This document shows, in pieces, positions 1-64,000 of a DNA stretch of 64,000 bases (positions are counted from its first letter, which is position 1; the number at the start of each line of letters is the position of its first letter). Origin of the DNA: an uncultured Halobacteriales archaeon (GTDB lineage: Archaea; Halobacteriota; Halobacteria; Halobacteriales; Hikarchaeaceae). The stretch covers positions 1,009-65,008 of the forward strand of contig CAZKPC010000003.1 of NCBI GenBank assembly GCA_964554565.1. The letters are read 5' to 3'. A model generated the notes under the pieces. That model had not been told where the DNA came from and did no database searches. It saw only the letters and a program-made list of their open reading frames with translations. Both the position numbers and the translations under genes were made by a program.

Positions 1-888
1 CTGATCGGCGAACCGACGACCCTGGACTTCGCCGGCTTCGGCCTGCGGATCCGAGTCAATCGGTTGACCCCGCTGTCGTCCCGGTTCGGCTTCGAGTTCG
101 GCGAAGCCCATCTGTTCAACATGGCGGAGAACGACGGCAATCACCAGAACGTCTTCGCCGAACCGGTCGGGGATCACCGCCTCACGAACGGGGTCTCCCG
201 GACCGCGTTCTACGCCGCGACGCAGATCAATGTCCGCGATGGCCAGCCGCTCTTACAGGCGACCGAGGGCACCCGCTCCTCCCGGACCGACGATCCCGGG
301 ACCTATTCGGTAGCGGCGGTGAACGGGAACGTCCTCGCGCTGGCCGACGGCACGTTCCTCCGCCGTGGCAACTTCAACGTCGAGGACAACAACAAGCTGG
401 TGCGTAACGTCGCGCGGTTCCTTGTTGCCGGGGAGAAACGCCGAACGCTCTACGCGTATCCGACCTTCGTTTCGGCCGACCCATCCATCCGCTACACCAG
501 CCCAGCCCTGGTGGATGCGGCCCAGAAGCTCGCGGCCGACCTGCGTCAGGAGAGTAGCGAGCCCACTCTCCAACTCCAGCGCCGCGCCGTCTCCCCGAAC
601 CGGACCGACATCCTCGTGACCACGTTCGGGTACCTCGAGCGCCGGGGACAGCTTCAAACCGGCATTTCGGTATCCGACGGCCAAGTGCAGGTCAGGGGGT
701 ACAACTCGGCGACCCGGGGCATCATCGTGATCCGGGCGCCAGCCCGCAACTACGATCTGGTCATCGCGGCGGACACCCAACGGCGGGCCGAGCGGGCGGT
801 CGAGCTGCTGGCCGATGGTGACCTGCGCGACCACCTGATCAACCGTCGCACGGCCGTGGTGCGTACCTCCAGCGCGGCCGGTTCATAG
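1..888 (+). CDS. 5'-truncated hypothetical protein (possibly DUF4350/GATase-like surface protein), C-terminal part
   Basis: Frame is open from base 1 to TAG at 888 with haloarchaeal codon usage; family assignment is weak. Confidence 0.6.
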   Translation: MIGEPTTLDFAGFGLRIRVNRLTPLSSRFGFEFGEAHLFNMAENDGNHQNVFAEPVGDHRLTNGVSRTAFYAATQINVRDGQPLLQATEGTRSSRTDDPGTYSVAAVNGNVLALADGTFLRRGNFNVEDNNKLVRNVARFLVAGEKRRTLYAYPTFVSADPSIRYTSPALVDAAQKLAADLRQESSEPTLQLQRRAVSPNRTDILVTTFGYLERRGQLQTGISVSDGQVQVRGYNSATRGIIVIRAPARNYDLVIAADTQRRAERAVELLADGDLRDHLINRRTAVVRTSSAAGS

Positions 889-957
889 CTCGGACGCGGC
901 CACCGTTCGAATCGGACGGATCGACCGCGCTGAGACCGCGAAGAGTCCGGCCGGGCC

Positions 958-1368
958 TCAGACGTCGTAGTTTTCGACCACGCTGGCGATGGCGAAGTTC
1001 GTGTGGATGTCCTCGATCTCGACGGTCACCCGGTCGCCGACTTCGGTATCCGGGACGATAACCACGTAGCCCCGATCGACCCGGGCGATCCCGTCGCCCT
1101 GATCGCCCAGGTTCTCGATCTCGACCTCGTGGACGTCGCCCACCTCGACCGGCGGTTCCCGGTGATCAGTCCGGCCGGGCGCTCCCTGAGCGGGCGCGGG
1201 GCTACTCGACTCGGTATCGCCGCCGGGAAGGAGCGCGACCCGATACGTAGAGCCGGCCTCGAGGTCGCCCATGTCGAACTCGGCGTCGGGGACCTCAATG
1301 ACATGAGAGCCATCGCGGGTTTCGATTCGGGCACTAAACAGACAGAGCAGTTCGTCGGGGATCTCCAT
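958..1368 (-). CDS. TRAM domain RNA-binding protein
   Basis: C-terminal PPVEVGDVHEVEIENLGDQGDGIARVDRGYVVIVP TRAM motif; typical haloarchaeal MEIPDELLCLF N-terminus. Confidence 0.9.
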   Translation of the reverse strand: MEIPDELLCLFSARIETRDGSHVIEVPDAEFDMGDLEAGSTYRVALLPGGDTESSSPAPAQGAPGRTDHREPPVEVGDVHEVEIENLGDQGDGIARVDRGYVVIVPDTEVGDRVTVEIEDIHTNFAIASVVENYDV

Positions 1369-1508
1369 ACGATAATTCCCTCAGTCACGGGAATAATCGT
1401 CGGATACTTGAGGTTTCCGTTTCCGGCAGCAGGTCTGCACCGCTCCAGGACGCGATCACGGCGGGCGAAAGGGCTACGCTGATGAGGGTCGCCTCACAAC
1501 CCTCCGCC

Positions 1509-1967
1509 ATGGCGCGCGTGATGGCCCAGGGCACCTTCGATATCCTCCACCCGGGCCACGTGCATTACCTCGAGGCCAGCGCAGCTCACGGCGACGAACT
1601 CGTCGTCGTCATCGCCCGCGATATCCGGGTCAGCCGCCGCAAGAACCTGTTCATGGACGAGGAGAGCCGGCGGCGCGTCGTCGAGGCGCTCGAGTGTGTC
1701 GATCAGGCCGTCCTGGGCTCCGAGGAGGACCTCTTCGACAGCGTCGACGCTCTCGGGCCCGACCTGATCACGCTCGGTCACGACCAATCGTTCGACCCGG
1801 ACACGCTCGAGACGGACCTCGCCGCGGCCGGATTCCCGGACGTGGAGGTGGTCCGGATCGGTCCGGGGCCGGCCGATGGCGTCACCAGTTCCAGCGACGT
1901 CAAGGCCAGGCTGGAGGCGGCCCACGGCGATGCGGCCTTCCACTCGGTCGCCGGGGACGAGGGGTAA
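1509..1967 (+). CDS. ribL: Archaeal FAD synthase (cytidyltransferase-like)
   Basis: VMAQGTFDILHPGH (HxGH motif), PDLITLGHDQ, SSS motif. Confidence 0.8.
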   Translation: MARVMAQGTFDILHPGHVHYLEASAAHGDELVVVIARDIRVSRRKNLFMDEESRRRVVEALECVDQAVLGSEEDLFDSVDALGPDLITLGHDQSFDPDTLETDLAAAGFPDVEVVRIGPGPADGVTSSSDVKARLEAAHGDAAFHSVAGDEG

Positions 1968-2021
1968 CGCGACCCGCCGCTGGGCCCCAAGAACCACGGC
2001 CTCTCGACCCGGAGCGCAACC

Positions 2022-2369
2022 ATGGACCTCGTCAGTCGTACATCCGAGCCATCCGTCGAGGCCGTGAATGACGTCGAACTCACCCAGCTGGCCGTCGGCG
2101 AGCGAATGAGCGTCCAACACTTCAATATCGAGCCGGGGGCCGTCGTGCCTGAGCACGCCCACCCCCACGAGCAGGCCGGCTTCATCTACGCCGGCGAGCT
2201 CACGTTCCTCCTGCCGGATGATGGCGAACGCACGGTGGAGGCCGGCGAGTCCTATCTGTTGACCGGCGACGAACCACATGCCGCGGAGAACCGGGGCGAG
2301 GAGCCCGTTCTCGGGATCGACGTCTTCAGCCCGCCGCGCGCGAACCCGGCGTGGCTTGACGACGCGTGA
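2022..2369 (+). CDS. Cupin domain protein
   Basis: PEHAHPHEQ...G motif 1 and EPH motif 2. Confidence 0.9.
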   Translation: MDLVSRTSEPSVEAVNDVELTQLAVGERMSVQHFNIEPGAVVPEHAHPHEQAGFIYAGELTFLLPDDGERTVEAGESYLLTGDEPHAAENRGEEPVLGIDVFSPPRANPAWLDDA

Positions 2370-2565
2370 CTCGATCTGCTCGGCCCGCGCCGTCCGACAG
2401 GTGAGTGCTCGAAGCGGGTCCGGACTGTCCCCGACCACAGCGGCCGTTCTGGCCGAGCTCAGTCAGGCGAGTACCTCGCCCTCTCAGGCCCACCGTCGCC
2501 AGAAGAGCCGGCGGCTGGTCCGGTAAGTCAGAACCCATTTAGGCCCCAGTAAAGTACCGGGTCGC

Positions 2566-3534
2566 GTGGAGCGCATCGCCTTAGGGAACCGCGAATTCGA
2601 GGGCCGCAACAACGTCTACCTGCTCACGGACGGCGACGACGTCGGGCTCATCGACACCGCCATCTCGACGCCCGATATCCGGCAGCAGCTGTCGGCGGAA
2701 CTAGACCGCCTCGGCTACAGCTTTGCCGACCTCGATACCATCGTTTTGACCCACTGGCACTACGACCATGCTGGCCTGGCCGGGGAGATCCAGGCCGCCA
2801 GCGACGCGACGGTCTATGCGCATACGGACGACGCGGACATCATCAGGCACGATGACGATGCCATGTCGGCGCTCGAAGCGACACAGCAGGAGCTCATGGC
2901 CGAGTGGGGCATGCCGGCGGACAAGCAGGCGGACCTGGAGGCGTTCTTCGAGGCGAGCCGGCCGGGGGCCGGTGACCCGGCCGAAGTGACGCCGCTCGAC
3001 GACGGCGACGTCATCGAAGTCGGCGGTTCACGACTCGAGGTCGTGCACGTCCCCGGGCATACCGCCGGCCTTTCGACCTTCGCGTTCGCTGACGGCACAG
3101 AGGCATTCGTTGGCGACGCCGTGCTTCCGGTCTACACCCCGAACATCGGTGGCGCCGACGTGCGGGTCGACGCGCCGCTCGCGACCTACGCCCGCTCGCT
3201 GGAGCGGCTCATCGATCGCGACTTCGACCGGGTGTGGCCCGGCCACCGCGACCCGATCGACGATCCCGAGGCGCGAGCGCGGACGATCCTCGATCACCAC
3301 CGCGACCGGACCCGGCGCGTGATCGACGTCCTGCGGGAGCACGGCCCGGCCGATGCCTGGACCGTCAGCGACCACTTGTTCGGGGAGCTCGAGGCCATCC
3401 ACATCATGCACGGCCCCGGCGAGGCCTGGGCCCACCTCGACCATCTCGAACGGCTCGGGATCGTCGAGCACGAGGACCCGGACTACCGACTCCAGGACGC
3501 CCCGGTCGAGATCGAGACGCTGGAACTCTCCTGA
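2566..3534 (+). CDS. MBL-fold metallo-hydrolase
   Basis: THWHYDH, PGHT, VGD, PGH motifs; GTG start. Confidence 0.9.
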   Translation: MERIALGNREFEGRNNVYLLTDGDDVGLIDTAISTPDIRQQLSAELDRLGYSFADLDTIVLTHWHYDHAGLAGEIQAASDATVYAHTDDADIIRHDDDAMSALEATQQELMAEWGMPADKQADLEAFFEASRPGAGDPAEVTPLDDGDVIEVGGSRLEVVHVPGHTAGLSTFAFADGTEAFVGDAVLPVYTPNIGGADVRVDAPLATYARSLERLIDRDFDRVWPGHRDPIDDPEARARTILDHHRDRTRRVIDVLREHGPADAWTVSDHLFGELEAIHIMHGPGEAWAHLDHLERLGIVEHEDPDYRLQDAPVEIETLELS

Positions 3535-3622
3535 GGGCCGGCCGGCTCGCGTCAGCCACGACCGTGGGGCGTGGTAGCGCGGATCTCCAACGCCTTATCC
3601 GGCTGGGCCCCGATCCTCACGT

Positions 3623-3910
3623 GTGAGCGAAGAGCAGTCGGAACGACGGGACCTCAGAATGCCGGACGACAGCGAACTCTTCGCCGTCGTGACCCAGCAT
3701 AACGGGGGGAACCACGTCCGCGTGCAGTGTGCGGACGGGGTCGATCGCATGGGCCGGATCCCCGGCCGGATGAAGTACCGCACCTGGATCGAGGAGGGCG
3801 ACGTCGTCCTCGTCGAGCCGTGGGACTGGCAGGACGAGAAAGCCAACATCGAGTGGCGCTACTCCTCCCAGGACGCCGATCAGCTCCGGCGTGAAGGGCA
3901 TATCGAATAA
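3623..3910 (+). CDS. eif1a: Translation initiation factor aIF-1A
   Basis: [33 protein letters not shown]. Confidence 0.95.
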
Positions 3911-4093
3911 CCGCCTATTTTGGCTCGCTGTGAACAGTCGGTGACCGGCGGCTGAGCAGTGAGACTCTTTCGCGGGAGCTACTTCGTGTCCGGATCACAT
4001 CCAGCTCGGAGAGCTATCGCTCGGGGGAGTGGGAAGTTGTTTGAGAAGTCAGGAACGCGTGGACGTCACCGCGACGCCCGGTCGGGTCCGGAC

Positions 4094-4288
4094 TTACGCG
4101 CGGACGACGTTCGTCGCGCGCGGGCCCTTCGGGGCCTGTTCGATCTCGAATTCGAGCTCCGTGCCTTCCTCCAGGTCGGGGCCGTCGACGTCGTCCATGT
4201 GAAAGAACACGTCGTCGTCCGAATCGGGGGTCGTGATGAAGCCGTAGCCGCCAGAGTTGTTGAAGAAGTCAACCTTTCCGCTTACCAT
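4094..4288 (-). CDS. csp: Cold-shock protein
   Basis: GKVDFFNNSGGYGFI (RNP1), VFFH (RNP2), KGPRA. Confidence 0.95.
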   Translation of the reverse strand: MVSGKVDFFNNSGGYGFITTPDSDDDVFFHMDDVDGPDLEEGTELEFEIEQAPKGPRATNVVRA

Positions 4289-4328
4289 TGCGTACTAGCG
4301 GAGGGGTGTCACCGGGATAACCCTTCCG

Positions 4329-4358
4329 CGAGTCGTGGTATCACGGAACTCGAGTCGT
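4329..4358 (-). promoter_or_regulatory. Direct repeat CGAGTCGT (x2, 22-bp period) just upstream of the csp BRE/TATA
   Basis: Copies at 4329-4336 and 4351-4358. Confidence 0.4.
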
Positions 4359-4450
4359 TTGCGCCGGGTTTTCGATGCCATATTTCAGGCAGCCAACCCG
4401 ACGCCAGTCGGCCACGGCGCCGTTTGTTGCCTGCCAGGACCCAGTTCCGG

Positions 4451-4996
4451 TCAGTGAACGGTGACCGAGTCCCGGTCCACGGTGATGTCCAGGAGGCTCT
4501 TGACCTCGTGTGGGGAATCGTCCAACGCGGTCTCGCCGACCTTCCGGAGAACGACGACGATATCAGCGATTTCGGCACCGATCTCGTCCAGGGCGTCACA
4601 GATGCCGCGGAGCGTGCCGCCGGTCGAGAGGAAGTCGTCGACGATGAGCAGCCGGTCCCCGGCGTCCACGTCGTTGATGAACATCTCGGACTCCGAGTAC
4701 GCCGTTGATTTTCGGATCCCCACCTCGCCGTCCAACCCGTATTCCCGTTTGCGGACGACGACCAGCGGGATGTCGGTCTGCAGCGTGAGGGCCGTGGCGA
4801 GGTGGATACCCATCGCCTCCGGGGCGACGATCTTGTCCACGTCGAGGTCGGCGCGCCGGATGACGCCCACCACGACCTCCCGCAGGAGCTCCGGTTCCAG
4901 CATCGGGACGCCGTTGCTGATCGGGTGCACCAGGTAGAAGTAGCCGCCCTTATCGATGATCGGCACCTCGTTCAGGGACGCCTCGAGGCGGTCCAT
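4451..4996 (-). CDS. hpt: Purine phosphoribosyltransferase (archaeal Hpt/Apt type)
   Basis: [20 protein letters not shown]-binding [12 protein letters not shown]; start set at ATG 4996. Confidence 0.85.
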
Positions 4997-5213
4997 GGGA
5001 CTGATTCGGGGAGGGCCCGCAAAACGGTTCCTCCCGGATCGCCAGTAGGAGGTGCATGGGCCGCCCGATAAGAGTGCAGCCCCGGAGGGTGGTGTCATGG
5101 GGCCCAGACTCGAGATCTCAACAAGCAGTCCTCCGAGAACCAGGCATCCAGCACGCGGAGAGACCGCAGCTCGGCGTCCCGCGTGCACGGATCCTGGCGA
5201 ATTCGATGGCCGA

Positions 5214-5810
5214 TCAGTCAGCCGCCGCGGGCTCGTGTCGGCCGTGCTCGACTTGGGTCCCGAGCATCTCGAGGAACTCCGCGAGCCAGTCGGAGAGGTC
5301 CGACCAGTTCCGGCCGGTCAGGAGATTGCCGTCCCGGACGACGCCATCGACCCAGGTGCAACCCGCCGCTTCCACCTCTGACCGGACCGGCGGATAGGAA
5401 GTGATCTCACGGCCCTCGAGGACGCCAGCCGCGGCGAGGACCTGCGGGCCGTGACAGATAGCCCCGACCGGTTTGTCCGCCTCGAAGAAGTGGCGCGTGG
5501 CTTCGAGGACGCCTTCGTAGGTTCGGAGGTACTCCGGCGCGCGACCACCGGGCACGATGAACGCATCGTACTCCGCGGGTTCGATCTCCTCGAAGGTGTG
5601 CGACAGCTCGAAGTCGTGCCCCCGGACTTCCATGTAGGTCTGGTCGCCCCGGAAGTCATGGATCGCCGTCTTGACCGTTTCGCCGGCGGCCTTCTCGGGA
5701 CACGCCGTGTGCACCGTGTGACCGACGGCTTCGAGCGCCTCTTGGGCGACCATGATCTCGTAGTCCTCGACGAAATCACCGGCCAGGAGCAGGATCTGCT
5801 TTCCAGTCAT
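5214..5810 (-). CDS. DJ-1/PfpI family protein
   Basis: [19 protein letters not shown], nucleophile elbow AICHG. Confidence 0.92.
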
Positions 5811-5912
5811 GGGGTAACCCTACTGCAAAAAGACAGCAGCTGACGGAATAAGCGATGGGTTACGACCCGAAACCAAGACGTCGTGCATGTTATACACCGG
5901 CCCGGCCGCCGG

Positions 5913-7250
5913 CTACCGTTCGTGTACCCGCATCGGCATCCCGTCGCGCGGATGCATCGTCAGCGTGGGTCGGAGATCGGGCTCGTCTTCGCGCGTGTAT
6001 TCGAGCCGGTACTCCTGGGCCGTCCGCGCGAGGATGAGCTTCGCCTCCAGTTTCGCGAGGTGCTTGCCGATACAGTGGCGGGGGCCGCCGCCGAAGGGGA
6101 AGTAGGCGAACCGCGGGCGGTCGTCCTCGCCGGCCCACCGGTCCGGATCGAACTGCTCGGGGTCGTCCCAGAACCGGTCCGACCGGTGCATCGCCCACTG
6201 GGAGAGCATGATCGTCGCGTCCGCCGGGACCGTGTACTGCCCGAACGTCACCGCCTCCTCGGGTTCGCGGAACATCGCGTAGACGGGCGGGTAGAGCCGC
6301 ATGGACTCGTTCACCACCCGTTCGACGAGATCGAGGGACGGCACGTCGGCCATCGTCGGCGGCGTACCCTCGAGCTCGGTTTGCAGCTCCTCGTGGAGTC
6401 GCGCTTCGATCGTGGGGTGTTCCGAGAGGAGGTACCAGCAGTAGGTCAGCGTCAGGGCCGTGGTGTCATGGCCCGCCAGCAGCATCGTCATCATTTCATC
6501 GCGGATCTGCTTGTCGGTCTGTTCGCCGCGAGCCTGGGCCCGGAGGAGGATCGAGAGGAAGTCGTCCGGGCCCTCGTCCGTCTCTGGGTCGCCCTCGCTG
6601 CCGCGTCTGTCGGCGACGATGGCCTCGATGACCGACTCCATCGTCTCCACCGCGGTGTCGTACTCGCTATCCCCCGGCATCGGCAGCCACGAGGGCGCGG
6701 CGAAGCGCACCGGGTCCGGTTCGAACCGCGCGCCCAGCGGTTCGAGGGCTTCCCGGATGGTTCGGATCCGCTCGTCTGCGAGGTCGGTGCCGAGCATCAG
6801 ATCCGTGATCACCGCGAGAGTCACCCGCGTCATGGCCTCTTCCACGTCGACCAGCTTGCCCTCGCTCCAGTTCTCGAGCAGGCGCTCGTTGTGGCCGACG
6901 ATGTCGTCGGCGAAGCCGGTCAGGCGGTCCATCTGGAAGGCCGGCGTCGCGAGCCGGCGCTGTTCGCGCCACGTCTGTCCCTCGCTGAGCAACAGCCCTT
7001 TGCCCAGCAGGTCGCCGAGCGCGTCGTCCTGGAACTCCGGTTTCCTGAACCGGTCCGCCTCCCCGACCAGGACACGCTCGACGTGATCGGGCTCGGTCAG
7101 CAGGTACGTGTCCATCGGCCCGAGGTCGAACTGCACGACACCGCCGTAGGCCCGCTCGCAGGCCGAGAGGAACCGGAACGGGTCCTCCGCGTACCGCCGG
7201 CTACTGCCGAACAACGGTTCACCCTTCGGACCGGGCGGCGTGGCTTCCAC
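5913..7250 (-). CDS. Cytochrome P450
   Basis: PPGP hinge, AGHDTT I-helix, ESMR (ExxR), FDPDRW, heme motif FGGGPRHCIG; GTG start at 7250 is uncertain. Confidence 0.95.
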   Translation of the reverse strand: MEATPPGPKGEPLFGSSRRYAEDPFRFLSACERAYGGVVQFDLGPMDTYLLTEPDHVERVLVGEADRFRKPEFQDDALGDLLGKGLLLSEGQTWREQRRLATPAFQMDRLTGFADDIVGHNERLLENWSEGKLVDVEEAMTRVTLAVITDLMLGTDLADERIRTIREALEPLGARFEPDPVRFAAPSWLPMPGDSEYDTAVETMESVIEAIVADRRGSEGDPETDEGPDDFLSILLRAQARGEQTDKQIRDEMMTMLLAGHDTTALTLTYCWYLLSEHPTIEARLHEELQTELEGTPPTMADVPSLDLVERVVNESMRLYPPVYAMFREPEEAVTFGQYTVPADATIMLSQWAMHRSDRFWDDPEQFDPDRWAGEDDRPRFAYFPFGGGPRHCIGKHLAKLEAKLILARTAQEYRLEYTREDEPDLRPTLTMHPRDGMPMRVHER

Positions 7251-7535
7251 TCGGGAGAATACCGTTCGGAGGCAGTTGAATTCCTCGCTCGGACCCTGCG
7301 TCGCGATCGCGGGGAAATCAGCTATGGCCGCCCGCAGAGCTCTACGGCACCGCTGGTCCGGAGGAGTGGCCTCGGTACTCATAGGGTTCCTCATCGCCCG
7401 GGACAAGGCTCGGAACCGCCGGTCTCGTCATCGGCCGATCGTGCGTAGACCCGCCGACGGCAAAGAGACTTCCCCGCCGCCCGCGGCCACGGCGCTCCCG
7501 GAACGCTCAAGCCGGCCGTGGCCGTCTCCCGGGTC

Positions 7536-8759
7536 ATGACCGCGTCGCGGACTGTCGAGCTCGAGGGCCACATCATCGACTCGGGCATGATGGAGCAGGC
7601 CTTCGGGGTCGTGATGGACATGGGCGGGTCCTTTCACGTCGAGCAGTTCGACGTGGGGACCCGGAAGGACGAGGTCAGCTACTGCCGGATGGATGTCAGC
7701 GCGGAGAGCGACGACCAGCTACAGCCGATCCTCCACGAGCTCCATCAGATCGGCGCGAACCTCTCGGATCCCGTCGACGCCTCGCTGGAGCCCGCGCCGG
7801 CCGATCAGGTAGTCCCCCGCGGGTTCTACTCGACCACCAATCATCCGACCCAGATTCGCCACGAAGGAGAGTGGCTCGACGTCGAGAACATCGAGATGGA
7901 CGTGGCGATCGTGGTCGACCCCGAAGAGCCCAGCGCCTCCACGAAGGTCCTGAACGCCGTGGAAGCCGGCGACCTCGTGGTCACCGGCGACGCCGGCATC
8001 AAGGTCAACCCGCCGGAACGGCCCCGGGATTCGAGCGGCCCGTTCGGGTTCATGCAGGGCGGGGTGTCCTCCGAGCGGCCGTCCCTGTCGCTCATCGAGA
8101 ACATCGCCGACGCCATCGTCTCGACGAAAGAACAGGGCGGGGATATCCTCGCCGTGCCCGGCCCCGCGTTGATTCACTCCGGGGCCGGGGAGGACCTCGC
8201 CCGGTTGGTCCGGGCCGGCTACGTGGACGCGCTCTCGACCGGGAACGGGTTCGCGGTCCACGACCTGGAACGCGACGTCTACGGAACCTCCCTCGGGATG
8301 GACGTGGAAACCCTCGAACACCCGCGGAAGGGGCACAAACATCACATCTACACGATCAGCGAGATCATCCGCGCCGGGGGCATCGAGGCGGCCGTCGAAG
8401 AGGGCGTCATCGAGAGCGGGGTCATGTACGAGTGTGTCGTCAACGACGTGCCCTACGTCCTCGCGGGATCGATCCGCGACGACGGCCCGCTGCCGGACAC
8501 GATCACGGACGCGGTGGAGGCCCAAGATGCCATCAGGGAACAGGCCCGTAATGCCGATCTGGTGTTGATGATGTCGACGCTGCTCCATTCGGTCGCCGTC
8601 GGCAACTGTCTGCCCTCGACCGCCCGGGTCGTGTGTGTCGACATCAACCCGGCCACCGTGACCCAGCTCGTCGATCGGGGCTCCGACCAGGCCATCGGGA
8701 TGGTCACCGACATCGGGACCTTCGTCCCGCGCCTCGCGGACAGCGTCCTCGGGGCCTGA
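7536..8759 (+). CDS. TIGR00300 (LOR/SDH-type) protein, probable ornithine cyclodeaminase
   Basis: ELEGHIIDS, FYSTTNHPT, FGFMQGGVSSERP, LAGSIRDDGPLP. Confidence 0.8.
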   Translation: MTASRTVELEGHIIDSGMMEQAFGVVMDMGGSFHVEQFDVGTRKDEVSYCRMDVSAESDDQLQPILHELHQIGANLSDPVDASLEPAPADQVVPRGFYSTTNHPTQIRHEGEWLDVENIEMDVAIVVDPEEPSASTKVLNAVEAGDLVVTGDAGIKVNPPERPRDSSGPFGFMQGGVSSERPSLSLIENIADAIVSTKEQGGDILAVPGPALIHSGAGEDLARLVRAGYVDALSTGNGFAVHDLERDVYGTSLGMDVETLEHPRKGHKHHIYTISEIIRAGGIEAAVEEGVIESGVMYECVVNDVPYVLAGSIRDDGPLPDTITDAVEAQDAIREQARNADLVLMMSTLLHSVAVGNCLPSTARVVCVDINPATVTQLVDRGSDQAIGMVTDIGTFVPRLADSVLGA

Positions 8760-8800
8760 ACGCTGGACTTTTACGTTCGAACCGCCTCCCGACAGGCCCC

Positions 8801-9484
8801 ATGGGGTACGACGCGGTCGTCTTCGATGCCGACGGCGTGCTGGTGGAGCCGACGGCCGGGCCGACGCTGCGGCGGGCGATTCGGCGGGCCCTGGACGAAC
8901 ACGGAGTGTCGGACGTGCCCGATGACGTCATCGACGGGCTCCGGGCCTCGACCCGATCCGAGCTCCAACGGGTCGCCGAGCGGTACGATCTGGACGACCC
9001 GGCCGGGTTCTGGGCGGCCCGGGACAACCACGCCTCTGCCGCCCAACGGGCGGCGATCCGCCGGGGCGAGAAAGCGCTCTACGACGACGTGGAGGCCGTC
9101 CTCGATCTCCCGGTCCCCCTGGCCGTGGTCAGCAACAACCAGCAGGCGACGATCGACTTCCTCCTCGCCCACACCGGGATCGCCGACCACTTCGATCCGG
9201 TGTTCGGCCGACAGCCGACCCTGGAAGACATGGGCCGGAAGAAACCCGCGCCGCACTACCTGAACCGGGCCCTGGACACGCTACCCGCCGAGGAACCCGT
9301 CTTCGTCGGCGACAGCAACGTCGACCTCGCGGCGGCCGAGGCCGCCGGCATCGACGCCGCATTCATCCGCCGGGGACACCGCGCGGACTACACCCTCGAG
9401 TACGAGCCGGCCCACGAGATCGAATCGCTCGAAGAGCTTCCCCCGCTGGTGCAGGCGGCGGACCGGGCAGCGGCGGACGACTGA
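8801..9484 (+). CDS. HAD-superfamily hydrolase
   Basis: VVFDADGVL, VSNN, KP, VGDSNVD. Confidence 0.9.
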   Translation: MGYDAVVFDADGVLVEPTAGPTLRRAIRRALDEHGVSDVPDDVIDGLRASTRSELQRVAERYDLDDPAGFWAARDNHASAAQRAAIRRGEKALYDDVEAVLDLPVPLAVVSNNQQATIDFLLAHTGIADHFDPVFGRQPTLEDMGRKKPAPHYLNRALDTLPAEEPVFVGDSNVDLAAAEAAGIDAAFIRRGHRADYTLEYEPAHEIESLEELPPLVQAADRAAADD

Positions 9485-9490
9485 CCGGCG

Positions 9491-10039
9491 CTACCCGCGC
9501 TCGGCCCCCGGCACCTCGCGGGCCGACCACTCCCGTTCGGCCCGGTATTCCTCCACGAAGGCCCCGACATCGAACTCCAGCATGCGTTCCTCGAACTCCG
9601 AGACGGCTGCCTCCTCATCGGCGTGACTGACCGCGTGCTCCATCAGTTCCACGACCAGTTCGACGACGATCTCGTGGAGCCGCGCGTCGTCGAAGTCAGT
9701 CACCCAGGCCAGCGCGAAGCCAACGTGGCCGTCGTCGCTGGCGTCCGCGACCGCCACGTCGTCGGGGAACTCCTCGAGGACCAGCCCCATGAGATGCGGG
9801 GTCCCGAAGTCGCCGAGCTCGGCGGCGTCGGCCGTGTCCACGGTCTCACGGAGGGTGTCGACCAGGAACGTCGGGAGGAACCGCTCCGGCGGATGCACGT
9901 CCATCACGACCGCGTGAATGGCCCCGCAATCACAGGCCAGCGCGCGCATTCCGAGGTCGAGGTCGTGGGTGTGGACCGTTTCGCCACACGGCAGCCCCAA
10001 CTCCCCGTCCTCCCGGCCCGGCACCCGCGGCTCCGTCAT
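9491..10039 (-). CDS. Conserved haloarchaeal protein (DUF5815-like)
   Basis: MTEPRVPG start, LPCGE...CDCG..H putative metal sites, acidic C-terminus. Confidence 0.7.
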   Translation of the reverse strand: MTEPRVPGREDGELGLPCGETVHTHDLDLGMRALACDCGAIHAVVMDVHPPERFLPTFLVDTLRETVDTADAAELGDFGTPHLMGLVLEEFPDDVAVADASDDGHVGFALAWVTDFDDARLHEIVVELVVELMEHAVSHADEEAAVSEFEERMLEFDVGAFVEEYRAEREWSAREVPGAERG

Positions 10040-10119
10040 GGCCCGTGTTTGGCTCGTCGGTCGGTTAAGGGTCGCGGGTGCGGTCGGAACGGTTATCGCT
10101 CCACACTGTCACCGACTGG

Positions 10120-10959
10120 CTACGGGCTCGCTTCTCCGGGCGGGGGCAGATCCTCGGCTGAGAGCGCGCCCTCGTAGGTGGGCTCGTCGTCCGAGGTGTC
10201 CGGTTCCTCCTCATCGCCACGGAGTTGGTCATAGGCCCGCGCCACGCTGGCCACGCTGAAGACGATCACCACCGCTCGAGTCAGGGTCCCGACGATCGAG
10301 CCGACCCCCGGGGAGACGAAGCCGATGAGGAAGCCCGGGATCGAGGCGACGAGGCCGATCAGCACGAGCGCGGTGGCGAGTCCGAGGAGCCCGAAGCGGT
10401 GCCCGGCGGCCAGCTCCCAGGAGCCCGCCATCGCGTCAACGAAGTTGACGTCCCGGACCGCGATCTCCTGGCGCACGAAGAAGAACGACAGCGCGATGAA
10501 GAGTCCCGGGAGGATCAACGCCACGAGCCCGATGACGGTCAGCGTCAGCACGACGATCCCGCCAAGGAAGGCGTTGAGCGTCGCCAGCCCGATGTTCCGC
10601 CGGACGAGGTCGGGCGGGACGGTATCGGTTCGATCACTCACGAGCGTTCGAACGGCGACGATCCGGACCCCCTCAGCCAGCAGGGCCACCGCGATCGCCA
10701 GGACGAACGCGGTCCCGACGCCGACCGGGAGGGCATAGGGCGTCGGCGTCTCCACGATTCCCTGGAACCCGTTCGGCGCGGCGGACCCGGGGAGCGTGTC
10801 GAACTGACGGGCCAGCTCCAGGTTGGCGCGGGTGAGGGTATCGGCCGCGATGGCGGACGTGCCACGGAGCCCGACGAAGACGATCATCAAGAGGACGCCG
10901 TTCCGCTTGAAGGTCCGACGGAAACCGTCGCGGAGAGCTTCGCCGACCGAGAACGACAT
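10120..10959 (-). CDS. Polytopic membrane protein
   Basis: About 5-6 hydrophobic segments and an acidic tail. Confidence 0.75.
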   Translation of the reverse strand: MSFSVGEALRDGFRRTFKRNGVLLMIVFVGLRGTSAIAADTLTRANLELARQFDTLPGSAAPNGFQGIVETPTPYALPVGVGTAFVLAIAVALLAEGVRIVAVRTLVSDRTDTVPPDLVRRNIGLATLNAFLGGIVVLTLTVIGLVALILPGLFIALSFFFVRQEIAVRDVNFVDAMAGSWELAAGHRFGLLGLATALVLIGLVASIPGFLIGFVSPGVGSIVGTLTRAVVIVFSVASVARAYDQLRGDEEEPDTSDDEPTYEGALSAEDLPPPGEASP

Positions 10960-11013
10960 GGCCGACCGGACCGGCCCGAGCGTCAAAACCCTCCCGGACC
11001 GCTCGCTACCTGT

Positions 11014-11430
11014 TCAGGGCCAGTCGTCGCGGTCCGGCTCCGACGCCGACGCCTCGGCGTCCTCATCGGCTGCCGCGGCGAGCGTCCATCCGGCCGCGTC
11101 AGCCGCGTCCTCGATAGCCTGGAACTCCCAGCCGTGCTCCTCGGCCAGGGCCGCGTCCGCATCGTCCGTCCCGACGAAGACGTGCCGCTCCGTATCGAAC
11201 TGTTCCTTGACGGCGGCCAGTGACTCGCCGCGGCCCTTCGGGCCGGAAAAGAAGTCCTGCCGGATCCGCCGTTTGCGGGTGAAGTTCGTCACGACGTATG
11301 TTGGCTCGTCGGAGATGACGCCGACGTACTCGCTCCAGCGGCGGGCGTCGGAGAACACCTCGCTCGGCTCGGCGACGGCTTGCAGGGCCGCCAGCTCGAA
11401 GGCGAGGGTCATGGAGCCGCTGTCGCTCAT
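11014..11430 (-). CDS. Conserved haloarchaeal protein (DUF7124-like)
   Basis: MTLAFEL...DARRWSEYVGVISD...QDFFSGP. Confidence 0.7.
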   Translation of the reverse strand: MSDSGSMTLAFELAALQAVAEPSEVFSDARRWSEYVGVISDEPTYVVTNFTRKRRIRQDFFSGPKGRGESLAAVKEQFDTERHVFVGTDDADAALAEEHGWEFQAIEDAADAAGWTLAAAADEDAEASASEPDRDDWP

Positions 11431-11511
11431 GCGGAGTCCTCTCCACCCCCGCCGCAAAACCGCTTCGAATGGTTCCTGGCCTGGAGGACGAGTGTCGCCC
11501 GAAAGAGCGCG

Positions 11512-12753
11512 TTACTGCTCGGCTTCGGGGGCCAAGGCGTCGAGGTCGACCGTTTCCGCGAGCAAGGCTTCCTGCTGGTCGACGACGTGTCGCTCCTCCC
11601 GGATCAGGGTCTTGTAGGCACTCTGGGGCGCCAGATCGCCGATCAGGACGCCGCCGATGAGCTGGCCGTCCTTGAACGTGAGCCGCCGCCAGGTCGTCTC
11701 GTCGAACTGCCGTTCGCATTCGGCGTCACCCTTCGTCGGATGGCCGAAGGAGAGAAGGGGGAACTCGAAGTGGGTGATGGAGTAGGAGGGCACCCATCGG
11801 AACGTCTCGGTGGCTTCACCCGTTACCATGTTTCGCCCGGCGACCGAGCCCTGTTCCTTGGCGGAGCCCCAGGAGCCGTTCTGGTTCCGTTCGCCGAGGA
11901 TCGGGTCGTGGAACTTGGTGATGTCCCCGGCCGCATAGATGCCGGGTTCGCTGGTCTCCATGTGCTCGTCGACGACGATGCCGTCGTCGGTTTCGACCGC
12001 CGTTCCGTGGAGGAACTCCGTGTTGAAGTTCAGGCCGATCGCGATGCCCACGAAGTCCGCCGGGTGGCGGTCCCCGTTCGTGTCGATGGCCGCGGTCACG
12101 TGGCCGTCGTCGTCGACCTCGAACGACTCGACCCCGGCCTCCGTCACGGGCGTGACCCCCTGTTCCCGCATGCCCTCGTGGACGATCTCCGCGCCCTCCA
12201 GCGACAGCCCGTAACGCCACCACCGGTTCCCCCGCATCAGGTAGTCGGCCTCGACCCCTTGGGTCCCACACACCGCCGCGAAGTCGATGCCGAGGAGCCC
12301 GGCCCCGATGATCACCCCTCGGTCGGCCTCGGCCGCGTGCTCGGCGATGTGCCGGGCGTCCTGGAAGGTCCAGAAGTGATGGATCCCGTCGGCGTCGCTG
12401 TTGGGAACCGGGAGCTGCGCCGGCGTGCCGCCGGTGGCGACCAACAGCTGGTCGTACTCGAAGGTCTCGCCGTCATGAGTATGGACGGTCCGGGCGTCGG
12501 GATCGACGCTCGTGACCAGCGTATCGAGCCGCAGGTCGATGTCACGGTCCTCGTACCACTGCTCGTCGTGGATCTCCAGCGGCGCTTCCGGCAGCTTGCC
12601 CTTCGCGAACTCCTTGGTGAGAATCCGATTGTAGAGAGGTTCCCCTTCGTCGGTGATCACCGTAACGGCGGCGTCGGCGTCTTCCTCACGAATGGTTTCC
12701 GCCGCCGTGCTGCCGGCCACGCCGTCGCCGATGATCACGAACGACTGGGCCAT
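11512..12753 (-). CDS. FAD/NAD(P)-dependent oxidoreductase (ferredoxin-reductase-like)
   Basis: IIGDGVAG, ATGG, IIGAGLLG, TSEPGIYAAGD. Confidence 0.9.
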   Translation of the reverse strand: MAQSFVIIGDGVAGSTAAETIREEDADAAVTVITDEGEPLYNRILTKEFAKGKLPEAPLEIHDEQWYEDRDIDLRLDTLVTSVDPDARTVHTHDGETFEYDQLLVATGGTPAQLPVPNSDADGIHHFWTFQDARHIAEHAAEADRGVIIGAGLLGIDFAAVCGTQGVEADYLMRGNRWWRYGLSLEGAEIVHEGMREQGVTPVTEAGVESFEVDDDGHVTAAIDTNGDRHPADFVGIAIGLNFNTEFLHGTAVETDDGIVVDEHMETSEPGIYAAGDITKFHDPILGERNQNGSWGSAKEQGSVAGRNMVTGEATETFRWVPSYSITHFEFPLLSFGHPTKGDAECERQFDETTWRRLTFKDGQLIGGVLIGDLAPQSAYKTLIREERHVVDQQEALLAETVDLDALAPEAEQ

Positions 12754-12817
12754 TAACGGCAAGATTTGAGACGCGGGGTAAAGTGGATTGCCATTCGGGT
12801 GTTCCCGGCGCCGGCCG

Positions 12818-14134
12818 TCACTCGAGCAGGACATCCGCCGCCGCGAAGCCCGCCTCGATGCCGCCGTTCAGGCTCCGCTCGGGGTACTGAGCGCGGCTGG
12901 CCATCCCCGCGTAGGCCAGGCCGTCAGCCACCGCCTCGCCGAGGTCGTATGGTACGACCTGCTCAAGGTAGCCCCGCTCGTAAATCGGCGCCGTGCGCGG
13001 GTTCCGCGCGACCTCCACCCAGTTCACGTCCATGGGATCGAACGAGGGGAAGAGGTCGGCCACGCCATCGAGCCAGTACTCGGTCAGGGCCCCGTCGTCG
13101 AGCTGCCAGACCAGCTCCTCGGAGTCCTGGACGTACGACGCCAGGTAGACGAGGTGCTCCCCGCCGTAGCGGTCCGACGGCACGAAGTTGGTGTGTTCGA
13201 GCAGGACTCCGAACCGGGCCTCGTCGGCGATGTTGAGCCAGTACGTGTTCGTCAGCGGCTCCGGCAGGCTGAGGACCGCACAGACCGTCCCCTGGAAGTC
13301 GATCCCGCAGCGGTAGCCGGTCAGTTCCTCGAGGACGGACGGCATCGTGGCGATCACGACCCCGTCCACGTCGTGCGTCTCGGTCCCCGTCTCGCCCTCC
13401 ACGGTGAGGGTATCCACCACACCGTTCGCCACGCCGATGCCGGTAACCCGGGTTCCGGTTTCGATCCGCTCGCGCCCGACGGAGTCGATCAGGCCCTCGA
13501 TCAACCGGTGGAAGCCCCCGTCGAGGTAGCCCAGGATCTCCCCCCGGAGCAGGTCACGCTCGCCGCGGAACTGCACGCGTCCGAGGAGCCACGCCGCGGA
13601 GACGTCCTCGGCTCGGGTCCCGAACTTGGCCTCGAGGAGCGGCGCGAAGAAGTGCTCGTACACGCCGCGGGTCGTGTGTGTCTCGATGAACTCCCGGACC
13701 GGCACGTCCTCCCACTCCCGGAGGTCCTCGTAGCTATCGAACCGCGGGCGTCCGCCGCGGACATCGATGCCCAAGGTCAGCATCGTGAGCCGGAACTTGT
13801 CGTAGAGCGACAGGGGCGGGAACGCCGCGATCTCCCAGGGCGTGTCCAACGGATGCACCACGCCGTCGACGTAATAGCCGTTCTTCCCGACGCGCCACTC
13901 GACGGCCTCGCCGAGGCCGAGCTCCTCGGCCAGCGCCACGATCGTCTCCTCGGACTTCGAGAGGTGGTGGTAGAACTGCTCGATGTGATCGCCGGCGGTC
14001 TCGTAGGTCGCGGCGAGGCCACCGATGTCATCGCTAGCCTCGAACACCCGGACCTCCCGGCCCTGCTTCCGGAGCCGGTGGGCGGCTGACAGCCCGGCGA
14101 TGCCGCCGCCGACGATCCCGATCATCGTGCCCAT
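12818..14134 (-). CDS. FAD-dependent oxidoreductase (amine oxidase/HemY-like family)
   Basis: IVGGGIAGL...FEASDDIGGLA dinucleotide fold; start may be 14125. Confidence 0.85.
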   Translation of the reverse strand: MGTMIGIVGGGIAGLSAAHRLRKQGREVRVFEASDDIGGLAATYETAGDHIEQFYHHLSKSEETIVALAEELGLGEAVEWRVGKNGYYVDGVVHPLDTPWEIAAFPPLSLYDKFRLTMLTLGIDVRGGRPRFDSYEDLREWEDVPVREFIETHTTRGVYEHFFAPLLEAKFGTRAEDVSAAWLLGRVQFRGERDLLRGEILGYLDGGFHRLIEGLIDSVGRERIETGTRVTGIGVANGVVDTLTVEGETGTETHDVDGVVIATMPSVLEELTGYRCGIDFQGTVCAVLSLPEPLTNTYWLNIADEARFGVLLEHTNFVPSDRYGGEHLVYLASYVQDSEELVWQLDDGALTEYWLDGVADLFPSFDPMDVNWVEVARNPRTAPIYERGYLEQVVPYDLGEAVADGLAYAGMASRAQYPERSLNGGIEAGFAAADVLLE

Positions 14135-14230
14135 CGAGCCGGGCGCGCGATTTGTCAGTTGTGCCTCCAGCGCCGGGTGGCCATACCCGGCGGTCGCTAC
14201 CTATTTGTGCCACCTCCGGCATCCGGCGGT

Positions 14231-15112
14231 ATGGTCGTCGTCCGGGCGCCGGCTACGAGCGCCAACCTCGGGAGCGGCTTCGACGTCTTCGGCGTCGCGC
14301 TCGAGCGCCCGGCCGACGTGATCCGGGTCGAGCGGGCCGATCGAACGACCATCGAGGTGACCGGGCTCGGCGCGCAGTTCATCCCTACGGATCCAGCGGA
14401 GAACACGGCCGGCGTCGTGGCCGAGGCCCTGGACGCGCCGGCTCGGATTCAGATCGACAAGGGAGTCCGGCCGTCGTCGGGACTCGGGTCCTCGGCGGCG
14501 AGTGCGGCCGGCGCGGCCGTGGCGTTGGACGCGCTGTACGACGGCGGCCGGTCGCCCGAGACGCTAGTCCGCGCTGCCGCGGAGGGCGAAGCCGCGGTTT
14601 CCGGGGAGGCCCATGCGGACAACGTCGCGCCGGCCATCATGGGCGGGTTCACCATCGCTACCGGCGACGGAGTGACGAAGGTCGATGCCGAGCTCCCGGT
14701 CGTAGCTTGCCTGCCCGAGACGGTGGTTTCGACCCGGAAAGCTCGGGGCGTGCTCCCGGAGGCCGTTTCCATCGATGACCTGGTTGAGACCATCGGGGCC
14801 GCCGCGACGCTGGTGGCCGGCATGGCCCGAAACGATCCGGAGCTCGTGGGCGAGGGGATGCACGACCCCGTGGTGACGCCCGCCCGGGCCTCGCTCATCG
14901 AGGGCTACGAGGCCGTGCGGGAGGCCGCGATCGCGGCCGGGGCCGCCGGGGTCGCCGTCAGCGGCGCCGGGCCCACGATGCTCGCAGTCCCGACGGCCGG
15001 CCGCTCCCGGGCCGTTGGGGCCGCCATGGTTGAGGCCTTCGACGACGTGGGGGTCGAGGCGACGGCGTATCAAACCCGGATCGGTGACGGCGCGGTCATC
15101 TACGGGGACTGA
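14231..15112 (+). CDS. thrB: Homoserine kinase
   Basis: PATSANLGSGFD, GHMP motif PSSGLGSSAAS, HADNVAP, SGAGPT. Confidence 0.95.
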   Translation: MVVVRAPATSANLGSGFDVFGVALERPADVIRVERADRTTIEVTGLGAQFIPTDPAENTAGVVAEALDAPARIQIDKGVRPSSGLGSSAASAAGAAVALDALYDGGRSPETLVRAAAEGEAAVSGEAHADNVAPAIMGGFTIATGDGVTKVDAELPVVACLPETVVSTRKARGVLPEAVSIDDLVETIGAAATLVAGMARNDPELVGEGMHDPVVTPARASLIEGYEAVREAAIAAGAAGVAVSGAGPTMLAVPTAGRSRAVGAAMVEAFDDVGVEATAYQTRIGDGAVIYGD

Positions 15113-15182
15113 GTGTCCGTCGAGGTTCGGGTCGGGCGGCGTCGGGCCAAGCGAAACGCCTAATCCTCGGGTTTCCGTTGGA

Positions 15183-15713
15183 ATGAGCATGCCAAGCGTC
15201 GAGGATCTCCGGGATTTCGAGCTCGATTCTCTGCAGGAGCCGAGCGTGATCGCGATGAGCTCGGTCTTCGCGGCCGCGACCTGGGTCGGTACGATCTTCG
15301 TCACCATCCCGGTCGGGCCGGGCTTCTTCAACGTGGGCGAGATCGTCATCTATACGGCAGCCTTCCTCTTCGGCGGCATCGTCGGCGGCCTCGCGGGCGG
15401 CGTCGGCGCGGCCGCTGCAGACGTCTTCCTCGGCTTCGGGATGTGGGCCCCGATCACGTTCGTCGTGAAGGGACTGGAGGGCTTCGTCGTCGGCCAGCTC
15501 TCCGGCCCGAGTGCGACGAGCAAGGCCATCGCCGTGGCGCTGGGCGCCCCCTTCATGATCGTCGGCTACTTCATCGCCGCCTGGTTTCTCGTGGGTGGGC
15601 CATACGCCATCGGGAGCGAACTGCCGATGGACATCATCCAGGCCGGGGTCGGGTTCGCGGTGGCCTATCCGCTGTCGGCGGCCCTGGAGGACCGGTTACC
15701 CCGGCTTCGATGA
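15183..15713 (+). CDS. ECF transporter S (substrate-specific) component
   Basis: About 5-6 TM helices, IPVGPGFFNVGE, D..LG..WAP.T..VKG; operon with ecfAA'T. Confidence 0.85.
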   Translation: MSMPSVEDLRDFELDSLQEPSVIAMSSVFAAATWVGTIFVTIPVGPGFFNVGEIVIYTAAFLFGGIVGGLAGGVGAAAADVFLGFGMWAPITFVVKGLEGFVVGQLSGPSATSKAIAVALGAPFMIVGYFIAAWFLVGGPYAIGSELPMDIIQAGVGFAVAYPLSAALEDRLPRLR

Positions 15714-16480
15714 CGGTCCTGGCGGCCGAGGGACTTCACGTCACCGTCGACGACGACCCCCTCCTTGCTGACGTCACGCTCTCGGTCGCCACCGGCGAGT
15801 CGGTACTGGTTTGTGGCGGACCCGGCAGCGGGAAGACGCTCCTCCTGAAAGCGTTGGCTGGCCTCCTCACGAATCGCGAGGACCTGGCGCTCGACGGCAC
15901 CGTCACCCGGGACGGCGAGATCGGCTACGTCTTCCAGTACCCCGCGACGCAGCTCGTCCGCCGGACCGTCCGTCTGGACGTCGGCTTCGGCCTGGAGAAC
16001 CGTGGCGTGCCTCCCGACGAGATCGCCGACCGGGTTGAGGCTATCGCCGACCGGTTCGACGCGACCCACCTGTTGGACCGCCGGGTCGACGGCCTCTCGG
16101 CGGGCGAGACCGCGACCGTCGCCCTGTTGGGTGTCCTCGTCACGGACCCCGACGTCGTGCTCCTCGACGAGCCGTTCTCGACCCTCGACGATGCCGGCAC
16201 GCGCCAGGTCCTCCGGGCCATCGACGAACTGCGGGCGTCGGGGGTCGCGGTGGTCATCGCCGAGCACGACGCGCGCGATCTGCTGACGCGGGCTGACCGT
16301 GTCGTCCGGCTAGCGTCCGGGCGGGTCGCCAATGTCGGGCCGCCCCGGGCGGTCGTCGGCTCCCTCCACGAATCGGGGGTCAAGCTCCCGGTCAGAACCC
16401 AAGTCGCCATCGAACGCGACGCCGCCGGCGAGCGGCCCGTCCCGATCGCCGCCGATGGAGAGGGGGTACGATCACCGTGA
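15710..16480 (+). CDS. ecfA: ECF transporter ATPase A
   Basis: Walker A GGPGSGKT, FQYP, LSAGE, LLDEP; ATGA overlap with upstream gene. Confidence 0.85.
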   Translation: MTVLAAEGLHVTVDDDPLLADVTLSVATGESVLVCGGPGSGKTLLLKALAGLLTNREDLALDGTVTRDGEIGYVFQYPATQLVRRTVRLDVGFGLENRGVPPDEIADRVEAIADRFDATHLLDRRVDGLSAGETATVALLGVLVTDPDVVLLDEPFSTLDDAGTRQVLRAIDELRASGVAVVIAEHDARDLLTRADRVVRLASGRVANVGPPRAVVGSLHESGVKLPVRTQVAIERDAAGERPVPIAADGEGVRSP

Positions 16481-17217
16481 TCCTCGTCGATGACCTGACG
16501 GCGGTCCGGGGTGGTGCCCCGGTGCTGTCCCAGGTGTCGTTCGCCGTCGATCCCGGCGAAACCGTCGCCGTGATGGGGCCCAATGGTGCCGGCAAAACGA
16601 CACTCTTGAAGCACGTCGCCGGGCTCCGAGAGCCGGCGGCTGGGTCGGTAACAGTCGACGGCCCGGTCGGGTTCGCTCCCGAGGACCCTCGGGACGGGCT
16701 GTTCGCGGACACGGTCGCCGAGGAGGTGGCCTTCTTCCCCCGGAACCGGGGCCTCGATGTCGACCGACAACGTGACGCCGCCCTGGCGGCGATGAACGTC
16801 GCGGCCCTCCGCGACCGCGATCCCTATTCCCTGTCGGTCGGTGAGCAGCGCCGGGTCTCCATCGCGGCGGTCCTCGCCGGTGATCCCGCCGCCCTCGTCC
16901 TCGATGAGCCCACCCGGGGGCTGGATGCCGCCGGCGAGCGACAACTGGCCGATCGGCTCGATGCCCTCGACACCACTGTCCTGTTCAGCACCCATGCGGC
17001 GGACTTCGCGTACGCCGTCGCCGACCGCGTGGCCGTACTCGTCGACGGTTCGCTTCGCGAGACGGGGGCCGCCGACGCCGTCCTGACTGACATCGACCGC
17101 CTGGAGGCAGCGGGCATCCGGCCGCCGGGGCTGGTCCTTTGGGCCCGGGAAGCGGGTATCGATCCACCGCCGCGGACACTCGAGGGCGCCCTGCGGGCGC
17201 TGGAGGCCACACCGTGA
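16477..17217 (+). CDS. ecfA': ECF transporter ATPase A'
   Basis: GPNGAGKT, LSVGE, VLDEP; GTGA overlap. Confidence 0.85.
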   Translation: MILVDDLTAVRGGAPVLSQVSFAVDPGETVAVMGPNGAGKTTLLKHVAGLREPAAGSVTVDGPVGFAPEDPRDGLFADTVAEEVAFFPRNRGLDVDRQRDAALAAMNVAALRDRDPYSLSVGEQRRVSIAAVLAGDPAALVLDEPTRGLDAAGERQLADRLDALDTTVLFSTHAADFAYAVADRVAVLVDGSLRETGAADAVLTDIDRLEAAGIRPPGLVLWAREAGIDPPPRTLEGALRALEATP

Positions 17218-17963
17218 GGTTCGACCACCGGACGCTCGATCCGAGAGCCAAGCTCGCCTTTACCGTCGCCGTGAGCGCCCTCGCGGTCGCCCTGTCCCGC
17301 ATCGACGCCCTCGTCGCACTCGGCGCCCTGACAACGCTCGTGGTGGTCGCTGGGCGGGGCCTGACGGTTCGGACCTGGATCGGCCTACTGGCCCCGTTCC
17401 GGTGGCTCGTCCCCCTCATCCTCGTACTGAACGCGTTTTTCTATGGCGGCGGGGCTCTACTCTGGAGCCTCGACAGCGTCGGCGTCCCCCTCAGGCTCAC
17501 GACGGGCGGGATCGAAGCCTCGCTGGTCATCGCCGGACGCCTGCTCGTCCTCGCCGCCGTCGCCGCCTGGTTCGCGACCACGACCGGCGCCGAGGCCTTC
17601 GAAGCGGCGCTGACCCGTGTGGGGGTGCCTTGGACGCTGGCCTTTGTCATCTCGCTGACCCTCCGACTCGCCCCCGAGCTTCGGGCCCGCTACCACACGA
17701 TCGAGGAGGCCCAACGCTCGCGCGGACTGGAGTACGACGGCGGTCCCCTGGCTCGGGCGCGGGCCCGCATCCCGGTGTTCATGCCCTTCTTCGTCGCCGT
17801 CATCCGCTACGGGTACGAGCTCGGCGAGGCCCTCGAGATCCGCGACTTCGGCCGGGCCGGGCGGCGGACGTCGCAAGTCACCCTCTCCTTCGGGCGGACC
17901 GACGCCCTGTTCGTGGGCGTCGTGGTCGTCGTCATCGGCGGGTTCGCGATCGCCTTCGGTTGA
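17214..17963 (+). CDS. ecfT: ECF transporter T component
   Basis: LDPRAK, EAQRSRG and ALEIRD coupling helices. Confidence 0.85.
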   Translation: MRFDHRTLDPRAKLAFTVAVSALAVALSRIDALVALGALTTLVVVAGRGLTVRTWIGLLAPFRWLVPLILVLNAFFYGGGALLWSLDSVGVPLRLTTGGIEASLVIAGRLLVLAAVAAWFATTTGAEAFEAALTRVGVPWTLAFVISLTLRLAPELRARYHTIEEAQRSRGLEYDGGPLARARARIPVFMPFFVAVIRYGYELGEALEIRDFGRAGRRTSQVTLSFGRTDALFVGVVVVVIGGFAIAFG

Positions 17964-18014
17964 GCCGCGGCCTGACCGTCACCCCTATGCTGGTCTCGCC
18001 GCATTGATCGGCTG

Positions 18015-18728
18015 ATGGCCGCGCTCCCGGCCCGCGACCCGCTGCCACGCTACCTGGCCCCGCTGCCGGAATGGCTGGAGGACCTCGGGCTCCGGCTGGC
18101 CGTCCCGATCGCACTGATCAACGTCGTCGGGACCGCGTTCGGGTTCTGGTTCTACGGAGTGCGGCCCTTCTCGACCCCCCTCATCCAGGGCCAGCTCGCG
18201 TTCGAACCGCTCGCGATGTGGCCGCTCGTGCCCGACAGCCCGACCGCCACCCTCTTCATCGGGCTCAGTCTGATGTTGTGGTGGCTGGGCCGATCCAACG
18301 AGTGGGTCAACGCCCTCGCCTTTTTCGGCTGTATCAAGCTCGGGTTGTGGACCCCGTTCGTTCTGCTCGCGTTCGCCGACGGCTTCGCCTACCTCCACGT
18401 CGCCATGTTCCACTTCCTCTTCTGGAGCCATCTGGCGATGGTCCTGGAGGCGTTCCTGATCCACCGCTTTTCCGACTTTCCGACGACGGCGGTCGCGGTG
18501 GCCGTGGGCTGGTACGGCCTGAACGATTTGGTGGACTACTTCGTGCCGGTGATCGGCGGACCCCACCACACCTGGATCCCGCCCCAGTTCGTGGACGGGA
18601 CGGTCACGCATCCGCCGGAGCCGCACGCCCTCGCCGCCGCTGCAGCCGTCTTGTTGACCGTGGCTGCGACCGCGGCAGCCCTCGCCACCCACTCGTGGAA
18701 GCTCCGGAGCCGAGGGTCGGGCCCATGA
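18015..18728 (+). CDS. DUF1405 membrane protein
   Basis: N..GT.FG..FY, VPDSP.AT, KLGLW, SHLAM, NDLVDY. Confidence 0.8.
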   Translation: MAALPARDPLPRYLAPLPEWLEDLGLRLAVPIALINVVGTAFGFWFYGVRPFSTPLIQGQLAFEPLAMWPLVPDSPTATLFIGLSLMLWWLGRSNEWVNALAFFGCIKLGLWTPFVLLAFADGFAYLHVAMFHFLFWSHLAMVLEAFLIHRFSDFPTTAVAVAVGWYGLNDLVDYFVPVIGGPHHTWIPPQFVDGTVTHPPEPHALAAAAAVLLTVAATAAALATHSWKLRSRGSGP

Positions 18729-18794
18729 CTCGATCGTCCGGATGAGTCCAACGGGAGCAGAACGGTTAGGCCAATAGCGGTTCGCGGACGAGTC

Positions 18795-18992
18795 ATGACC
18801 GACGATTCAACGCTCCGCCGGGATCTCGTGGGCAAGGGGCTGTTCGTCGTCGTCGGGGTCTTCTACGGGGTTTTGGGGCCGCCGCTCTTCGACTTGGAGC
18901 CGACCGTCGTCGGGAGCGCCCTGGCCGCCTACGGACTGGTCAGTTTCATCGGGAAACGCGTGATCGCCCGGTGGGGCGTCCTCGAGCGATAA
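18795..18992 (+). CDS. Small 2-TM hypothetical membrane protein
   Basis: 65 aa with two hydrophobic segments, fills an intergenic gap. Confidence 0.55.
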   Translation: MTDDSTLRRDLVGKGLFVVVGVFYGVLGPPLFDLEPTVVGSALAAYGLVSFIGKRVIARWGVLER

Positions 18993-19005
18993 GGCGAGAC
19001 CTGCG

Positions 19006-20319
19006 TTAGACGGGGATCGCGCCGACGAGGATCGCGCCGGCCGGCGCGAGCAGGCCCCCGACGAGCGTCGAGAGGAAGTTGACGCTCTGATTGCCGAGGA
19101 GCCATCCCTCCAGAGTCGCCCCCAGGACGCTGTCGGCGAACATGCCCGCCACGCCGGCCACCAGGACCACGACCGCGCCCGTGGCCGAGACCCCCCCGAG
19201 GACCGCGAGCGCCAGGACGCCGATCAGGGCCCCCCCGGCCAGCCCCGCCAGGATCCCGGCGAGACTGACGCCGCCGTCCGTCCCGGTTTCGACCTCGTCC
19301 ATGGTCGTGATCAGTCGAGGGTTCCCGTAGACGACGCCGATCTCGCTCGACAGGGTGTCGCTCATCGCGGCGGCCAGCGAGCCGGCGAAGACGTAGCCGA
19401 AGAGGTGGGGCTCGATCCCGAGTTCCGTGCTCCCCGCGAAGCCGATCACGGCCGCCACCGCCACCGCGGTGTTGCCGAGGACGTTGCGGATCGTCCGGGC
19501 GCCCCGGTTCGATTCCGCGACCCCGTACTCGACCTTCAGCTCGTACTGATACTTCGCGGCCAGGCCCCCGATCCCGAAGAAGGCGATCAGCAGCGCGAAC
19601 CACCCCAGCCCGCCGAGCGCGATGGTCCCCAGCGAGATGGCGACGCCGGTGAGCATACCGGTCAAACTCGCGAGTTCCAGCCACCACGACAGGTAACCCA
19701 CGCCGACCGCCACCGTCAGCGCGACGAGGAAGCCGATCGGCTGGAGCTGCAACCCGAGCGAGGAGAGGACCCACAGCAATCCCGTGATGCTAACGAGCAC
19801 CACCGGGTCGTCAGGGTCGATGAGGAGTTCCCGCAGCAGCGCGGCCACCAGCGCCCCAATCACGGCGAGAAACGCGACGAGGGCCACCTCGATGTCGGCG
19901 GCGGTGAAAAGATCGACGACGATCAGACCGATGACCGCGACGATCGAACCGCCGGCGGTGAAGGCCGCTACCGACCGGAGCGGCCCATCAGCCACCGCAC
20001 GGAGTGAGGCCACCGTCACGTCCCCATACACCAGCAGCAGGACCGCCGTGACGAAGGCCGTCGTGGACAGCCCGGTCAACGACGCCAGCAGCGCCAGCCC
20101 CGTAACGGCGAGGGAGAAGCTCACGAGGCCGCGGAGCTCGCCGGCCACCTCGTCCGCCGGGGAAGCGAGCAGCTCGAAGAGCGGGCCGTCGGACACGAGG
20201 CGTCCCACTACGGCGATCAGGGCGAACGGTACGGCCGCCAGCGCACCGGCCCACGGGGCCGCCAGGGCCAGAGTGCCAACCACGGCGAACGCCGCGGACC
20301 GTCGGGCCCTGGAACGCAC
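19006..20319 (-). CDS. DUF92 (TMEM19/VTE6-like) membrane protein
   Basis: R...NVLGN, A.SDT.SSEIG, GTDGGVS, DS.LGATLE, N..VNF; start uncertain. Confidence 0.85.
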   Translation of the reverse strand: MRSRARRSAAFAVVGTLALAAPWAGALAAVPFALIAVVGRLVSDGPLFELLASPADEVAGELRGLVSFSLAVTGLALLASLTGLSTTAFVTAVLLLVYGDVTVASLRAVADGPLRSVAAFTAGGSIVAVIGLIVVDLFTAADIEVALVAFLAVIGALVAALLRELLIDPDDPVVLVSITGLLWVLSSLGLQLQPIGFLVALTVAVGVGYLSWWLELASLTGMLTGVAISLGTIALGGLGWFALLIAFFGIGGLAAKYQYELKVEYGVAESNRGARTIRNVLGNTAVAVAAVIGFAGSTELGIEPHLFGYVFAGSLAAAMSDTLSSEIGVVYGNPRLITTMDEVETGTDGGVSLAGILAGLAGGALIGVLALAVLGGVSATGAVVVLVAGVAGMFADSVLGATLEGWLLGNQSVNFLSTLVGGLLAPAGAILVGAIPV

Positions 20320-20402
20320 GTGGCGAGGTACCCCTGAGGGATACTTAACGCTCTCGACCCCATTCGCCATCTTTAGCAGGTCGACCGGTCAATCGCCTGA
20401 TC

Positions 20403-21011
20403 GTGGGCCTCTACGACCGCTACCTGGCCTTCCGGCTCCGGCGCGAGGACGGGTCCCGGCCGGCCCATGTCGCCCTCGTCATCACCGAGCGCGACCTCCT
20501 CGAACAGGGCGCCTACGAGACCCTCCAGCGGTTCTTCGGCTGGGCCTTCCGGCACGACGCCGAACGGGTCTCGGTGTACGTGAGCGTGCTCGACGAGTCC
20601 GTGGTCCCGACCCTCGAGCGGGAACTCGACGCCTTGGAAGCCCCCCGGGAGTTGGCGGTTCGCGGGCCCGAGGACACCGAGCGGGCGGACGCCCCGATTC
20701 GGGTCAGTATCGGCCTGGGCGGCCGCCACGAGTTCGCGGAGGCCGTCCGGACGCTCGCAGCGGAGGTCGACGCCGGCGAACTCGATCCCGAATCGATCGA
20801 CGAGGGAGACATCGAGGAGCACCTCGTGTTCCCGGTCGAACCAGACCTCGTGATCAAGACGGGCGCCGAGCGGCTCTCCGACTTCATGATCTGGCAGAGC
20901 GTCTACGCCGAGCTCTATTTCACCGACGTCAACTGGCGGGACTTCCGGCGGCGGGACTACCTCCGCGCCCTGTTGGATTACGCCGACCGCCAGCGCCGCT
21001 TCGGCCGGTAG
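20403..21011 (+). CDS. cis-prenyltransferase-like (Nus1/NgBR-type, non-catalytic) subunit
   Basis: [26 protein letters not shown]-terminal RRFGR, lacks DGNRR. Confidence 0.8.
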
Positions 21012-21053
21012 AGGCCCGGCGGACAGAAGCGTTGCGGGTCCCGCTGAATAGGT

Positions 21054-21989
21054 TCAGTCCGCCGGCTGCTCGTCGCCGTCCCCTCCCTCTATTTCGGCCA
21101 CGACCGCATTGGCCTCGGCCCGGGGGAGGTGGTCGCGGAGCCGGCTCGCCGCGGCCCGGGCGTCAGCGAGCTCGATCTCGCCCACCGCGCGGATGAGGGC
21201 GGCCGCCCGCTCGGCTCGGGTCCGTCGCCACGATGCTTCGCGAGACTCGTAGGTCCGAATCGCGCGCAGGAAGTCGACTTTGGAGAACGACGGCCAGTAG
21301 GGCGCACAGAAGAACACGGCCGCCTCGTTCCCGTTCGCGTGCCACGGGAGGAAGTTCGACGTCCGCTCGTCGCCCCCGGTGCGAATGATGAGATCGACGT
21401 CCCGAACCGGTCGTCCGTAGAGCCGGTCCTCGATCTCGGGTACGTCGATGGCGCTTGCCTCGAGTCGACCATCGGCCACCGAGCGGGCCACGTCACGCGC
21501 GGCGCCGAGCAGTTCGTTCCGACCGCCGTAGGCCACGGCCACGTTCAGTCGGAACGCATCGTACTCGGCTGTTCGGTCCGCCGCGTAGCGGGCAGCCGCC
21601 TGCACCCGATCCGGCAGCCTGCCCAGGTCGCCGATCGGTTCGATCCCGACCTCGGACTCGTGGACCCGCTCGGCGTCCGCGAACTCGCGGAACTTCTTGG
21701 CCATCAGGTCGAAGAGGGCCTCGAGCTCCTCGTCGGGCCGGGCGAAGTTCTCCGTGGAAAACGCGTACAGGGTGAGCTCCTCGATCCCGAGCTCTTCACA
21801 CCAATCGAGCACCTGCTTGGCGGTTTCGGCGCCTTCCCGGTGGCCCGCGTCCGGGTCCGCCCCCCGTTCGCGGGCGTACCGTCGATTGCCGTCCTGAATG
21901 ATGGCGACGTGCGTGGGGACGCCGCCGATCTCGCGCCGGAGCAAGCGCTCGTACGCTCGATCGAAAACACGCCCGAGCTGCGGCACCAT
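21054..21989 (-). CDS. uppS: cis-polyprenyl diphosphate synthase (catalytic)
   Basis: HVAIIQDGNRR, YAFSTENF, IIRTGGDERTSNFLPW. Confidence 0.93.
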   Translation of the reverse strand: MVPQLGRVFDRAYERLLRREIGGVPTHVAIIQDGNRRYARERGADPDAGHREGAETAKQVLDWCEELGIEELTLYAFSTENFARPDEELEALFDLMAKKFREFADAERVHESEVGIEPIGDLGRLPDRVQAAARYAADRTAEYDAFRLNVAVAYGGRNELLGAARDVARSVADGRLEASAIDVPEIEDRLYGRPVRDVDLIIRTGGDERTSNFLPWHANGNEAAVFFCAPYWPSFSKVDFLRAIRTYESREASWRRTRAERAAALIRAVGEIELADARAAASRLRDHLPRAEANAVVAEIEGGDGDEQPAD

Positions 21990-22121
21990 CTACCGGTACA
22001 GGCGAAGCCTGCCGGCTTGTATCTTGTGACCTCAATCGGCGGACACGACCGGTGCCCGGAGGGCGCCGCCACCCGCCCGCTTCGAAATCCTATTGCGTGG
22101 TGCCCGCGTTTGGTCACCAGG

Positions 22122-22754
22122 ATGACGGTCCCGGACTACGATTACTGGCTGTTCGACTTCGACGGGACGCTCGTCGACGTCGGATGGCCCTACATCCGGC
22201 GTACGTTCGACGAGGTCGGGGACCGGCTCGGCGTGACGTTCACCGATGCTGAGGCGGCCGGCATCTGGCACGGCTACGACGGGCGCCGCGACGGCTACCT
22301 GCGCCGCCAGGGGCTCGACCCCCACGAGTTCTGGGCCACCCTCGATACGGTCGAATCCCCGACGGAACGGGCGATGGAGACGCATCTGCACGAGGACGCG
22401 ACCGCCGTCCCCGAGCTGGACGGGCCTGTCGGCGTGGTCACTCACTCCCAGCCGACCTTGCTCGAACCGGTGCTTGAGCACCTCGACATCCACGACTGGT
22501 TCGACACGGTGGTCAGCTGCTCCGAGGAGCTCGGGTGGAAGCCCGACCCGGCCCCCGTGCGAAAAGCCATGAGCGAGCTATCGGTGAACGGAACCCAGGC
22601 GGGCGTCCTGGTCGGCGACGGTCCCCACGACGTGGGCGCCGCCTGGAACGCCGGGCTCGACGCCGCCCACATCGAGCGCCACGGCCACGACCGCCGCGGG
22701 CTCTGCGTGCTCGGCGACCACCGGCTCGAATCCCTCGACGGGCTCCGGAGCTAG
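22122..22754 (+). CDS. HAD-superfamily hydrolase
   Basis: LFDFDGTL, WKPDP, VGDGPHD. Confidence 0.9.
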   Translation: MTVPDYDYWLFDFDGTLVDVGWPYIRRTFDEVGDRLGVTFTDAEAAGIWHGYDGRRDGYLRRQGLDPHEFWATLDTVESPTERAMETHLHEDATAVPELDGPVGVVTHSQPTLLEPVLEHLDIHDWFDTVVSCSEELGWKPDPAPVRKAMSELSVNGTQAGVLVGDGPHDVGAAWNAGLDAAHIERHGHDRRGLCVLGDHRLESLDGLRS

Positions 22755-22799
22755 CGGGCTATCGGGGTTCTTTTGCCCGGTGGCCGATTACACCGCCCC

Positions 22800-23156
22800 A
22801 TGTCGACGCTCCGGAAGGCCATGCGCGGGCTTCCCCGCGCAGCGGCCGCCGATCTGCTCGAGCGGGACGACGCTTACCTCCTCGTTATCGACCTGCCCGG
22901 CGCCACGGCGGCCACCACGGAGATCACCGTCGACGACGGCCGGCTCAGCATCGAGGCCCAACGCGAGAAGGACGTCCCCGACGGGTTTCAGTACCGGCGT
23001 GAGGACCGCTCGCTGTTCATCGATATCGAACTGCCCCTGCCGCCCGATGCCGCGACGGCCGACGCCTCTGCGACTCTCGAGGCCGGCGTGCTCGAACTTG
23101 AACTGCCTCGGGCCAGCGGCGAGAACGGCACATCGATCCCCATCGAGGACCACTGA
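22800..23156 (+). CDS. Hsp20/alpha-crystallin family protein
   Basis: DLLE..D.Y...IDLPG and A.LEAGVLELELP motifs. Confidence 0.88.
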   Translation: MSTLRKAMRGLPRAAAADLLERDDAYLLVIDLPGATAATTEITVDDGRLSIEAQREKDVPDGFQYRREDRSLFIDIELPLPPDAATADASATLEAGVLELELPRASGENGTSIPIEDH

Positions 23157-23162
23157 CGGCGG

Positions 23163-24845
23163 GTGGTGACGCTGGCGACTCTGCGTGCGTACTGGCGGTT
23201 CCTCGTCGTTCTGACCGAGTTTCTGCCGCTGCTGCTCGCGTACGCCAGGGACCGCAAGCGCTTCTTGCTCTTCGGCGGCCGGCGGCAAGTGTCCGCCGAA
23301 CGCCGGCAGCGCCGGGCCGAAACCCTGCTCGAGACGCTGCTCACCCTCGGGCCGACGTTCATCAAGCTCGGCCAGCTGCTCTCCTCGCGACCGGACGTCC
23401 TGCCGCCGGTCTACATCGAGGTCCTCAGCGAACTCCAGGATCGGGTCCCGCCGGCCGATTGGCCGGCGGCGAGAGCGGTCATCGAGGACGAACTCGGCCC
23501 GGTTGCCGAGCACTTCGACGAGTTCGACGAGGACGCCATCAGCGGGGCCAGCCTCGGCCAGGTGTACGTGGCCCAAGCCCGCGGCGAGCGGGTCGCGGTC
23601 AAGGTGCGGCGCCCGAACGTCGAGTCGCTGGTCGAGGCGGATCTCCGGGTCATCCGGTGGTCGCTCCCGTTCGTGACGCGGCTCGTCGGCGAGGCGCGGG
23701 CGTTCTCGCTGTCGAACCTGGCTGACGAGTTCGCGAAGACGATCCGCGAGGAGATGGACTACCAACGCGAGGCCGCCATGCTCCAGGAGATCCGGGCGAA
23801 CTTCACCGACAACGACGCCTGCCGGATGCCACGGGTTATCGAGGAGCTGTCGGGGCCCCGGGTCATGACGATGGAGTACGTCCCGGGGACGAAGATCACC
23901 GATATCGAGGCGCTCGACGCCGCCGGGCTGGACCTCGGCGAGATCGCCGAAAACGTGGTCCGCTTCTACCTCCAGATGATCGTCGAGGACGGCGTGTTCC
24001 ACGCCGATCCCCACCCCGGGAACCTCGCCGTCCAGGACGACGGGACCGTGGTGTTCTACGACTTCGGAATGAGCGGCCACGTCGATCCCTGGATCCAGGA
24101 AACCATCGTGGATTTCTATATCGCGGCGGCCGAACGCGATACCGAGCGCATTCTCGATGCCCTGGTCCAGATGGGCACGCTGTCGCCCGATGCTGACCGG
24201 GACACCATGGGGCGGGTCATGGAGCTGGCCATCGAGGACGCTCGTGGCGAGGCGGTCGACCAGTACCGGGTCCAGCGGATCATCCAACAGGTCGAGGACA
24301 CGATCTACGAGTTCCCCTTCCGGCTCCCGCGGAACCTGGCCCTGGTCCTCCGGGTCGCGACGGTCGTCGAAGGCGTCTGTGTCACGCTGGACGAGGACTT
24401 CGACTTCATCGCCGTGGCGACCGACTACTTGAGCGAGCAGGGGTACCGGGAGGAGAGCGTGCGACAGGCCATCGGGGACGCCGGCGAGCAGTTCCAGGAG
24501 GCGACCCTGGCCTCGCTCCGGATCCCGCCGAAACTGGACACCGCCCTCACGCGCCTCGACCGGGGGAACGTGAGGGTCCAATCGGTCGTCACTGATTCGA
24601 ACGACGTCATCGAGGAGCTGGGCCGGCGAGTGGTCTTCGGGCTCGTGTTGGCGTCACTGATCCTGGCGACGGCCCTGCTGTACCCGTCAGCCCCGATCGC
24701 GGCTGCGGTCCCCGCCGGGATCGGGATCGTGGTCGGCCTGCTGCTGTACCGGTCGTTCCGGACCACGAGCGTCTTCGCCGGCGCGCCCGGCGGCACGCCC
24801 CAGTTCACCCGGCAAGCGATGCGCGAGCGCCGCGATGACGAGTAA
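23163..24845 (+). CDS. ABC1/UbiB/AarF family atypical kinase
   Basis: LGPTFIKLGQ, ASLGQVY, VAVKV, FHADPHPGN, YDFGM. Confidence 0.95.
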   Translation: MVTLATLRAYWRFLVVLTEFLPLLLAYARDRKRFLLFGGRRQVSAERRQRRAETLLETLLTLGPTFIKLGQLLSSRPDVLPPVYIEVLSELQDRVPPADWPAARAVIEDELGPVAEHFDEFDEDAISGASLGQVYVAQARGERVAVKVRRPNVESLVEADLRVIRWSLPFVTRLVGEARAFSLSNLADEFAKTIREEMDYQREAAMLQEIRANFTDNDACRMPRVIEELSGPRVMTMEYVPGTKITDIEALDAAGLDLGEIAENVVRFYLQMIVEDGVFHADPHPGNLAVQDDGTVVFYDFGMSGHVDPWIQETIVDFYIAAAERDTERILDALVQMGTLSPDADRDTMGRVMELAIEDARGEAVDQYRVQRIIQQVEDTIYEFPFRLPRNLALVLRVATVVEGVCVTLDEDFDFIAVATDYLSEQGYREESVRQAIGDAGEQFQEATLASLRIPPKLDTALTRLDRGNVRVQSVVTDSNDVIEELGRRVVFGLVLASLILATALLYPSAPIAAAVPAGIGIVVGLLLYRSFRTTSVFAGAPGGTPQFTRQAMRERRDDE

Positions 24846-24892
24846 GCCCGGCGCACCCGAGCGGTTTTGGCCGGGCGGTTCGGACCCTAGGC

Positions 24893-25960
24893 ATGGACGT
24901 CGCGCCGTTCGGCCTCGAGCGCTGGTTCGCCGAACACGAGCACGAGGCCGACCTCATGCTGGCCGAGAGCGGCATCCGGGCGCTCCCGGCCGACCGCTTC
25001 GACACGGATCCGGGCGAGCTCGGTTACGTCATCCCGACCAACGGCGATCCCGAGCTCCGGGCGACCGTCGCTGACCGGTACGACCGGCGGGCCGACGAGG
25101 TCCTGTTCACCGTCGGGACCCAGGAGGCGAACCTGCTGGCCGTGTTGTCGCTGCTGGACCGTGACAGCCACGCCGTCGTCGTGACGCCCACGTATCAGGC
25201 GCTCCACGCCCTCCCTGACGCGATCGGCGACGTGACCCGCGTCGAACTCGCGCCGCCCGAGTGGCGTCTCGACCCCGGAGCGATCTCCGAGGCGATCCGC
25301 CCCGACACTGAACTGGTCGTTCTCAACAACCCGAACAACCCGACGGGCCGGTACCACGAGTGGGAACGGGTCCGGGCGGTTTACGACCACGTCGCCGACG
25401 CCGACGCTTACTTGCTCTGTGACGAGGTCTACCGGCTGCTCTCGGCCGAGCCGCTGCCGCCCGTGACCAGTCTCGGCGAGCACGGGATCTCAACGACCAG
25501 CGTGACGAAGGCCTGGGGCCTGGCCGGGGCGCGGTTCGGCTGGCTGTGTGGTCCCGAACCAGTCGTCGAGGCGGCCTGGCGCTGGAAGGACTACACGACC
25601 ATCTCGCCCTCGCCGTTCGGGCAACACATCGCCCGGCAGGCGCTGGCAGACGAAGCCGCCATCCTCGAGGAGAACCGGGAGTTGGCCCGGCGGAACCGGG
25701 AGCTCGTGCAAGCGTTCGTCGATCGCCACAGCCTCGACTGGCTCGATCCGGTGGGGGTCAACGGCTTCCCCACGGTGCCGGCGGGCTTCGACGACGGCCG
25801 GGCGTTCTGTAGCGCGGTCGTGGAGTCCGCCTCGGTCGTCCTCGCGCCCGGGGACGTGTTCGGCTGGCCCGACCGGTTCCGGATCGGCTTCGGCCTGCCG
25901 ACAGCCGAGCTCGAAGCAGGACTCGATCGGGTCGACCAAGTGATCGAGGCGACCGGCTGA
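24893..25960 (+). CDS. Class I/II PLP-dependent aminotransferase
   Basis: NNPNNPTG, DEVY, SVTKAWGLAGARFGW. Confidence 0.92.
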   Translation: MDVAPFGLERWFAEHEHEADLMLAESGIRALPADRFDTDPGELGYVIPTNGDPELRATVADRYDRRADEVLFTVGTQEANLLAVLSLLDRDSHAVVVTPTYQALHALPDAIGDVTRVELAPPEWRLDPGAISEAIRPDTELVVLNNPNNPTGRYHEWERVRAVYDHVADADAYLLCDEVYRLLSAEPLPPVTSLGEHGISTTSVTKAWGLAGARFGWLCGPEPVVEAAWRWKDYTTISPSPFGQHIARQALADEAAILEENRELARRNRELVQAFVDRHSLDWLDPVGVNGFPTVPAGFDDGRAFCSAVVESASVVLAPGDVFGWPDRFRIGFGLPTAELEAGLDRVDQVIEATG

Positions 25961-25975
25961 TCGTCCGCCTCAGGC

Positions 25976-26425
25976 CTACTCGACGTCGCCCATCCGCTCG
26001 GTGTAGTCCCAGCTGTAGAGCCGATCGGGCTCGAGCCGGATGGCCACCTCCTCGCGGTCATCAGCCAGGAGACGGTCCGCCAGCCGCGAGTCGGTCCCGC
26101 CGAGATAGCGCTCCAGCAGGGACCGGAGGACGGCCTTGTCGGGGTCGGGACCGATCACGGCGCGGCCGTTCCCGCGAACGCCGCGGTAGGGGGGCTCGTT
26201 CGTGGAGACTTCGAACGCGACGGAGGCATCACCGTCCAGGTAGTCGACGATCGTCGCGTCGCGCCCGGTCGCACAGAGGAACGTCTCGTCCGCGAACTCA
26301 TACCAGAGCGTGACCAGCCAGAGGCGATCCGACGGGGTGTGACACGCCAGCCGCACCGGGACGGTCGCCTCCTCGAGGAACCGCCCGACTTCATCGGCCG
26401 ACCAGGCCCCCGTATATTCGACCAT
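25976..26425 (-). CDS. Pyridoxamine 5'-phosphate oxidase-like (split-barrel flavin/F420-binding) protein
   Basis: PVRLAC, LWY, PPYRGVRG.G.A, SWDY..RM. Confidence 0.8.
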   Translation of the reverse strand: MVEYTGAWSADEVGRFLEEATVPVRLACHTPSDRLWLVTLWYEFADETFLCATGRDATIVDYLDGDASVAFEVSTNEPPYRGVRGNGRAVIGPDPDKAVLRSLLERYLGGTDSRLADRLLADDREEVAIRLEPDRLYSWDYTERMGDVE

Positions 26426-26586
26426 GCAGTGGTTACACGGGCGGACGCCCTTGAGCGCCAGGCCGAGAGTCGCAGTACAGCGCCACACGCCGACGGGTTC
26501 TCGTACCGGTCCGCTATGAGCCGAACCGCCAACCGGCGGAACGGCGTTTCCAAACGGTTTAGAGGCCGAAGAACGCACCACCGGTC

Positions 26587-26967
26587 ATGCCCCGAGAGCA
26601 GAAGGAAATCCGTGATCTCAACGAAGGGAACTACCTCATCATGGACGATACCCCCTGTGAGATCACGTCCTATAGCACCGCGAAACCGGGGAAACACGGC
26701 AGTGCGAAAGCCCGCATCGAGGGCAAGGGAGTCTTCGACGGCCAGAAACGGAGCCTCTCCCAGCCCGTGGACGCGAAAATCTGGGTCCCCATCATCGAAC
26801 GCAAGGGCGGCCAGGTGATCAATATGGAGTCATCGAACGTCGCCCAGGTCATGGACCTCGACACCTACGAGACGTTCACGATGCAGGTGCCCGACGACGT
26901 CTCGCTGTCCAACGAGGAGGAGATCGAGTACCTGGAGTACGAAGGCCAGCGCAAGATCGTCGACTGA
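26587..26967 (+). CDS. eif5a: Translation factor aIF-5A
   Basis: (Deoxy)hypusine loop [10 protein letters not shown]. Confidence 0.96.
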
Positions 26968-27773
26968 TGGAGTTCCCGGGGGCGACCGCTCGACGGGCTG
27001 ACGCGGCGTATGTCGTGGTCGGTGCGCCGCTGGACGTCTCCACGACTTTTCAGGCCGGCACCCGGTTCGGACCGCGACGGATCCGGACGTACGCGGAGAC
27101 GTTCGATGATTACGACAGGCGGACGGACCAACGCTTCACGAGCCTCGGCGTCGCCGATGCCGGCGACATCCGGGCGTGGGACGACGCCGTCGAGTACTTG
27201 GAATACCTCGGCGGGGAACTGAGCGACGTGGTCAGCGACGGCGCCGTGCCGCTGCTCCTCGGCGGCGAGCACACTGTCTCGATCGCCGGCGTCAGGGCGG
27301 TGGAGCCCGACGTGTACGTGTGCCTGGACGCCCACCTCGACCTCCGCGACGAGTACGACGGCAACCCGTGGAGCCATGCCTGCACGACCCGGCGAGTCCT
27401 CGAGACGGCCGAGGAGGCCGTGATCCTGGGTGCCCGGACCGGGAGTACCGGCGAGTGGTCGCGCGCCGAGCAGGCGGACGTCACCGTGGTCCCGCCCGCT
27501 GACGTCGGTGAATGGACGCCGGCCTTCGACGCGGAGGCGACCGTCTACCTGAGCGTTGATGTCGATGCCGCGGACCCTTCCGTCGCCCCGGGGACCGGCA
27601 CCATGGAGCCCTTCGGCCTCCCGCCGACAGCGCTCCGGGACGTCGTCCGTCAGGTCGCCCCGGGCGCGAGTGGGGTCGACGTGGTCGAAGTCAACGACCG
27701 CGACCACGGGCAGGCGGCGGCCCTGGCGGGCAAACTGCTGCGGGAGTTCGTCTACGCCCACGCGGCCCGGTGA
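26967..27773 (+). CDS. speB: Agmatinase (ureohydrolase)
   Basis: GTRFGP, GGEHT, DAHLD, SVDVDAADP; TGATG overlap with eif5a. Confidence 0.92.
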   Translation: MEFPGATARRADAAYVVVGAPLDVSTTFQAGTRFGPRRIRTYAETFDDYDRRTDQRFTSLGVADAGDIRAWDDAVEYLEYLGGELSDVVSDGAVPLLLGGEHTVSIAGVRAVEPDVYVCLDAHLDLRDEYDGNPWSHACTTRRVLETAEEAVILGARTGSTGEWSRAEQADVTVVPPADVGEWTPAFDAEATVYLSVDVDAADPSVAPGTGTMEPFGLPPTALRDVVRQVAPGASGVDVVEVNDRDHGQAAALAGKLLREFVYAHAAR

Positions 27774-27818
27774 CCCCAGCCGCTACTGTTTAAGCCCCCG
27801 AGCCCCTCCGCGCAGCCA

Positions 27819-28487
27819 ATGGACCATCTCCAGGCTTGCTACTTCTGCGGGGCCGCGGAGGACGATCCGCTCCGGGAGGTCACGGTCACCCCGCGGAGTC
27901 GGCGCGAAGATCCCGAGGCGCAGGTATCACTGACGCTCTGTCGGGCCTGCGAGAAGAAGCTCGAGCGGGTCCTCGATGGTCTTTTCGAGCACGTCGAGTC
28001 GGGGGTTTCGGCGGACGCCCCCGATTCGGAACGTAGTGAAGCAAGCGAATCCCAGACGGGAGCACCGGTCGATAAGATCGACGTGGGAACGGAAGCAGCA
28101 GCCGATGCCAGCGTCGAGACCGAAGGCACGCCGGAAGCTGACGCCGAGGAGCCCGCCCCGACGGAACCGCAACAGGCCGGGGAGAGTGATGCCAGTCCGC
28201 ACAACGACGCGGGCCAGGAGGACGAACCGCAGGTCACGGCTCGAGCAACGATGAACCCTCTCGACAGCCTGGAGGGGCTTTCCGTTGAGGAGTACAACCG
28301 CGTGACGCGGCTGCTCCAGAACCGCGAGCTGCCGATGGAACGGGAGGCCTTCGTCACGCTCGCAACCAACGCCTACGAACTGCACGCGGACGAGGTTCAG
28401 GGCGTGCTCGACGAGGTCATCGAGAAGGGAAAGCTGGCCGTGCGGGACGACCAACTCGTCCGCCCGGACGACGACGGCTCGCCATGA
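27819..28487 (+). CDS. Conserved haloarchaeal protein with N-terminal CxxC...CxxC finger, acidic linker and helical C-terminal domain
   Basis: CYFCG and CRAC motifs; ATGA overlap with nif3. Confidence 0.7.
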   Translation: MDHLQACYFCGAAEDDPLREVTVTPRSRREDPEAQVSLTLCRACEKKLERVLDGLFEHVESGVSADAPDSERSEASESQTGAPVDKIDVGTEAAADASVETEGTPEADAEEPAPTEPQQAGESDASPHNDAGQEDEPQVTARATMNPLDSLEGLSVEEYNRVTRLLQNRELPMEREAFVTLATNAYELHADEVQGVLDEVIEKGKLAVRDDQLVRPDDDGSP

Positions 28488-29254
28488 AGCTGGGCGAACT
28501 CGCCGACCGGTTCGATGAACGGCTGCGGACCGAGGACTTCGCCGACGTCGACCCGAGCGCGAACGGCCTCCAGGTCGGCGATGCCGACGCGGCGGTCGAA
28601 CGAGCCACCTTCGCGGTCGACGCGGCCCAGGCGACGATCGACGCCGCCATCGATGCGCAGGCGGACGTGCTCTGTACACACCACGGCATCGTCTGGGACG
28701 GCCTGGATCGGGTGACCGGCCGGACCTACGACCGGGTGGCCAGCCTCGTCGAGGGCGGGGTCGCTCTCTACGTCGCCCACCTGCCGCTCGATGCGAACCT
28801 CGAACTCGGGAACGCCGCCGGGGTCGCGGATCAGCTGGCCGTCGACGACCGGAAGCCGTTCGGGGAGCTGGGCCCCGAAACCGTTGGCCTCCGCGGCCGG
28901 ATCAGCGATGGCCCGCTGCCGATCGACGACCTGGCCGACCGCCTCGCCGACGGGCTCGGAGACACGGATCCGCCGGTCCGGACGCTCCCGTTCGGGCCCG
29001 AGACGGTCGAGGAGGTCGCGGTGATTACTGGCAGCGGCGCGGACTGGCTCGAGGCCGCTGGCGACGCCGACCTCGACGCGCTCGTCACGGGGGAGGGCAA
29101 ACAGTCACTGTATCACCGGGCCCGTGAGGCGGGGATCAACGTGGTCCTCGGCGGCCACTACGCGACCGAGACCTTCGGGGTGCGGGCACTCCGATCGCTC
29201 GCCGAGGAGTGGGGCCTCGAAACGACGTACGTCGACTGGCCCACCGGGTTCTGA
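28484..29254 (+). CDS. Nif3-like (DUF34) dinuclear metal protein
   Basis: NGLQVG, HHG, HLPLD, GGHYATE.FG. Confidence 0.92.
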   Translation: MKLGELADRFDERLRTEDFADVDPSANGLQVGDADAAVERATFAVDAAQATIDAAIDAQADVLCTHHGIVWDGLDRVTGRTYDRVASLVEGGVALYVAHLPLDANLELGNAAGVADQLAVDDRKPFGELGPETVGLRGRISDGPLPIDDLADRLADGLGDTDPPVRTLPFGPETVEEVAVITGSGADWLEAAGDADLDALVTGEGKQSLYHRAREAGINVVLGGHYATETFGVRALRSLAEEWGLETTYVDWPTGF

Positions 29255-29314
29255 CGCCGGCCGGCCCGCGCGGATATCGGGCCGTTCAAACCCACGCTCC
29301 GTGAAGCAGCCGGC

Positions 29315-30316
29315 ATGAGCGACGAGGGGCCGTCACGGGAGGAGTTCCAAGCCGACCCCATCGAGCACGTCCGGGTCCGACCCGGAATGACCGTCGGCGA
29401 GCTCGCCGCGGAGTACGGGCGGGCCGGGATCGGGGCCCGGACGGTCCACGAGGCCGTCGACCTGTGCGCGGAGATGTTCGGCGACCCCAACGTCACCACG
29501 TTCATGGGCCTGGCCGGGGCGATGGTCCCGGCCGGGATGCGAGACCTCGTGGCGGACCTGGTTCGGGCGGGTCACATCGACGCGCTGGTGACCACCGGCG
29601 CCAACCTCACCCACGACACGGTGGAAGCGATCGGGGGCCACCACCACCACGGGCGATCCGGCACGCCGGAACGGTCCGAGCGGGAACACGACGAAACACT
29701 CCGCGAGGAGGGCGTCGACCGCATCTACAACGTGTATCTCCCCCAGGAGCACTTCACGGCCCTGGAAACCCACGTCCGAGAGGAGGTGTTCCCGGCCCTC
29801 GACCGGCCGGTCTCGATCGCCGAACTGACGGAGGAACTCGGCCGGGCGAACGCGCGGGTCAACGACCGCGAGGACGTAACGGCCGATCCGGGGATCGCAG
29901 CCGCCGCGGCCACCCACGACGTCCCCGTCTACGCCCCCGCTGTCCAGGACTCGGTGCTCGGCCTCCAAGCCTGGATGTACTCACAGCTCTCCGATTTCAC
30001 GCTCGACGCTCTCGCCGATATGACCGCGCTATCCGACCGGGCCCACGACGCCGAACAGGCGGGGGCGTTCGTGGTCGGCGGAGGCGTCCCGAAGAACTAC
30101 GTGCTGCAGACGATGCTCACGACGCCGGGCGCGTACGACTACGCAGTCCAGCTCACCACGGACCCGCCGTCGACCGGCGGCCTGTCCGGGGCGACGCTCG
30201 ATGAGGCACGCTCCTGGGGCAAACTCGAACCGGGGGCGGAGAACGTGACGGTGGTCGGTGACGCGACCATCACCCTCCCACTCGTCGTCGCCGGCGCGCT
30301 CGACCGGCTCGATTGA
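29315..30316 (+). CDS. dhs: Deoxyhypusine synthase
   Basis: VTTGANLTHD, GGGVPKN, GGLSGATLDEARSWGK, GDATI. Confidence 0.95.
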   Translation: MSDEGPSREEFQADPIEHVRVRPGMTVGELAAEYGRAGIGARTVHEAVDLCAEMFGDPNVTTFMGLAGAMVPAGMRDLVADLVRAGHIDALVTTGANLTHDTVEAIGGHHHHGRSGTPERSEREHDETLREEGVDRIYNVYLPQEHFTALETHVREEVFPALDRPVSIAELTEELGRANARVNDREDVTADPGIAAAAATHDVPVYAPAVQDSVLGLQAWMYSQLSDFTLDALADMTALSDRAHDAEQAGAFVVGGGVPKNYVLQTMLTTPGAYDYAVQLTTDPPSTGGLSGATLDEARSWGKLEPGAENVTVVGDATITLPLVVAGALDRLD

Positions 30317-30372
30317 CGGTGGAACCGTCCTTGACCAGTAGGCATTAGCCGACCGCCACCGGTGGCTGTACC

Positions 30373-31155
30373 GTGCGCTTGCGGAACAGTTTCATCGCCG
30401 TGGACGGCATCGGCGAGCGGACCGAACGCGAACTCTGGCGGGCCGGCGTCACGCGCTGGGGCGCCTTCGACGGTCCGACGGTGCCTGGCGTCGGGCCGAC
30501 CTTGGCCGAGCGGATCGAGACGTTCGTGACGGAAGCCAGGCCCCGCCTCGAACGCGGCGATGCGGGCTATTTCGCCGCGAGCCTGCCGGGCAGCGAGCGA
30601 TGGCGGCTGTTCGAGGACTTCCGTGACCGGGCCGCCTTTCTCGACATCGAAACTACCGGCCTGTCCCCGCGACGAGATGACGTGACGGTAGTCAGCGTGC
30701 ATCGCGGCGGCGAGACGAGGACGCTCGTCCGGGGACAGGACCTCTCCCGCCAGGCGCTCGACAGGGCGATCGGCGACGCCCGACTGCTCGTGACTTACAA
30801 CGGGGCTCAGTTCGACGTGCCGTTTCTCGAAGCGGCGTTCGGGTTTCGCTGGGAGCACGCCCATCTCGACCTCCGATCGCCCGCGCACCGGCTCGGGCTC
30901 ACGGGCGGGCTCAAAGCCATCGAGCGTGACGTCGGGATCGACCGGGATCGGCCGGACCTCTCCGGGCGGGACGCCGTTCGGCTGTGGCAGCGGTACGCCC
31001 GCCGTAGCGACCGCGACGCCTTGGAAACACTCATCGACTACAACCGCGAGGACACGATGAACCTGGCGGCGCTCGCGGACACCGTGGTCGAACGGCTCAA
31101 CGCCCGGATCTTCGAGCCCGCGGTGACCGACGATTCGCCGTCCGATCCGGCCTGA
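30373..31155 (+). CDS. RNase H-like (YprB/DEDD) exonuclease
   Basis: GIGERTE HhH, FLDIETTG, TYNG..FD.PF, YN.ED. Confidence 0.88.
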   Translation: MRLRNSFIAVDGIGERTERELWRAGVTRWGAFDGPTVPGVGPTLAERIETFVTEARPRLERGDAGYFAASLPGSERWRLFEDFRDRAAFLDIETTGLSPRRDDVTVVSVHRGGETRTLVRGQDLSRQALDRAIGDARLLVTYNGAQFDVPFLEAAFGFRWEHAHLDLRSPAHRLGLTGGLKAIERDVGIDRDRPDLSGRDAVRLWQRYARRSDRDALETLIDYNREDTMNLAALADTVVERLNARIFEPAVTDDSPSDPA

Positions 31156-31202
31156 TCCGATCCCGGTGAGACCGAGTTGGTACCTGGTGGGCCGAGGTGA
31201 TA

Positions 31203-31217
31203 TTACGAATTTCGTAA
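31203..31217. promoter_or_regulatory. Palindromic operator TTACGA-ATT-TCGTAA upstream of carB
   Basis: Perfect 6-3-6 inverted repeat, matching the site in the carA/lrp intergenic region. Confidence 0.7.
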
Positions 31218-31282
31218 ACATATTCTATCGACGCAGAATTTCGCTGACTTTATTACGATGACCGTATCAGAGGCTGGTGGAC

Positions 31283-34200
31283 ATGGCTTCCGGCGCGCGG
31301 ACGGTCCTTCTCATCGGCAGTGGTCCCATCCAGATCGGGCAGGCGGCCGAGTTCGACTATTCCGGGGCGCAGGCCTGCCGAGCGCTCCAGGAGGAGGGCG
31401 CGCGCGTCGTCCTCGTGAACTCGAATCCCGCCACGATCATGACGGACCCGGAGATGGCCGACCGCGTCTACATCGAGCCGATCACCACCGAGGCGATCGG
31501 CGAGATCATCCGCGAGGAACAGCCCGACGGCGTCATCGCCGGCTTGGGCGGGCAGACCGGGTTGAACGTCACCGCCGAACTCGCGGAAGCAGGGGTCCTG
31601 GAGGCCCACGATGTCGAGGTCCTCGGCACGCCGCTCGAGACCATCTACGCCACCGAGGACCGCGATCGGTTCCGCCGGCGGATGCGGGAGATCGACCAAC
31701 CCGTCCCCCACTCGACCACGATCGGATTGGCGGACGATGAGACCGTCACGGACATCGACGAAGGCGCGCTTCGCAGTCGGATCGAGGACGCCCTCGAAAC
31801 CGTGGGCGGACTGCCGGTCATCGCCAGGACGACCTACACGCTCGGCGGCTCCGGCTCCGGCGTCGTGAACGATCGTGAGGACCTTTTCGAGCGGGTTCGC
31901 CGTGGCTTGCGGCTCTCCCGGAACAACGAGGTGCTGGTTACCGAGGCCATTACCGGGTGGATCGAACTCGAGTACGAGGTGATGCGCGACGCCGCCGACT
32001 CCTGCCTGATCATCTGTAACATGGAGAACCTGGATCCGATGGGCATTCACACCGGCGAATCGATCGTCGTGACGCCCTCCCAGGTCATCCCGGACGAGGG
32101 CCATCAGGCGATGCGGAACGCCGCATTGGAGGTCATTCGGGAGCTCGGGATCCAGGGCGGGTGTAACATCCAGTTCGCCTGGCGCGACGACGGCTCGCCC
32201 GGCGGCGAGTACCGCGTCGTCGAGGTGAACCCCCGGGTGTCACGGTCCTCCGCCCTCGCCTCGAAAGCGACCGGCTACCCGATCGCGCGGGTCACGGCCA
32301 AGGTCGCCCTCGGGAAACAGCTCCACGAGATCGAGAACGAGATCACCGGCGAGACCACGGCCGCCTTCGAGCCGGCCATCGACTACGTCGTCACGAAGAT
32401 CCCGCGCTGGCCGGCGGACAAGTTCGAGGACGTCGACTTCACCCTCGGGACGGCGATGAAATCAACCGGCGAGGCGATGGCCATCGGCCGGACCTTCGAG
32501 GAGAGCCTCCTGAAGGCGCTGCGCTCGACGGAATACGAGCCCTCGGTGGACTGGGGTGACATCGACGACACCACGCTGCGGGCGGAGTACCTCGAGACGC
32601 CCACGCCCGACCGACCCTACGCGATGCTCGAGGCGTTCGACCGCGGCTTCGACGTCGACGCCGTGGCGACGGCGACCGGGATCCACCCGTGGTACGTCGA
32701 GCGGTACGCCCGCATCGCGGCGGCGGCACAAGCGGCCGCCGACGGCGAGTTCGCGGCCGCCGCCGGGGCCGGCTACACCAACCGCGCCGTCGCACAGTTG
32801 GCGAGGGCGGTGGATCGCGACACGGCCGTGACCGATGGCGGCGGGACGACGGTGGCGGCCGTCGAGGCCGCAGCACCCGAACGGACCTACAAGCAGGTCG
32901 ACACCTGTGCCGGGGAGTTCGCCGCCTCGACGCCGTATTACTACTCCGCGCGCGCCCCGAAGGGCGCCAGCAACCGGAACGAGATCCAGGCCGACACCGA
33001 CGTCGAGAGCGTGGTGATCGTGGGCGGGGGACCGATCCGCATCGGGCAGGGGGTCGAGTTCGACTACTGTACGGTCCACGCCGTCGAAGCCCTCCGGGAC
33101 GCCGGCGTCCAGGCCCACGTCGTCAACAACAACCCGGAGACGGTCTCCACCGACTACGACATCTCCGACGGCCTGTTCTTCGAACCGATCACCGCCGAGG
33201 AGATCGCGGACGTCATCGCGGCGACGGAGGCCGACGGGGTGATGGTGCAGTTCGGCGGGCAGACGTCGGTGAACGTCGGGGAGGGCCTCGAATCCGAGCT
33301 CGAGCGGCGCGGGCTCGATTGTGAGGTCCTCGGATCCAGCGTCGACGCGATGGACCTGGCCGAGAACCGGGATCGGTTCAACGCCCGGATGGCGGACCTC
33401 GGGATCGCCCAGCCCGACGGCGGCACGGCTTCCAGCGAGGTTGAAGCAATCGAGCTGGCCCACGAGCTGGGATATCCCGTGCTCGTGCGGCCGTCCTATG
33501 TCCTGGGCGGGCGGGCCATGCAGGTCGTCCACGACGACGGCGAGCTCCGCCACTACCTCGACGCCGCCGTGCGGGTCAGTCCGGATCACCCCGTGCTGGT
33601 CGACGAGTTCCTCGAGGGGGCCATCGAGGTCGACGTCGATGCCGTCGCCGACGGCGAGGAGGTGTTCATCGGCGGGATCCTGGAGCACATCGAATCCGCC
33701 GGCGTCCATTCCGGGGACTCGGCCTGTGCCATGCCGCCGCCGACCCTCGGCCGGGACGTCAACCGGCGGATCCGGGAGGTCACGGAAAACATCGCTCGGG
33801 CGCTCGGCACGGTCGGGCTCCTGAACGTCCAGCTGGCCGTCCGGGACGACGAGGTCCACGTCCTCGAAGCCAATCCGCGGTCCTCGCGCACGGTCCCGTT
33901 CGTCTCGAAGGCCACCGGCGTCCCGATCGCCAAGCTCGCCGCCCGCGTCATGCTCGGGGCGTCGCTCGAGGAGCTCGACGTGCAGGAGCAGGTGCCGGTA
34001 CACACCTCCGTCAAGGAGGTCGTCCTCCCCTTCGACCGGCTCCCGGGATCGGACCCGCGGTTGGGGCCGGAGATGAAATCGACCGGCGAGGTCATGGGCA
34101 CGGCCGGGAGCTTCGGGCGGGCCTACGACAAGGCCCAGCAGGCCATCGGCAAGCCCGTTCCGCGGTCCGGGACGGCCGTCGTCGACCTCAGCGATCCAGC

Positions 34201-34513
34201 CTTCCCCGAGCCCGAGAGCCAGGCGGGCCGGGACCTGGTGTCGAGGGTCGAGGAACGGTTCGAGCTCGTCGACTTCGCCGACGACGCGAGCTTCCGTGAG
34301 GCGATCCGGGCCGGCGAGATCGATCTGATCATCTCCCGGGCGAGGGCGCCGCTGAACACCGCCGTCGAGGAATCGGTCACCTACTTCTCGACCTTCCCGA
34401 GCGCGCGGGCGGCGATGGCGGCGGTCGAAACCGCGGACGAGCCGCTGGACATCCGGCCACTCGAGGCCCGTCCGCAGTATCGCGAACGGTGGGGCCAGCC
34501 GAAGGAGCCCTGA
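31283..34513 (+). CDS. carB: Carbamoyl-phosphate synthase large subunit
   Basis: GSGPIQIGQAAEFDYSG, EVNPRVSRSS, GQGVEFDYC, LGPEMKSTGEVMG. Confidence 0.98.
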   Translation: MASGARTVLLIGSGPIQIGQAAEFDYSGAQACRALQEEGARVVLVNSNPATIMTDPEMADRVYIEPITTEAIGEIIREEQPDGVIAGLGGQTGLNVTAELAEAGVLEAHDVEVLGTPLETIYATEDRDRFRRRMREIDQPVPHSTTIGLADDETVTDIDEGALRSRIEDALETVGGLPVIARTTYTLGGSGSGVVNDREDLFERVRRGLRLSRNNEVLVTEAITGWIELEYEVMRDAADSCLIICNMENLDPMGIHTGESIVVTPSQVIPDEGHQAMRNAALEVIRELGIQGGCNIQFAWRDDGSPGGEYRVVEVNPRVSRSSALASKATGYPIARVTAKVALGKQLHEIENEITGETTAAFEPAIDYVVTKIPRWPADKFEDVDFTLGTAMKSTGEAMAIGRTFEESLLKALRSTEYEPSVDWGDIDDTTLRAEYLETPTPDRPYAMLEAFDRGFDVDAVATATGIHPWYVERYARIAAAAQAAADGEFAAAAGAGYTNRAVAQLARAVDRDTAVTDGGGTTVAAVEAAAPERTYKQVDTCAGEFAASTPYYYSARAPKGASNRNEIQADTDVESVVIVGGGPIRIGQGVEFDYCTVHAVEALRDAGVQAHVVNNNPETVSTDYDISDGLFFEPITAEEIADVIAATEADGVMVQFGGQTSVNVGEGLESELERRGLDCEVLGSSVDAMDLAENRDRFNARMADLGIAQPDGGTASSEVEAIELAHELGYPVLVRPSYVLGGRAMQVVHDDGELRHYLDAAVRVSPDHPVLVDEFLEGAIEVDVDAVADGEEVFIGGILEHIESAGVHSGDSACAMPPPTLGRDVNRRIREVTENIARALGTVGLLNVQLAVRDDEVHVLEANPRSSRTVPFVSKATGVPIAKLAARVMLGASLEELDVQEQVPVHTSVKEVVLPFDRLPGSDPRLGPEMKSTGEVMGTAGSFGRAYDKAQQAIGKPVPRSGTAVVDLSDPAFPEPESQAGRDLVSRVEERFELVDFADDASFREAIRAGEIDLIISRARAPLNTAVEESVTYFSTFPSARAAMAAVETADEPLDIRPLEARPQYRERWGQPKEP

Positions 34514-34607
34514 GCGGCCGTTCGGGGCCGGTTGGGCGACCCGAGTGACCACCGCCAGCAACTATAACCGTCGATCCGGCGTAGCTCCGAGCACGGAGGC
34601 GATCCAC

Positions 34608-35183
34608 GTGTCAGAGTCCGCCGACTGGGTCGCGGCCCTCGATCGGGAACGTGAGCAGAAGGACCAGTTCTACGCGGAGCACCCACACTCCCCGATCCCG
34701 GAGGCCCACCGCGATGGGTTCGACGGGTTGCAGTATTACGATCCCGACCCGGCCTACCGGTTCGAGCTGTCGTTGGAGCGTCACGAGGACCCCGAGATCA
34801 TCACTGTGGAGACCACGACTGACGGCACCCGGGAGTACTACCGGTGGGGCGAGTTCCGGTTCGAGGTCGAGGGTGCCGAACAGACCCTGCAGGCCTACCG
34901 TGCGGACCCGGACGCGGACCGACTCTGGGTCCCGTTTCGCGACGCCACCTCCGGCGAGACCACCTATGGCGCCGGCCGGTATCTCGACCTCGAAGCCGAG
35001 GAGCATCGCACGGCGGAGGGCCGCTGGATCCTCGACTTCAATCGGGCCTACAATCCCTACTGTGCCTACTCCGAGGAGTACGAGTGCCCGCTGATCCCGA
35101 TGGAGAACTGGCTCGACGTGCCGATCCGGGCCGGCGAACGGGCCTACGAGCCGCCCGAGGACGCGACCTCCCACGCCCACTGA
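34608..35183 (+). CDS. DUF1684 family protein
   Basis: PFRDATSG.TTYGAGRYL, LDFNRAYNPYCAY...CP. Confidence 0.9.
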   Translation: MSESADWVAALDREREQKDQFYAEHPHSPIPEAHRDGFDGLQYYDPDPAYRFELSLERHEDPEIITVETTTDGTREYYRWGEFRFEVEGAEQTLQAYRADPDADRLWVPFRDATSGETTYGAGRYLDLEAEEHRTAEGRWILDFNRAYNPYCAYSEEYECPLIPMENWLDVPIRAGERAYEPPEDATSHAH

Positions 35184-35260
35184 CCGGGAGTCCCGAGCGA
35201 CCTCAGTGACGCAGCTATCGGGAAGCCTGGTTTTCGATGGGTCTAGTCGAGACCGGCGGG

Positions 35261-36319
35261 CTACGCTGCGATCGATGGCGCTTCGGACCGTGCCAGCGCC
35301 AACACGTCGTCGAAGAAGCCGAGCGTGTCGTGCGGCCCCGGATGCGCCTCCGGGTGGTACTGCCGCGTGAGGATCGACAGCGACTCGTTCTCGAGACCTT
35401 CCGGCGTGTCGTCGTTGACGTTCACCTGCGTTACCGCGAGCTCGCCCGGGTCCGCGACGGTGTACCCGTGGTTCTGGGTCGTCATCACGACCCGGTCGGT
35501 CGCCAGGTCCCGCACCGGTTGGTTCACGCCCCGGTGGCCGAACCGCATCTTCTCGGTCGAGCCGCCGAGGGCGTTGGCGACCACTTGCTGGCCGAGACAG
35601 ATCCCAGCGATCGGCCGCTGGCCGGCGTACTCCTCGACGAGGCGCTCGGCAGCGGTGAAATGCTCAGGATCGCCCGGGCCGTTCGAAAAGAAGAGGAGGT
35701 CCGGGTCGTGTTCGGCAACGGTGGCGGGGGTGACGTCGTACGGGAGCACGGTAACCGCGGCGTCGCGGTCCCGAAGCGAATCGACGATGCTCCCCTTGGC
35801 CCCACAGTCGATCAGGGCGATCGAGGGACCGGTCCCCGGATACTGAACCGGCTCCGCAACGCTGACGCGGGCCCCGATGTCGGTCTGCTCGCTCATGGGC
35901 GGACAGGACTCGAGCCGTTCGCGCGCCGCCGCGGCGGAGGCGTCGGGGCCGACCGAGAGGCCACACCGCATGGCGCCCTGGTCGCGGACCTCGAGGACCA
36001 GGTCACGGGTGTCGAGCGTGTCAACGGCCGGCACGCCTGCGTTGGCCAGCCAGTCCGCGACGTCGTCAGTGAGCTCCCGCGCCAGGACCGCCTCGGGCTG
36101 CACTCGGTCGGACTCGAACCGTTCGGATCGGACGCCGTAGTTGCCGATGAGCGGGTAGGCGAACGTCAGCACCTGGCCCGCGTAGGACGGATCGGTGAGG
36201 CTCTCCTCGTAACCGGTGTACGCTGTCGTGAACACCAGCTCGCCGTTGGTATGACCGGGCGCCCGGGCGCGGCCGGTGACGAGCCGGCCGGACTCGAGCG
36301 CGAGGAACGCGTCCGGCAT
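35261..36319 (-). CDS. carA: Carbamoyl-phosphate synthase small subunit
   Basis: GELVFTT..TGYEE.LTDPSY, SNGPGDP, GICLGQQ, QYHPEA.PGPHD. Confidence 0.98.
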   Translation of the reverse strand: MPDAFLALESGRLVTGRARAPGHTNGELVFTTAYTGYEESLTDPSYAGQVLTFAYPLIGNYGVRSERFESDRVQPEAVLARELTDDVADWLANAGVPAVDTLDTRDLVLEVRDQGAMRCGLSVGPDASAAAARERLESCPPMSEQTDIGARVSVAEPVQYPGTGPSIALIDCGAKGSIVDSLRDRDAAVTVLPYDVTPATVAEHDPDLLFFSNGPGDPEHFTAAERLVEEYAGQRPIAGICLGQQVVANALGGSTEKMRFGHRGVNQPVRDLATDRVVMTTQNHGYTVADPGELAVTQVNVNDDTPEGLENESLSILTRQYHPEAHPGPHDTLGFFDDVLALARSEAPSIAA

Positions 36320-36368
36320 TACGACATGTGGACGAATCGGCCCTCAATAAGTCTTGCTTTCGTATCTC

Positions 36369-36385
36369 GTTACGATATTCGTAAC
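36369..36385. promoter_or_regulatory. Palindromic operator GTTACGA-TAT-TCGTAAC between divergent carA and lrp
   Basis: Perfect 7-3-7 inverted repeat between the two TATA boxes. Confidence 0.75.
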
Positions 36386-36415
36386 ATTTAGGACAACGCC
36401 GGGGCAGCTGGCCGC

Positions 36416-36829
36416 ATGGACGACCTCGATCGGGAGATCATCAGTCACCTGCGACGGGACGCCCGGACGCCCTTCACCGAAATCGCGGACCGCGTGGGGA
36501 CCTCGGAAGGCACGGTCCGAAACAGAGTCGAGCGACTGACCGAGGAGGGCATCATCGAGCGGTTCACCATCTCGACCCACACCGGCAACGTCCAGGCCAT
36601 GATCGAGGTGTCCGTGGAGGTCGACGTCGATACCGCGGCCGTCTCGGAGCGGTTCGCCGGCTGGGAGGAGGTCGACTTCGTCTGGCAGGTCTCCGGCGAG
36701 GAGGACATCGTCGTGGTGGTCGACGCGAAGGACACCGAACGGGTCAACGAGCTCATCACCCAGGCCCGGACCATGGACGAGGTCAAGGGGACGAAGACGC
36801 GGCTGATCCTCGACGAGCGGCTCGGCTAA
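36416..36829 (+). CDS. Lrp/AsnC family transcriptional regulator
   Basis: MDDLDREII..LRRDARTPFTEIA..VGTSEGTVRNRV HTH plus RAM domain. Confidence 0.95.
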   Translation: MDDLDREIISHLRRDARTPFTEIADRVGTSEGTVRNRVERLTEEGIIERFTISTHTGNVQAMIEVSVEVDVDTAAVSERFAGWEEVDFVWQVSGEEDIVVVVDAKDTERVNELITQARTMDEVKGTKTRLILDERLG

Positions 36830-36900
36830 GGACCGTTTCGCGGGCAGCTGACGGCTACGCAAGTCGAAGCGCGTAAGACCGACCCCGACGATGGCCGACC

Positions 36901-37473
36901 ATGCACACCGACGACGCGGCCAGTTCGAGTCCCACACCGGCTGAGGGCGGGGACGAACCGGTCGTGGCCGTGGACGCCGACGACAACGAGGTGGAGATCG
37001 TTGATCGTCTGGAAGCGCACGTCGGTGACGGTATCCGCCACCGAGCGTTCACGTGTTTGCTGTTCGACGACGAGGGGCGGCTGCTGCTCGCTCAGCGCAG
37101 CCCGGCGAAACGGCTCTGGGACACCTACTGGGACGGCACGGTGGCCTCCCATCCGGCACCGGGGCAATCCCAGCTCGAGGCCACCGAGGAACGCCTGGAG
37201 GAGGAACTCGGGATCACGCCGGATCAGTACACCGACCTCCGGGTGACCGACCGGTTCGAGTACAAACGGTTCTTCGAGAACGAAGGCGTGGAATGGGAGG
37301 TCTGTGCCGTCCTCAAGGCGACTCTTTCTGACACGGCCCTGGCGCCCAACGACGCCGAGATCGGCGGCCTGCTCTGGGTCGACTACGACGACCTCCATCG
37401 GAACCCCCGGGCCTACCGCCAGCTCGATTTCTGTCCGTGGTTCGAGATCGCGATGCGGCGGGACGTCTCCTGA
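36901..37473 (+). CDS. idi: Type 1 isopentenyl-diphosphate isomerase-like NUDIX protein
   Basis: AH...HRAF, LL.QRS..K..W, SHP, EEELG, EWEVC, PWF. Confidence 0.75.
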   Translation: MHTDDAASSSPTPAEGGDEPVVAVDADDNEVEIVDRLEAHVGDGIRHRAFTCLLFDDEGRLLLAQRSPAKRLWDTYWDGTVASHPAPGQSQLEATEERLEEELGITPDQYTDLRVTDRFEYKRFFENEGVEWEVCAVLKATLSDTALAPNDAEIGGLLWVDYDDLHRNPRAYRQLDFCPWFEIAMRRDVS

Positions 37474-37514
37474 GCGGGGACAACTGACTGTTCGGCGACC
37501 GGGGTTCGTAATCA

Positions 37515-37542
37515 CTAATTACATCTAATTAAAATTTATATA
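37515..37542 (+). promoter_or_regulatory. AT-rich promoter: CTAATTA x2 (10-bp period) followed by TATA box TTTATATA
   Basis: Repeats at 37515-37521 and 37525-37531, TATA at 37535-37542, GTG start at 37566. Confidence 0.55.
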
Positions 37543-37565
37543 ACTGGCCAAGAATGGATGGTGTA

Positions 37566-37766
37566 GTGACCGACTACACTACGATTTCGCTCAAGAAAGC
37601 CTTCGTCGAGGACGTAGAAGCCTATATCGAGGACGAGCCGTTCGGCTCGCCGAAGGAGTTCATCAAGCACCTCGTGCTCCGGGAGATGGAAGGTGAGAGC
37701 GAGATCTCCGCGGACGAGGCCCGGGAGATCGCCCAGAAGCTGCGGGACCTCGGGTACATGGAGTGA
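37566..37766 (+). CDS. Small ribbon-helix-helix (CopG-like) protein
   Basis: YTTISL beta-ribbon, F.S..EFI helix, C-terminal LRDLGY. Confidence 0.7.
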   Translation: MTDYTTISLKKAFVEDVEAYIEDEPFGSPKEFIKHLVLREMEGESEISADEAREIAQKLRDLGYME

Positions 37767-37772
37767 CTCCTG

Positions 37773-38000
37773 ATGGAACTCCATCGTCGCTCGATCGTGA
37801 AGGCCGCGACCTACCGCCTGTTCGCCACGACGCTCGTCTTCCTGGTCGCCCTACTCTATACCGGCCAACTCGCGCCCTCGGCGAAGATCGGGATCACGGC
37901 GGCGGTCGGCAAGACGACCCTCTACTACTTCTGGGAGCGCCTCTGGACCCGGATCCAGTGGGGTCTTGACCCGGCCGCGACGACGTCCGGCGCCGATTGA
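37773..38000 (+). CDS. DUF2061 small membrane protein
   Basis: RSIVKA.TYR...T and K...YY..ER.W..I.WG. Confidence 0.85.
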   Translation: MELHRRSIVKAATYRLFATTLVFLVALLYTGQLAPSAKIGITAAVGKTTLYYFWERLWTRIQWGLDPAATTSGAD

Positions 38001-38126
38001 AAGGCGCCCTCTGCTTTTCGAGTATCCGAATCCCACCGGGCGTCTGATATCGATCCTCCCAGGGGGTGGTCGGTCGAACCCCCGTCCGACCGGGAGGTTT
38101 TCCCGATACCGGGCCGACGGCCAGCC

Positions 38127-38780
38127 ATGGTCGATTTCCACGAGCGCGAGACCCGGTCGGGGCACGACTCACTCGACGAAGAGGAAGTAAACGAGCCTGA
38201 CCCCGAGGCCGACACCGACGAGGCTTCGGCCCCGCACGAGCATGAGCACGCGACGGATCACGACAACACGACCCATCACCACGCCCACGACCTCGAGACC
38301 CTCGGGGCGGCGGTGGTGACGATCTCCTCGACGCGGTCGCTGGACGAGGACCCCAGCGGCGAGGCGATCGTGGAGGCGTTCGAATCCGATGGCCACGAGA
38401 TCGCCATCCGCGAACTGGTCGGCGACGACCTCGACGGGATTCAGAGCCGTGTGGACGGGCTCGTCGGACGGAGCGACGTCGACGTGGTCGTGACCACCGG
38501 CGGGACCGGCGTCACCCCCGACGACGTGACCGTCGAGGCGGTCCAACCGCTCCTTGAAAAGCGGCTCCCCGGGTTCGGCGAGCTGTTCCGCCGTCGCTCG
38601 GAAGCCGAGATCGGGACCCGGATCGTCGGGACCCGGGCTATCGCGGGGATCGCCGACGGCGTGCCGGTCTTCTGTTTGCCGGGCAGTCAAAGCGCGGTCG
38701 AACTCGGGACGGCGGAGATCATCCTCCCGGAAGCCGGCCACCTCGCCGGGTTGGCCAGACGGGAGGAGCCGGAGGAATAA
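38127..38780 (+). CDS. moaB: MoaB/MogA molybdopterin adenylyltransferase with His/acidic N-terminal extension
   Basis: D.SG, TTGGTG..PDDVT.EA, LPGFGE, LPGS. Confidence 0.92.
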   Translation: MVDFHERETRSGHDSLDEEEVNEPDPEADTDEASAPHEHEHATDHDNTTHHHAHDLETLGAAVVTISSTRSLDEDPSGEAIVEAFESDGHEIAIRELVGDDLDGIQSRVDGLVGRSDVDVVVTTGGTGVTPDDVTVEAVQPLLEKRLPGFGELFRRRSEAEIGTRIVGTRAIAGIADGVPVFCLPGSQSAVELGTAEIILPEAGHLAGLARREEPEE

Positions 38781-38792
38781 GGGCACCCGGCG

Positions 38793-39503
38793 ATGGAGAA
38801 GGACGCGATCCGCCAGCGAATCTGGGACGAGCTCGAGGAGCGCGGCGAGGCCCGTTTTCCCTTTCCGCCCCATGGCCGGATTCCGAACTTCGCCGGCGCC
38901 GACGCCGCGGCCGATCGCCTGAGGGAGACCGAGGACTGGGCGGACGCCACGGTCATCAAAGCCAATCCCGACGCCCCCCAGCTCCCGGTCCGACGGCAGG
39001 CGCTCCACGACGGGAAGACCGTCTACATGGCGGTGCCACGGCTCCGTGAGCCCGAATGCTTCGTCGAGCTCGATCCGGCCCGGCTCGACGATCCCGATGC
39101 GGCAGCCACGGTCTCCGAGATGGATCAGCACGGCGAGGCCGTGCCGCCCGAGGCGGTCCCGGCGATCGACCTGGTGATCGCGGGCAGCGTGGCCGTGACG
39201 GCGACGGGGGCGCGGATCGGCAAGGGGGAAGGGTACAGCGACCTCGAGTACGCGATCCTGGCCGCGTTCGACCGGGTCGGCCCCGACACCACGATCGCGA
39301 CCACGGTACACGAATGCCAGGTCGTCGACGACGCACCCGCGCCGGAGCCACACGACGTGCCCTTAGACCTGATCGTGACCCCGGACCGGCGGAGGCGCAC
39401 CGAGAGTCCGTTCGAGCGGCCGTCGGGGATCGACTGGGCCGAACTTGATCCCGAACGGATCGCGGAGATCCCGGTTCTCGAAGAGCTCCGTGAGTCGGGG
39501 TGA
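38793..39503 (+). CDS. 5-formyltetrahydrofolate cyclo-ligase family (archaeal COG0212-type paralog)
   Basis: FPFPPHGRIPNF.GA, K.NPD.PQ, RIGKGEGYSDLE, HD.P.D.I.TP. Confidence 0.88.
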   Translation: MEKDAIRQRIWDELEERGEARFPFPPHGRIPNFAGADAAADRLRETEDWADATVIKANPDAPQLPVRRQALHDGKTVYMAVPRLREPECFVELDPARLDDPDAAATVSEMDQHGEAVPPEAVPAIDLVIAGSVAVTATGARIGKGEGYSDLEYAILAAFDRVGPDTTIATTVHECQVVDDAPAPEPHDVPLDLIVTPDRRRRTESPFERPSGIDWAELDPERIAEIPVLEELRESG

Positions 39504-39610
39504 AGTCTACAGTAACCGGGGGAGTCCGGAACTGCGATCACCGCGAGCGAAAAGCGCGAAGCCGACCGTTCCGGACACGGATTTATGAGGACCGGAGCTG
39601 ATGACGGGCT

Positions 39611-39715
39611 GTGGACGAGAAGTTCATCGACCAGATCATCCGGTTCAGCCTGGCCGGGTTCCTGGTCCTCGCTTTCATCGCTATCGCGATCATCCTCCTG
39701 ACCGTCCTGCTCTAG
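39611..39715 (+). CDS. Unannotated 34-aa single-pass membrane micro-protein (MDEKFIDQIIRFSLAGFLVLAFIAIAIILLTVLL)
   Basis: GTG start about 27 nt after TTTATG (39582-39587), GC3-rich codons, one TM helix; absent from the ORF track. Confidence 0.55.
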   Translation: MDEKFIDQIIRFSLAGFLVLAFIAIAIILLTVLL

Positions 39716-40035
39716 GCCGGCCGATCCAGTTCCTCGGCCACGATCTCCGGCGCCAGGACCGCCGGCGAAATCGCGAGATCGACCTGGCCACGGACGAACT
39801 CCGGCATCGTCTCCTGGGCGTACACGACCACCCTGAGCGACGAGTTGATGTCCAGCGCGACAGGGATAGCCGTCGCCTCAGCGACCTCAGTCAGCACGAG
39901 CAGATCGGCTTCGGTGATGCCGGCGCTCCGGAGGGCCTCCCCCGTTCCGGGACCATCGACTCGTGAGAGCGTCGCACCGTTCCGATCGAGAGCCGCTCCG
40001 AGGCCACGGTCCGGACCGATGAGAACAACGTGCAT
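39712..40035 (-). CDS. Conserved haloarchaeal TrkA-N-like small protein (DUF7126-like)
   Basis: L..AGI.EADL.VLT...EAT.IPVA, VVY....PEF...Q.DL. Confidence 0.65.
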   Translation of the reverse strand: MHVVLIGPDRGLGAALDRNGATLSRVDGPGTGEALRSAGITEADLLVLTEVAEATAIPVALDINSSLRVVVYAQETMPEFVRGQVDLAISPAVLAPEIVAEELDRPA

Positions 40036-40125
40036 CGTTTGGTTGTGAACTGGCGGGGAAGTGGCGGTTTCGGGGTCGACTCGGCTGCCGGGCGATCGGC
40101 CGGACGATCGGTCGAGACCGGTTGC

Positions 40126-40356
40126 CTATTCCCGGACGACGACCCGCAGCTCCTGTTGATTGCCGCGGTCGCACTTCTTGTGATAGTAGCGGTACCCGTC
40201 AGTGAACGGGTACTGCTTCGCCCAGTCGATATCGCCTTCCGAGGGGAAGGTGTCGACCACTTCGTCCGTCTCGTTGACGTATACCTGGTGTGTTTCCCCA
40301 CAGTAGGGACACCCAGGAGCATCCTTCGCCACGAGCGTGGGGTGGCCCGTCGCCAT
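40126..40356 (-). CDS. Small CPxCG-type putative zinc-binding protein
   Basis: CPYCG plus HKKC; lies directly downstream of the xdh genes on the same strand. Confidence 0.6.
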   Translation of the reverse strand: MATGHPTLVAKDAPGCPYCGETHQVYVNETDEVVDTFPSEGDIDWAKQYPFTDGYRYYHKKCDRGNQQELRVVVRE

Positions 40357-40473
40357 CGTTTCCGTCAATCAGCCGCGAGCCTAAAGCCGTTGTTATTGGC
40401 GAACTGAGGAGTTCGAGCAGCGCGGGCAGGTAACGTCGAAACGCGGATAGCGAAACCGCTGCGGTCGGGCGGC

Positions 40474-42912
40474 CTACTCCGCCTCGTCCAAGGCGGCCTT
40501 GATCTTGTCCGCCGTGAAGGGGAGGCTGTGGATCCGGACGCCGACGGCATCGCGAATGGCGTTGCCGAGGGCCGGCGCGACGCCGTTCGTCGGCAGTTCC
40601 GCGATGGATTTGGCGCCGAACGGGCCGGTCGGCTCGTGGGTTTCGACCACGATGGTCTCCATCGGCGGGGTATCAGCCGTCGTCGGCATGCCGTACTGCC
40701 GGAAGCCCAGGACCTCCGGGTTCCCGTCGTCGTCGAAACTCAGCGTGCCGCTGGTGGCGTACTCGAGGCTCATGTGCTCGCCACCCTCGATCTGGCCTTC
40801 GACCAACGGCGGGTTGATCGCCACTCCACAGTCCGCCGCGAAGACCAGCTTGTTGATGTCGTACTCGCCGGTCTCCTCGTTCACCGTCACGTCGACGAAC
40901 TGCGCGCCGAACGGCGGGGGGCTCTCGTCGGTGCTGTGGTGGCTCGCGCCCATCACTTGCTCGCGCTCGTCGCCCCCGTAGATCGACTCCATGCCGATCT
41001 CCTCGAGGGTGACTTCCTCGCCGGTGACCTCGCTGTACACGACGCCCTCGCCGGTCTCGAGGTCCTCGGCCGGCTCGTCGAGCAGCTTCCCGGCCCAGTA
41101 GAGGAGCCGATCCTTCGCGTCGAGGGCGGTTTCCTTGACCGCGCGGCCCGAAATATAGGTCGTCGAGGAGGCGTAGGCGCCGTAATCGAACGGCGTTTCG
41201 TCGGTATCGGAGGACTTGACCACGATGTCCTCGGGGTCGCAGCCGAGCACCTCCGAGGCGATCTGACTGAACATCGTGTCGTTCCCCGACCCCGTGTCGA
41301 CGCCCCCGACCTGCAGGATGAACGAGCCGTCCTCGTTCATCTTGATGTGGGCCGCGCCGAGTTCGTCGCCCTGCACGCCGCTGCCCTGGGCGGTCAGCGC
41401 GAGGCCGATCCCGCGATGGAGGTGGGGCTCCTCGGGCTGTTCGACGTCTTCGTATCCGATGGCCTCGGCCCCGCGATCGATGCATTCCCCCATGCCACAG
41501 GACCGGATCCGGCGGGCGCCGTCGCCCTCGCCGAGGATGTCCGAGATCCAGTCGAGGTCGCCGACCTGGACGTGGTTCTTCCGCCGGAACTCGATCGGGT
41601 CCATGTCGAGCCGCCGGGCGACCTCGTCCATGTGGCACTCCACCGCGAAGTGGCCCTGGGGCGCGCCGTACCCGCGCTGGGCCGCCGCGATCGGCAGGTT
41701 CGTGTGGACGATGTCCGCCGTGAAGCGGACGTTCTCCACCCGGGGATAGATCGGGAGCGGCTTGGTCCCGACGTTCCCCGCCACCGTCATCCCGTGGGGG
41801 CCATAGGCGCCGGTGTTCGAGAGCGCGTAGAGGTCCATGGCCTGCAGCTCGCCGTCCTCCGACACCGCGGATTTCATCGTGACCGACATCGGGTGCCGGT
41901 TCCGCATGGCGTGGAACTCCTCCTTCCGGCTGACTTCGAGCTTGACCGGCTGCCCGGCCGCCAGATGGAGGGCGAACGTGATCGGCTCGATCACCATCGC
42001 CTGCTTGCCGCCGAAGCCGGCACCGATACGGGGTTTGGTGACCCGGATATCCCGCACCGGGATGTCGAAGAGGTGTGAGAGCTGCCGGCGGGTGTGGTTG
42101 GGGACCTGCGTGGAGGAGATGAAGACGTGCCGGTTGTCCTCGTCCGTGTAGGCGATCGTCGTGTGTGGTTCCGGGATACAGTGGTTCTGGTAGGGCGTCT
42201 CCCACTCGGTCTCGAGAGTCAGCTCGTCGTCCGCGGCATCCAGTGCCGATTCCACGTCGCCCAACTCGCCCTCGAAGTGGGACTCGCGGTTCCGTGTGTA
42301 GTCCGCTCCGGACTGCTTGTTCTCCACGTCGTCCGGTTCGAACAGCTGCGGGGCGTCCGGATCCATCGCCTCGTGGTAGTCGAGGACCGGCTCGAGCTCC
42401 TCGTATTCGACCGTGATCTTCCGGGCGGCCTTGTCCGCGATCGACTTGTTCTCCGCGGCCACCGCCGCGATCGGGTCGCCGACGAACCGCACGTGCTCCC
42501 GGAGCGTCTTCATGTCCCACGGGCTGGGTTCGGGATACGACTGACCGGCCGACGTGTAGACGCTATCGGGCACCTCGTCCGACCACGGCGTGATCACGGC
42601 GTGGACGCCGTCCATCGCCTCGGCCTCGCTCGTGTCGATCGACTTCACGTACCCGTGGGCGATGTCGCTGCGGATGACCTTCCCCTCGAGCAGCTCCGGG
42701 AAGTGGACGCGGAAGTCCGCGGTGAACTTCGCCTCGCCGGTGACGAGCTTGCGCCCGTCGTCCTTCTCGACGTCCTTGGTGATGTTCTCGCGGTCGCTGG
42801 CGGCCTTCCGGTTGCCCTCCGGCTCGTCCCATTCGATCGGGAACTTCTCGAGGGCCTCGTCCTGGCCGGGCAACACGTCGATCTCCGGCTCGGTGTCCTC
42901 GGGCTGGCTCAC
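40474..42912 (-). CDS. Molybdenum hydroxylase (xanthine dehydrogenase family) Mo-binding subunit, XdhD-like
   Basis: GQSYPEPSP, VRFVGD, STQVP, GAGFGGK, RGYGAPQ, GQIEGG, GPFGAKSIAE; GTG start with GGAGGT SD. Confidence 0.92.
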   Translation of the reverse strand: MSQPEDTEPEIDVLPGQDEALEKFPIEWDEPEGNRKAASDRENITKDVEKDDGRKLVTGEAKFTADFRVHFPELLEGKVIRSDIAHGYVKSIDTSEAEAMDGVHAVITPWSDEVPDSVYTSAGQSYPEPSPWDMKTLREHVRFVGDPIAAVAAENKSIADKAARKITVEYEELEPVLDYHEAMDPDAPQLFEPDDVENKQSGADYTRNRESHFEGELGDVESALDAADDELTLETEWETPYQNHCIPEPHTTIAYTDEDNRHVFISSTQVPNHTRRQLSHLFDIPVRDIRVTKPRIGAGFGGKQAMVIEPITFALHLAAGQPVKLEVSRKEEFHAMRNRHPMSVTMKSAVSEDGELQAMDLYALSNTGAYGPHGMTVAGNVGTKPLPIYPRVENVRFTADIVHTNLPIAAAQRGYGAPQGHFAVECHMDEVARRLDMDPIEFRRKNHVQVGDLDWISDILGEGDGARRIRSCGMGECIDRGAEAIGYEDVEQPEEPHLHRGIGLALTAQGSGVQGDELGAAHIKMNEDGSFILQVGGVDTGSGNDTMFSQIASEVLGCDPEDIVVKSSDTDETPFDYGAYASSTTYISGRAVKETALDAKDRLLYWAGKLLDEPAEDLETGEGVVYSEVTGEEVTLEEIGMESIYGGDEREQVMGASHHSTDESPPPFGAQFVDVTVNEETGEYDINKLVFAADCGVAINPPLVEGQIEGGEHMSLEYATSGTLSFDDDGNPEVLGFRQYGMPTTADTPPMETIVVETHEPTGPFGAKSIAELPTNGVAPALGNAIRDAVGVRIHSLPFTADKIKAALDEAE

Positions 42913-43439
42913 GCCCGTTCACCTCCGGACTCGCGGGATACGAGATCGAGCCGGGTGCCGCCGTCAGCCGCCATCGCGTCGGCCTGCATGCGGTCGGCCG
43001 AGTCGTGGACGGCCTCGAGGATCTTCTTGTACCCGGTGCACCGACACAAGTTATCCGAAAGCGCCTCACGGACCTCTGAATCCGACGGATCGGGGTTCTC
43101 CTCGAGCAGGGCTTTCGTGCTCATGATGAAGCCCGGCGTGCAGAACCCACATTGGAGCGCCGTCTGGTCCAGGAAGGCCTGCTGGATCGGGTGCAAGTCG
43201 TCCTGGGTACCCAACCCTTCGATGGTCTCGACGGACGCCCCCTCCACCCGATTCGCGGGCAGCACACAGGACTGGCGAGGTTCGCCGTCGACCTGCACCA
43301 TGCACATCCCACAAGCGCCGGTATCGCAGCCGCGCTTGGCACCGGTATACCCGTTGCGCCGAAGCACGTCGAGCAGCAGATCCGTCTTCGCCACCTCGAA
43401 GGTTTCCGGCTCGCCGTTGAGTTCAAACTGGAGTTCCAT
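42909..43439 (-). CDS. Molybdenum hydroxylase 2x[2Fe-2S] subunit
   Basis: GCDTGACGMC...SC, QCGFC, NLCRCTGY. Confidence 0.95.
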   Translation of the reverse strand: MELQFELNGEPETFEVAKTDLLLDVLRRNGYTGAKRGCDTGACGMCMVQVDGEPRQSCVLPANRVEGASVETIEGLGTQDDLHPIQQAFLDQTALQCGFCTPGFIMSTKALLEENPDPSDSEVREALSDNLCRCTGYKKILEAVHDSADRMQADAMAADGGTRLDLVSRESGGERA

Positions 43440-43451
43440 GGCTGGCTATTC

Positions 43452-43468
43452 GCCGCTCAGCGAGCGGC
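43452..43468. promoter_or_regulatory. Inverted repeat GCCGCTC-AGC-GAGCGGC in the xdh leader
   Basis: Perfect 7-bp stem between the TATA box (43498-43505) and the ATG at 43439. Confidence 0.45.
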
Positions 43469-43654
43469 ATTGGTAACGTGGGACTGGGAGGTTGGCCTTT
43501 AAATATCTGTGGACAGGTCGGCGGATGCTGCGTTCGGGACGGTAGCTCTCTTGGCAGGAGTGAGATCCGACCACGGCCCGGCAGGTGACCGAGATGCAGG
43601 CCAAGATTGGCGGAGACCCAAGCTATAATGGTTGAGCGAGTGACTTCGGCCTGC

Positions 43655-45118
43655 ATGTCGTCCGACAAGCAGGGGTCGGCGACTGGTGAATCGGACGTGG
43701 CAACCGATGGGGGGACCGCGGCTGCGGCCGGGGACTCGTGGTTCGCGCGATACTTCGACTTCGTCGGACACGACACCGACCTGCGGACGGAGGTCCTGGC
43801 CGGGCTGACGACCTTCCTGGCGATGTCGTACATCGTGGTCGTCAACCCGGCGATCATGGCCGGAGTCCCCGGCGAGAAGCCGGGGATCATCATCGAGGGC
43901 TACACCGTCGCGCAGGTCCAGCAGATGCTGGCGGTCGTGACGATCCTGGCGGCCTTCGTCGCCATCGTCGTGATGGCCTTCTACGCGAACCGGCCGTTCG
44001 CGCAGGCGCCGGGCCTCGGCCTGAACGCCTTCTTCGCGTTCACGGTCGTCGGGGCGTTGGGCGTGCCGTGGGAAACCGCCCTCGCGGCGGTCGTCGTCGA
44101 GGGAGTCATCTTCATCCTCTTGACCGCCGTGGGCGCCCGACGGTACATCGTCGAGCTGTTCCCCGAACCCGTGAAGTTCGCCGTGGGGACGGGGATCGGC
44201 GCCTTCCTCGCCATCATCGGCCTCGAGGAAATGAACGTGGTGGTCGATGACCCGGCGACGCTGATCACGATGGGCGATATCGCCTCGGATCCCGTCGCCA
44301 TCCTCTCCGTCCTGGGGCTGTTCCTGACGTTCATCCTCTACGTCAGGGGCGTCCGGGGCTCCATCATCATCGGGATCATCGCGACCACGATCGTCGGGTG
44401 GGCGTTGACGGTCGGCGGCGCCGTGAGTCAGGGCGTGCTCGCGCCGGCCAACATCCCGGCCGCCCAGTACGACATCTCGCCGCTCGTCGGCGCGTTCATC
44501 GTGGGGCTCCAGGACGTCCAGGCGCTGACCTTCGCACTGGTCGTCTTCACGTTCTTCTTCGTGGACTTCTTCGACACGGCCGGCACGCTGATCGGCGTCT
44601 CGCAGGTCGCGGGGTTCCTGAACGAGGACGGCAACCTGCCGGAGATGGAGAAGCCGCTGATGGCCGACGCGGTCGGCACGACCGCCGGCGGGATCCTCGG
44701 GACCTCGACGGTCACGACCTACATCGAGAGCGCGACCGGCGTCGAGGAAGGCGGCCGGACCGGCATGACGGCCCTCGTGGTCGGCCTGCTGTTCCTGGCG
44801 GCGCTCGCCGTCGTGCCCCTCGCCGCGGCTATTCCGCTGTACGCCTCCCACCTCGCGCTGGTCATGGTCGGCCTCATCATGCTCAGGAACGTGACGGACA
44901 TCGACTGGTCCCGCGCCGAGTACTCCATCCCGGCCGGCATGACCATCCTCATCATGCCGCTCACCTTCTCGATCGCGTGGGGGATCGCGGCCGGGATCAT
45001 CACGTTCCCGATCGTGATGGCCGCGAAGGGACGGGCGAGCGAGGTCCACGCCGGTCAGTGGGCTCTCGCTGCAGCGTTCGTCATCTACTTCATCGTCCGC
45101 ACCGGCGGCGTCCTCTAA
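43655..45118 (+). CDS. NCS2/AzgA (PbuG-type) purine permease
   Basis: E.LAG.TTFL.MSYI..VNP, APGLGLNAFF, DFFDTAGT, TYIESA.GV..GGRTG; leaderless start after TATAAT at 43624. Confidence 0.95.
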   Translation: MSSDKQGSATGESDVATDGGTAAAAGDSWFARYFDFVGHDTDLRTEVLAGLTTFLAMSYIVVVNPAIMAGVPGEKPGIIIEGYTVAQVQQMLAVVTILAAFVAIVVMAFYANRPFAQAPGLGLNAFFAFTVVGALGVPWETALAAVVVEGVIFILLTAVGARRYIVELFPEPVKFAVGTGIGAFLAIIGLEEMNVVVDDPATLITMGDIASDPVAILSVLGLFLTFILYVRGVRGSIIIGIIATTIVGWALTVGGAVSQGVLAPANIPAAQYDISPLVGAFIVGLQDVQALTFALVVFTFFFVDFFDTAGTLIGVSQVAGFLNEDGNLPEMEKPLMADAVGTTAGGILGTSTVTTYIESATGVEEGGRTGMTALVVGLLFLAALAVVPLAAAIPLYASHLALVMVGLIMLRNVTDIDWSRAEYSIPAGMTILIMPLTFSIAWGIAAGIITFPIVMAAKGRASEVHAGQWALAAAFVIYFIVRTGGVL

Positions 45119-45142
45119 CCGCTCGAGGCCGACCTCGAGCGG
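45119..45142. terminator. Perfect 10-bp hairpin CCGCTCGAGG-CCGA-CCTCGAGCGG directly after the permease stop
   Basis: Seen directly; role (terminator, mRNA stabiliser or operator) not determined. Confidence 0.45.
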
Positions 45143-45184
45143 CCGCCCGAACCGCTTTTCACCGTTCGCCGCCAGGGGCCGCCA

Positions 45185-45556
45185 ATGACGGACCTGGGGG
45201 TCGTCCTCACGGGCGGGCCATTCGACAGCCAGCGGTGGCGCACGGCCTACGAGCTGGGCCGCGCGGCGCTGGACGCCGACCGACAGGTGAGCTACTTCCA
45301 TTACCTGGACGGCGTCCTCGTGCCGGTGCTGGACCAGCGCCTCCCGGACTGCAGCGACGCCAGCCTGTACGACGAGATGCCGACGGAGAAGTTCCAGCAG
45401 CTGATCGCGGACGGGGCCGAGGTCGTCTGCTGTGGGCTCTGTGTCGACGCCAGGGGGATCGAGGCGGCGACCGATTACCCCGCGGGCGTCGAGGTCGGGT
45501 TGTTGCCCGACCTGGCTGACCTGCTCGGGACGGCCGATCGGGTGGTATCACTATGA
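45185..45556 (+). CDS. DsrE/TusD-like sulfur(selenium)-relay protein
   Basis: T.GP, F.Y.DGV, CCGLC..ARG, L..L...ADRVV. Confidence 0.88.
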   Translation: MTDLGVVLTGGPFDSQRWRTAYELGRAALDADRQVSYFHYLDGVLVPVLDQRLPDCSDASLYDEMPTEKFQQLIADGAEVVCCGLCVDARGIEAATDYPAGVEVGLLPDLADLLGTADRVVSL

Positions 45557-45903
45557 AACGGGACGTCCTCGTCATGGTGACCCGGCCGCCGGGTCGCGTC
45601 CACGTCGCTGAGGGCCTCCGGGCAGCCCGCGGGGTGGCAGCCGGGTTCGATCGCCACGACGTCACCGTGTTGTTCGCGGAGGACGGCGTTCACAGCGCCA
45701 GAGCCGCGGTCGACCGCGACGCGCTCAACCTGCCCGATCACATCGCCGATTTGCGGGCCGAGGACGGCCGCATGGTCGCCGACGGCCGGGCCCTGCAGGA
45801 GCGGGCGATCGACCGGGAAGCGGTGGCCGACGACATCACCGTGCTGGACGGCGGGGAGACGACCGCGCTCGTCCGGCGGGCCGATCACACGCTCGATTTC
45901 TGA
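45553..45903 (+). CDS. DsrF/TusC-like protein
   Basis: PPG...EGLR, LF.EDGV, L.ER.I; ATGA overlap with dsrE. Confidence 0.82.
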   Translation: MKRDVLVMVTRPPGRVHVAEGLRAARGVAAGFDRHDVTVLFAEDGVHSARAAVDRDALNLPDHIADLRAEDGRMVADGRALQERAIDREAVADDITVLDGGETTALVRRADHTLDF

Positions 45904-45905
45904 CG

Positions 45906-46151
45906 ATGCTCTACCTCATCGACAAACCGTTGGCGGATCTCGGCCTCCGGGCGGCGAGTGATGACCCCGACGCCCGCGTGGCCCTCCTGCAGGACGGGGT
46001 CCTGCTCGACCCGGATCTTGACGTCCCCACCTTCGCCGTGCAGCGGGACGCCGCCGTCCGGGGGATCGATCTCCCCGAGGCCGTGGAACCGGTCTCCTAT
46101 GACCGACTCGTCGAACTGCTGTTCGAGCACGAGGTGGCCAGCTTCGTATGA
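45906..46151 (+). CDS. DsrH/TusB-like protein
   Basis: MLYLI, LLQDGV, D...RG, YD.LVEL. Confidence 0.85.
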   Translation: MLYLIDKPLADLGLRAASDDPDARVALLQDGVLLDPDLDVPTFAVQRDAAVRGIDLPEAVEPVSYDRLVELLFEHEVASFV

Positions 46152-47797
46152 CCCTGTTCGAGCGCGCTGACGAACTGGTCGACCGCGGCGAGCCGGCCGC
46201 CATGCTGACGGTCGTCGGCAAGGACGGGAGCGCGCCGCGGGAAGTCGGGACCCGGATGCTCGTGACGGCCCAGGACGAGTTCGGCACGATCGGCGGCGGC
46301 AGCGTGGAAGGCCTCGCCATCGAGGAGGCCCGCGACGTCCTCGAAGGGCAGGCCGAGCCGGGCGTGCGCAACTACGAGCTCCGACCGGGTGGGAACACCG
46401 GGATGGTCTGCGGGGGGTCGATGGACGTGTTCATCGACCGTCTGCGCGGGAAGCGACACGTGTATGTTGCGGGCGGCGGCCACATCGCCGCCGAGCTGGC
46501 CCCGCTGGCCGCCCGGATGGGATACGCGGTCACGTTGATCGACGACCGGGCGGAGTACGCCGCCGAGGCCCGCTTCCCCGAGGCCACCCGAGTCATCCAC
46601 GGCGACTACGGCGAGGCCCTGGCTGAGCTCCCGATCACGTCCGAGTCCGCCGTCGTCGTCGCGACCCGGAGCGGCACCTTCGATACCGCCGCCGTCGGCG
46701 CCGCGCTCGAAGGTGGCGCCGGCTACGTCGGGCTGGTCGCCAGCGACACCAAGGCCGACCGGGTACTGGACAACCTCGCCGAGGACGGCTTCGGCCGGGA
46801 CCGCCTGGTCGACGTCCGAGCGCCGGTCGGCCTGGACCTCGGCGGGGGCGGGCCCGAGGACGTGGCCCTCTCCGTCCTCGCCGAACTCCACGCTGACCGG
46901 CACGACGCGTCCGGGAGCCGGCTGACGCGGCTCGACCTCGACGAGCTCGTCGTGGTCCGGGGCGGCGGCGATCTCGCCAGCGGGGTCGTGTACCGGCTCC
47001 ACCAGGCGGGGTTCCCGGTCGCGGTCCTCGAGGTCGAGCAGCCGACGGCGGTCCGACGGGCGGTGGCGTTCGCCGAGGCGGTGTACGAGGACGAAGTGAC
47101 GGTCGAGGGCGTCGGGGCCCGACGTGCGGAGGACGTCGATGCGGCCGTGGAGATGCTCGAGGCCGGCGAGGTCCCGGTGCTCGTGGACCCGGAGGCCGCG
47201 GCAGTCGATGCCTTGGAGCCCGGCGTGCTGGTCGACGCGGTGATGGCCAAGGGTAAACGGGATACCGGCACCCGCCGTGAGCAGGCGGACGTGGTCATCG
47301 GGTTGGGGCCGGGATTCGAGGCCGTCGCGGACGAGCCGGGATCGGTGGGCGCCGGGGGTGATACCACGGCGGCCGAGGCCGCCGATGGCGGGCCGGTTCC
47401 GGTCGACGCCGTCGTTGAAACCGATCGCGGCCACGAACTCGGCCGGGTGTTCTACGAGGGCACGGCCAGCCCCTATGACGGGACGCCGGGCGAGCGAGCG
47501 GGCCACACGCTGGACCGCGTCCTGTACGCCGAATCCGCGGGCGAGTGGTCGCCGACGGTGGAGATCGGCGAGCTGGTCGAGACGGGCGACGTGGTCGGCC
47601 ACGTCGGCGACGATCCCGTCGCGGCCGAGATCGACGGGCTGGTCCGGGGACTCGTCCGCGAAGGGCTGCAGGTCGAGGCCGGCACGAAGCTCGGTGACAT
47701 CGACCCCCGTGGCGACGCCGTGGATCCGACGAAGGTCTCCGACAAGGCGCTCTCGCTGGGCGGCGGGGTCCTTGAGGCGGTGCTGCGCCTCCGGTAA
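46148..47797 (+). CDS. yqeB: XdhC-YqeB fusion (Mo-hydroxylase maturation / selenium-cofactor protein)
   Basis: N-half GSAPRE.G, GTIGGG, CGG, APVGLDLG; C-half VRGGGDLASG, RRAVAF, ETDRGH.LG, GDIDPR, SDKA..LGGGVLEA. Confidence 0.9.
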   Translation: MTLFERADELVDRGEPAAMLTVVGKDGSAPREVGTRMLVTAQDEFGTIGGGSVEGLAIEEARDVLEGQAEPGVRNYELRPGGNTGMVCGGSMDVFIDRLRGKRHVYVAGGGHIAAELAPLAARMGYAVTLIDDRAEYAAEARFPEATRVIHGDYGEALAELPITSESAVVVATRSGTFDTAAVGAALEGGAGYVGLVASDTKADRVLDNLAEDGFGRDRLVDVRAPVGLDLGGGGPEDVALSVLAELHADRHDASGSRLTRLDLDELVVVRGGGDLASGVVYRLHQAGFPVAVLEVEQPTAVRRAVAFAEAVYEDEVTVEGVGARRAEDVDAAVEMLEAGEVPVLVDPEAAAVDALEPGVLVDAVMAKGKRDTGTRREQADVVIGLGPGFEAVADEPGSVGAGGDTTAAEAADGGPVPVDAVVETDRGHELGRVFYEGTASPYDGTPGERAGHTLDRVLYAESAGEWSPTVEIGELVETGDVVGHVGDDPVAAEIDGLVRGLVREGLQVEAGTKLGDIDPRGDAVDPTKVSDKALSLGGGVLEAVLRLR

Positions 47798-47825
47798 CGA
47801 AGGGCTCGACGCGCCGGCCGGCCCA

Positions 47826-48869
47826 TCAATCCGGGCGCGGCGCCGTGCCCAGGGAAACTTGGTCGACCGCCGGCTCGGCCAGCCGAGCGCCGGCCCCCTC
47901 GGTCACGCGGCCGACCGCTCGATAGAAGACGTCCGCCTCATCCAGCGCCGCTTCGAGGGCCGCCGTTCGCTCATCCTCAACCGCCACGAGCAGCCCGCCG
48001 CTCGTTTCAGCACTCTCTCCGGCGACCAGTCCATAGCCGAACAGGTCTGAGAGCGACGGCGTGCCCTCGATGACCGGGAGCTCCGTGAGTTCGATGCCGA
48101 CGCCGCTGCGGGCGGCGATCGTGCTTGCCTCGCCGAGCAGGCCGAACCCGGTGACGTCGGTGGCGGCCGTGGCGAGCTCCCGGACGGCCAAGGCTGCTGC
48201 CCGGTTCGGGTGGACCATCCACCGGTACGCCTCCTGACCGACCGCCCCGATATCGGGATCGGTCGCGTCGGCGACGGTTTCGGCGAACTCGCCATCGCTG
48301 ACGCGGAGCGCTCCCATGGCGGGCTGCGTGCCCAACGGCTTGGTCAGGTAGAGGTGATCCCCCGGACCGGCACCGGTGGTCGTCAGCAGCCGGTCCCGGG
48401 GAGCCGTGGCGGTGATCGCCCCGCCCGCCAGCGGCCACGGGTTAAGGATCGTGTGCCCCCCGGCGATGACGCCGTCCATCCCTCTGAGGGCCGTCAGCAT
48501 CCCCGTGAGGATCTCGGCGGCCACCGTGGTCAGATCCCGGGGGAGGCCCAAGACCGCCAGACAGGCCAAGTCGTCCACGGCGCCCGTCGCGAACGCGTCG
48601 CTGGCGGCGTTGACGGCGGCCACGCGGCCGAAGTCGGCCGGGTCATCGACCACGGGGGTAAACACGTCGACGGTCGACACCAGGGCCCGCGAATCGCCGA
48701 GCGGTTGGGCGGCCGCGTCCTCCCCGACGCCGAACAACAACCCGGGCTGCTCCCCATCGACCCCAGCCTCGGCGAGCAGCGACTCGAGATCGCCCCGACC
48801 GACCTTGCACGAACAGCCGTGGAGTTCGGCGTGGTCGGTGAGCGCCGGCTCCGGCCCGTCGTCCGCCAT
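47826..48869 (-). CDS. selD: Selenophosphate synthetase (Cys form)
   Basis: HGCSCK, EDAA, TVD.FTP.VDDP..FG, A.NA.SD, GGHT, LTKPLG, TDVTGFGLLG, ETSGGLL. Confidence 0.95.
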   Translation of the reverse strand: MADDGPEPALTDHAELHGCSCKVGRGDLESLLAEAGVDGEQPGLLFGVGEDAAAQPLGDSRALVSTVDVFTPVVDDPADFGRVAAVNAASDAFATGAVDDLACLAVLGLPRDLTTVAAEILTGMLTALRGMDGVIAGGHTILNPWPLAGGAITATAPRDRLLTTTGAGPGDHLYLTKPLGTQPAMGALRVSDGEFAETVADATDPDIGAVGQEAYRWMVHPNRAAALAVRELATAATDVTGFGLLGEASTIAARSGVGIELTELPVIEGTPSLSDLFGYGLVAGESAETSGGLLVAVEDERTAALEAALDEADVFYRAVGRVTEGAGARLAEPAVDQVSLGTAPRPD

Positions 48870-48870
48870 G

Positions 48871-49116
48871 CTAGGCGTCCGAAAGCGTCGCCTGCTCGGT
48901 TACCGTGATGTGCAGCTCGAAGGCGCCGTCCCCGTGATTGGGACCGTCAGTGACCTCGTAGCCGTGGCGGTCACAGGTCCGCCGGAGGTTCCGTTCGGCC
49001 GGCGGGTAATCGCCCCGAACCAGCAGCTCGTCCCCGGGGCTCAACTCCGCCAGCCGATCCCGGACGACGAGCGCCGGCCGCGGACAGACCTCCCCCGTGA
49101 CGTCCACGTGCTCCAT
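48871..49116 (-). CDS. tusA: TusA/SirA sulfur(selenium) carrier
   Basis: DVTGEVCPRP (CPxP) and L..GD.L.V..D; ends 1 nt before the selD start. Confidence 0.9.
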   Translation of the reverse strand: MEHVDVTGEVCPRPALVVRDRLAELSPGDELLVRGDYPPAERNLRRTCDRHGYEVTDGPNHGDGAFELHITVTEQATLSDA

Positions 49117-49199
49117 GGCCGTCAGTACTGGATGGGAGCCCATAACGGTAGCGTCGACCGCCGCGGAACGCTCAAATCGCGTCGGGGGCTTGACCCAGC

Positions 49200-49970
49200 A
49201 TGGAGCTCGCCGACCAGCTCGAGGTGGGGGATCGGGCGCTGGTGGCGTTCGTCGGGGCCGGCGGCAAGAAGACGGCGATGGACCAACTCGTCGAGGAGGG
49301 GACCGACCGCGGACTGGCCGTCGGCTATACCACGACGACCCACGTCCCGCCGCCCGACCTCCCGCTCGCGTTGTCCGACCCAGAAACCCTCGAACGAGGG
49401 CTCGAGGAGCACGAGCCGCCGGTGGCATTCGCCCGGGAGGAGGTCGAGCAGCCGGAACGCGCCGACCGCAAGCTCCGTGGGTTCGAGCCATCGGTCGTCG
49501 ATTGGACCTATCGCACGCGGCGATTCGACTGGCTGCTGGTGAAAGCAGACGGGGCCCGACGGCGGGGGTTCAAAGCGCCGGGGCCCGACGAACCGGCGCT
49601 GCCGCTGGCCGCGACCCACGTGGTGCCGGTCGTCAGCGTACAGGTCGTCGGAAAGCCGCTGGCGCCGGAACACGTCCATCGCGTGGACCAGGTCGCGGCC
49701 ATCACGGGACTCGAGCCGGGCGATCCGATCGACGCCGCCGCCGTTGGCACTGTCCTCGGGAGCCCCGAGGGCGGCCTGAAGGGCGTCCCGGAGACGGCGA
49801 CGGCCACCTATCTGGTGAACCAGGCCGACACGCCGGCGCTTGCCGGCACCGCCCGGACAGTGCTCGAGACCGCCTTCGAGGTGGCCGGGCGCCCAGTCCG
49901 GGGCGCCGTGAGTTCCTTCGAGGCCGATCGGCTGGACGTTTTCGAGCCCGGAGGTCGCCGGGGAGCCTGA
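49200..49970 (+). CDS. yqeC: Selenium cofactor biosynthesis protein YqeC
   Basis: VGAGGKK, TTTTH, KADGARRR.FKAP..DEP, NQAD. Confidence 0.9.
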   Translation: MELADQLEVGDRALVAFVGAGGKKTAMDQLVEEGTDRGLAVGYTTTTHVPPPDLPLALSDPETLERGLEEHEPPVAFAREEVEQPERADRKLRGFEPSVVDWTYRTRRFDWLLVKADGARRRGFKAPGPDEPALPLAATHVVPVVSVQVVGKPLAPEHVHRVDQVAAITGLEPGDPIDAAAVGTVLGSPEGGLKGVPETATATYLVNQADTPALAGTARTVLETAFEVAGRPVRGAVSSFEADRLDVFEPGGRRGA

Positions 49971-49973
49971 CCC

Positions 49974-51644
49974 TCAGCCGGCCACGACGTCCACGAACTC
50001 GGCCGCCGCGACGTCGACGAGGCCGTTGTTCGTCAGGCGGTACTCGGGGATGACCTCGAGGGACAGGAAGGACAGCTCCATGATGCCGCCGTCGTGGTCC
50101 AATCCCAGGTCACGGGCGGCCGTTTCGACGGCTTCGAAGCCATCACGGACGTCATGCAGCGGTCGATCCGACATCAACCCGGCTACGGGAAGCGGCAGGT
50201 CGGTGACCTGGCCCCCTTCGGGGTCGTAGGCCGCGATGCCGCCGCCGATCTCGCGCAGGTGGTTCGCCACCGCGGCCATCGAGTGGTGATCGACGCCGGC
50301 GACGACGAGATTGTGGGCGTCATGGGCGACCGTGCTCGCGATCGCGCCCCGGTCGAGCCCGAAGTTGTGCACGAACCCGCGGCCGATGCCCCCCTCGCCG
50401 CCGTGGCGCTCGATCACCGCCAGGTGCAGGACGTCGCTCCCGGGATCGGCACCCAGCCGGCCGTCCTCGACCGGCACCTCGGCCGTCATCTTGGCGGTTT
50501 GCAAGCCGCCCACGGCATCCACCACGCGAACCTCGACCGTGTCAGCGGCCGACCCCGGTGCCGACAGCGCGAAGTCAGCCGGGTCCACCGGGTCGAAGGC
50601 CACAGTGTCCGTCGCGATTTCGCTGGCGGGGGGCTCGCCGCTCCCGGCCGTCGGGTCCACCTCGCCGTCGATCAGGACGTGGTCGACCGTCCACGAGTCC
50701 AGATCGGAGAGCAACACGAGATCCGCGGGCGCCCCCGGCGCCAGGCGCCCGAACGGCAGTCCGTACGCCTCGGCGGTGTTCAGCGTGGCCAGCTGGACGG
50801 CCTCGACCGGATCCACGCCGAGGTCGATGGCCTTCCTGACCGCGAAGTCGATCCCGCCGTGCTCGATCAGGTCCACGACGTCCCGGTCGTCGGTACAGAG
50901 CGAGAGCCGTCGGCTGTCGACGTCCTCGACGAGATCCACGAGGTCAGCCAGGTTCCGGCTGGCGGTGCCCTCCCGGAGGTACACCCGGAGGCCGGCATCG
51001 ACTTTCTCCCGCGCTTCCTCGAGCGCGATGCTCTCGTGATCGGAGTCGAGGTACCGGGCGACCGTCTGCAGGTCCGACCCGGTCACGCGGGGGAGGTGTC
51101 CATCCACCGGGAGCGCCCGCTCCCGTGCGGCCTCGATCTTCGCGTGGACCTCGGGATCGCCGGAGAGGACACCCGGGATGTCCATGACCTCGCCGAGGGC
51201 CACCACGCCCGGTTCCTCCAGGAGCGTCGCGACCGCTTCGGGGCCGATCGCGGCCCCGGCGTCCTGCATGTCGGTCGCCGGCACGCTGGAGGGAACCGTG
51301 AATCGGGCCTTCAACGGTGTCTGGGTCGCATCGGCCAGGTGTGCCCGGACGCCCGACGCGCCGAGGACGTTGGCGATCTCGTGTGGATCGGTCACGATGC
51401 TCGTCACGCCCCGCGGCACCACGGCCGCCCCGTAGCGGGGCAGGGTCACCATGGCCGACTCGACGTGCATGTGGGCGTCGATCAGTCCCGGCGCGATGTA
51501 CGCCGCCTCCAGCGTCCGATCGGCCGGCCGCTCCTCCAGGGCCACGATCTCGCCGTCGTCGATCGCGACCGCCCCCTCGTCGAGCTGGCCGGTGTGGACA
51601 TTGACGACCGTCCCGGTTACGACCGTGTCCACGCGTTCGCTCAT
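49974..51644 (-). CDS. ade: Adenine deaminase
   Basis: PGLIDAHMHVES, DPHEIANV, SDHE, LREG, CTDD, STVAHDAHN, LPVAGLMS. Confidence 0.95.
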   Translation of the reverse strand: MSERVDTVVTGTVVNVHTGQLDEGAVAIDDGEIVALEERPADRTLEAAYIAPGLIDAHMHVESAMVTLPRYGAAVVPRGVTSIVTDPHEIANVLGASGVRAHLADATQTPLKARFTVPSSVPATDMQDAGAAIGPEAVATLLEEPGVVALGEVMDIPGVLSGDPEVHAKIEAARERALPVDGHLPRVTGSDLQTVARYLDSDHESIALEEAREKVDAGLRVYLREGTASRNLADLVDLVEDVDSRRLSLCTDDRDVVDLIEHGGIDFAVRKAIDLGVDPVEAVQLATLNTAEAYGLPFGRLAPGAPADLVLLSDLDSWTVDHVLIDGEVDPTAGSGEPPASEIATDTVAFDPVDPADFALSAPGSAADTVEVRVVDAVGGLQTAKMTAEVPVEDGRLGADPGSDVLHLAVIERHGGEGGIGRGFVHNFGLDRGAIASTVAHDAHNLVVAGVDHHSMAAVANHLREIGGGIAAYDPEGGQVTDLPLPVAGLMSDRPLHDVRDGFEAVETAARDLGLDHDGGIMELSFLSLEVIPEYRLTNNGLVDVAAAEFVDVVAG

Positions 51645-51684
51645 GTCAGGAGGGTGGGCCGCGACGGACATCAATCCCGCCGGT

Positions 51685-53013
51685 TCAGGGCTTCACGGCC
51701 TGGGCGGCCGCGCGGTGCTCGGCCAGATCGAGATCGACCTCGCGCGCCCGCCGGCGGATCTCGTCCGCGTCGGCCACGGTCAGTTCGCCGTCCTCGTAGA
51801 GGACCTCGCCGTCGACCATCGTGAACTCGACGTCGTCGCCGTGGGCCCCGTACACGAGGTGCGAGCGGACGTCGTGCAGGGGCGTGGCCCGGGTGAGATC
51901 GGTGCGGAGGCCGATGATGTCGGCTTTCCAGCCCTCGCGGATCGCACCGACGTCATCGAAGCCGGCCGCGGCCGCGCCGTTTCGCGTCGCCATGTCGAAG
52001 ATGACTGACGCCGGCGTGGCGGTCGGGTCGAGCCGCTCGACCTTCTGCAGGAGGCTCGCCTGCCGCATCTCCGTGAAGGGATCCAGCGTGTTGTTGCAGG
52101 GCGGGCCGTCGTTCCCCAGTGCGACGTTTATCCCCCGATCGAGGTAATCGACGATCGGCGCCACGCCGCTGGCGAGTTTCATGTTCGATGACGGGCAGTG
52201 AGTGACGTGGGTGCCGGTCTCCGCGAGCAGGTCCCGCTCCGCCTCGTTCGTCCAGACACAGTGGGCCAGCACGACGTCCTCGCCCGTGAGGCCGACCTCG
52301 TGGAGCCAGTGGATGTTGCGGACGCCGGTCTCCTTCTCCACGGTCGCGATCTCGTCCTGGTTCTCGCTGGCGTGCGTGTGGATCCGGACGGCGTCATAGC
52401 GGTCAGTCAGCTCCCGGGCGCCACGGAGACACGCCTCCGAACAGGAGACCGCGAACCGCGGCGTCACGGCGTACCGGATCCGGTCGTCGTGGCTGCGGTG
52501 ATAGCGTTCGATCAGGCGCTCGGATTCGGCCAGCGCGGCGTCCGCGTCCTCCAGCAGCCCCGGCGGCGAGTCCTTGTCCATGAGCACCTTCCCGAGAACG
52601 CCACGGATCCCGAGCTCGCCGGCGGCTTCGAACGCCTGGTCGGCGTGGGCGACCGAGAGGTGGTCGATCACGGTCGTCGTGCCGCTCTCGAGACACTCGA
52701 GGTAGCCCAGCTTGGCCGCGATCTCCATCTCCTCGGCCGTGAGCGAGGCCTCCATGGGCAGCACGTGGTCGAAGAGCCAATCCAGGAGGGCGGTATCGTC
52801 CGCGATTCCCCGGCCGAGGCTCTGGACCGAATGGATGTGGGCACCGACCAATCCCGGTGCGAGGAGATCGAAGGACCGGCGCTCGTGATCCGGATACCGC
52901 TCGATCAGCTCTGCTCGGGAGCCGACGGCTTCGATCCGCGGGCCCTCGACGAGGACCGCGCCGTCCCGGAGCACGCTGTCGCCGTCCTGGATGACGGTCC
53001 CGGTCAGTAGCAT
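51685..53013 (-). CDS. Amidohydrolase of the TrzA/AtzA/SsnA/guanine-deaminase group
   Basis: HIH, YAVTPRFAVSC, HTHASE, AHC, HCP.SNMKL, GND; substrate uncertain. Confidence 0.85.
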   Translation of the reverse strand: MLLTGTVIQDGDSVLRDGAVLVEGPRIEAVGSRAELIERYPDHERRSFDLLAPGLVGAHIHSVQSLGRGIADDTALLDWLFDHVLPMEASLTAEEMEIAAKLGYLECLESGTTTVIDHLSVAHADQAFEAAGELGIRGVLGKVLMDKDSPPGLLEDADAALAESERLIERYHRSHDDRIRYAVTPRFAVSCSEACLRGARELTDRYDAVRIHTHASENQDEIATVEKETGVRNIHWLHEVGLTGEDVVLAHCVWTNEAERDLLAETGTHVTHCPSSNMKLASGVAPIVDYLDRGINVALGNDGPPCNNTLDPFTEMRQASLLQKVERLDPTATPASVIFDMATRNGAAAAGFDDVGAIREGWKADIIGLRTDLTRATPLHDVRSHLVYGAHGDDVEFTMVDGEVLYEDGELTVADADEIRRRAREVDLDLAEHRAAAQAVKP

Positions 53014-53082
53014 CCCGCAACCCGTTGAGCCCGTCGGCCGGAAATACTTACCCATCTGGCCGCCGCGGCGTGTTCGGGACCG

Positions 53083-54075
53083 TCAGTCGGTTTCGCGGCT
53101 GTAGGCCTGGAGCAGCGCCCCCGGAACGCCGAGCTGTTTGCGGCCCGCCTTCCGGACCGTAATCGCGAGCACCACGATCGTGGCGATATACGGATAGGTC
53201 GCCATGATCGTCGGGTGAAAGAGGAAGCCGCTCACGGCATTGACCGCGTCGGCGGCCGGGAACCCGGCCCCGACCTGGAGGTTGAGGGCCTGCGAACGGA
53301 GCTTGAGGGCGTCGAGGAGGCCGAAGAGGTAGGCGCCCACGAGCGCCCGCTCGGGCCGCCACTGGGCGAAGATCACTAGGGCCACCGCGATCCAGCCGCG
53401 GCCGGCCACCATCCCGGGCACCCAGAGCTGGGCGAACGCGAGCGAGAGGTGGGCGCCCGCCGCGCCCGCGAACGCACCCCCGAGCAGGACGCAGAGATAG
53501 CGCATTCGAAACACGTTCACGCCCATCGTATCGGCGGTTTCGGGGTCGTCACCGACAGCAGTGATCTCGAGCCCGAGGTTCGTCCGGAAGAGGAAATACC
53601 AGGTGATGGGGACCAACGCCAGCGCGATGTAGTCGAGCGGCGTCGATCGGAACAGGGCCTCACCGATCACCGGGATCCCGACGAGGAATCGACCGATGAT
53701 CGGGAACGTGATCTGGCCGAAGCCGTCGATGGAATTTTCGACCCACTGCTGCCCGAAGAAGGTCGTCAACCCGATCCCGAGCAGCGTGAGCATGATCCCG
53801 CTGATCACCTGGTCGGATTTCAGCGTGATCGTCAGGAACGCGTGAATGGCGGCCATCGCGGTCCCGAGGATGATCGCGACCAGGAGCCCCAGCCACGGGT
53901 TGCCGGTGATGACCGTGACAACGAACCCGCTCAGGGCGCCGACGAGCATCATCCCCTCGACGCCCAGATTGAGAATGCCCGCCCGCTCGGCGATGATCTC
54001 GCCGAGCGAGGCGAGGATCAGGACCGTCGAAGCGCGGACGGTTGCGTCGAGCAGCCCGGCGAGGAACGAGACCAT
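53083..54075 (-). CDS. Nucleoside ABC transporter permease 2
   Basis: ERAGILNLGVEGMM, GRGWIA.A.V.F..WRP, PY. Confidence 0.92.
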   Translation of the reverse strand: MVSFLAGLLDATVRASTVLILASLGEIIAERAGILNLGVEGMMLVGALSGFVVTVITGNPWLGLLVAIILGTAMAAIHAFLTITLKSDQVISGIMLTLLGIGLTTFFGQQWVENSIDGFGQITFPIIGRFLVGIPVIGEALFRSTPLDYIALALVPITWYFLFRTNLGLEITAVGDDPETADTMGVNVFRMRYLCVLLGGAFAGAAGAHLSLAFAQLWVPGMVAGRGWIAVALVIFAQWRPERALVGAYLFGLLDALKLRSQALNLQVGAGFPAADAVNAVSGFLFHPTIMATYPYIATIVVLAITVRKAGRKQLGVPGALLQAYSRETD

Positions 54076-55170
54076 TCAGGCCACCTCCCCGCCCGCCGTC
54101 GGCTCGGCTTCGCGTTCGATCTCGATCGATACCTCGTACCGTTTCACGAACTCCGCCGTGATCAGGAACAGGATGATCAGGGCTTGGATGACGTCGACGA
54201 GCGCGGACGGGACGCCGAACTGGGTCCGGATGCGGAAGCCCCCGACGAACAGGACCGCGAAGAACAGGGCCGCCAGCACGACCTGCGGCGCCCCGTTCCG
54301 TCCGAGCAGCGCGATCGGGATCGCGGTGAACCCATACCCGGGGGAGAAGTCCGGGCGGAGCCGGTCCTGCACGCCGGCGATCTCCGCGACGCCAGCCATG
54401 CCCGCGAGCGCCCCGCCGGCCACGAGCACGAACACGTACACGTAGAAGGAGTTCATGCCGGCCTGGCGGGCCGCGTCGGGGTTCGAACCGACGAACGTGA
54501 TCTCGAAGCCGAGTCTGGTCGCCCGAAGGAGCGCATAGACGGCCGCTGCAGCCACCAGCGCGAACAGGATGCCGATGTGGACGTCGGTGCCCGGGATCAG
54601 CGGGAACCGGGCCGCTTCCGGGAGCAGAGCCGTCACCGGGAAGTTCCCCTCGCCCCCTTGCATCGGGCCCCGGACCATGTAGCCGTTCAGCTCGATGGCC
54701 ACGAAGGTCAGCAGCAGCGTCGTGATGATCTCGTTGACGTCCCACTTCGCGCGGAGCCAGCCCGGGATCCCCGCCCAGACGGCGCCGGCCCCGAGGGAGG
54801 CCAACAGCATCAGCGGCACCAGGAGGACCGCCGGCAGGCCGAGGTTCAGCCCGACCCAGGTGCCGGCGATCGCCCCGACGTAGAGCTGGCCCTCGGCCCC
54901 GATGTTCCAGAGGCCACCCCGGAGCGGGAGATACACCGCCAACCCCGTTAGGATGAGCGGCACCCCACGAACGAAGGTGTTCGTGAGGCCGAACGTGTTG
55001 GTCACGGTGTTGACGAACATGGCCTCGTAGACGGCGACAGGATCGAACTGCAGCGCGATCAGCGCGACGGCCCCGACGAGGAGTGCCGCGACGATGGTGA
55101 AGACCGGGGCGCCGTAGACGATCCAAGCCGGCAACTCCTCACGGCCGGAGATCGCGACGTCGACGTTCAC
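54076..55170 (-). CDS. Nucleoside ABC transporter permease 1
   Basis: GLWNIGAEGQ, NEIITT, GYGF..I..ALLGR. Confidence 0.92.
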   Translation of the reverse strand: MNVDVAISGREELPAWIVYGAPVFTIVAALLVGAVALIALQFDPVAVYEAMFVNTVTNTFGLTNTFVRGVPLILTGLAVYLPLRGGLWNIGAEGQLYVGAIAGTWVGLNLGLPAVLLVPLMLLASLGAGAVWAGIPGWLRAKWDVNEIITTLLLTFVAIELNGYMVRGPMQGGEGNFPVTALLPEAARFPLIPGTDVHIGILFALVAAAAVYALLRATRLGFEITFVGSNPDAARQAGMNSFYVYVFVLVAGGALAGMAGVAEIAGVQDRLRPDFSPGYGFTAIPIALLGRNGAPQVVLAALFFAVLFVGGFRIRTQFGVPSALVDVIQALIILFLITAEFVKRYEVSIEIEREAEPTAGGEVA

Positions 55171-56822
55171 GGGGCGTCACCTCCGGCCGGCTCCGCGACG
55201 GCCGCCCCGCCGGATGACTCCGATTCCAGGCCCCGGCCGCCGGTCATCTCGAGGCCGACCTCCTCGGGGTTCGTCTCCTCGGGCGTCGATTCGTGGACGA
55301 ACTCGCCCTCGTAGATCACGGAGATACGATCGCTGAGTTCGAAGAGCTCGTCCAGGTCCTCCGAGATGAGGAGGACGCCGGTCCCCTCGCCGCGCTGTTC
55401 GAGAATGGTCTCGCGGACGAACTCGATCGCGCCGACGTCGACGCCCCGGGTCGGCTGATTGGCGATGAGCACATCCGGGTCCCGGGAGAGTTCCCGGGCG
55501 AGGATCAGCTTCTGGAGATTGCCTCCGGAGAGATCCCCGGCCCGCATTTCGTTGACGTCACTGACCCCCCGGATATCGAATGACTCCACGAGCTCCTCCG
55601 CGTAGGCACGCATCTCGTCGTAGTCCAGCATTCGGTTGCCGAACTCCGAGCGGCGGTAGTCCTTCATCACCGCGTTGTGCATCACCGAGAGCTCCTCGGC
55701 ACACCCGAACCGGTACCGGTCCTCCGGCACGAACGAGACCCCGTTCTCGATGAATTCGCGGGCCGATGCGCCGGTGAGGTCTGTGTCACCGACCGTGATC
55801 GTTCCCGCTGTCGGTTGACGGATCCCCACCAATGACTCCGCCAGTTCACGCTGACCGTTCCCACTGACACCCGCGATCCCCACGATCTCGCCCTCTTGGA
55901 TCTCCAGATCGACGCCCGCCAGCGCCTCGATCCCGCGGTCGTCGGTCGCGTGCAGACCCTCGGCGGCCATGACCGGGGCCCCGGCCTGCACATCGCCCTT
56001 CTCGAGTTCGAACAGCACTTCCCGGCCGACCATCAGCCGCGCGAGGTCCTCGCGGGTGACCGTAGCGGTATCGACGGTCTCGACCTTCTCGCCGTTCCGC
56101 AAGACCGTGACCCGATCGGTGAGCGCGGTGACCTCCTTCAGTTTGTGCGTAATGAAGATGATCGTGAGCCCGTCCTGGGCCAGCTGTTCGAGCGTCTCGA
56201 ACAGCCGTTCAGCCTCGTTGGGTGTCAGAACGGCCGTCGGTTCGTCGAGGATGAGGAGATCGACGTCCCGATAGAGGGCCTTCAGGATCTCGACCCGCTG
56301 TTGCTGTCCGACGTCCAGCTCCCAGATCCGGGCATCGACATCGACCTGGAACCCGTACTGGTCGGCGAGGTCGACGATACGCTCCCGGGGTTGGTCGAGG
56401 CCGAGCGTGAACAGCCGGCCCATGGCCTTGGCCGCCCGGTTCGTCGCGAGCCAATCCGGCCAGCGTCCGTCAGCGCCGTCTCGGAACGAGGACGCCGGCT
56501 CCCGGCGGCCCAGGACGACGTTTTCGGCCACTGTGAGCCGGGGGATGAGCATGAAATGCTGATGCACCATTCCGATGCCGTTCCGGATGGCGTCCTGGGG
56601 GGAGTCGAGGTCGAGCCGCTCGCCATCGAGGTAGACCTCGCCGCCGTCGGGCCGGTAGAGCCCGTAAAGGACGTTCATCAGCGTGCTCTTGCCAGCCCCG
56701 TTCTCCCCGAGGAGGCCGTGGATCTCGCCGCGGCGGACCGAGAAATCGACGTGATCGTTGGCCACGACGCCGGGGAACTCCTTGACGATATCCTCCATCC
56801 GGAGGAACGGATCATCGCTCAT
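55167..56822 (-). CDS. Nucleoside ABC transporter ATP-binding protein (tandem NBD)
   Basis: GENGAGKST, QQRVEILK, LILDEPT, LSGGNLQK, QPTRGVD. Confidence 0.95.
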   Translation of the reverse strand: MSDDPFLRMEDIVKEFPGVVANDHVDFSVRRGEIHGLLGENGAGKSTLMNVLYGLYRPDGGEVYLDGERLDLDSPQDAIRNGIGMVHQHFMLIPRLTVAENVVLGRREPASSFRDGADGRWPDWLATNRAAKAMGRLFTLGLDQPRERIVDLADQYGFQVDVDARIWELDVGQQQRVEILKALYRDVDLLILDEPTAVLTPNEAERLFETLEQLAQDGLTIIFITHKLKEVTALTDRVTVLRNGEKVETVDTATVTREDLARLMVGREVLFELEKGDVQAGAPVMAAEGLHATDDRGIEALAGVDLEIQEGEIVGIAGVSGNGQRELAESLVGIRQPTAGTITVGDTDLTGASAREFIENGVSFVPEDRYRFGCAEELSVMHNAVMKDYRRSEFGNRMLDYDEMRAYAEELVESFDIRGVSDVNEMRAGDLSGGNLQKLILARELSRDPDVLIANQPTRGVDVGAIEFVRETILEQRGEGTGVLLISEDLDELFELSDRISVIYEGEFVHESTPEETNPEEVGLEMTGGRGLESESSGGAAVAEPAGGDAP

Positions 56823-57112
56823 ACCTGCGAATCAGTTGCGGGTTCTGACGAGCCCAGTCGTATAACTGTTTCCTCAGCGGAGAACTCCCAGCGGGCGAGT
56901 CGATAGCAGGGGCCCGCGAGCGACCGAACTAGCGTCGTCTTCCGGAGTGGCAATGGCTGCGCTCTGTTGAGAATCTCGCGATCGGTGTCGGACCTTGTGA
57001 GCCTTTAACAGGCAGCTTTATGTGAAGACCGCGGCACCGTATACGTAGATGCCGCGTTGGATACTGCTGAACGAACGGTGTCGGCAGGCAGGCTTCCAAT
57101 CGGACCCTAACC

Positions 57113-58231
57113 ATGGTTGACAAACGATTCACTCGACGCGACGCACTCAAGGCGATGAGCACGGTCCCGGCCGTCGGTTTGGCCGGGTGCCTCGGTGGCG
57201 GTGGTTCAGGCGATGGCGACGGTGACAGTAGCGGTGATTCGACGCCGATGGACACCCCCGAGGACGAGACCATCAACGCCGCCTGGGTATACATTTCCGA
57301 GGTCGGCGACCTCGGCTGGTCCTGGGCCCACGACCAGGGACGCAAGGCCGTCGCTAACCGATACGACTGGCTGGAAACGTCCTTCTCCGAAGCCGTCCCC
57401 CCGTCCGACGGCAAGCAGGTCATGGAACAGTACACCCAGCAGGACTTCGACATCATCTTCGGGACGACCTTCGAGTACATGGATCCCATGTTGGAACTCG
57501 CGAAGAACAACCCGGACACCCTCTACGAGCACTGTTCCGGCTTCAAAACCCATGACAACATGGGCCGGTACTTCGGTCGGATGTACCAGGCCCGATACCT
57601 CGCGGGGGTTGCGGCGGCCATGATGCCGGATGTGAGCTCTATGGGCTACGTCGCGGCGTTCCCGATCCCGGAGGTCGTCAGGGGCATCAACGCCTTCACC
57701 GCGGGCGCCCGGTCGGTCAACAGCGACATCACGACGAAGGTCCGATGGACGAACACCTGGTTCGACCCGCCGACTGAGAAAGAAGCCGCCCAGAGCCTGA
57801 TCGACGAGGGCGTCGACGTGATGGCTCAGCACCAGGACTCGCCGGCAGCCGTCCGTGCCGCCAAGGAAGCCGGGATCTGGGCGACCGGCTATGACGCGCC
57901 GATGGACGAATTCGGCGGCGAGCAGTACGTCACCTCCCCCATCTGGCACTGGGAGGTCTTCTACGAGCCGACGCTCATCTCCGTCCAGAAAGGCAACTGG
58001 GAGTCCGACGCCTACTGGGAAGGGCTCGATGCCGGCATCGTGGACCTCTCCGATTGGGGCCCGCAGGTCCCGAGCGAGGCCAAATCGATGGTCAGTGACA
58101 CCGAGGAACAGATCATCACCGGCCAACTGGATCCCTGGGCCGGCACCAAGTTCGAGGGCGAGAGCGATTCGTTCCTCTTCGGCCAGATGTCGAGCTACGT
58201 CGAAGGCGTGGAAGGGTCGGTCCCGAACTAA
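57113..58231 (+). CDS. BMP-family purine nucleoside-binding lipoprotein (Tat-exported)
   Basis: TRRDALK Tat motif, LAGC lipobox, DLGWS.AH, IPEV.R.INAF, WFDP, QHQDS. Confidence 0.93.
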   Translation: MVDKRFTRRDALKAMSTVPAVGLAGCLGGGGSGDGDGDSSGDSTPMDTPEDETINAAWVYISEVGDLGWSWAHDQGRKAVANRYDWLETSFSEAVPPSDGKQVMEQYTQQDFDIIFGTTFEYMDPMLELAKNNPDTLYEHCSGFKTHDNMGRYFGRMYQARYLAGVAAAMMPDVSSMGYVAAFPIPEVVRGINAFTAGARSVNSDITTKVRWTNTWFDPPTEKEAAQSLIDEGVDVMAQHQDSPAAVRAAKEAGIWATGYDAPMDEFGGEQYVTSPIWHWEVFYEPTLISVQKGNWESDAYWEGLDAGIVDLSDWGPQVPSEAKSMVSDTEEQIITGQLDPWAGTKFEGESDSFLFGQMSSYVEGVEGSVPN

Positions 58232-58343
58232 GCCCGGTCGCAACTCCGGGGCATTCTTCTCCGTTTTCGGTCCCCCTGCAGAGCGTCGCTGAAGCGCTGG
58301 CGGAAGGTATATGCGAGCCAGGGTAGAATCTCAGCCAGATTCC

Positions 58344-59579
58344 ATGGAGCTCGAGCGCCATCGCCCGCGTATCGACGAGTGGGTCGACGAACACCGCGAG
58401 GACTGCATCGCCTTCCTGCAGGACCTGATCGCCATTCCCAGCGCGACGACAGTCGGCGAGGACGAAGCCGAGATCGCCGACCGGGTCGTCGAGGAACTTG
58501 AGGCGCTCGACTACGACGAGGTCCGGGTCGACGGGATCGGGAACGTTCATGGCGTGATCGAGGGGGCCCGCGACGACGAGGGCGCCGTCATGCTCAACTC
58601 CCACATCGACACGGTGGGGTTCGGCGACCGGGAGCAATGGGACCACGACCCCTACGGCGGCGAGATCGAGGACGGGCAGCTCTACGGGCTCGGGAGCGCG
58701 GACATGCTCTGTGCGATGGCGTCGATGGTTTACGGCGGGGCGGCGCTGATCGACCTCGATATCACCCCTGAACACGACGTTTACGTGACCGGCGAAGTGT
58801 TCGAGGAGGTCCACGAGGGCCACGCGATGCGGTACGCCGTCGAGGAAGCGGACCTCGACCTGTCGGCCGTCGTCATCGGGGAGGCGACCGAGATGGACGT
58901 CAAGCGGGGTCATCGGGGTCGGTGTGAGCTGAAGATCGAGATCGAGGGCGCGTCCTGTCATGCCAGCGCGCCGGAGCGGGGCATCAACCCGCTGTATCAC
59001 GCCGCCGCGATGCTCGAGCGGATCGAGGAGCTGAACGAGGAAACGGCGGACGACGACTTCCTGGGATCGGGGACGATCGCGGGGACGAACCTCGAGGTCG
59101 ACACGCCGTCCAACAACGCGGTCCCGGCCCACGCCACGCTCTATGTCGATCGACGGTTGACGGTTGGCGAGGACGAGGCGACCGTCCATGCCGAACTCGA
59201 GGACGCGATCAGCGCCGCCGAAGCGGTCTACGGGGATGACGTAGCGGCGGAGGTCGAGACCCTTTCCTTCGATCGGCCGTCCTACACCGGCTACCAGCAG
59301 GAGACTCCGAAGTACTACCCGAGTTGGGTCCTCGATGAGGACCACCCCCTCGTCCAGCAGACCTCGGAAGTGGCCTCGACGATGCTGGACTCGGACCATG
59401 AGATTACCAAGTGGACCTTCTCCACCAGCGGGAACTACACGATGGGCGTCGCGGGGATCCCGACCATCGGCTTCGGTCCGTCCCGCGAGGAGTGGGCGCA
59501 CATGGCCAACGAACGCGTCGCGGTCGAGGACGTCGTCGATGCGATCGGCGTTTACGCCGGGCTGGCCGCCGAACTATAG
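58344..59579 (+). CDS. ygeY: YgeY-family M20 metallo-hydrolase (N-carbamoyl/ureido hydrolase)
   Basis: HIDTVG.G...W..DPY, EE, RG.RGR, SCH.SAPERG.N, D.FLG.GT, DRRLT.GE, DRPS.TG, KWTFST.G, IGFGP. Confidence 0.88.
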   Translation: MELERHRPRIDEWVDEHREDCIAFLQDLIAIPSATTVGEDEAEIADRVVEELEALDYDEVRVDGIGNVHGVIEGARDDEGAVMLNSHIDTVGFGDREQWDHDPYGGEIEDGQLYGLGSADMLCAMASMVYGGAALIDLDITPEHDVYVTGEVFEEVHEGHAMRYAVEEADLDLSAVVIGEATEMDVKRGHRGRCELKIEIEGASCHASAPERGINPLYHAAAMLERIEELNEETADDDFLGSGTIAGTNLEVDTPSNNAVPAHATLYVDRRLTVGEDEATVHAELEDAISAAEAVYGDDVAAEVETLSFDRPSYTGYQQETPKYYPSWVLDEDHPLVQQTSEVASTMLDSDHEITKWTFSTSGNYTMGVAGIPTIGFGPSREEWAHMANERVAVEDVVDAIGVYAGLAAEL

Positions 59580-59603
59580 CCGGGAAGCCTCCCTAACTGC
59601 ACC

Positions 59604-60656
59604 TCAGGAGTTTTCGACGACCCGCGTCCCCGCCTCGCCTTCGAGGGCCGCCTGAGCCTCGTCGAGCGACGTGATCAGCGCGACTCGGTCGCGCCGGGAT
59701 TCGCCCTCGACGAACCGACACGCCGCCTGCACCTTCGGCCCCATGCTGCCCGCCGGGAACTGGCCGGCGTCGAGCTTCGCTCGCAAGTCCGCCGCCGCGA
59801 TCTCCTCGATCATGGCCTCGTCCGGGCCCCCGAAGTCCCGGTAAACCCCGTCCACGTCGGTCAGGATGAGGAGGTAGTCCGCGTTCAGAGTGTGGGCGAT
59901 CTGCGCGGACAGGAGGTCCTTGTCGACCACGGCATCGAGGCCCTCGATCTCGCCGGCCCGCCTGATGACGGGCACGCCCCCGCCGCCGCCACAGATGACG
60001 AGGTCCCGCTGGTCGATCAGACGCTTGACCGGCACCTCCTCGACAATGCCGAGGGGCTCTGGGGACGGCACCACTCGACGATACGGGGTCTCCGGGTCGT
60101 CGCGGACCGCTTTGACGGTCGCGCCCTGAGAGCGGAGCTCCTCGGCCCGCTGTTCATCGAGATAGGGGCCCACCGGCTTCGTCGGGTCGTCGAAGGCCGG
60201 ATCCTCGGGATCGACCATGGTCTGGGTGAGGATGCAGGCGACCGGCACGTGCTTCCACCGGCGTTCCAGGTGCATCTGCATCTGCTGGGCGAGCATGTAG
60301 CCGATCTGGCCCTGGCTCATGGCCCCACAGACCTCGAGGGGCTGGGCCGGCGGCTCGCCTTGCTCCTGCTGGTTCAACAACGCGCCGACCTGGGGCCCGT
60401 TGCCGTGGGTCAAGACGACCTTGTAGCCGGCTTTCATCACGTCGACGATCTGTTGGGACGTCCGGCTGACCGCATCGAGCTGGGATTCGTACGTGCCGTC
60501 CGAATCCGCCGGGCTGATCGCGTTGCCGCCGAGGGCGATCATCGTCAGCGGCTTCTGTCGCGGGGTGCCCCAGAACGCCGGCGGCTCGACATCGAGGTCG
60601 AAAGCCGGCACCTCGTCCGGATGGAATTCGGGCGGTTCCTCCTCGGGGGCGTCCAT
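59604..60656 (-). CDS. arcC: Carbamate kinase
   Basis: ALGGNA, THGNGPQVG, PTKPVG, RRVVPSPEP, GGGG.PV, VDKD, GSMGPK. Confidence 0.96.
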   Translation of the reverse strand: MDAPEEEPPEFHPDEVPAFDLDVEPPAFWGTPRQKPLTMIALGGNAISPADSDGTYESQLDAVSRTSQQIVDVMKAGYKVVLTHGNGPQVGALLNQQEQGEPPAQPLEVCGAMSQGQIGYMLAQQMQMHLERRWKHVPVACILTQTMVDPEDPAFDDPTKPVGPYLDEQRAEELRSQGATVKAVRDDPETPYRRVVPSPEPLGIVEEVPVKRLIDQRDLVICGGGGGVPVIRRAGEIEGLDAVVDKDLLSAQIAHTLNADYLLILTDVDGVYRDFGGPDEAMIEEIAAADLRAKLDAGQFPAGSMGPKVQAACRFVEGESRRDRVALITSLDEAQAALEGEAGTRVVENS

Positions 60657-60663
60657 CAGCGGG

Positions 60664-61680
60664 TTACCAGCCGCGCCCGCCCATCGTCAGCGCCATCAGC
60701 GCCTTCTGGGCGTGCATGCGGTTCTCCGCCTGGTCGTAGATCACGCTCTGCGGGCCGTCCATCACCGCGTCCGTGGCCTCGTACCCCCGCTTCGCCGGCA
60801 GGCAGTGCATGTAGTTCGCGTGGGGCTTCGCGTTCGCCAGCATCTCCTCGTCGCAGATCCAGTCCTGGTTGGCGTCGTGGATCTCCTTCTCGGCCTCCCG
60901 ACCGCGTTCGTGCACTTTGGTGGAAACCCAGTGTTTCGGGTAGACGACGTCCGCGCCATCGAAGGCCCGGGCCATGTCGTGCTCGATCGTGAAGTCGACG
61001 CCCGCCTCCTCGGCGTTCTCCTCGGCCTGCTCGACGATCCGGGGGTCCAGGTCGAGACCCTCGGGGTGGGCCAGCGTGACGTTCGCCCCCATCTTCGTGA
61101 ACCCCAGGATCGAGGAGTGGGGGACCGAGACCGGGCGCCGGATCTCCGGCGCGTAGGCGTAGGAGATGACGAAGTTCTGGTCCTCGATGCGGCCCTGTTG
61201 CTCGCGTACCGTCTGGAGGTCGGCCAGGGTCTGACACGGGTGGTAGGTGTCACACTGCATGTTGTAGACCGGGACGTCGCAGCCGGCCTGGTATTCCCGG
61301 ACGATCTCCGTCCCTCGTGGGTACTCGAAGTCGACGGCGGCGCCGAGGACCCGCACGGCGAACCCGTGGCCGTAGCGGGAGAGCACCTTGGCCGTCTCCC
61401 GGGCGCTCTCGCCGTGTTCGAGCTGGAGCTGGTCGGGCGCCATGATATGCGGGTAACCGCCCAGCTGGTTGATGCCCGCCTCGAACGAATTGCGGGTCCG
61501 CGTACTGGTGTTGTAGAAGAGCATGAAGAGCGACTGGCCCGTCAGCGCGTCGTAGTGGGCGAGCTCGCCGCGGGCGAACTCCGCCTTGAGCTGATCGGCC
61601 ACGTCGAGGACCGACGTGAGCTCCTCCTTCGTCCATTCCTGGACCGTCACCATGTCCTTGCCGCGAAGTGAGGTTTGCAT
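60664..61680 (-). CDS. ygeW: YgeW-like carbamoyltransferase
   Basis: STRTR, NMQCD.YHPCQ, SYAYAP...PVSVP, VYPKHW, MHCLP; lacks the OTC SMG loop; GGAGGT SD. Confidence 0.75.
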   Translation of the reverse strand: MQTSLRGKDMVTVQEWTKEELTSVLDVADQLKAEFARGELAHYDALTGQSLFMLFYNTSTRTRNSFEAGINQLGGYPHIMAPDQLQLEHGESARETAKVLSRYGHGFAVRVLGAAVDFEYPRGTEIVREYQAGCDVPVYNMQCDTYHPCQTLADLQTVREQQGRIEDQNFVISYAYAPEIRRPVSVPHSSILGFTKMGANVTLAHPEGLDLDPRIVEQAEENAEEAGVDFTIEHDMARAFDGADVVYPKHWVSTKVHERGREAEKEIHDANQDWICDEEMLANAKPHANYMHCLPAKRGYEATDAVMDGPQSVIYDQAENRMHAQKALMALTMGGRGW

Positions 61681-61840
61681 GCGTTGGGCTACCTCCGGGA
61701 CCGATCGACGGGAACCCGGTCGATAGCCGCTACCATCCCGCGTTGGACTTTAAGGGTTCGGAGAGCGGTCCGATCGGCCTCCGAGAGCCGGAGACCCGCA
61801 GCTTTTTGCCGGGGGTCGGAGTAGTTTCGGGGGGATTACC

Positions 61841-62860
61841 ATGAGCAGTGACACTGAGCGGGTCGGGCTGTATATGCAGGACAAGCACCCCATCCGCGAG
61901 AACATGGAGTACGTGAAATACGCCGAGTCGCAGGGGTTCGACGAGGTCTGGCAGGCGGAGTCCCGCCTGGCACGGGACGCGATCACGCCCTGTGCGGCCT
62001 ACGCCGCGGTGACCGACGAGATCAAAGTCGGGACCGGTGTGATCAACAACTGGACCCGGAACGCCGCGCTGATCGCCCAGACGATGTCCACGATGGAGGA
62101 GCTGGCCGGGCCGAACCGGATCCTCTGTGGCATCGGCGCCTGGTGGGAACCGATCGCCTCGAAGGTCGGGGTCAACCGCGAACGGCCGCTGCGCGCGATG
62201 CGGGAGACGGTGGAGGTCGTGAAGCAGCTGCTCGACATGGAGAACGTGACCTATGACGGCGACTTCGTCAACGTCGAGGACATCGAGCTGGACGTCGTCC
62301 ACGGGGATACCGGGCCCCGGACGGTCCCGGTCTACGTCGGCGGGACCGGGTTCACCATGCTCGAGCTCACCGGCGAGTTCGCCGACGGCGCCCTCCTGAA
62401 CTACCTCGTCAGCCCGGAGTACAACGAGAAGGCGCTGGAGGCCCTGGAGACGGGGGCCGAACGGGCCGGTCGCACCCTCGAGGACATTGACCGGCCTCAG
62501 CTCGTCGTCTGTTCGATGGATCACGACGCCGACAAGGCGCTCGACAACGCCCGGGAGCTCATCACGCAGTACCTCGGCCAGCAGCCCCACATCATGAAGG
62601 CCTCCGGCGTGAGTCAGGACCTCATCGACGACGTCGGCGAGGCGATCGGCGGGTGGCCGGCCGGCGAGGACGACATCCAGAAGGGAATGGACCTCATCCC
62701 CGACGAGGTCGTCCGCAAGCTCACGGCCTCCGGGACGCCCGAGCAATGCCGCGAGAAGGTCCGTGAATACTACGAAACCGGCTGCCAGTGCCCGATCCTC
62801 TACCCGCTCGGCGATGACGTCGAGCTCATGATCGACGAGTTCGCCGACGGCTACCTGTAA
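61841..62860 (+). CDS. Mer-like luciferase-family (LLM) oxidoreductase, probably F420-dependent
   Basis: [31 protein letters not shown]...GEFADG, GTPE. Confidence 0.85.
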
Positions 62861-62913
62861 CCGGCTCCGGCCCCCTTCGTTGGAGTTATCCCCGTCGTCG
62901 GCGAGATACAAGC

Positions 62914-63951
62914 ATGACTAGTCCGACCTGGGACAAGAGCCGCACTGCCAGCGGCGACATCTTCGCCGCCATCGGCGAGACGCCCCTGCTGGAGATCGAC
63001 ACCGATTCCGACGCTGACGTCTACGGGAAACTGGAGTTTCTGAACCCGAGCGGCTCCATCAAGGACCGCATCTACCGCGCGATGATCACCGCCGCCATCG
63101 AGCGCGGCGACCTCGAACCCGGAATGGAGATCCTGGAGTGCTCCACCGGCAATGCCGGCATCGCGTGCACGTTCGTCGGGAGCCAGCTCGGCTACGACGT
63201 GACGATCGTGATGCCCGAGGGCATGAGCGAGGAGCGCAAGAAGGTCATCCGCGCCTACGGCGGCGAGTTGATCGAAACGCCGGGCGGTGAAAGCGACGTC
63301 GACCTCTCGATGGAACGGGTCGAAGAGAAGATCGAGGAAGAGCCCGGGCAGTACTGGTTCCCGAACCAGTTCGCGAACCCCGACAACCCGCGGGCCCACG
63401 CGGAGACGACGGGCCCGGAGATCCTCGAACAGCTCGGCGGCGCACCTGACGCGTTCGTGGCGGGGCAAGGGACCGGCGGGACGCTCACTGGTGTCGGCCG
63501 GACGCTGCGGGAGGAGCGCTCGGACGTCCAGCTGTTCGCCCTCGAGCCCGCCGAGGCGCCGATCCTCTCGGCGCGCGAGTGGGGCAGCCACGAGATCGAG
63601 GGGATCGGCGACGGCTTCGTCCCCCAGAACCTCGACCCCGAGCTGATGGACGGCGTGGTCACGGTGACCTCGGAGGACGCCATCGACCGCTCCCGCTGGC
63701 TCGCCGACGAGGAGGGGGTCTTCTGTGGCATCTCCTCGGGCGCGAACATCGAGGGCGCCGTGAAGGTCGCCGAGGCCCAGGGACTGGACTCGATCGCGAC
63801 CATCATCTGCGATACCGGCATGCGCTACTTCTCCACGAAGCTGTTCGAGGACGAATACGAGATCGACGTCCCCGACCGCGATCACCCGCTCGACGACCGG
63901 TCGATCCGCGTCCTCGAGGAGTACCAGGACACCTGGACGATCCTCGACTAA
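62914..63951 (+). CDS. Cysteine-synthase-family (fold type II) PLP enzyme
   Basis: KLEFLNPSGSIKDR, STGNAG, NQF, GTGGT, IEGIG, GISSGA. Confidence 0.9.
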   Translation: MTSPTWDKSRTASGDIFAAIGETPLLEIDTDSDADVYGKLEFLNPSGSIKDRIYRAMITAAIERGDLEPGMEILECSTGNAGIACTFVGSQLGYDVTIVMPEGMSEERKKVIRAYGGELIETPGGESDVDLSMERVEEKIEEEPGQYWFPNQFANPDNPRAHAETTGPEILEQLGGAPDAFVAGQGTGGTLTGVGRTLREERSDVQLFALEPAEAPILSAREWGSHEIEGIGDGFVPQNLDPELMDGVVTVTSEDAIDRSRWLADEEGVFCGISSGANIEGAVKVAEAQGLDSIATIICDTGMRYFSTKLFEDEYEIDVPDRDHPLDDRSIRVLEEYQDTWTILD

Positions 63952-64000
63952 GGTCCCTCGGACGCCGGGGGCTCAATCCGCCGCGCCGCCGTACCGCTCG

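Follow-up and report, generated by a model that had tools for sequence, protein, structure and literature searches.

How selenium reaches the molybdenum hydroxylases has been stated to be unknown (PMC11448449), and the locus described here raises the question of whether small proteins of the DsrE/F/H and TusA families, encoded beside selD and an xdhC-yqeB fusion, take part in that route. Only in clostridia has the mature enzyme been shown to contain labile selenium whose presence depends on SelD and YqeB (PMC11448449; bioRxiv 2025.04.24.650524), and genetic support for the pathway so far covers SelD and YqeB only. The locus lies in a 64,000-nt stretch of DNA, hereafter the window, from an uncultured Halobacteriales archaeon of the Hikarchaeaceae (GCA_964554565.1, contig CAZKPC010000003.1, positions 1,009-65,008, forward strand), whose genome is 83% complete. 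The features of the locus are given in Table 1.

Table 1. Genes of the selenium-cofactor locus and the adjoining hydroxylase, by position in the window.
Feature	Position	Strand	Product and supporting matches
dsrE	45185..45556	+	DsrE/TusD-like, 123 aa; PF02635 68.4 bits (cut-off 22.7)
dsrF	45553..45903	+	DsrF/TusC-like, 116 aa; PF02635 37.5 bits (cut-off 22.7); hhalign to TusC, probability 95%
dsrH	45906..46151	+	DsrH/TusB-like, 81 aa; PF04077 23.3 bits, just below the 24.4 cut-off; hhalign to TusB, probability 84%
xdhC-yqeB fusion	46148..47797	+	549 aa, Moco chaperone and Se-cofactor marker; TIGR03309 334.9 bits (cut-off 220); PF02625, PF13478
selD	47826..48869	-	Selenophosphate synthetase, Cys form (C19), orphan; TIGR00476 246.5 bits (cut-off 125)
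tusA	48871..49116	-	TusA/SirA-family carrier, 81 aa; PF01206 59.3 bits
yqeC	49200..49970	+	Se-cofactor marker, 256 aa; TIGR03172 168.4 bits (cut-off 73); Pfam YqeC 109.5 bits
Xanthine-oxidase-family Mo hydroxylase	40474..43439	-	2Fe-2S subunit 42909-43439, Mo subunit 40474-42912; Pfam MoCoBD_1/2, Fer2_2

Rechecked coordinates bore out the gene calls and the tight coupling described in the original prediction: dsrE/dsrF and dsrH/xdhC-yqeB overlap at ATGA, dsrF and dsrH are 2 nt apart, and 1 nt separates tusA from selD. The motifs it described are likewise present, C82-C83-G-L-C86 in DsrE and C11-P-R-P in TusA. By transcription direction there are three units, with dsrEFH-xdhC/yqeB convergent on tusA-selD and yqeC divergent; a promoter and terminator scan with a sigma-70 model, ill suited to archaea, found nothing at the locus. 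In the source genome SelD, YqeB and YqeC all scored above their NCBIfam cut-offs, and the three together in one genome define the selenium-cofactor trait (PMC9312934). The cluster is a haloarchaeal orphan-SelD selenium-cofactor locus of the known Haloarcula marismortui type, in print since 2008 (Haft and Self, PMC2276186; Zhang et al., PMC2432076). Neither paper names the dsrE-F-H triad ('dsr' and 'tus' do not occur in the former, and 'dsr' occurs once in the latter, on the E. faecalis YedF domain), and we found no discussion of this triad in the literature searched. Haloarchaeal SelD appears to have no use other than the selenium cofactor; SepSecS (TIGR03531) and archaeal SelU (TIGR04569) were each found in none of five genomes, the source genome among them, and no tRNA-Sec was present among the tRNAs found in the 83% complete genome. 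The adjoining Mo hydroxylase, whose best NCBIfam match is XdhA at 650 bits, below the cut-off of 780, is the likely client enzyme.

Three adjacent genes of the E, F and H types are present, as the prediction of a complete DsrEFH (TusDCB) trimer held, but their products are not TusBCD/DsrEFH orthologues and belong to a separate clade. They fell far short of the NCBIfam equivalogs for TusD (TIGR03012, 19.5 of 89.25 bits), TusC (TIGR03010, 26.2 of 94.15) and TusB (TIGR03011, 25.2 of 49.2). The AF2 model of DsrE (pLDDT 93.9) was matched by Foldseek to 1JX7 (YchN, the top match), 2HY5_A (DsrE) and 2D1P_A (TusD) with TM scores of 0.81-0.84. DsrE C83 aligns with the catalytic C78 of E. coli TusD (hhalign probability 96%), and both C83 and C86 are invariant in 29 of 29 haloarchaeal copies. 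Among the same 29 copies DsrF has no conserved cysteine column and no DsrH column holds cysteine in more than 2, so the conserved DsrH cysteine of the A. vinosum type (Cys20), a Dsr-type feature (PMC3397948), is lacking. DsrE is likely to be the chalcogen-carrying subunit of the predicted assembly.

In a tree built from 12 of the 29 haloarchaeal sets and rooted on E. coli TusDCB alone, with 32 of 80 non-haloarchaeal loci excluded because no E+F+H set could be recovered, the haloarchaeal triads formed one clade (UFBoot 100). Its sister clade (UFBoot 98) consisted of DsrEFH-TusA modules of Chloroflexota, Desulfobacterota, Planctomycetota and Nitrospinota and one Hodarchaeota locus. Because this sister group sits in bacterial Hdr-like, lipoate or CysM clusters, a sulfur relay is the likely source from which the haloarchaeal triad was recruited. 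Among the 37 sister-clade loci, drawn from a sample biased by a narrow, Desulfobacteraceae-weighted search alignment, 32 carried Hdr-like/GcvH/lipoate or ThiF/CysM genes and 31 carried tusA, compared with 2 for selD and none for yqeB or yqeC. One Chloroflexota locus (L135) has dsrEFH-tusA-selD in consecutive order and no yqeB; yqeB is found elsewhere in that genome.

We then compared 400 other Halobacteria genomes, 28 of them selD-positive and 372 selD-negative. A full-length dsrE orthologue occurred in exactly the 28 selD-positive genomes (0/372 in the rest), and a single 32-residue dsrE remnant was seen in one genome without SelD. The linkage of dsrEFH with selD and yqeB, which could have been peculiar to the source genome, is shared: dsrE-F-H, xdhC-yqeB, selD, tusA and yqeC all lay within the fetched region in 28/28, in identical order in 27. 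The 4-nt overlaps dsrE/dsrF and dsrH/xdhC each recur in 27 of the 28 relatives, and the tusA-selD gap is 1-3 nt in 22. The gene upstream of dsrE was a Mo subunit in 22, adenine deaminase in 2, and a permease, a divergent FeS subunit, an unidentified gene or the contig end in 1 each; since this gene varies and mocA was found in just 23 of the 28 regions, the triad is more firmly retained than the genes around it. A Mo hydroxylase homologue was found in 27 regions; the one region without it is a 9-kb contig. Median identity to the window was highest for DsrE among the seven proteins (79%), compared with 70% for XdhC-YqeB and 65% for SelD.

XdhC was detected in 163 of the 400 genomes, and 135 of these have neither selD nor a full-length dsrE orthologue; dsrE therefore tracks selenium use and not ordinary sulfido-Moco maturation. 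The 28 genomes are not independent, as 16 belong to one genus and the module can be plasmid-borne, so block inheritance inflates this correlation. Plasmid copies appear in 15 public records, probably overlapping the genome sample, and include the cultured Haloarcula hispanica and H. marismortui. The triad is not required in general, since yqeB-xdhC loci without it occur in two archaea of this phylum outside the Halobacteria; for one of these the selD region was also retrieved and gave no tusA or dsrE match. DsrC/TusE was found in none of the 28 selD-positive relatives by a search that recovers it in E. coli, and its absence from the window extends to the whole source genome (83% complete). The predicted selenium relay thus holds in that the triad belongs to the SelD/YqeB/YqeC module, lacks DsrC/TusE, keeps the catalytic cysteine and follows SelD rather than plain XdhC, which favours selenium over sulfur; the acceptor it named, XdhC-YqeB, is not established.

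On this sequence-based comparison, the DsrE/F/H-type proteins and TusA probably have a selenium-carrier role, in one direction or the other. Of the two directions we slightly favour delivery to SelD over a hand-off to XdhC-YqeB. That the carrier supplies SelD, and so corresponds to a bacterial YedF split into separate proteins, has in our estimate somewhat less than an even chance. In such a route a selenium source would load Cys11 of TusA, TusA would pass selenium to Cys83 of DsrE in a putative DsrE/F/H oligomer, and Cys86 would resolve the adduct and release selenide to SelD; XdhC-YqeB, with YqeC and MocA, would then use selenophosphate to place a selenido ligand on the Moco of the adjoining xanthine-oxidase-family enzyme. 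TusA C11-P-R-P and C48 are invariant in 29/29 copies, and TusA aligns with the N-terminal part of YedF from E. faecalis at E 5.6e-10; the yedF gene there adjoins selD and a Sec lyase gene. The YedF motifs CPIP and CGAC align with haloarchaeal TusA and with DsrE C83/C86, the similarity of DsrE to the YedF DsrE domain being weak (hhalign probability 74%, 50 columns). YedF itself (TIGR03527) was above cut-off in none of nine module-bearing haloarchaea, with a best score of 24.7 bits against 110 in the source genome, and the E. faecalis Sec lyase, sought as a selenium donor, had no tblastn match in the source genome (83% complete). Haft and Self put YedF 'probably prior to selenophosphate synthesis' (PMC2276186), and M. 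maripaludis TusAD transcripts rise 4.5-4.6 log2 under selenium depletion (PMC11097638).

In weighing delivery to SelD we counted for it the spacing of 1-3 nt between tusA and selD, the dsrEFH-tusA-selD row of the Chloroflexota locus, and one relative (G020) in which the triad stands apart from xdhC-yqeB. Counted against it were the overlap of dsrH with xdhC-yqeB rather than selD in 27 of 28, which fits a downstream relay better, the sulfur-type clusters of the sister clade, the yqeB located elsewhere in the Chloroflexota genome, the weak likeness to the YedF DsrE domain, the two archaea outside the Halobacteria that have yqeB-xdhC but no triad, the shared ancestry of many of the 28 genomes, and the lack of a Sec lyase match.

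The downstream relay, in line with the original prediction, is in our view possible but rather unlikely; it would place the carrier after SelD: SelD would make selenophosphate, and TusA and then DsrE would carry selenium to XdhC-YqeB, which would replace TusE/DsrC as acceptor, with XdhC Cys88 as candidate residue, and insert it into Moco. Read historically, haloarchaea would have recruited a bacterial DsrEFH-TusA sulfur relay as a dedicated perselenide relay from SelD-activated selenium to the Moco chaperone, bypassing DsrC/TusE, a tentative proposal of the same rank. The dsrH/xdhC-yqeB overlap together with the coupling of tusA to selD matches the order TusA, TusBCD, acceptor (PMC3397948), and the absence of DsrC from 28/28 also fits. 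XdhC C88 is invariant in 29 copies, and a conserved XdhC cysteine has been proposed as a persulfide site (PMC2997495); R. capsulatus NifS4, however, sulfurates XdhC-bound Moco directly, without a relay. Haloarchaeal YqeB lacks (0/29) a cysteine present in 121 of 123 non-haloarchaeal YqeB sequences, but these are mostly near relatives of one query, with 6 dropped for a missing anchor motif, and E. coli and Collinsella YqeB lack it too, so that compensation by DsrE for the lost residue is a weak hint. The YqeB part in the window has no cysteine at all, and 26 of 29 haloarchaeal copies carry a different one seven residues further on. At its C-terminal end YqeB has a domain similar to biotin-carrier domains, and in 24 of the 37 sister-clade loci the triad has a GcvH-like protein as neighbour; the YqeB fold search gave partial biotin-carrier and Rossmann matches and no full-length PDB match. 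Against the downstream relay, no such triad is annotated in four bacterial yqeB regions (E. faecalis, Collinsella, Peptoclostridium and E. coli), and triad and xdhC-yqeB are separated in G020. A complex prediction of DsrE, DsrF and DsrH with the XdhC-YqeB partner scored 0.00; controls were not folded, only the XdhC-YqeB chain was scored, and the result was given no weight for or against either direction.

A third explanation, which we judge improbable, is that the triad handles sulfur or redox chemistry rather than selenium delivery, as a Moco sulfur supply, as a thiol reductant through C83/C86, or as a scavenger of stray selenide or sulfide that keeps the Mo site selective. Its nearest relatives do sit in sulfur-relay clusters, a redox role would suit the CxxC motif and YchN as top fold match, and the YedF CGXC is interpreted by Lin et al. 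as redox or detoxifying (PMC5322559). Its restriction to selD-positive genomes, however, and the 135 XdhC-bearing haloarchaea that manage without it speak against this explanation, and a general sulfido-Moco supply is disfavoured by the same 135 genomes. Two other sulfur roles were rejected: dissimilatory sulfur oxidation because the marker searched for, DsrC, was not found, and tRNA thiolation because TusE was not found, most of the haloarchaea examined do without the triad, and the MnmA family search produced a single weak hit of 72 positions within a 670-aa frame, in keeping with the lack of mnmA noted for the window.

It is very improbable that the triad is a passenger, brought in a single time by a purine-catabolic island, passed on en bloc and of use to another island enzyme or to none. 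The single haloarchaeal clade (UFBoot 100) does imply one acquisition, the module is often plasmid-borne, and the one triad loss observed (G155) has the look of a block deletion. Yet the triad is kept in 28/28, although flanks vary and 5 of the regions have no mocA; it is retained about 3 kb from yqeC after relocation in G020; and it includes dsrE, which is better conserved than any other gene of the module.

The locus itself, TusA beside selD and the DsrE domain in YedF were already known, so the surprise is moderate. Since SelD seems to have no other use and the seven-gene module is nearly unchanged, the module offers a minimal candidate parts list, including four small cysteine carriers or scaffolds. 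Placing the carrier before or after SelD could explain the function of bacterial YedF. If the selenium role is true, a DsrEFH-type complex would be working without DsrC/TusE, and a perselenide hand-off to XdhC-YqeB, should it be what actually happens, would give the Mo-Se ligand its first defined protein-bound route of synthesis. Haloarcula hispanica is genetically tractable.

Compared with E. coli TusBCD (2D1P) and Allochromatium vinosum DsrEFH (2HY5), the haloarchaeal genes share adjacent paralogues in E-F-H (D-C-B) order, a predicted DsrE fold, the cysteine at the TusD C78 position and a nearby tusA. They differ in scoring far below the NCBIfam cut-offs, in forming a separate clade, in the extra C86 (CxxC), in having no conserved DsrH cysteine and no DsrC/TusE found, and in the linkage to selD/yqeB. 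The bacterial and Hodarchaeota DsrEFH-TusA modules are alike in E-F-H order, in mostly having CxxC, in carrying tusA, and in that a search of 12 of their genomes for DsrC drew a blank in 7; in contrast, they are flanked by Hdr-like, GcvH-like, lipoate ligase, radical SAM and ThiS/ThiF/CysM/JAB genes, with the rare selD and absent yqeB noted above. YedF (TIGR03527), the TusA-DsrE fusion of about 195 aa beside selD in E. faecalis, has both domains, the CPxP and CGxC motifs and the position beside selD in common with the haloarchaeal proteins, whereas in the latter the two domains come from distinct genes, one on each strand, F and H subunits are present in addition, and the similarity is family-level only. 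The closest counterpart is the H. marismortui pNG700 orphan-SelD/Se-cofactor (SDMH) locus (PMC2276186, PMC2432076), from which the window differs in having a permease gene upstream of dsrE and mocA on another contig. The two agree in locus type and in the order of their genes: on NC_006395.1 there are Mo hydroxylases, two genes annotated as 'DsrE family', one annotated as 'hypothetical protein', and yqeB, selD, tusA and yqeC, and its DsrE is 79.7% identical to that of the window.

The dsrE-dsrF-dsrH triad is a real, strictly conserved addition to the known selenium-cofactor system. Among 400 other Halobacteria genomes searched at E up to 1e-40, selD was found in 28, spanning 5 families and 10 genera, with 16 of the 28 in one genus. 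At E up to 1e-8, a DsrE orthologue was detected in 29 of the same 400 genomes, namely the 28 selD-positive ones, where it was near full length throughout (one copy was truncated at the edge of its contig), plus a relative's genome (G155) holding a remnant. The neighbourhood survey carried the linkage noted earlier beyond the source genome, as all seven module genes were present in 28 of 28 fetched regions, and in window order in 27, the exception being G020, a relative whose triad is found about 3 kb past yqeC. The overlaps dsrE/dsrF and dsrH/xdhC were each kept in 27 of 28, mocA occurred in 23, and the upstream neighbour of dsrE was variable. The same 15 public plasmids carried window-type dsrE and selD, in probable overlap with the genome sample. 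Because kinship and plasmid block inheritance inflate these co-occurrence counts, no P value is given. Other haloarchaea had more distant DsrE-family genes in a control search. The G155 remnant (L096:79-2468, contig C102), with permease and adenine deaminase genes, dsrE codons 1-32, a Mo subunit whose match begins no earlier than residue 83, and no SelD above cut-off in that genome, looks like a block deletion of the module. Two relatives had a second tusA-like gene only a few kb away from the module (L053:17962-18237, L059:14206-14421).

Features of the locus and of related regions in the source genome (G000; C, contig; other positions in the window)
Feature	Position	Strand	Remark
dsrE	45185-45556	+	weak TusD-model match, far below NCBIfam cut-off
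dsrF	45553-45903	+	weak TusC-model match, far below NCBIfam cut-off
dsrH	45906-46151	+	weak TusB-model match, far below NCBIfam cut-off
xdhC-yqeB fusion	46148-47797	+	YqeB above NCBIfam cut-off
tusA-selD	49116 to 47826	-	1 nt apart; SelD above NCBIfam cut-off
yqeC	49200-49970	+	above NCBIfam cut-off; divergent from tusA
purine-catabolic island	40474-64000 and C3:64984-67604
LLM oxidoreductase	61841-62860		F420-type
PLP enzymes	62914-63951 and C3:64984-66225
second YqeC	C16:33620-34534 (L285:5621-6535)		above cut-off
mocA	C25:12511-13071		with second XdhC and two Mo hydroxylase genes, away from window yqeC

The seven genes, junctions and both motifs claimed earlier are all present in the window sequence, where the dsrEFH-xdhC-yqeB and tusA-selD units converge. 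Close homologues carry Halobacteria names. In the source genome (assembly 83% complete) the triad has one copy, and DsrC/TusE had no match anywhere in that assembly. Gene order is identical on H. marismortui pNG700, and this orphan-SelD locus was already described by Haft and Self 2008 (passages of PMC2276186) and Zhang et al. 2008 (passages of PMC2432076), which name selD, XdhC-YqeB, YqeC, MocA, the SirA/TusA gene and hydroxylases. The triad, which lies between the hydroxylase and yqeB, is unnamed in PMC2276186 by whole-text term search and in passages and two supplementary files of PMC2432076. No link between the triad and the selenium-cofactor trait was found in the titles, abstract openings and passages covered, and this silence falls short of proof that the link is unpublished.

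Of the 400 genomes, 163 have XdhC, the general Moco chaperone; neither selD nor a full-length dsrE orthologue was present in 135 of them. SepSecS and archaeal SelU were not found in any of the five module genomes searched, in agreement with passages of Lin et al. (PMC5322559), so SelD here is left with no other known use. Together, these distributions suggest that the triad goes with the selenium-cofactor trait, not with sulfido-Moco maturation. DsrC was found in none of the 28 selD-positive genomes.

The hydroxylase beside the module, its candidate client, comprises Mo and 2Fe-2S subunits with no FAD subunit gene adjoining, and sits in a purine-catabolic island whose adenine deaminase, YgeY and carbamate kinase exceed cut-offs. 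This island resembles the SelD-dependent pathway by which gut bacteria handle 2,8-dioxopurine (bioRxiv 2025.04.24.650524, in part). It also holds permease and ABC transporter genes, a carbamoyltransferase below the YgeW cut-off and, just beyond the window, an SsnA-like hydrolase below cut-off. In the source genome YgfK had no full match and YgeX none to a partial query; the LLM oxidoreductase and two PLP enzymes might replace them. Carbamate kinase, OTC-like and LLM genes flank the G020 triad too.

In alignment, DsrE C83 falls on E. coli TusD C78, the established persulfide position of the family (passages of PMC3397948). Across the 28 copies and that of the window, DsrE C83 and C86, TusA C11 and C48, SelD C19 and C21, and XdhC C88 are invariant (29/29), DsrE C82 and C56 are kept in 28, and no Cys is conserved in DsrF or DsrH. 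The predicted DsrE model (pLDDT 93.9) resembles YchN, DsrE and TusD. Eight distant genome-locus relatives carry an in-frame TGA at the C83 position, which agrees with the UxxC DsrE-like selenoproteins already described (passages of PMC9312934) and marks this residue as catalytic, short of showing selenium carriage. These loci (L167, L171, L175, L176, L180, L182, L186 and L188; Nitrospirota, Desulfobacterales), with a dsrF-like gene next in all eight and a dsrH-like gene in at least five, are candidate selenocysteine-containing DsrEFH triads. The triad is worth pursuing because it reduces a biosynthetic question to a small number of cysteines that can be tested.

No PDB entry matched the YqeB model (window 46934-47794) over its full length; the C-terminal part of the model resembles biotin carboxyl carrier domains (target-based TM about 0.8), and the alignment lacks a conserved Lys at the hairpin, where one would be expected. 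YqeB domain residues 134-156 (window about 47330-47400) form an Ala/Gly/Asp-rich 23-residue insertion of low model confidence, partially shared with L047 only.

We tentatively favor placing the triad upstream of SelD, feeding it like a split YedF. E. faecalis YedF, a TusA-DsrE fusion, adjoins selD and a Sec lyase gene, and its motifs are in register with both motifs of haloarchaeal TusA and DsrE; YedF itself exceeded cut-off in none of nine module haloarchaea searched. YedF is present too in organisms without YqeB/YqeC (passages of PMC2432076), a Chloroflexota locus (L135) has consecutive dsrEFH-tusA-selD, and selenium starvation induces TusAD in M. maripaludis (PMC11097638, in part). A less probable reading places the triad after SelD, toward XdhC-YqeB, in keeping with the conserved triad-xdhC-yqeB overlap, with the invariant XdhC C88 as proposed persulfide site (passages of PMC2997495), and with the absence from haloarchaeal YqeB of a Cys that 121 of 123 other YqeB sequences have, although it is missing in E. 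coli and Collinsella too. Against generality, the triad does not accompany the yqeB-xdhC loci of two archaea outside Halobacteria. A 2026 review has NifS4 sulfurating XdhC directly (PMC13653126, in part), and YqeB, TusA and DsrE never occur in its text. Selenium channelling through E. faecalis SclA, SelD, YqeB and YqeC was proposed previously (passages of bioRxiv 2020.02.07.939272), and another selenium-linked cluster has a DsrE-like gene (passages of bioRxiv 2022.07.06.499078). The predicted selenium relay to XdhC-YqeB is supported as to the selenium trait, while the hand-off to XdhC-YqeB is somewhat less likely than delivery to SelD.

The nearest non-haloarchaeal relatives were identified by profile search and their loci fetched. 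In the concatenated E+F+H tree (61 rows, 317 columns, LG+G4; 32 of 80 loci dropped), haloarchaeal triads form a single clade (UFBoot 100) whose sister is a mostly bacterial group (UFBoot 98). E. coli TusDCB is distant and the Tus-model scores lie far below cut-offs, so the assignment to DsrEFH/TusBCD proper was not upheld. Among 37 relative genome loci (at least 75 bits against the haloarchaeal profile; 22 of at least 10 kb), tusA occurred in 31, Hdr-like/GcvH/lipoate-ligase/radical-SAM genes in 27, ThiS/ThiF/CysM/JAB genes in 15, selD in 2, and yqeB or yqeC in none. DsrC was not found in 7 of 12 of their genomes searched, and yqeB lay elsewhere in 3 of 5. One module (L109-L143, L153) joins dsrEFH-tusA to a membrane Hdr-like (CCG, 4Fe-4S) protein, GcvH-like proteins, lipoate ligase and radical SAM enzymes, often with ThiS/ThiF/CysM/JAB genes added, and is widespread and uncharacterised in Chloroflexota, Desulfobacterota, Planctomycetota and Nitrospinota. 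In metagenome loci L265 (7155-10988; triad reordered, dsrE-H-F) and L263, dsrE adjoins xdhC and tusA with neither selD nor yqeB within the loci, possibly an independent XdhC link. The simplest reading is that the haloarchaeal selenium locus would have recruited a DsrC-independent sulfur relay once. Related DsrE/TusA sets supply sulfur to sHdr-LbpA systems (passages of PMC11094781); a sulfur or redox role for the haloarchaeal triad is unlikely, its distribution following the selenium-cofactor trait, and that its genes are mere passengers is improbable beside 28 complete modules.

By the tests applied, the haloarchaeal set is a member of neither the TusA-DsrEFH nor the YedF family, yet by analogy it would work both as a TusA-DsrEFH relay does and as a split YedF would.

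Follow-up and report, generated by a model that had tools for sequence, protein, structure and literature searches.

A Mer-like luciferase-family protein in a haloarchaeal purine island as a predicted F420H2-dependent replacement for YgfK

In the reductive urate pathway of E. coli, urate is reduced to 2,8-dioxopurine by XdhD; reduction of the ring by YgfK follows, and SsnA then opens the ring, which yields ureidomethyl-hydantoin. The pathway is summarised in passages of Percudani 2025 (PMC12990295). The activity of YgfK was detected by Li et al. (2025, PMC12507026) only when the enzyme was coupled to SsnA. Between E. coli and C. difficile a swap of enzymes has been described, with YgeW/YqeA in the one and UacY in the other. 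For SsnA clusters of Chloroflexota, Li et al. (2025, PMC12507026) predicted from gene neighbourhoods a yanthine reductase that belongs to the luciferase family and depends on F420. Hydride transferases that use F420 hand the hydride directly to their substrate, and Fht adds a hydride to an aromatic ring, as described in sections of a 2021 review (PMC8498797). In halophilic archaea, a single F420-dependent reaction has been reported and the role of the cofactor has been called enigmatic in parts of Pfeiffer and Dyall-Smith (2021, PMC8305020).

We analysed a stretch of 64,000 nucleotides, referred to as the window, on contig C3 of a haloarchaeal genome of 2.3 Mb that is 83% complete. The open reading frame at 61841-62860 on the plus strand runs from ATG to TAA and codes for a Mer-like luciferase-family (LLM) protein of 339 aa, whose nearest named homologues belong to the Halobacteriales. 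It lies in a purine island that starts with the Xdh molybdenum subunit at 40474 and continues past the end of the window on C3, where a ThrC-like gene and an ssnA-like gene are followed by guaA, at which the island ends, and pyrG (the last two named from reading the sequence). The genes are listed below, with profile scores given as bits/cut-off.

40474..42912, minus strand: Xdh molybdenum subunit; the residue aligned with Glu606 of E. coli XdhD is Glu (profiles, alignment)
42909..43439, minus strand: Xdh 2Fe-2S subunit (profile matches)
43607..45118, plus strand: NCS2 purine permease (PF00860)
45185..45903, plus strand: two DsrE/DsrF-like genes (PF02635)
46148..47797, plus strand: XdhC-YqeB Mo/Se cofactor maturation protein (TIGR03309 335/220; PF02625, PF13478)
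47826..48869, minus strand: SelD selenophosphate synthetase (TIGR00476 246/125)
48871..49113, minus strand: TusA-like sulfur carrier (PF01206)
49200..49970, plus strand: YqeC selenium cofactor protein (TIGR03172)
49974..51674, minus strand: adenine deaminase (TIGR01178 480/472)
51685..53055, minus strand: purine/nucleoside deaminase of the 5'-deoxyadenosine deaminase family (NF005557 681/522), the genome's best match to E. coli GuaD (33%)
53083..56822, minus strand: ABC transporter, ATPase and two permeases (PF00005, PF02653)
57113..58231, plus strand: BMP-family substrate-binding protein (PF02608)
58311..59579, plus strand: YgeY family hydrolase (NF009555 407/321)
59604..60656, minus strand: carbamate kinase ArcC in the YqeA slot (TIGR00746 371/358)
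60664..61680, minus strand: carbamoyltransferase in the YgeW slot, not a knotted YgeW (best model ornithine carbamoyltransferase, 263/306, below cut-off; knotted YgeW 173/453)
61841..62860, plus strand: Mer-like LLM protein, 339 aa, predicted F420H2-dependent 2,8-dioxopurine reductase (profiles, PF00296, structure model)
62914..63951, plus strand: CysK-like PLP enzyme, separated from the LLM gene upstream by 53 bp (TIGR01136 334/344, below cut-off)
63973..64000, minus strand: ThrC-like PLP enzyme, 3' end in the window (whole gene C3:64981-66219, mostly beyond the window)
C3:66309-67607, plus strand: SsnA-like amidohydrolase, adjoining the ThrC-like gene and wholly beyond the window (best model SsnA, 268/444)

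Judged by gene content, linkage, co-occurrence and predicted fold, we consider the LLM protein to be a predicted F420H2-dependent 2,8-dioxopurine (yanthine) reductase that replaces YgfK, with a probability of roughly 0.7. We favour this reading because of the evidence for the cofactor, the linkage to the pathway, the empty YgfK slot in carriers of the LLM gene and the prediction of Li et al. (2025). Like UacX of C. difficile and the E. coli enzyme YgfK (NADPH:2,8-dioxopurine oxidoreductase), the LLM protein would act upstream of SsnA and carry out the same putative reaction. Unlike them, it has an unrelated fold, carries no Fe-S or flavin modules and would pass the hydride of F420H2 directly to its substrate. 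In YgfK and UacX an FMN barrel is combined with Fe-S clusters, to which an FAD/NAD(P)H module may be added, whereas only PF00296 was found in the LLM protein, so that the relationship is one of analogy and not of membership.

The island shares Xdh, ssnA-like, carbamoyltransferase, carbamate kinase, YgeY, YqeB and YqeC genes with the known reductive urate cluster, and the best matches in the genome to E. coli XdhD, YgeW, YgeY, YqeA and SsnA all fall inside it. The pathway is likely a haloarchaeal version of the reductive urate pathway. In contrast to the known cluster, there is no orthologue of ygfK, ygfM, ygeX or hyuA, the carbamoyltransferase is unknotted, and ThrC-like and CysK-like PLP enzymes are found instead. 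The original prediction described the LLM gene as divergent from ygeW-arcC; the genes are indeed divergent across a gap of 160 bp, but the supposed ygeW does not code for a knotted YgeW. Its product is the host genome's best match to E. coli YgeW (35%). For the cleavage of ureido groups, YgeY and ArcC are present above cut-off together with this carbamoyltransferase. The molybdenum subunit of Xdh shares 35% identity with XdhD and 34% with XdhA. The Glu that it carries in the column of XdhD Glu606, a residue whose role in XdhD is a model in the source paper, is missing in XdhA and is replaced by Gly or Asp in 12 of the 12 other haloarchaeal copies aligned. The Xdh genes (40474-43439) code for molybdenum and 2Fe-2S subunits, with no FAD subunit in the island; XdhD of C. 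difficile has likewise been reported without one, and this suggests a ferredoxin-type partner for the island enzyme. The presence of selD, yqeB, yqeC, one tusA-like gene and a pair of dsrE-like genes at 45185-49970 of the window suggests that this haloarchaeon has a molybdenum hydroxylase that depends on selenium. Haloarchaeal SsnA shares 27% identity with the SsnA of E. coli and was placed as sister to bacterial SsnA with support of 100/99 in a tree of 27 rows that included a small set of deaminases. Given its distance in sequence from the E. coli enzyme, it could act on another substrate.

No YgfK/PreT-like gene was found in the island, covering the window and its continuation on C3 up to guaA. 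The claim that the island has no such reductase thus holds for the sequence adjoining the window as well, and also across the 83% complete genome, where the best match to TIGR03315 reached 44 bits of 835 and a search with the first 420 aa of E. coli YgfK returned nothing. The gene behind the TIGR03315 match is thioredoxin-reductase-like and not a YgfK. A match to PF01180 on contig C50 was identified as quinone-dependent dihydroorotate dehydrogenase and rejected as YgfK; a second, weak match on contig C5 (25 bits) spans about 50 positions. UacX-type enzymes were looked for in the fetched neighbourhoods and in the host genome. Among 66 genomes tested, YgfK was above cut-off in two (G306 and G319), both ssnA-positive and LLM-negative, and in none of the 21 haloarchaeal or 37 Chloroflexota LLM carriers. 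The LLM-negative genome G503 carries a YgfK homologue of 682 aa directly after ssnA (L064:10669-12717), in which the N-terminal and Fe-S parts are kept and the FAD/NAD(P)H module is missing. In G306, G319 and G503, cofE was not found. We count against our reading that four of seven LLM-negative ssnA genomes had no YgfK-type gene near ssnA or above cut-off. One bacterial cluster, in G408 (L068:7177-19964), holds the LLM gene, two different ssnA copies, cof genes and a PreT-PreA-like fusion of 832 aa. Since this genome carries both, the exclusion of flavo-Fe-S reductases by the LLM protein is not absolute.

The distribution of the LLM gene was assessed in 300 genomes of Halobacteria, each at least 90% complete, with matches taken at an E-value of 1e-100. 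Matches were obtained in 29 genomes. In 21 of them the identity is 75-83%, and in the other 8 it is 50-55%; the latter, which form a sister family, were removed before the counts. An orthologue of the island ssnA occurred in 21 of the 300 genomes, and these were the same 21 that carry the LLM gene (at least 75% identity), with both genes within 10 kb of each other in 20. The carriers represent 7 genera and 5 families, and 13 belong to one genus, so that the counts are not independent. Orthologues of about 81% identity are found in Haloarcula hispanica and its relatives. For the neighbourhoods, 33 homologue loci minus 4 short and 5 bacterial ones left 24 full haloarchaeal loci; 6 further loci were kept out of this count as possible duplicates. 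All 24 loci contain ssnA and ThrC-like genes, and 22 contain a hydantoinase-like gene, which is absent from L001 and L002. Carbamoyltransferase and ArcC occur in 5 loci and a PF07969 D-aminoacylase-like gene (e.g. L004:8066-9805) in the other 19, without overlap. This alternation mirrors that of YgeW/YqeA and UacY and, without recourse to the LLM protein, is evidence for the assignment to this pathway. The expectation that the LLM gene would be anti-correlated with ygfK among ygeW/ygeY clusters held in so far as no examined carrier had YgfK, but the tight partner of the gene is ssnA and not ygeW/ygeY, given the 5 of 24 loci with the carbamoyltransferase. Where the haloarchaeal cluster has no YgeY, an allantoate-amidohydrolase-like gene is usually present. 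In 9 haloarchaeal loci an rdfA-like gene (PF21811) follows ssnA (e.g. L001:15250-15873).

A second set comprised 251 genomes of Chloroflexota, the phylum of G301, which itself had been picked as a carrier. Here, the LLM gene (at least 57% identity) was present in 37 genomes, a match to SsnA in 44 and both in 36. Two of 39 initial matches (G430 and G481; 47-49% identity, no ssnA match) were removed, and G369 was taken out of the LLM-negative group, as it holds an LLM copy cut by a contig end. The Chloroflexota orthologues are 57-69% identical to the haloarchaeal query. In both sets the linkage of orthologues to the purine cluster, which the original prediction named as a check, is thus present. 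Of the 36 LLM-ssnA pairs, 19 lie within 20 kb, 16 are on different contigs and one is 120 kb apart. In the five top-scoring bacterial relatives (65-69%) the two genes are on different contigs, which we count against our reading. A quick tree of 38 rows (49 aligned, 14 left out for speed, 3 outgroups added) placed the haloarchaeal LLM proteins in one clade and the bacterial ones in its sister, and the root carries a long-branch warning; no donor can be named for a transfer of the gene. A further point against our reading is that uricase is no rarer in LLM carriers, with 2 of 21 having it compared with 25 of 279 other Halobacteria, so that no anti-correlation was seen.

The haloarchaeal proteins resemble the Chloroflexota protein of Li et al. 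in that both belong to PF00296 and are tied to ssnA and Xdh where YgfK/UacX is missing. They differ in their archaeal host, as the network in PMC12507026 is one of bacteria, and they form a clade of their own beside the bacterial proteins; they are presumably orthologous to the proteins of that paper. The idea of the enzyme swap is already in print (Li et al. 2025, PMC12507026), and the proposal of new F420 chemistry in purine catabolism is weaker to that extent; what is new here is its presence in haloarchaea, including Haloarcula. Neither 'archae' nor 'halo' is found in the main text of PMC12507026. Likewise, F420, luciferase and archaea do not occur in the main text of a preprint on the 2,8-dioxopurine pathway (10.1101/2025.04.24.650524), and the 2021 F420 review (PMC8498797) does not use the word 'purine' in its main text. 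Our literature search, which for the most part covered papers outside subscription, returned neither a test of the F420 enzyme nor a report from haloarchaea; supplementary material of Li et al. and Liu et al. may list such genomes.

Linkage indicates a pathway and not a substrate, and an F420-dependent enzyme might serve the same purine pathway at another point, on a different oxopurine or on a later unsaturated intermediate. The divergence of the haloarchaeal SsnA and the Glu at the Glu606 column, set against Gly or Asp in the other copies, would fit such a role, as would the deviating gene content of the host lineage. There, the host genome (G000) yielded no orthologue of the cluster hydantoinase, and neither did G555 or G557, the genomes of two of its closest LLM relatives (best matches 32-36%); a HyuA-type gene is absent from the island. 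We count this missing orthologue against our reading. More distant cyclic amidohydrolases of the host genome are located on contigs C14 and C9; those at C14:8136-15387 are three cyclic-amidohydrolase-like genes that form a cluster of their own together with genes for a carbamoylase and a permease. The host lineage also has an extra CysK-like gene, which is found in 4 of 28 haloarchaeal loci. No orthologue of YgeX was found in the island, where E. coli YgeX reached only 34-35 bits against the PLP enzymes, and we infer that the ThrC-like enzyme is a stand-in for this lyase. The CysK-like and ThrC-like genes occur where E. coli has ygeX, and the same pair accompanies a YgfK-type reductase in a cluster from Chloroflexota (L064:6113-8445; 51% and 45%). 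Against a different substrate or step, the reduction of the ring is the sole redox step without a gene, YgfK-type genes turn up where the LLM gene is absent, and the downstream genes fit the ureido-propionate route. We therefore regard another substrate or step within the pathway as unlikely.

A role in the reduction of pyrimidines or another N-heterocycle, similar to that of PreTA, with the gene travelling with the purine cluster, is more improbable still. It gains some weight from the sister family at 50-55% identity (L045-L052), which occurs in 8 of the 300 Halobacteria, has the motif W-Q-G-E-S-R and keeps most pocket residues. Within about 10 kb, a carbamoylase-like gene is found in 6 of its 8 loci, a hydantoinase-like gene also in 6, and ssnA in none. 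Because this family shares most of the pocket residues in the absence of ssnA, LLM proteins are likely able to serve other heterocycles, and the sister family is a candidate F420 reductase for another N-heterocycle. Hydantoinase and carbamoylase genes in most haloarchaeal clusters and the combination of LLM and PreTA-like genes in G408 also fit a pyrimidine substrate. However, the LLM family proper goes together with ssnA in 21 of 21 haloarchaeal carriers and in 36 of the 37 from Chloroflexota, and the host genome has both genes without an orthologue of the hydantoinase.

We predict the dependence of the LLM protein on F420 with very great confidence, because its best models and folds are of the F420 type, a Gly-Val pair and a carboxamide are kept, and cof and npdG genes are found in the genome and in the loci. 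PF00296, at 226 bits, is the sole Pfam domain found in the protein. All of the top 15 NCBIfam models are of the F420 type, the best being Mer with 186 bits. The predicted structure (pLDDT 91) is a luciferase-family TIM barrel nearest to F420 enzymes; the best fold matches are Mer structures (TM 0.82-0.86), and the top 17 listed are all F420 enzymes. The original prediction pointed to cofC, cofD and cofE, and genes for F420 synthesis are indeed present in the host genome along with npdG: cofC and cofG above cut-off, and cofH, cofD, cofE and npdG by tblastn. Contig C6 carries cofC, cofG and cofH together, and cofD, cofE and npdG are elsewhere in the genome. Within 10 kb, npdG was found in 7 and cofH in 5 of the 24 full-length haloarchaeal loci. 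An NAD kinase-inositol-monophosphatase-like fusion lies inside 8 of the 24 clusters over the same distance (e.g. L004:13082-14809). In 7 of these 8, npdG is present as well, and the fusion may be a source of NADP(H) for the recharging of F420. In the Chloroflexota loci L072-L074, the gene order is ssnA-npdG-cofE-cofD-cofC-LLM, followed by xdh in L073 and L074, and cofE was above cut-off in 36 of 37 Chloroflexota LLM carriers compared with 1 of 7 ssnA genomes without the LLM gene.

These data bear on whether the protein could instead be an FMN-dependent monooxygenase of the luciferase-like type, using oxygen to attack the purine ring. PF00296 does take in such monooxygenases, some database labels read 'LLM class flavin-dependent', and haloarchaea are mostly aerobic. 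We nevertheless consider this very improbable: models of FMN enzymes scored at most 39 bits against the 186 of Mer, FMN-enzyme folds among the matches listed reached a TM of 0.66-0.74, the orthologues adjoin cof and npdG genes, and no flavin reductase was seen among the annotated conserved haloarchaeal neighbours.

Mer itself (PDB 8QPL, 1Z69) is the closest described structure, with a TM of 0.85-0.86. Passages of Gehl et al. (2024, PMC11094777) assign catalysis to Glu6, contacts with the pterin to Asp96 and residue 178, and the cis-peptide beneath F420 to Gly61-Val62; residue 178 is written as Gln178 there, and the structure chain has Asn by residue count. Residues were mapped by counting by hand on a phmmer alignment. 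Gly61-Val62 corresponds to Gly66-Val67 and residue 178 to Asn187, whereas Glu6 is changed to Tyr11 and Asp96 to Trp102. At the level of sequence, all of these LLM residues are identical in 46 of 46 family rows. As Gly-Val and the carboxamide stay while the equivalents of Glu6 and Asp96 change, the F420 backstop appears kept and the substrate side rebuilt. The original prediction described a conserved Mer-type GxGV-N-xTR segment and QAESR in place of the DH motif of Mer, and the alignment agrees on both: G64-T-G66-V67-I-N-N-W-T72-R73 is present, and Q38-A-E40-S41-R42 stands opposite I-T-D35-H36-Y37 of Mer, with E40-S41 replacing D35-H36. The residues Q38, A39, E40, S41, R42, G66 and V67 are shared by 46 of 46 family members. 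QAESR was rejected as a unique signature, since Glu at this position is also found in the sister family (GESR) and in other LLM proteins, among them two paralogues in the host genome that read WLPET and WAGEL. That the protein is a true Mer or methylene-H4folate reductase sitting in the island by chance is hardly credible: its nearest structures and best HMM are Mer and several databases give it that name, but it misses both Mer cut-offs (186/276 and 177/349), is only 23-29% identical to Mer structures, has lost Glu6 and Asp96 throughout the family, and shows a patchy distribution bound to a catabolic cluster.

For the route of an F420H2-dependent 2,8-dioxopurine reductase, we infer the cofactor, the substrate, the direction and every step assignment. 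Purines would be imported by the ABC and NCS2 transporters and then deaminated, and the Se/Mo hydroxylase would convert urate to 2,8-dioxopurine. The LLM enzyme would transfer a hydride from F420H2 straight to C6 of 2,8-dioxopurine; the ureidomethyl-hydantoin product would require the hydride at this position, across C6=N1 or C5=C6 according to the tautomer. The SsnA-like hydrolase would open the dearomatised ring and thereby pull the reaction forward. Opening of the hydantoin would follow, a step for which no orthologue of the cluster hydantoinase was found in this genome. The carbamoyltransferase with ArcC, together with YgeY, would remove the ureido groups, and the ThrC-like enzyme would release pyruvate and ammonia. 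F420 would be recharged from NADPH by NpdG.

On balance, it seems probable that purine breakdown in haloarchaea, including Haloarcula, follows a reductive route that needs no oxygen and in which the ring is dearomatised by F420H2, with a third, unrelated catalyst of the YgfK step and the first case in Halobacteria; the host lineage is perhaps rewired further, having no cluster hydantoinase and an added CysK-like enzyme. Haloarcula is a genus with gene-deletion tools. As its members carry close orthologues, the 2025 prediction is open to in vivo testing, and a single-domain reductase without Fe-S clusters would be simpler to study than YgfK. If our reading is true, the reductive urate pathway would extend to halophilic archaea and the dearomatisation of the purine ring would join the reactions of F420 hydride transferases. 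It would also give F420 a defined catabolic job in haloarchaea, where its role is called enigmatic in the parts of PMC8305020 cited above.

Follow-up and report, generated by a model that had tools for sequence, protein, structure and literature searches.

A divergent cysteine synthase-like enzyme of archaeal and bacterial purine clusters as a candidate for the diaminopropionate step of reductive urate degradation

The gene at 62914..63951 (+ strand) of the window, the whole 64,000-nucleotide stretch of DNA analyzed here, encodes a 345-aa PLP fold-type II enzyme with the cysteine-synthase fold, hereafter CysK*, which is neither DpaL/YgeX nor a housekeeping CysK. CysK* is the short form of an uncharacterized subfamily and would represent a variant of a known pathway step. 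We consider it quite probable that CysK* takes diaminopropionate (DAP) or albizziin as its substrate and closes the pathway, whatever the exact reaction. As to its chemistry, our leading account, held tentatively and at somewhat less than even confidence, is that CysK* frees the β-amino group of DAP and adds water to yield serine and ammonia, with the neighboring threonine synthase-like protein ThrC* or SHMT finishing the conversion.

The CysK* open reading frame has an ATG start and a GC3 of 0.92, and follows, as the original prediction had it, an LLM gene on the same strand, starting 53 bp 3′ of the stop codon of that gene. Profile searches identified the LLM product (61841..62860, +) as a Mer-like reductase, probably F420-dependent and likely a substitute for YgfK, and revealed a divergent carbamoyltransferase that may have a YgeW-like role (60664..61680, −), the ureido hydrolase YgeY (58311..59579, +; TIGR03526 and NF009555 above cut-off), a carbamate kinase (59604..60656, −; TIGR00746 above cut-off), a selenium-molybdenum cofactor block comprising DsrE/F/H, an XdhC-YqeB fusion, SelD, TusA and YqeC (45185..49970, no strand assigned), and the large and 2Fe-2S subunits of a molybdenum hydroxylase (40474..43439, −), for which the island holds no FAD subunit gene. 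Further genes of the window encode an NCS2 permease, an adenine deaminase, an amidohydrolase and a BMP-type ABC importer; an SsnA-like amidohydrolase gene follows ThrC* outside the window (contig 3, 66309-67607, +), and hydantoinase-like genes lie on a separate contig (C14). The island matches the reductive urate (2,8-dioxopurine) pathway in its F420-type variant. Two reports of 2025 worked out this pathway in gut bacteria, where YgeX is the last enzyme (PMC12507026; bioRxiv 10.1101/2025.04.24.650524), YgeX converting DAP to pyruvate and the F420-type LLM variant being noted in Chloroflexota (PMC12507026). CysK* is encoded together with ygeY, carbamoyltransferase, carbamate kinase, ssnA and xdh, as DpaL/YgeX is. 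The absence of ygeX/dpaL from the window, claimed earlier, extends to the 7 kb of contig beyond it and to the host genome, which is 83% complete and has Halobacteriales as its close relatives; the best DpaL-profile score in that genome was 86.5 bits against a cut-off of 276.

CysK* was assigned to the PALP family by profile search, with cysteine synthases as the top profiles, slightly under their cut-offs. It scored 333 bits on TIGR01139, a close miss (cut-off 350.95), 200.9 bits on the SbnA profile TIGR03945 (cut-off 349.95) and 18.4 bits on the DpaL profile NF006058 (cut-off 276). Its nearest PDB sequences are OASS enzymes (276 bits), which are also the top fold matches of its predicted model (pLDDT 93.8; TM 0.81-0.85 over the query), and fold searches with models of the short form and of the long form described below returned cysteine-synthase-family structures only. 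CysK* relatives carry the database label cysteine synthase A, and the ESM Atlas clusters retrieved with the short form are named 'putative cysteine synthase' only. The score of 333 bits, the database name and the retention of the PLP lysine, Asn80, Gln152-Phe153 and Ser274 are what would be expected of an ordinary second cysteine synthase whose place in the cluster is fortuitous or serves to provide sulfur. We nevertheless regard this explanation as extremely improbable: the host genome already encodes a canonical CysK (EPTSGNTG) on another contig, along with MccA-like and CysM-like paralogues and a canonical ThrC; four active-site elements of CysK* are invariantly altered; the protein falls in a separate clade; and the purine context is common to archaea and several bacterial phyla.

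The CysK active site comprises 69-TSGNT-73, Met120, 143-QF-144, 175-GVGT-178, 228-GIGA-231 and Ser272, as given in the available text of PMC9547175. CysK* retains the PLP-binding lysine K50 (K50-DRIY, 63061..63075, +), which aligns with CysK K42 and is present in 96/96 aligned sequences, as well as Asn80, Q152-F153 and S274. The four altered elements, all encoded on the + strand, are the substrate loop, the Met120 site, the phosphate loop and the Gln-GIGA segment. The substrate loop indeed reads ECSTGNAG, as predicted (within LECSTGNAGI; E75-G82, 63136..63159), with S77-T78-G-N-A81 where CysK has TSGNT. At the Met120 site (by alignment with E. coli CysK) there is an acidic loop with a one-residue insertion, E126-S-D-V129 (63289..63300), found in 96/96 sequences, and in the phosphate loop GQGTGGT (63463..63483) Q185 replaces the Val of CysK GVGT in 96/96 short forms. 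In HEIEGIGDG (63589..63615), E229 and D233 replace the Gln and Ala231 of CysK, turning Gln-GIGA into Glu-GIGD. Residues S77, T78, E126, S127, D128, V129, Q185, E229 and D233 are invariant in 96/96 aligned CysK* sequences, and the subfamily signature can be written as STGN, GxES[DN]V, Q185 and HxIEGIGD. A conserved C-terminal extension with RDHPLD (63877..63894, +) is missing in CysK, and an RxHxL-like motif occurs in 96/120 long forms. Thus CysK* resembles CysK/OASS-A (PDB 2egu, 9jxu, 8srt, 2q3d) in fold, PLP lysine, Asn, Gln-Phe, GxGGT loop and pyridine Ser, and departs from it in four pocket elements, the C-terminal extension, a catabolic gene context and its separate clade.

Since STGN is found in 121/121 close homologues of CysK* and TSGNT in 0/121, the ECSTGNAG loop is not a private change of this protein. 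Among 150 library representatives, TSGNTG occurs in 98 and STGNAG in only 5, all of which are pieces of the CysK* subfamily; ES[DN]V occurs in 7, likewise all pieces of the subfamily, and the GIGD motif is also present in 9 of the other 143.

The subfamily was sampled through 121 close homologues and through 80 loci in genomes; its hosts in this sample are haloarchaea, Caldarchaeum-type and other archaea, Blastocatellia, Methylomirabilota and Dehalococcoidia. In phylogenetic trees the short forms formed a single clade, with support of 99 in a quick tree and 99/85 in a careful tree from which 33 of 83 rows were left out, including 8 distant outgroups and one long-branched relative. This clade was set apart from CysK-A, MccA, SbnA/Cds1-like, CysM and CBS references. 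A CysK-A clade joining E. coli and haloarchaeal CysK (support 95/80, the bootstrap being not fully settled) left out CysK*, so that the phylogenetic check called for by the original prediction placed CysK* outside CysK-A in both trees. Among functionally related enzymes, SbnA (DAP biosynthesis) and DcsD (O-ureidoserine synthase) share the CysK fold and make or break β-C-N/C-O bonds on DAP-related alanine derivatives; both are biosynthetic, whereas CysK* has a catabolic context, belongs to a clade separate from SbnA and has no SbnB among its conserved neighbors. YgeX/DpaL likewise shares PLP fold type II with CysK*, the equivalent slot in xdh-ssnA-hyuA-ygeW-ygeY clusters and, putatively, the substrate DAP; it differs in that CysK* is no orthologue, lacks the Asp of the TDGNH motif, is usually paired with ThrC* and may yield serine.

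A second version of the enzyme accompanies ThrC* elsewhere. A CysK-fold neighbor was present in 23 of 40 metagenome ThrC* loci longer than 9 kb and was nearly always a long form of 450-490 aa, 26-36% identical to CysK*. The long form carries STGN in 120/120, GxES[DN]V in 120/120 and HxI[EQ]GIGD in 117/120 homologues, and its profile gave a mean of 146 bits with 28 short forms versus 99 bits with 84 other close relatives. Monophyly of short and long forms was absent from the quick tree with its distant outgroups and was recovered in the careful tree without strong support (69/90); judged from these sequence comparisons, a common origin of the two forms is likely. No DpaL-like open reading frame was found in the CysK* loci or the ThrC* loci. 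Minimal operons of YgeY, regulator, long form and ThrC* without XDH occur (L163, L168); in gut-metagenome operons (L163:7378-8034, L168, L169, L170) the only genes are those for YgeY, a YheO-like PAS/HTH regulator, the long form and ThrC*. A long-form homologue on a plasmid of the legume symbiont Rhizobium sp. NXC24 (L258:8935-10434) is accompanied by an M20 peptidase and an amino-acid ABC importer and by no purine genes, and could serve in the metabolism of a plant non-protein amino acid.

The original prediction had overlooked that a second fold-type II enzyme, ThrC*, and the SsnA-like gene follow directly after CysK*. ThrC* is a Zn-ribbon threonine-synthase-like PLP enzyme of 414 aa encoded on the − strand, of which only the 3′ end lies in the window (63973..64000, with the stop at 63973; the whole gene spans contig 3 64981-66225). 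Its orthologues are labeled 'thrC: threonine synthase' by NCBI. ThrC* reads NAAINPFQ where the canonical ThrC of the same genome has NSVNPFR, and the Arg of canonical ThrC, which we take to be the phosphate-binding residue, is missing in 26/26 aligned ThrC* sequences. ThrC* lies at most 10 kb from CysK* in 45/81 loci, often as the next gene, and the neighbors shared by such loci are XDH, SsnA-like, carbamoyltransferase, carbamate kinase and LLM genes. In several Caldarchaeum-type loci (L016, L047, L048, L051, L054, L056, L066, L069) there are two carbamoyltransferases and a carbamate kinase, and a V4R gene stands between CysK* and ThrC* in all of these except L016. All 13 of 13 haloarchaeal genome records with CysK* have ThrC* at an identity of at least 62%. 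It is also present, at an identity of at least 66%, in 11/54 CysK*-negative haloarchaeal genomes, mostly with no purine genes within 1.5 kb, which makes it look like an enzyme of more general use. At L205:9011-10393, L206:7637-8998 and L208:8691-10061, the gene next to the long form encodes a second, divergent subtype of Zn-ribbon ThrC-like protein that shares about 30% identity with ThrC*; these clusters contain two carbamoyltransferases as well as a YgfK-like gene.

Co-occurrence was examined in 281 Chloroflexota genomes, which are related and mostly metagenome assemblies, so that the counts overstate independence: the short form was found in 15, the long form in 41 and both in none, ThrC* in 39 (at E of at most 1e-140, excluding 5 weaker matches), YgeY in 40 and DpaL in 11. 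Either form was present in 38/40 YgeY genomes versus 18/241 others, and several of those 18 have, instead of YgeY, two carbamoyltransferases together with a divergent ThrC-like gene beside the long form. ThrC* occurred in 33 of the 40 YgeY genomes and DpaL in 4, all four of which also have the CysK*-type/ThrC* pair; at the 2 DpaL loci inspected, DpaL was located away from purine genes. DpaL was likewise found in 0/50 CysK* genomes drawn from the 80 loci. Genomes that have ThrC* and YgeY but lack the long form were predicted to contain the short form, and 4/6 did; the exceptions, G453 and G582, have YgeY and ThrC* and neither form. Seven YgeY genomes contain the short form without a DpaL or ThrC* orthologue; four of them have an amidohydrolase-XDH-CysK*-carbamoyltransferase operon and a fifth has a similar one. 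A search of five ThrC*-less YgeY genomes with the second, divergent ThrC-like query, run without a positive control, gave no match.

In haloarchaea the distribution is different. CysK* was found in 2/300 haloarchaeal genomes and, among 15 haloarchaeal plasmid records with YqeB, LLM and ThrC* (plasmids only, two species being represented twice), in 2/15, the long form occurring in 0/15. Being rare in haloarchaea and missing from 13/15 plasmid clusters, CysK* appears dispensable there. On H. marismortui pNG700 (L256), a full cluster has ThrC* and a Rid gene after yqeC-mocA and no CysK*; for this species, the available text of PMC2276186 gives no YgeX and makes no reference to a cysteine synthase. 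In Halorussus and Haladaptatus, CysK* is part of a yqeC-mocA-moeA block 20-30 kb from ThrC*. Aerobic haloarchaea (L256, L092-L098) have a hydrolytic cluster in which a D-aminoacylase-like gene and a Zn hydrolase replace the carbamoyltransferase and kinase, and the NpdG-like and CofC genes present in some of these clusters suggest that F420 is used. Methylomirabilota and two Chloroflexota show a second context, in which CysK* is accompanied by a two-subunit CoA transferase and a different LLM and no ureido enzymes are in view. Loci of this second context (L053, L061, L064, L067, L070-L074, L077, L079, L233-L235) often also contain genes for XDH subunits, a Liv-type ABC importer, a 2OG-Fe(II) oxygenase, LamB/isochorismatase, a TPP enzyme or a DHDPS-like protein.

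For haloarchaea, these data rule out CysK* as the only substitute for YgeX, ThrC* being the constant member there, and ThrC* as the sole substitute everywhere is weakened by the seven YgeY genomes that lack it. CysK* is not an exclusive alternative to Rid either, two CysK* loci also carrying a Rid gene. The original proposal of a YgeX substitute thus survives in part: CysK* lies outside CysK-A, DpaL is absent and either form is present in 38/40 YgeY genomes, but with ThrC* adjoining, CysK* is not the sole candidate. The accompanying proposal that CysK* performs the terminal step to pyruvate fares similarly, in that CysK* tracks the DAP-producing step, but the step may belong to ThrC* (15/15 versus 2/15 plasmids), and CysK* itself may yield serine.

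The proposed conversion of DAP to serine by CysK* is suggested by the rebuilt pocket and by a characterized enzyme of the same fold. Judged by sequence equivalence, E126, D128, E229 and D233 would place four acids around the part of the CysK pocket that takes the β-substituent and bisulfide, an arrangement that would suit a protonated β-amino group. Fn1055 of F. nucleatum (PDB 5b53, 5b55), a cysteine hydroxyl-lyase, is a CysK-fold enzyme that converts cysteine to serine and H2S by β-replacement, with Asp232 as a key residue critical for cysteine specificity (available text of PMC12940168). It shares with CysK* the fold and, going by an indirect mapping, may share an Asp at the GIG-x position; it differs in its substrate, cysteine, and in having Thr73-Ser74 against Ser77-Thr78 of CysK*. 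We know of no purine context for Fn1055. Fn1055 ranks 8th of 103 PDB sequences against the long-form profile; the top 60 PDB sequences matched by the short form do not include it. The long-form fold search lists Fn1055 D232N. Searched with three long-form sequences, this variant falls short of the wild-type score by 2.2, 2.3 and 3.2 bits, a drop that would follow from Asp232 being aligned with an Asp of the query; the matched ranges would put Asp232 at the Asp of GIGD if the deposited chain bears a four-residue tag. By this indirect comparison D233 may well be the equivalent of Fn1055 Asp232, which reportedly has a role in water activation.

We therefore envisage, as a working scheme, that the cluster would make DAP, by analogy with the E. 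coli/Clostridium pathway; that E126, D128, E229 and D233 would bind and protonate its β-amino group; and that D233 would activate water, as Asp232 may do in Fn1055, for addition to the bound aminoacrylate, giving serine and ammonia. Serine would then be deaminated to pyruvate by ThrC*, or be used by SHMT/FolD/FTHFS or general metabolism, such that CysK* and ThrC* together would achieve the overall conversion carried out by YgeX, with serine as a point of divergence. Where CysK* is missing, ThrC* alone would eliminate DAP directly; in the seven YgeY genomes without DpaL or ThrC*, CysK* alone would dispose of DAP, serine needing no special partner. SHMT is found beside the ThrC*/long-form pair in 5/80 ThrC* loci and near 2/80 CysK* loci. 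In L123:10001-21242, L126, L140, L152 and L171 the SHMT gene either separates ThrC* from the long form or adjoins the two; L123 further encodes FTHFS and FolD, a D-aminoacylase-like protein and a TRAP transporter, and no XDH is seen there. Against the scheme, SHMT is missing from most loci, most haloarchaeal clusters have ThrC* and no CysK*, G453 and G582 have neither form, CysK* lies far from ThrC* in Halorussus and Haladaptatus and without ureido enzymes in its second context, and the loop is STGN and not the Thr73-Ser74 of Fn1055. To our knowledge, CysK-fold enzymes are L-specific, with which the reported (R)/D intermediates sit badly, and the conversion of DAP to serine would be new chemistry for DAP and is a reaction not known for the CysK fold.

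All of the co-occurrence data fit equally well if CysK* is a direct DAP ammonia-lyase yielding pyruvate and two NH3, with CysK* and ThrC* as overlapping lyases, for instance one per enantiomer, that jointly equal a bispecific YgeX. Either enzyme is dispensable under this explanation, as seen in the seven CysK*-only genomes and in the ThrC*-only G453, G582 and 13 plasmid records. The CysK fold normally retains the aminoacrylate until a nucleophile arrives, which counts against a direct lyase; the Asp of the E. coli YgeX loop TTTDGNHG, which has a catalytic role, is missing in CysK* (STGNA); the SHMT neighbors would not be accounted for; and Rid genes are rare near CysK* (1/80 loci). The STGN loop is shared with E. 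coli D-serine dehydratase (VGSTGNLG), which favors a lyase, but also with canonical ThrC, so that the motif is not decisive for D-specificity or the enantiomer. Thr78 is invariant in both short (96/96) and long forms (19/19) and may occupy the re-face position of Ser84 of serine racemase (PMC6424897, in the part available; a role of the equivalent position in other fold-type II enzymes is described there and in the available part of PMC3344862). YgeX is reported to be equally active on both DAP isomers (PMC12507026, available text), the pathway intermediates are given as (R), i.e. D (bioRxiv 10.1101/2025.04.24.650524, available text), and a commentary, as far as available, lists the stereochemistry of the pathway as an open question (PMC12990295). 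On balance we judge the direct lyase unlikely, while giving it serious weight. The same invariant hydroxyl at the re-face position, the (R) intermediates and the frequent pairing with ThrC* would also suit a DAP or albizziin racemase feeding an L-specific ThrC*, but the seven genomes with CysK* and neither ThrC* nor DpaL speak against it, making a racemase highly improbable. We know of no racemase in the CysK subfamily.

Elimination of urea from albizziin (3-ureido-alanine), bypassing YgeY, would be compatible with the frequent location of CysK* next to a carbamoyltransferase (in Caldarchaeum-type loci, and in XDH-CysK*-OTC operons with YgeY elsewhere), with the free α-amino group of albizziin and with the presence of an O-ureidoserine synthase among the close solved relatives of CysK*. 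However, the CysK*-type enzyme accompanies YgeY (38/40) rather than replacing it, and CysK* is kept in loci with two carbamoyltransferases, where such a reaction would waste the ATP-yielding ureido group; we consider it very unlikely.

The original prediction had offered, as an alternative, that CysK* supplies sulfur or selenium to the TusA-DsrEFH-SelD relay, the island having no cysteine desulfurase. None was indeed found in the island, and none clearly in the 83%-complete genome, where the best PF00266 match reached 80 bits. An Fn1055-like Asp would fit the release of sulfide or selenide from Cys/Sec (cysteine to serine and H2S) for SelD/TusA/DsrEFH and the molybdenum hydroxylase; several haloarchaeal loci have CysK* flanked by yqeC and mocA/moeA, many others have it beside XDH genes, and the E. 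faecalis cluster has a selenocysteine-lyase-like gene (PMC2276186, available text). This proposal is weakened by the distribution: YqeB was found in only 14/52 CysK* genome records (two records being one genome), leaving 38/52 without it, 13/15 haloarchaeal YqeB plasmids have no CysK*, and long-form operons with YgeY and ThrC* have no XDH nearby (L123, L126, L128, L163, L168). A role in sulfur or selenium supply is thus improbable.

In the open-access literature searched, we found no paper on CysK* or the CysK*/ThrC* pair in purine clusters. In the available text of PMC12507026, YgeX in gene neighborhoods was scored only as the whole PF00291 family, and the other 2025 study scored it by BLAST to YgeX. 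True YgeX is mostly missing from the lineages sampled here (4/40 YgeY genomes), with proteins annotated as 'cysteine synthase' or 'threonine synthase' in its place. CysK* and the long form may constitute a new and very widespread class of enzyme, a diaminopropionate hydrolase (DAP + H2O → serine + NH3), a proposal we put forward with considerable reserve. If true, the pathway would end differently from that of E. coli in most environmental anaerobes and archaea and in some gut bacteria: purine carbon would enter metabolism as serine, from which SHMT, FolD and FTHFS could form glycine and formate and gain additional ATP, while ThrC* would offer an optional route to pyruvate. Naming the reaction would complete the pathway for archaea and many environmental bacteria and would correct many annotations.
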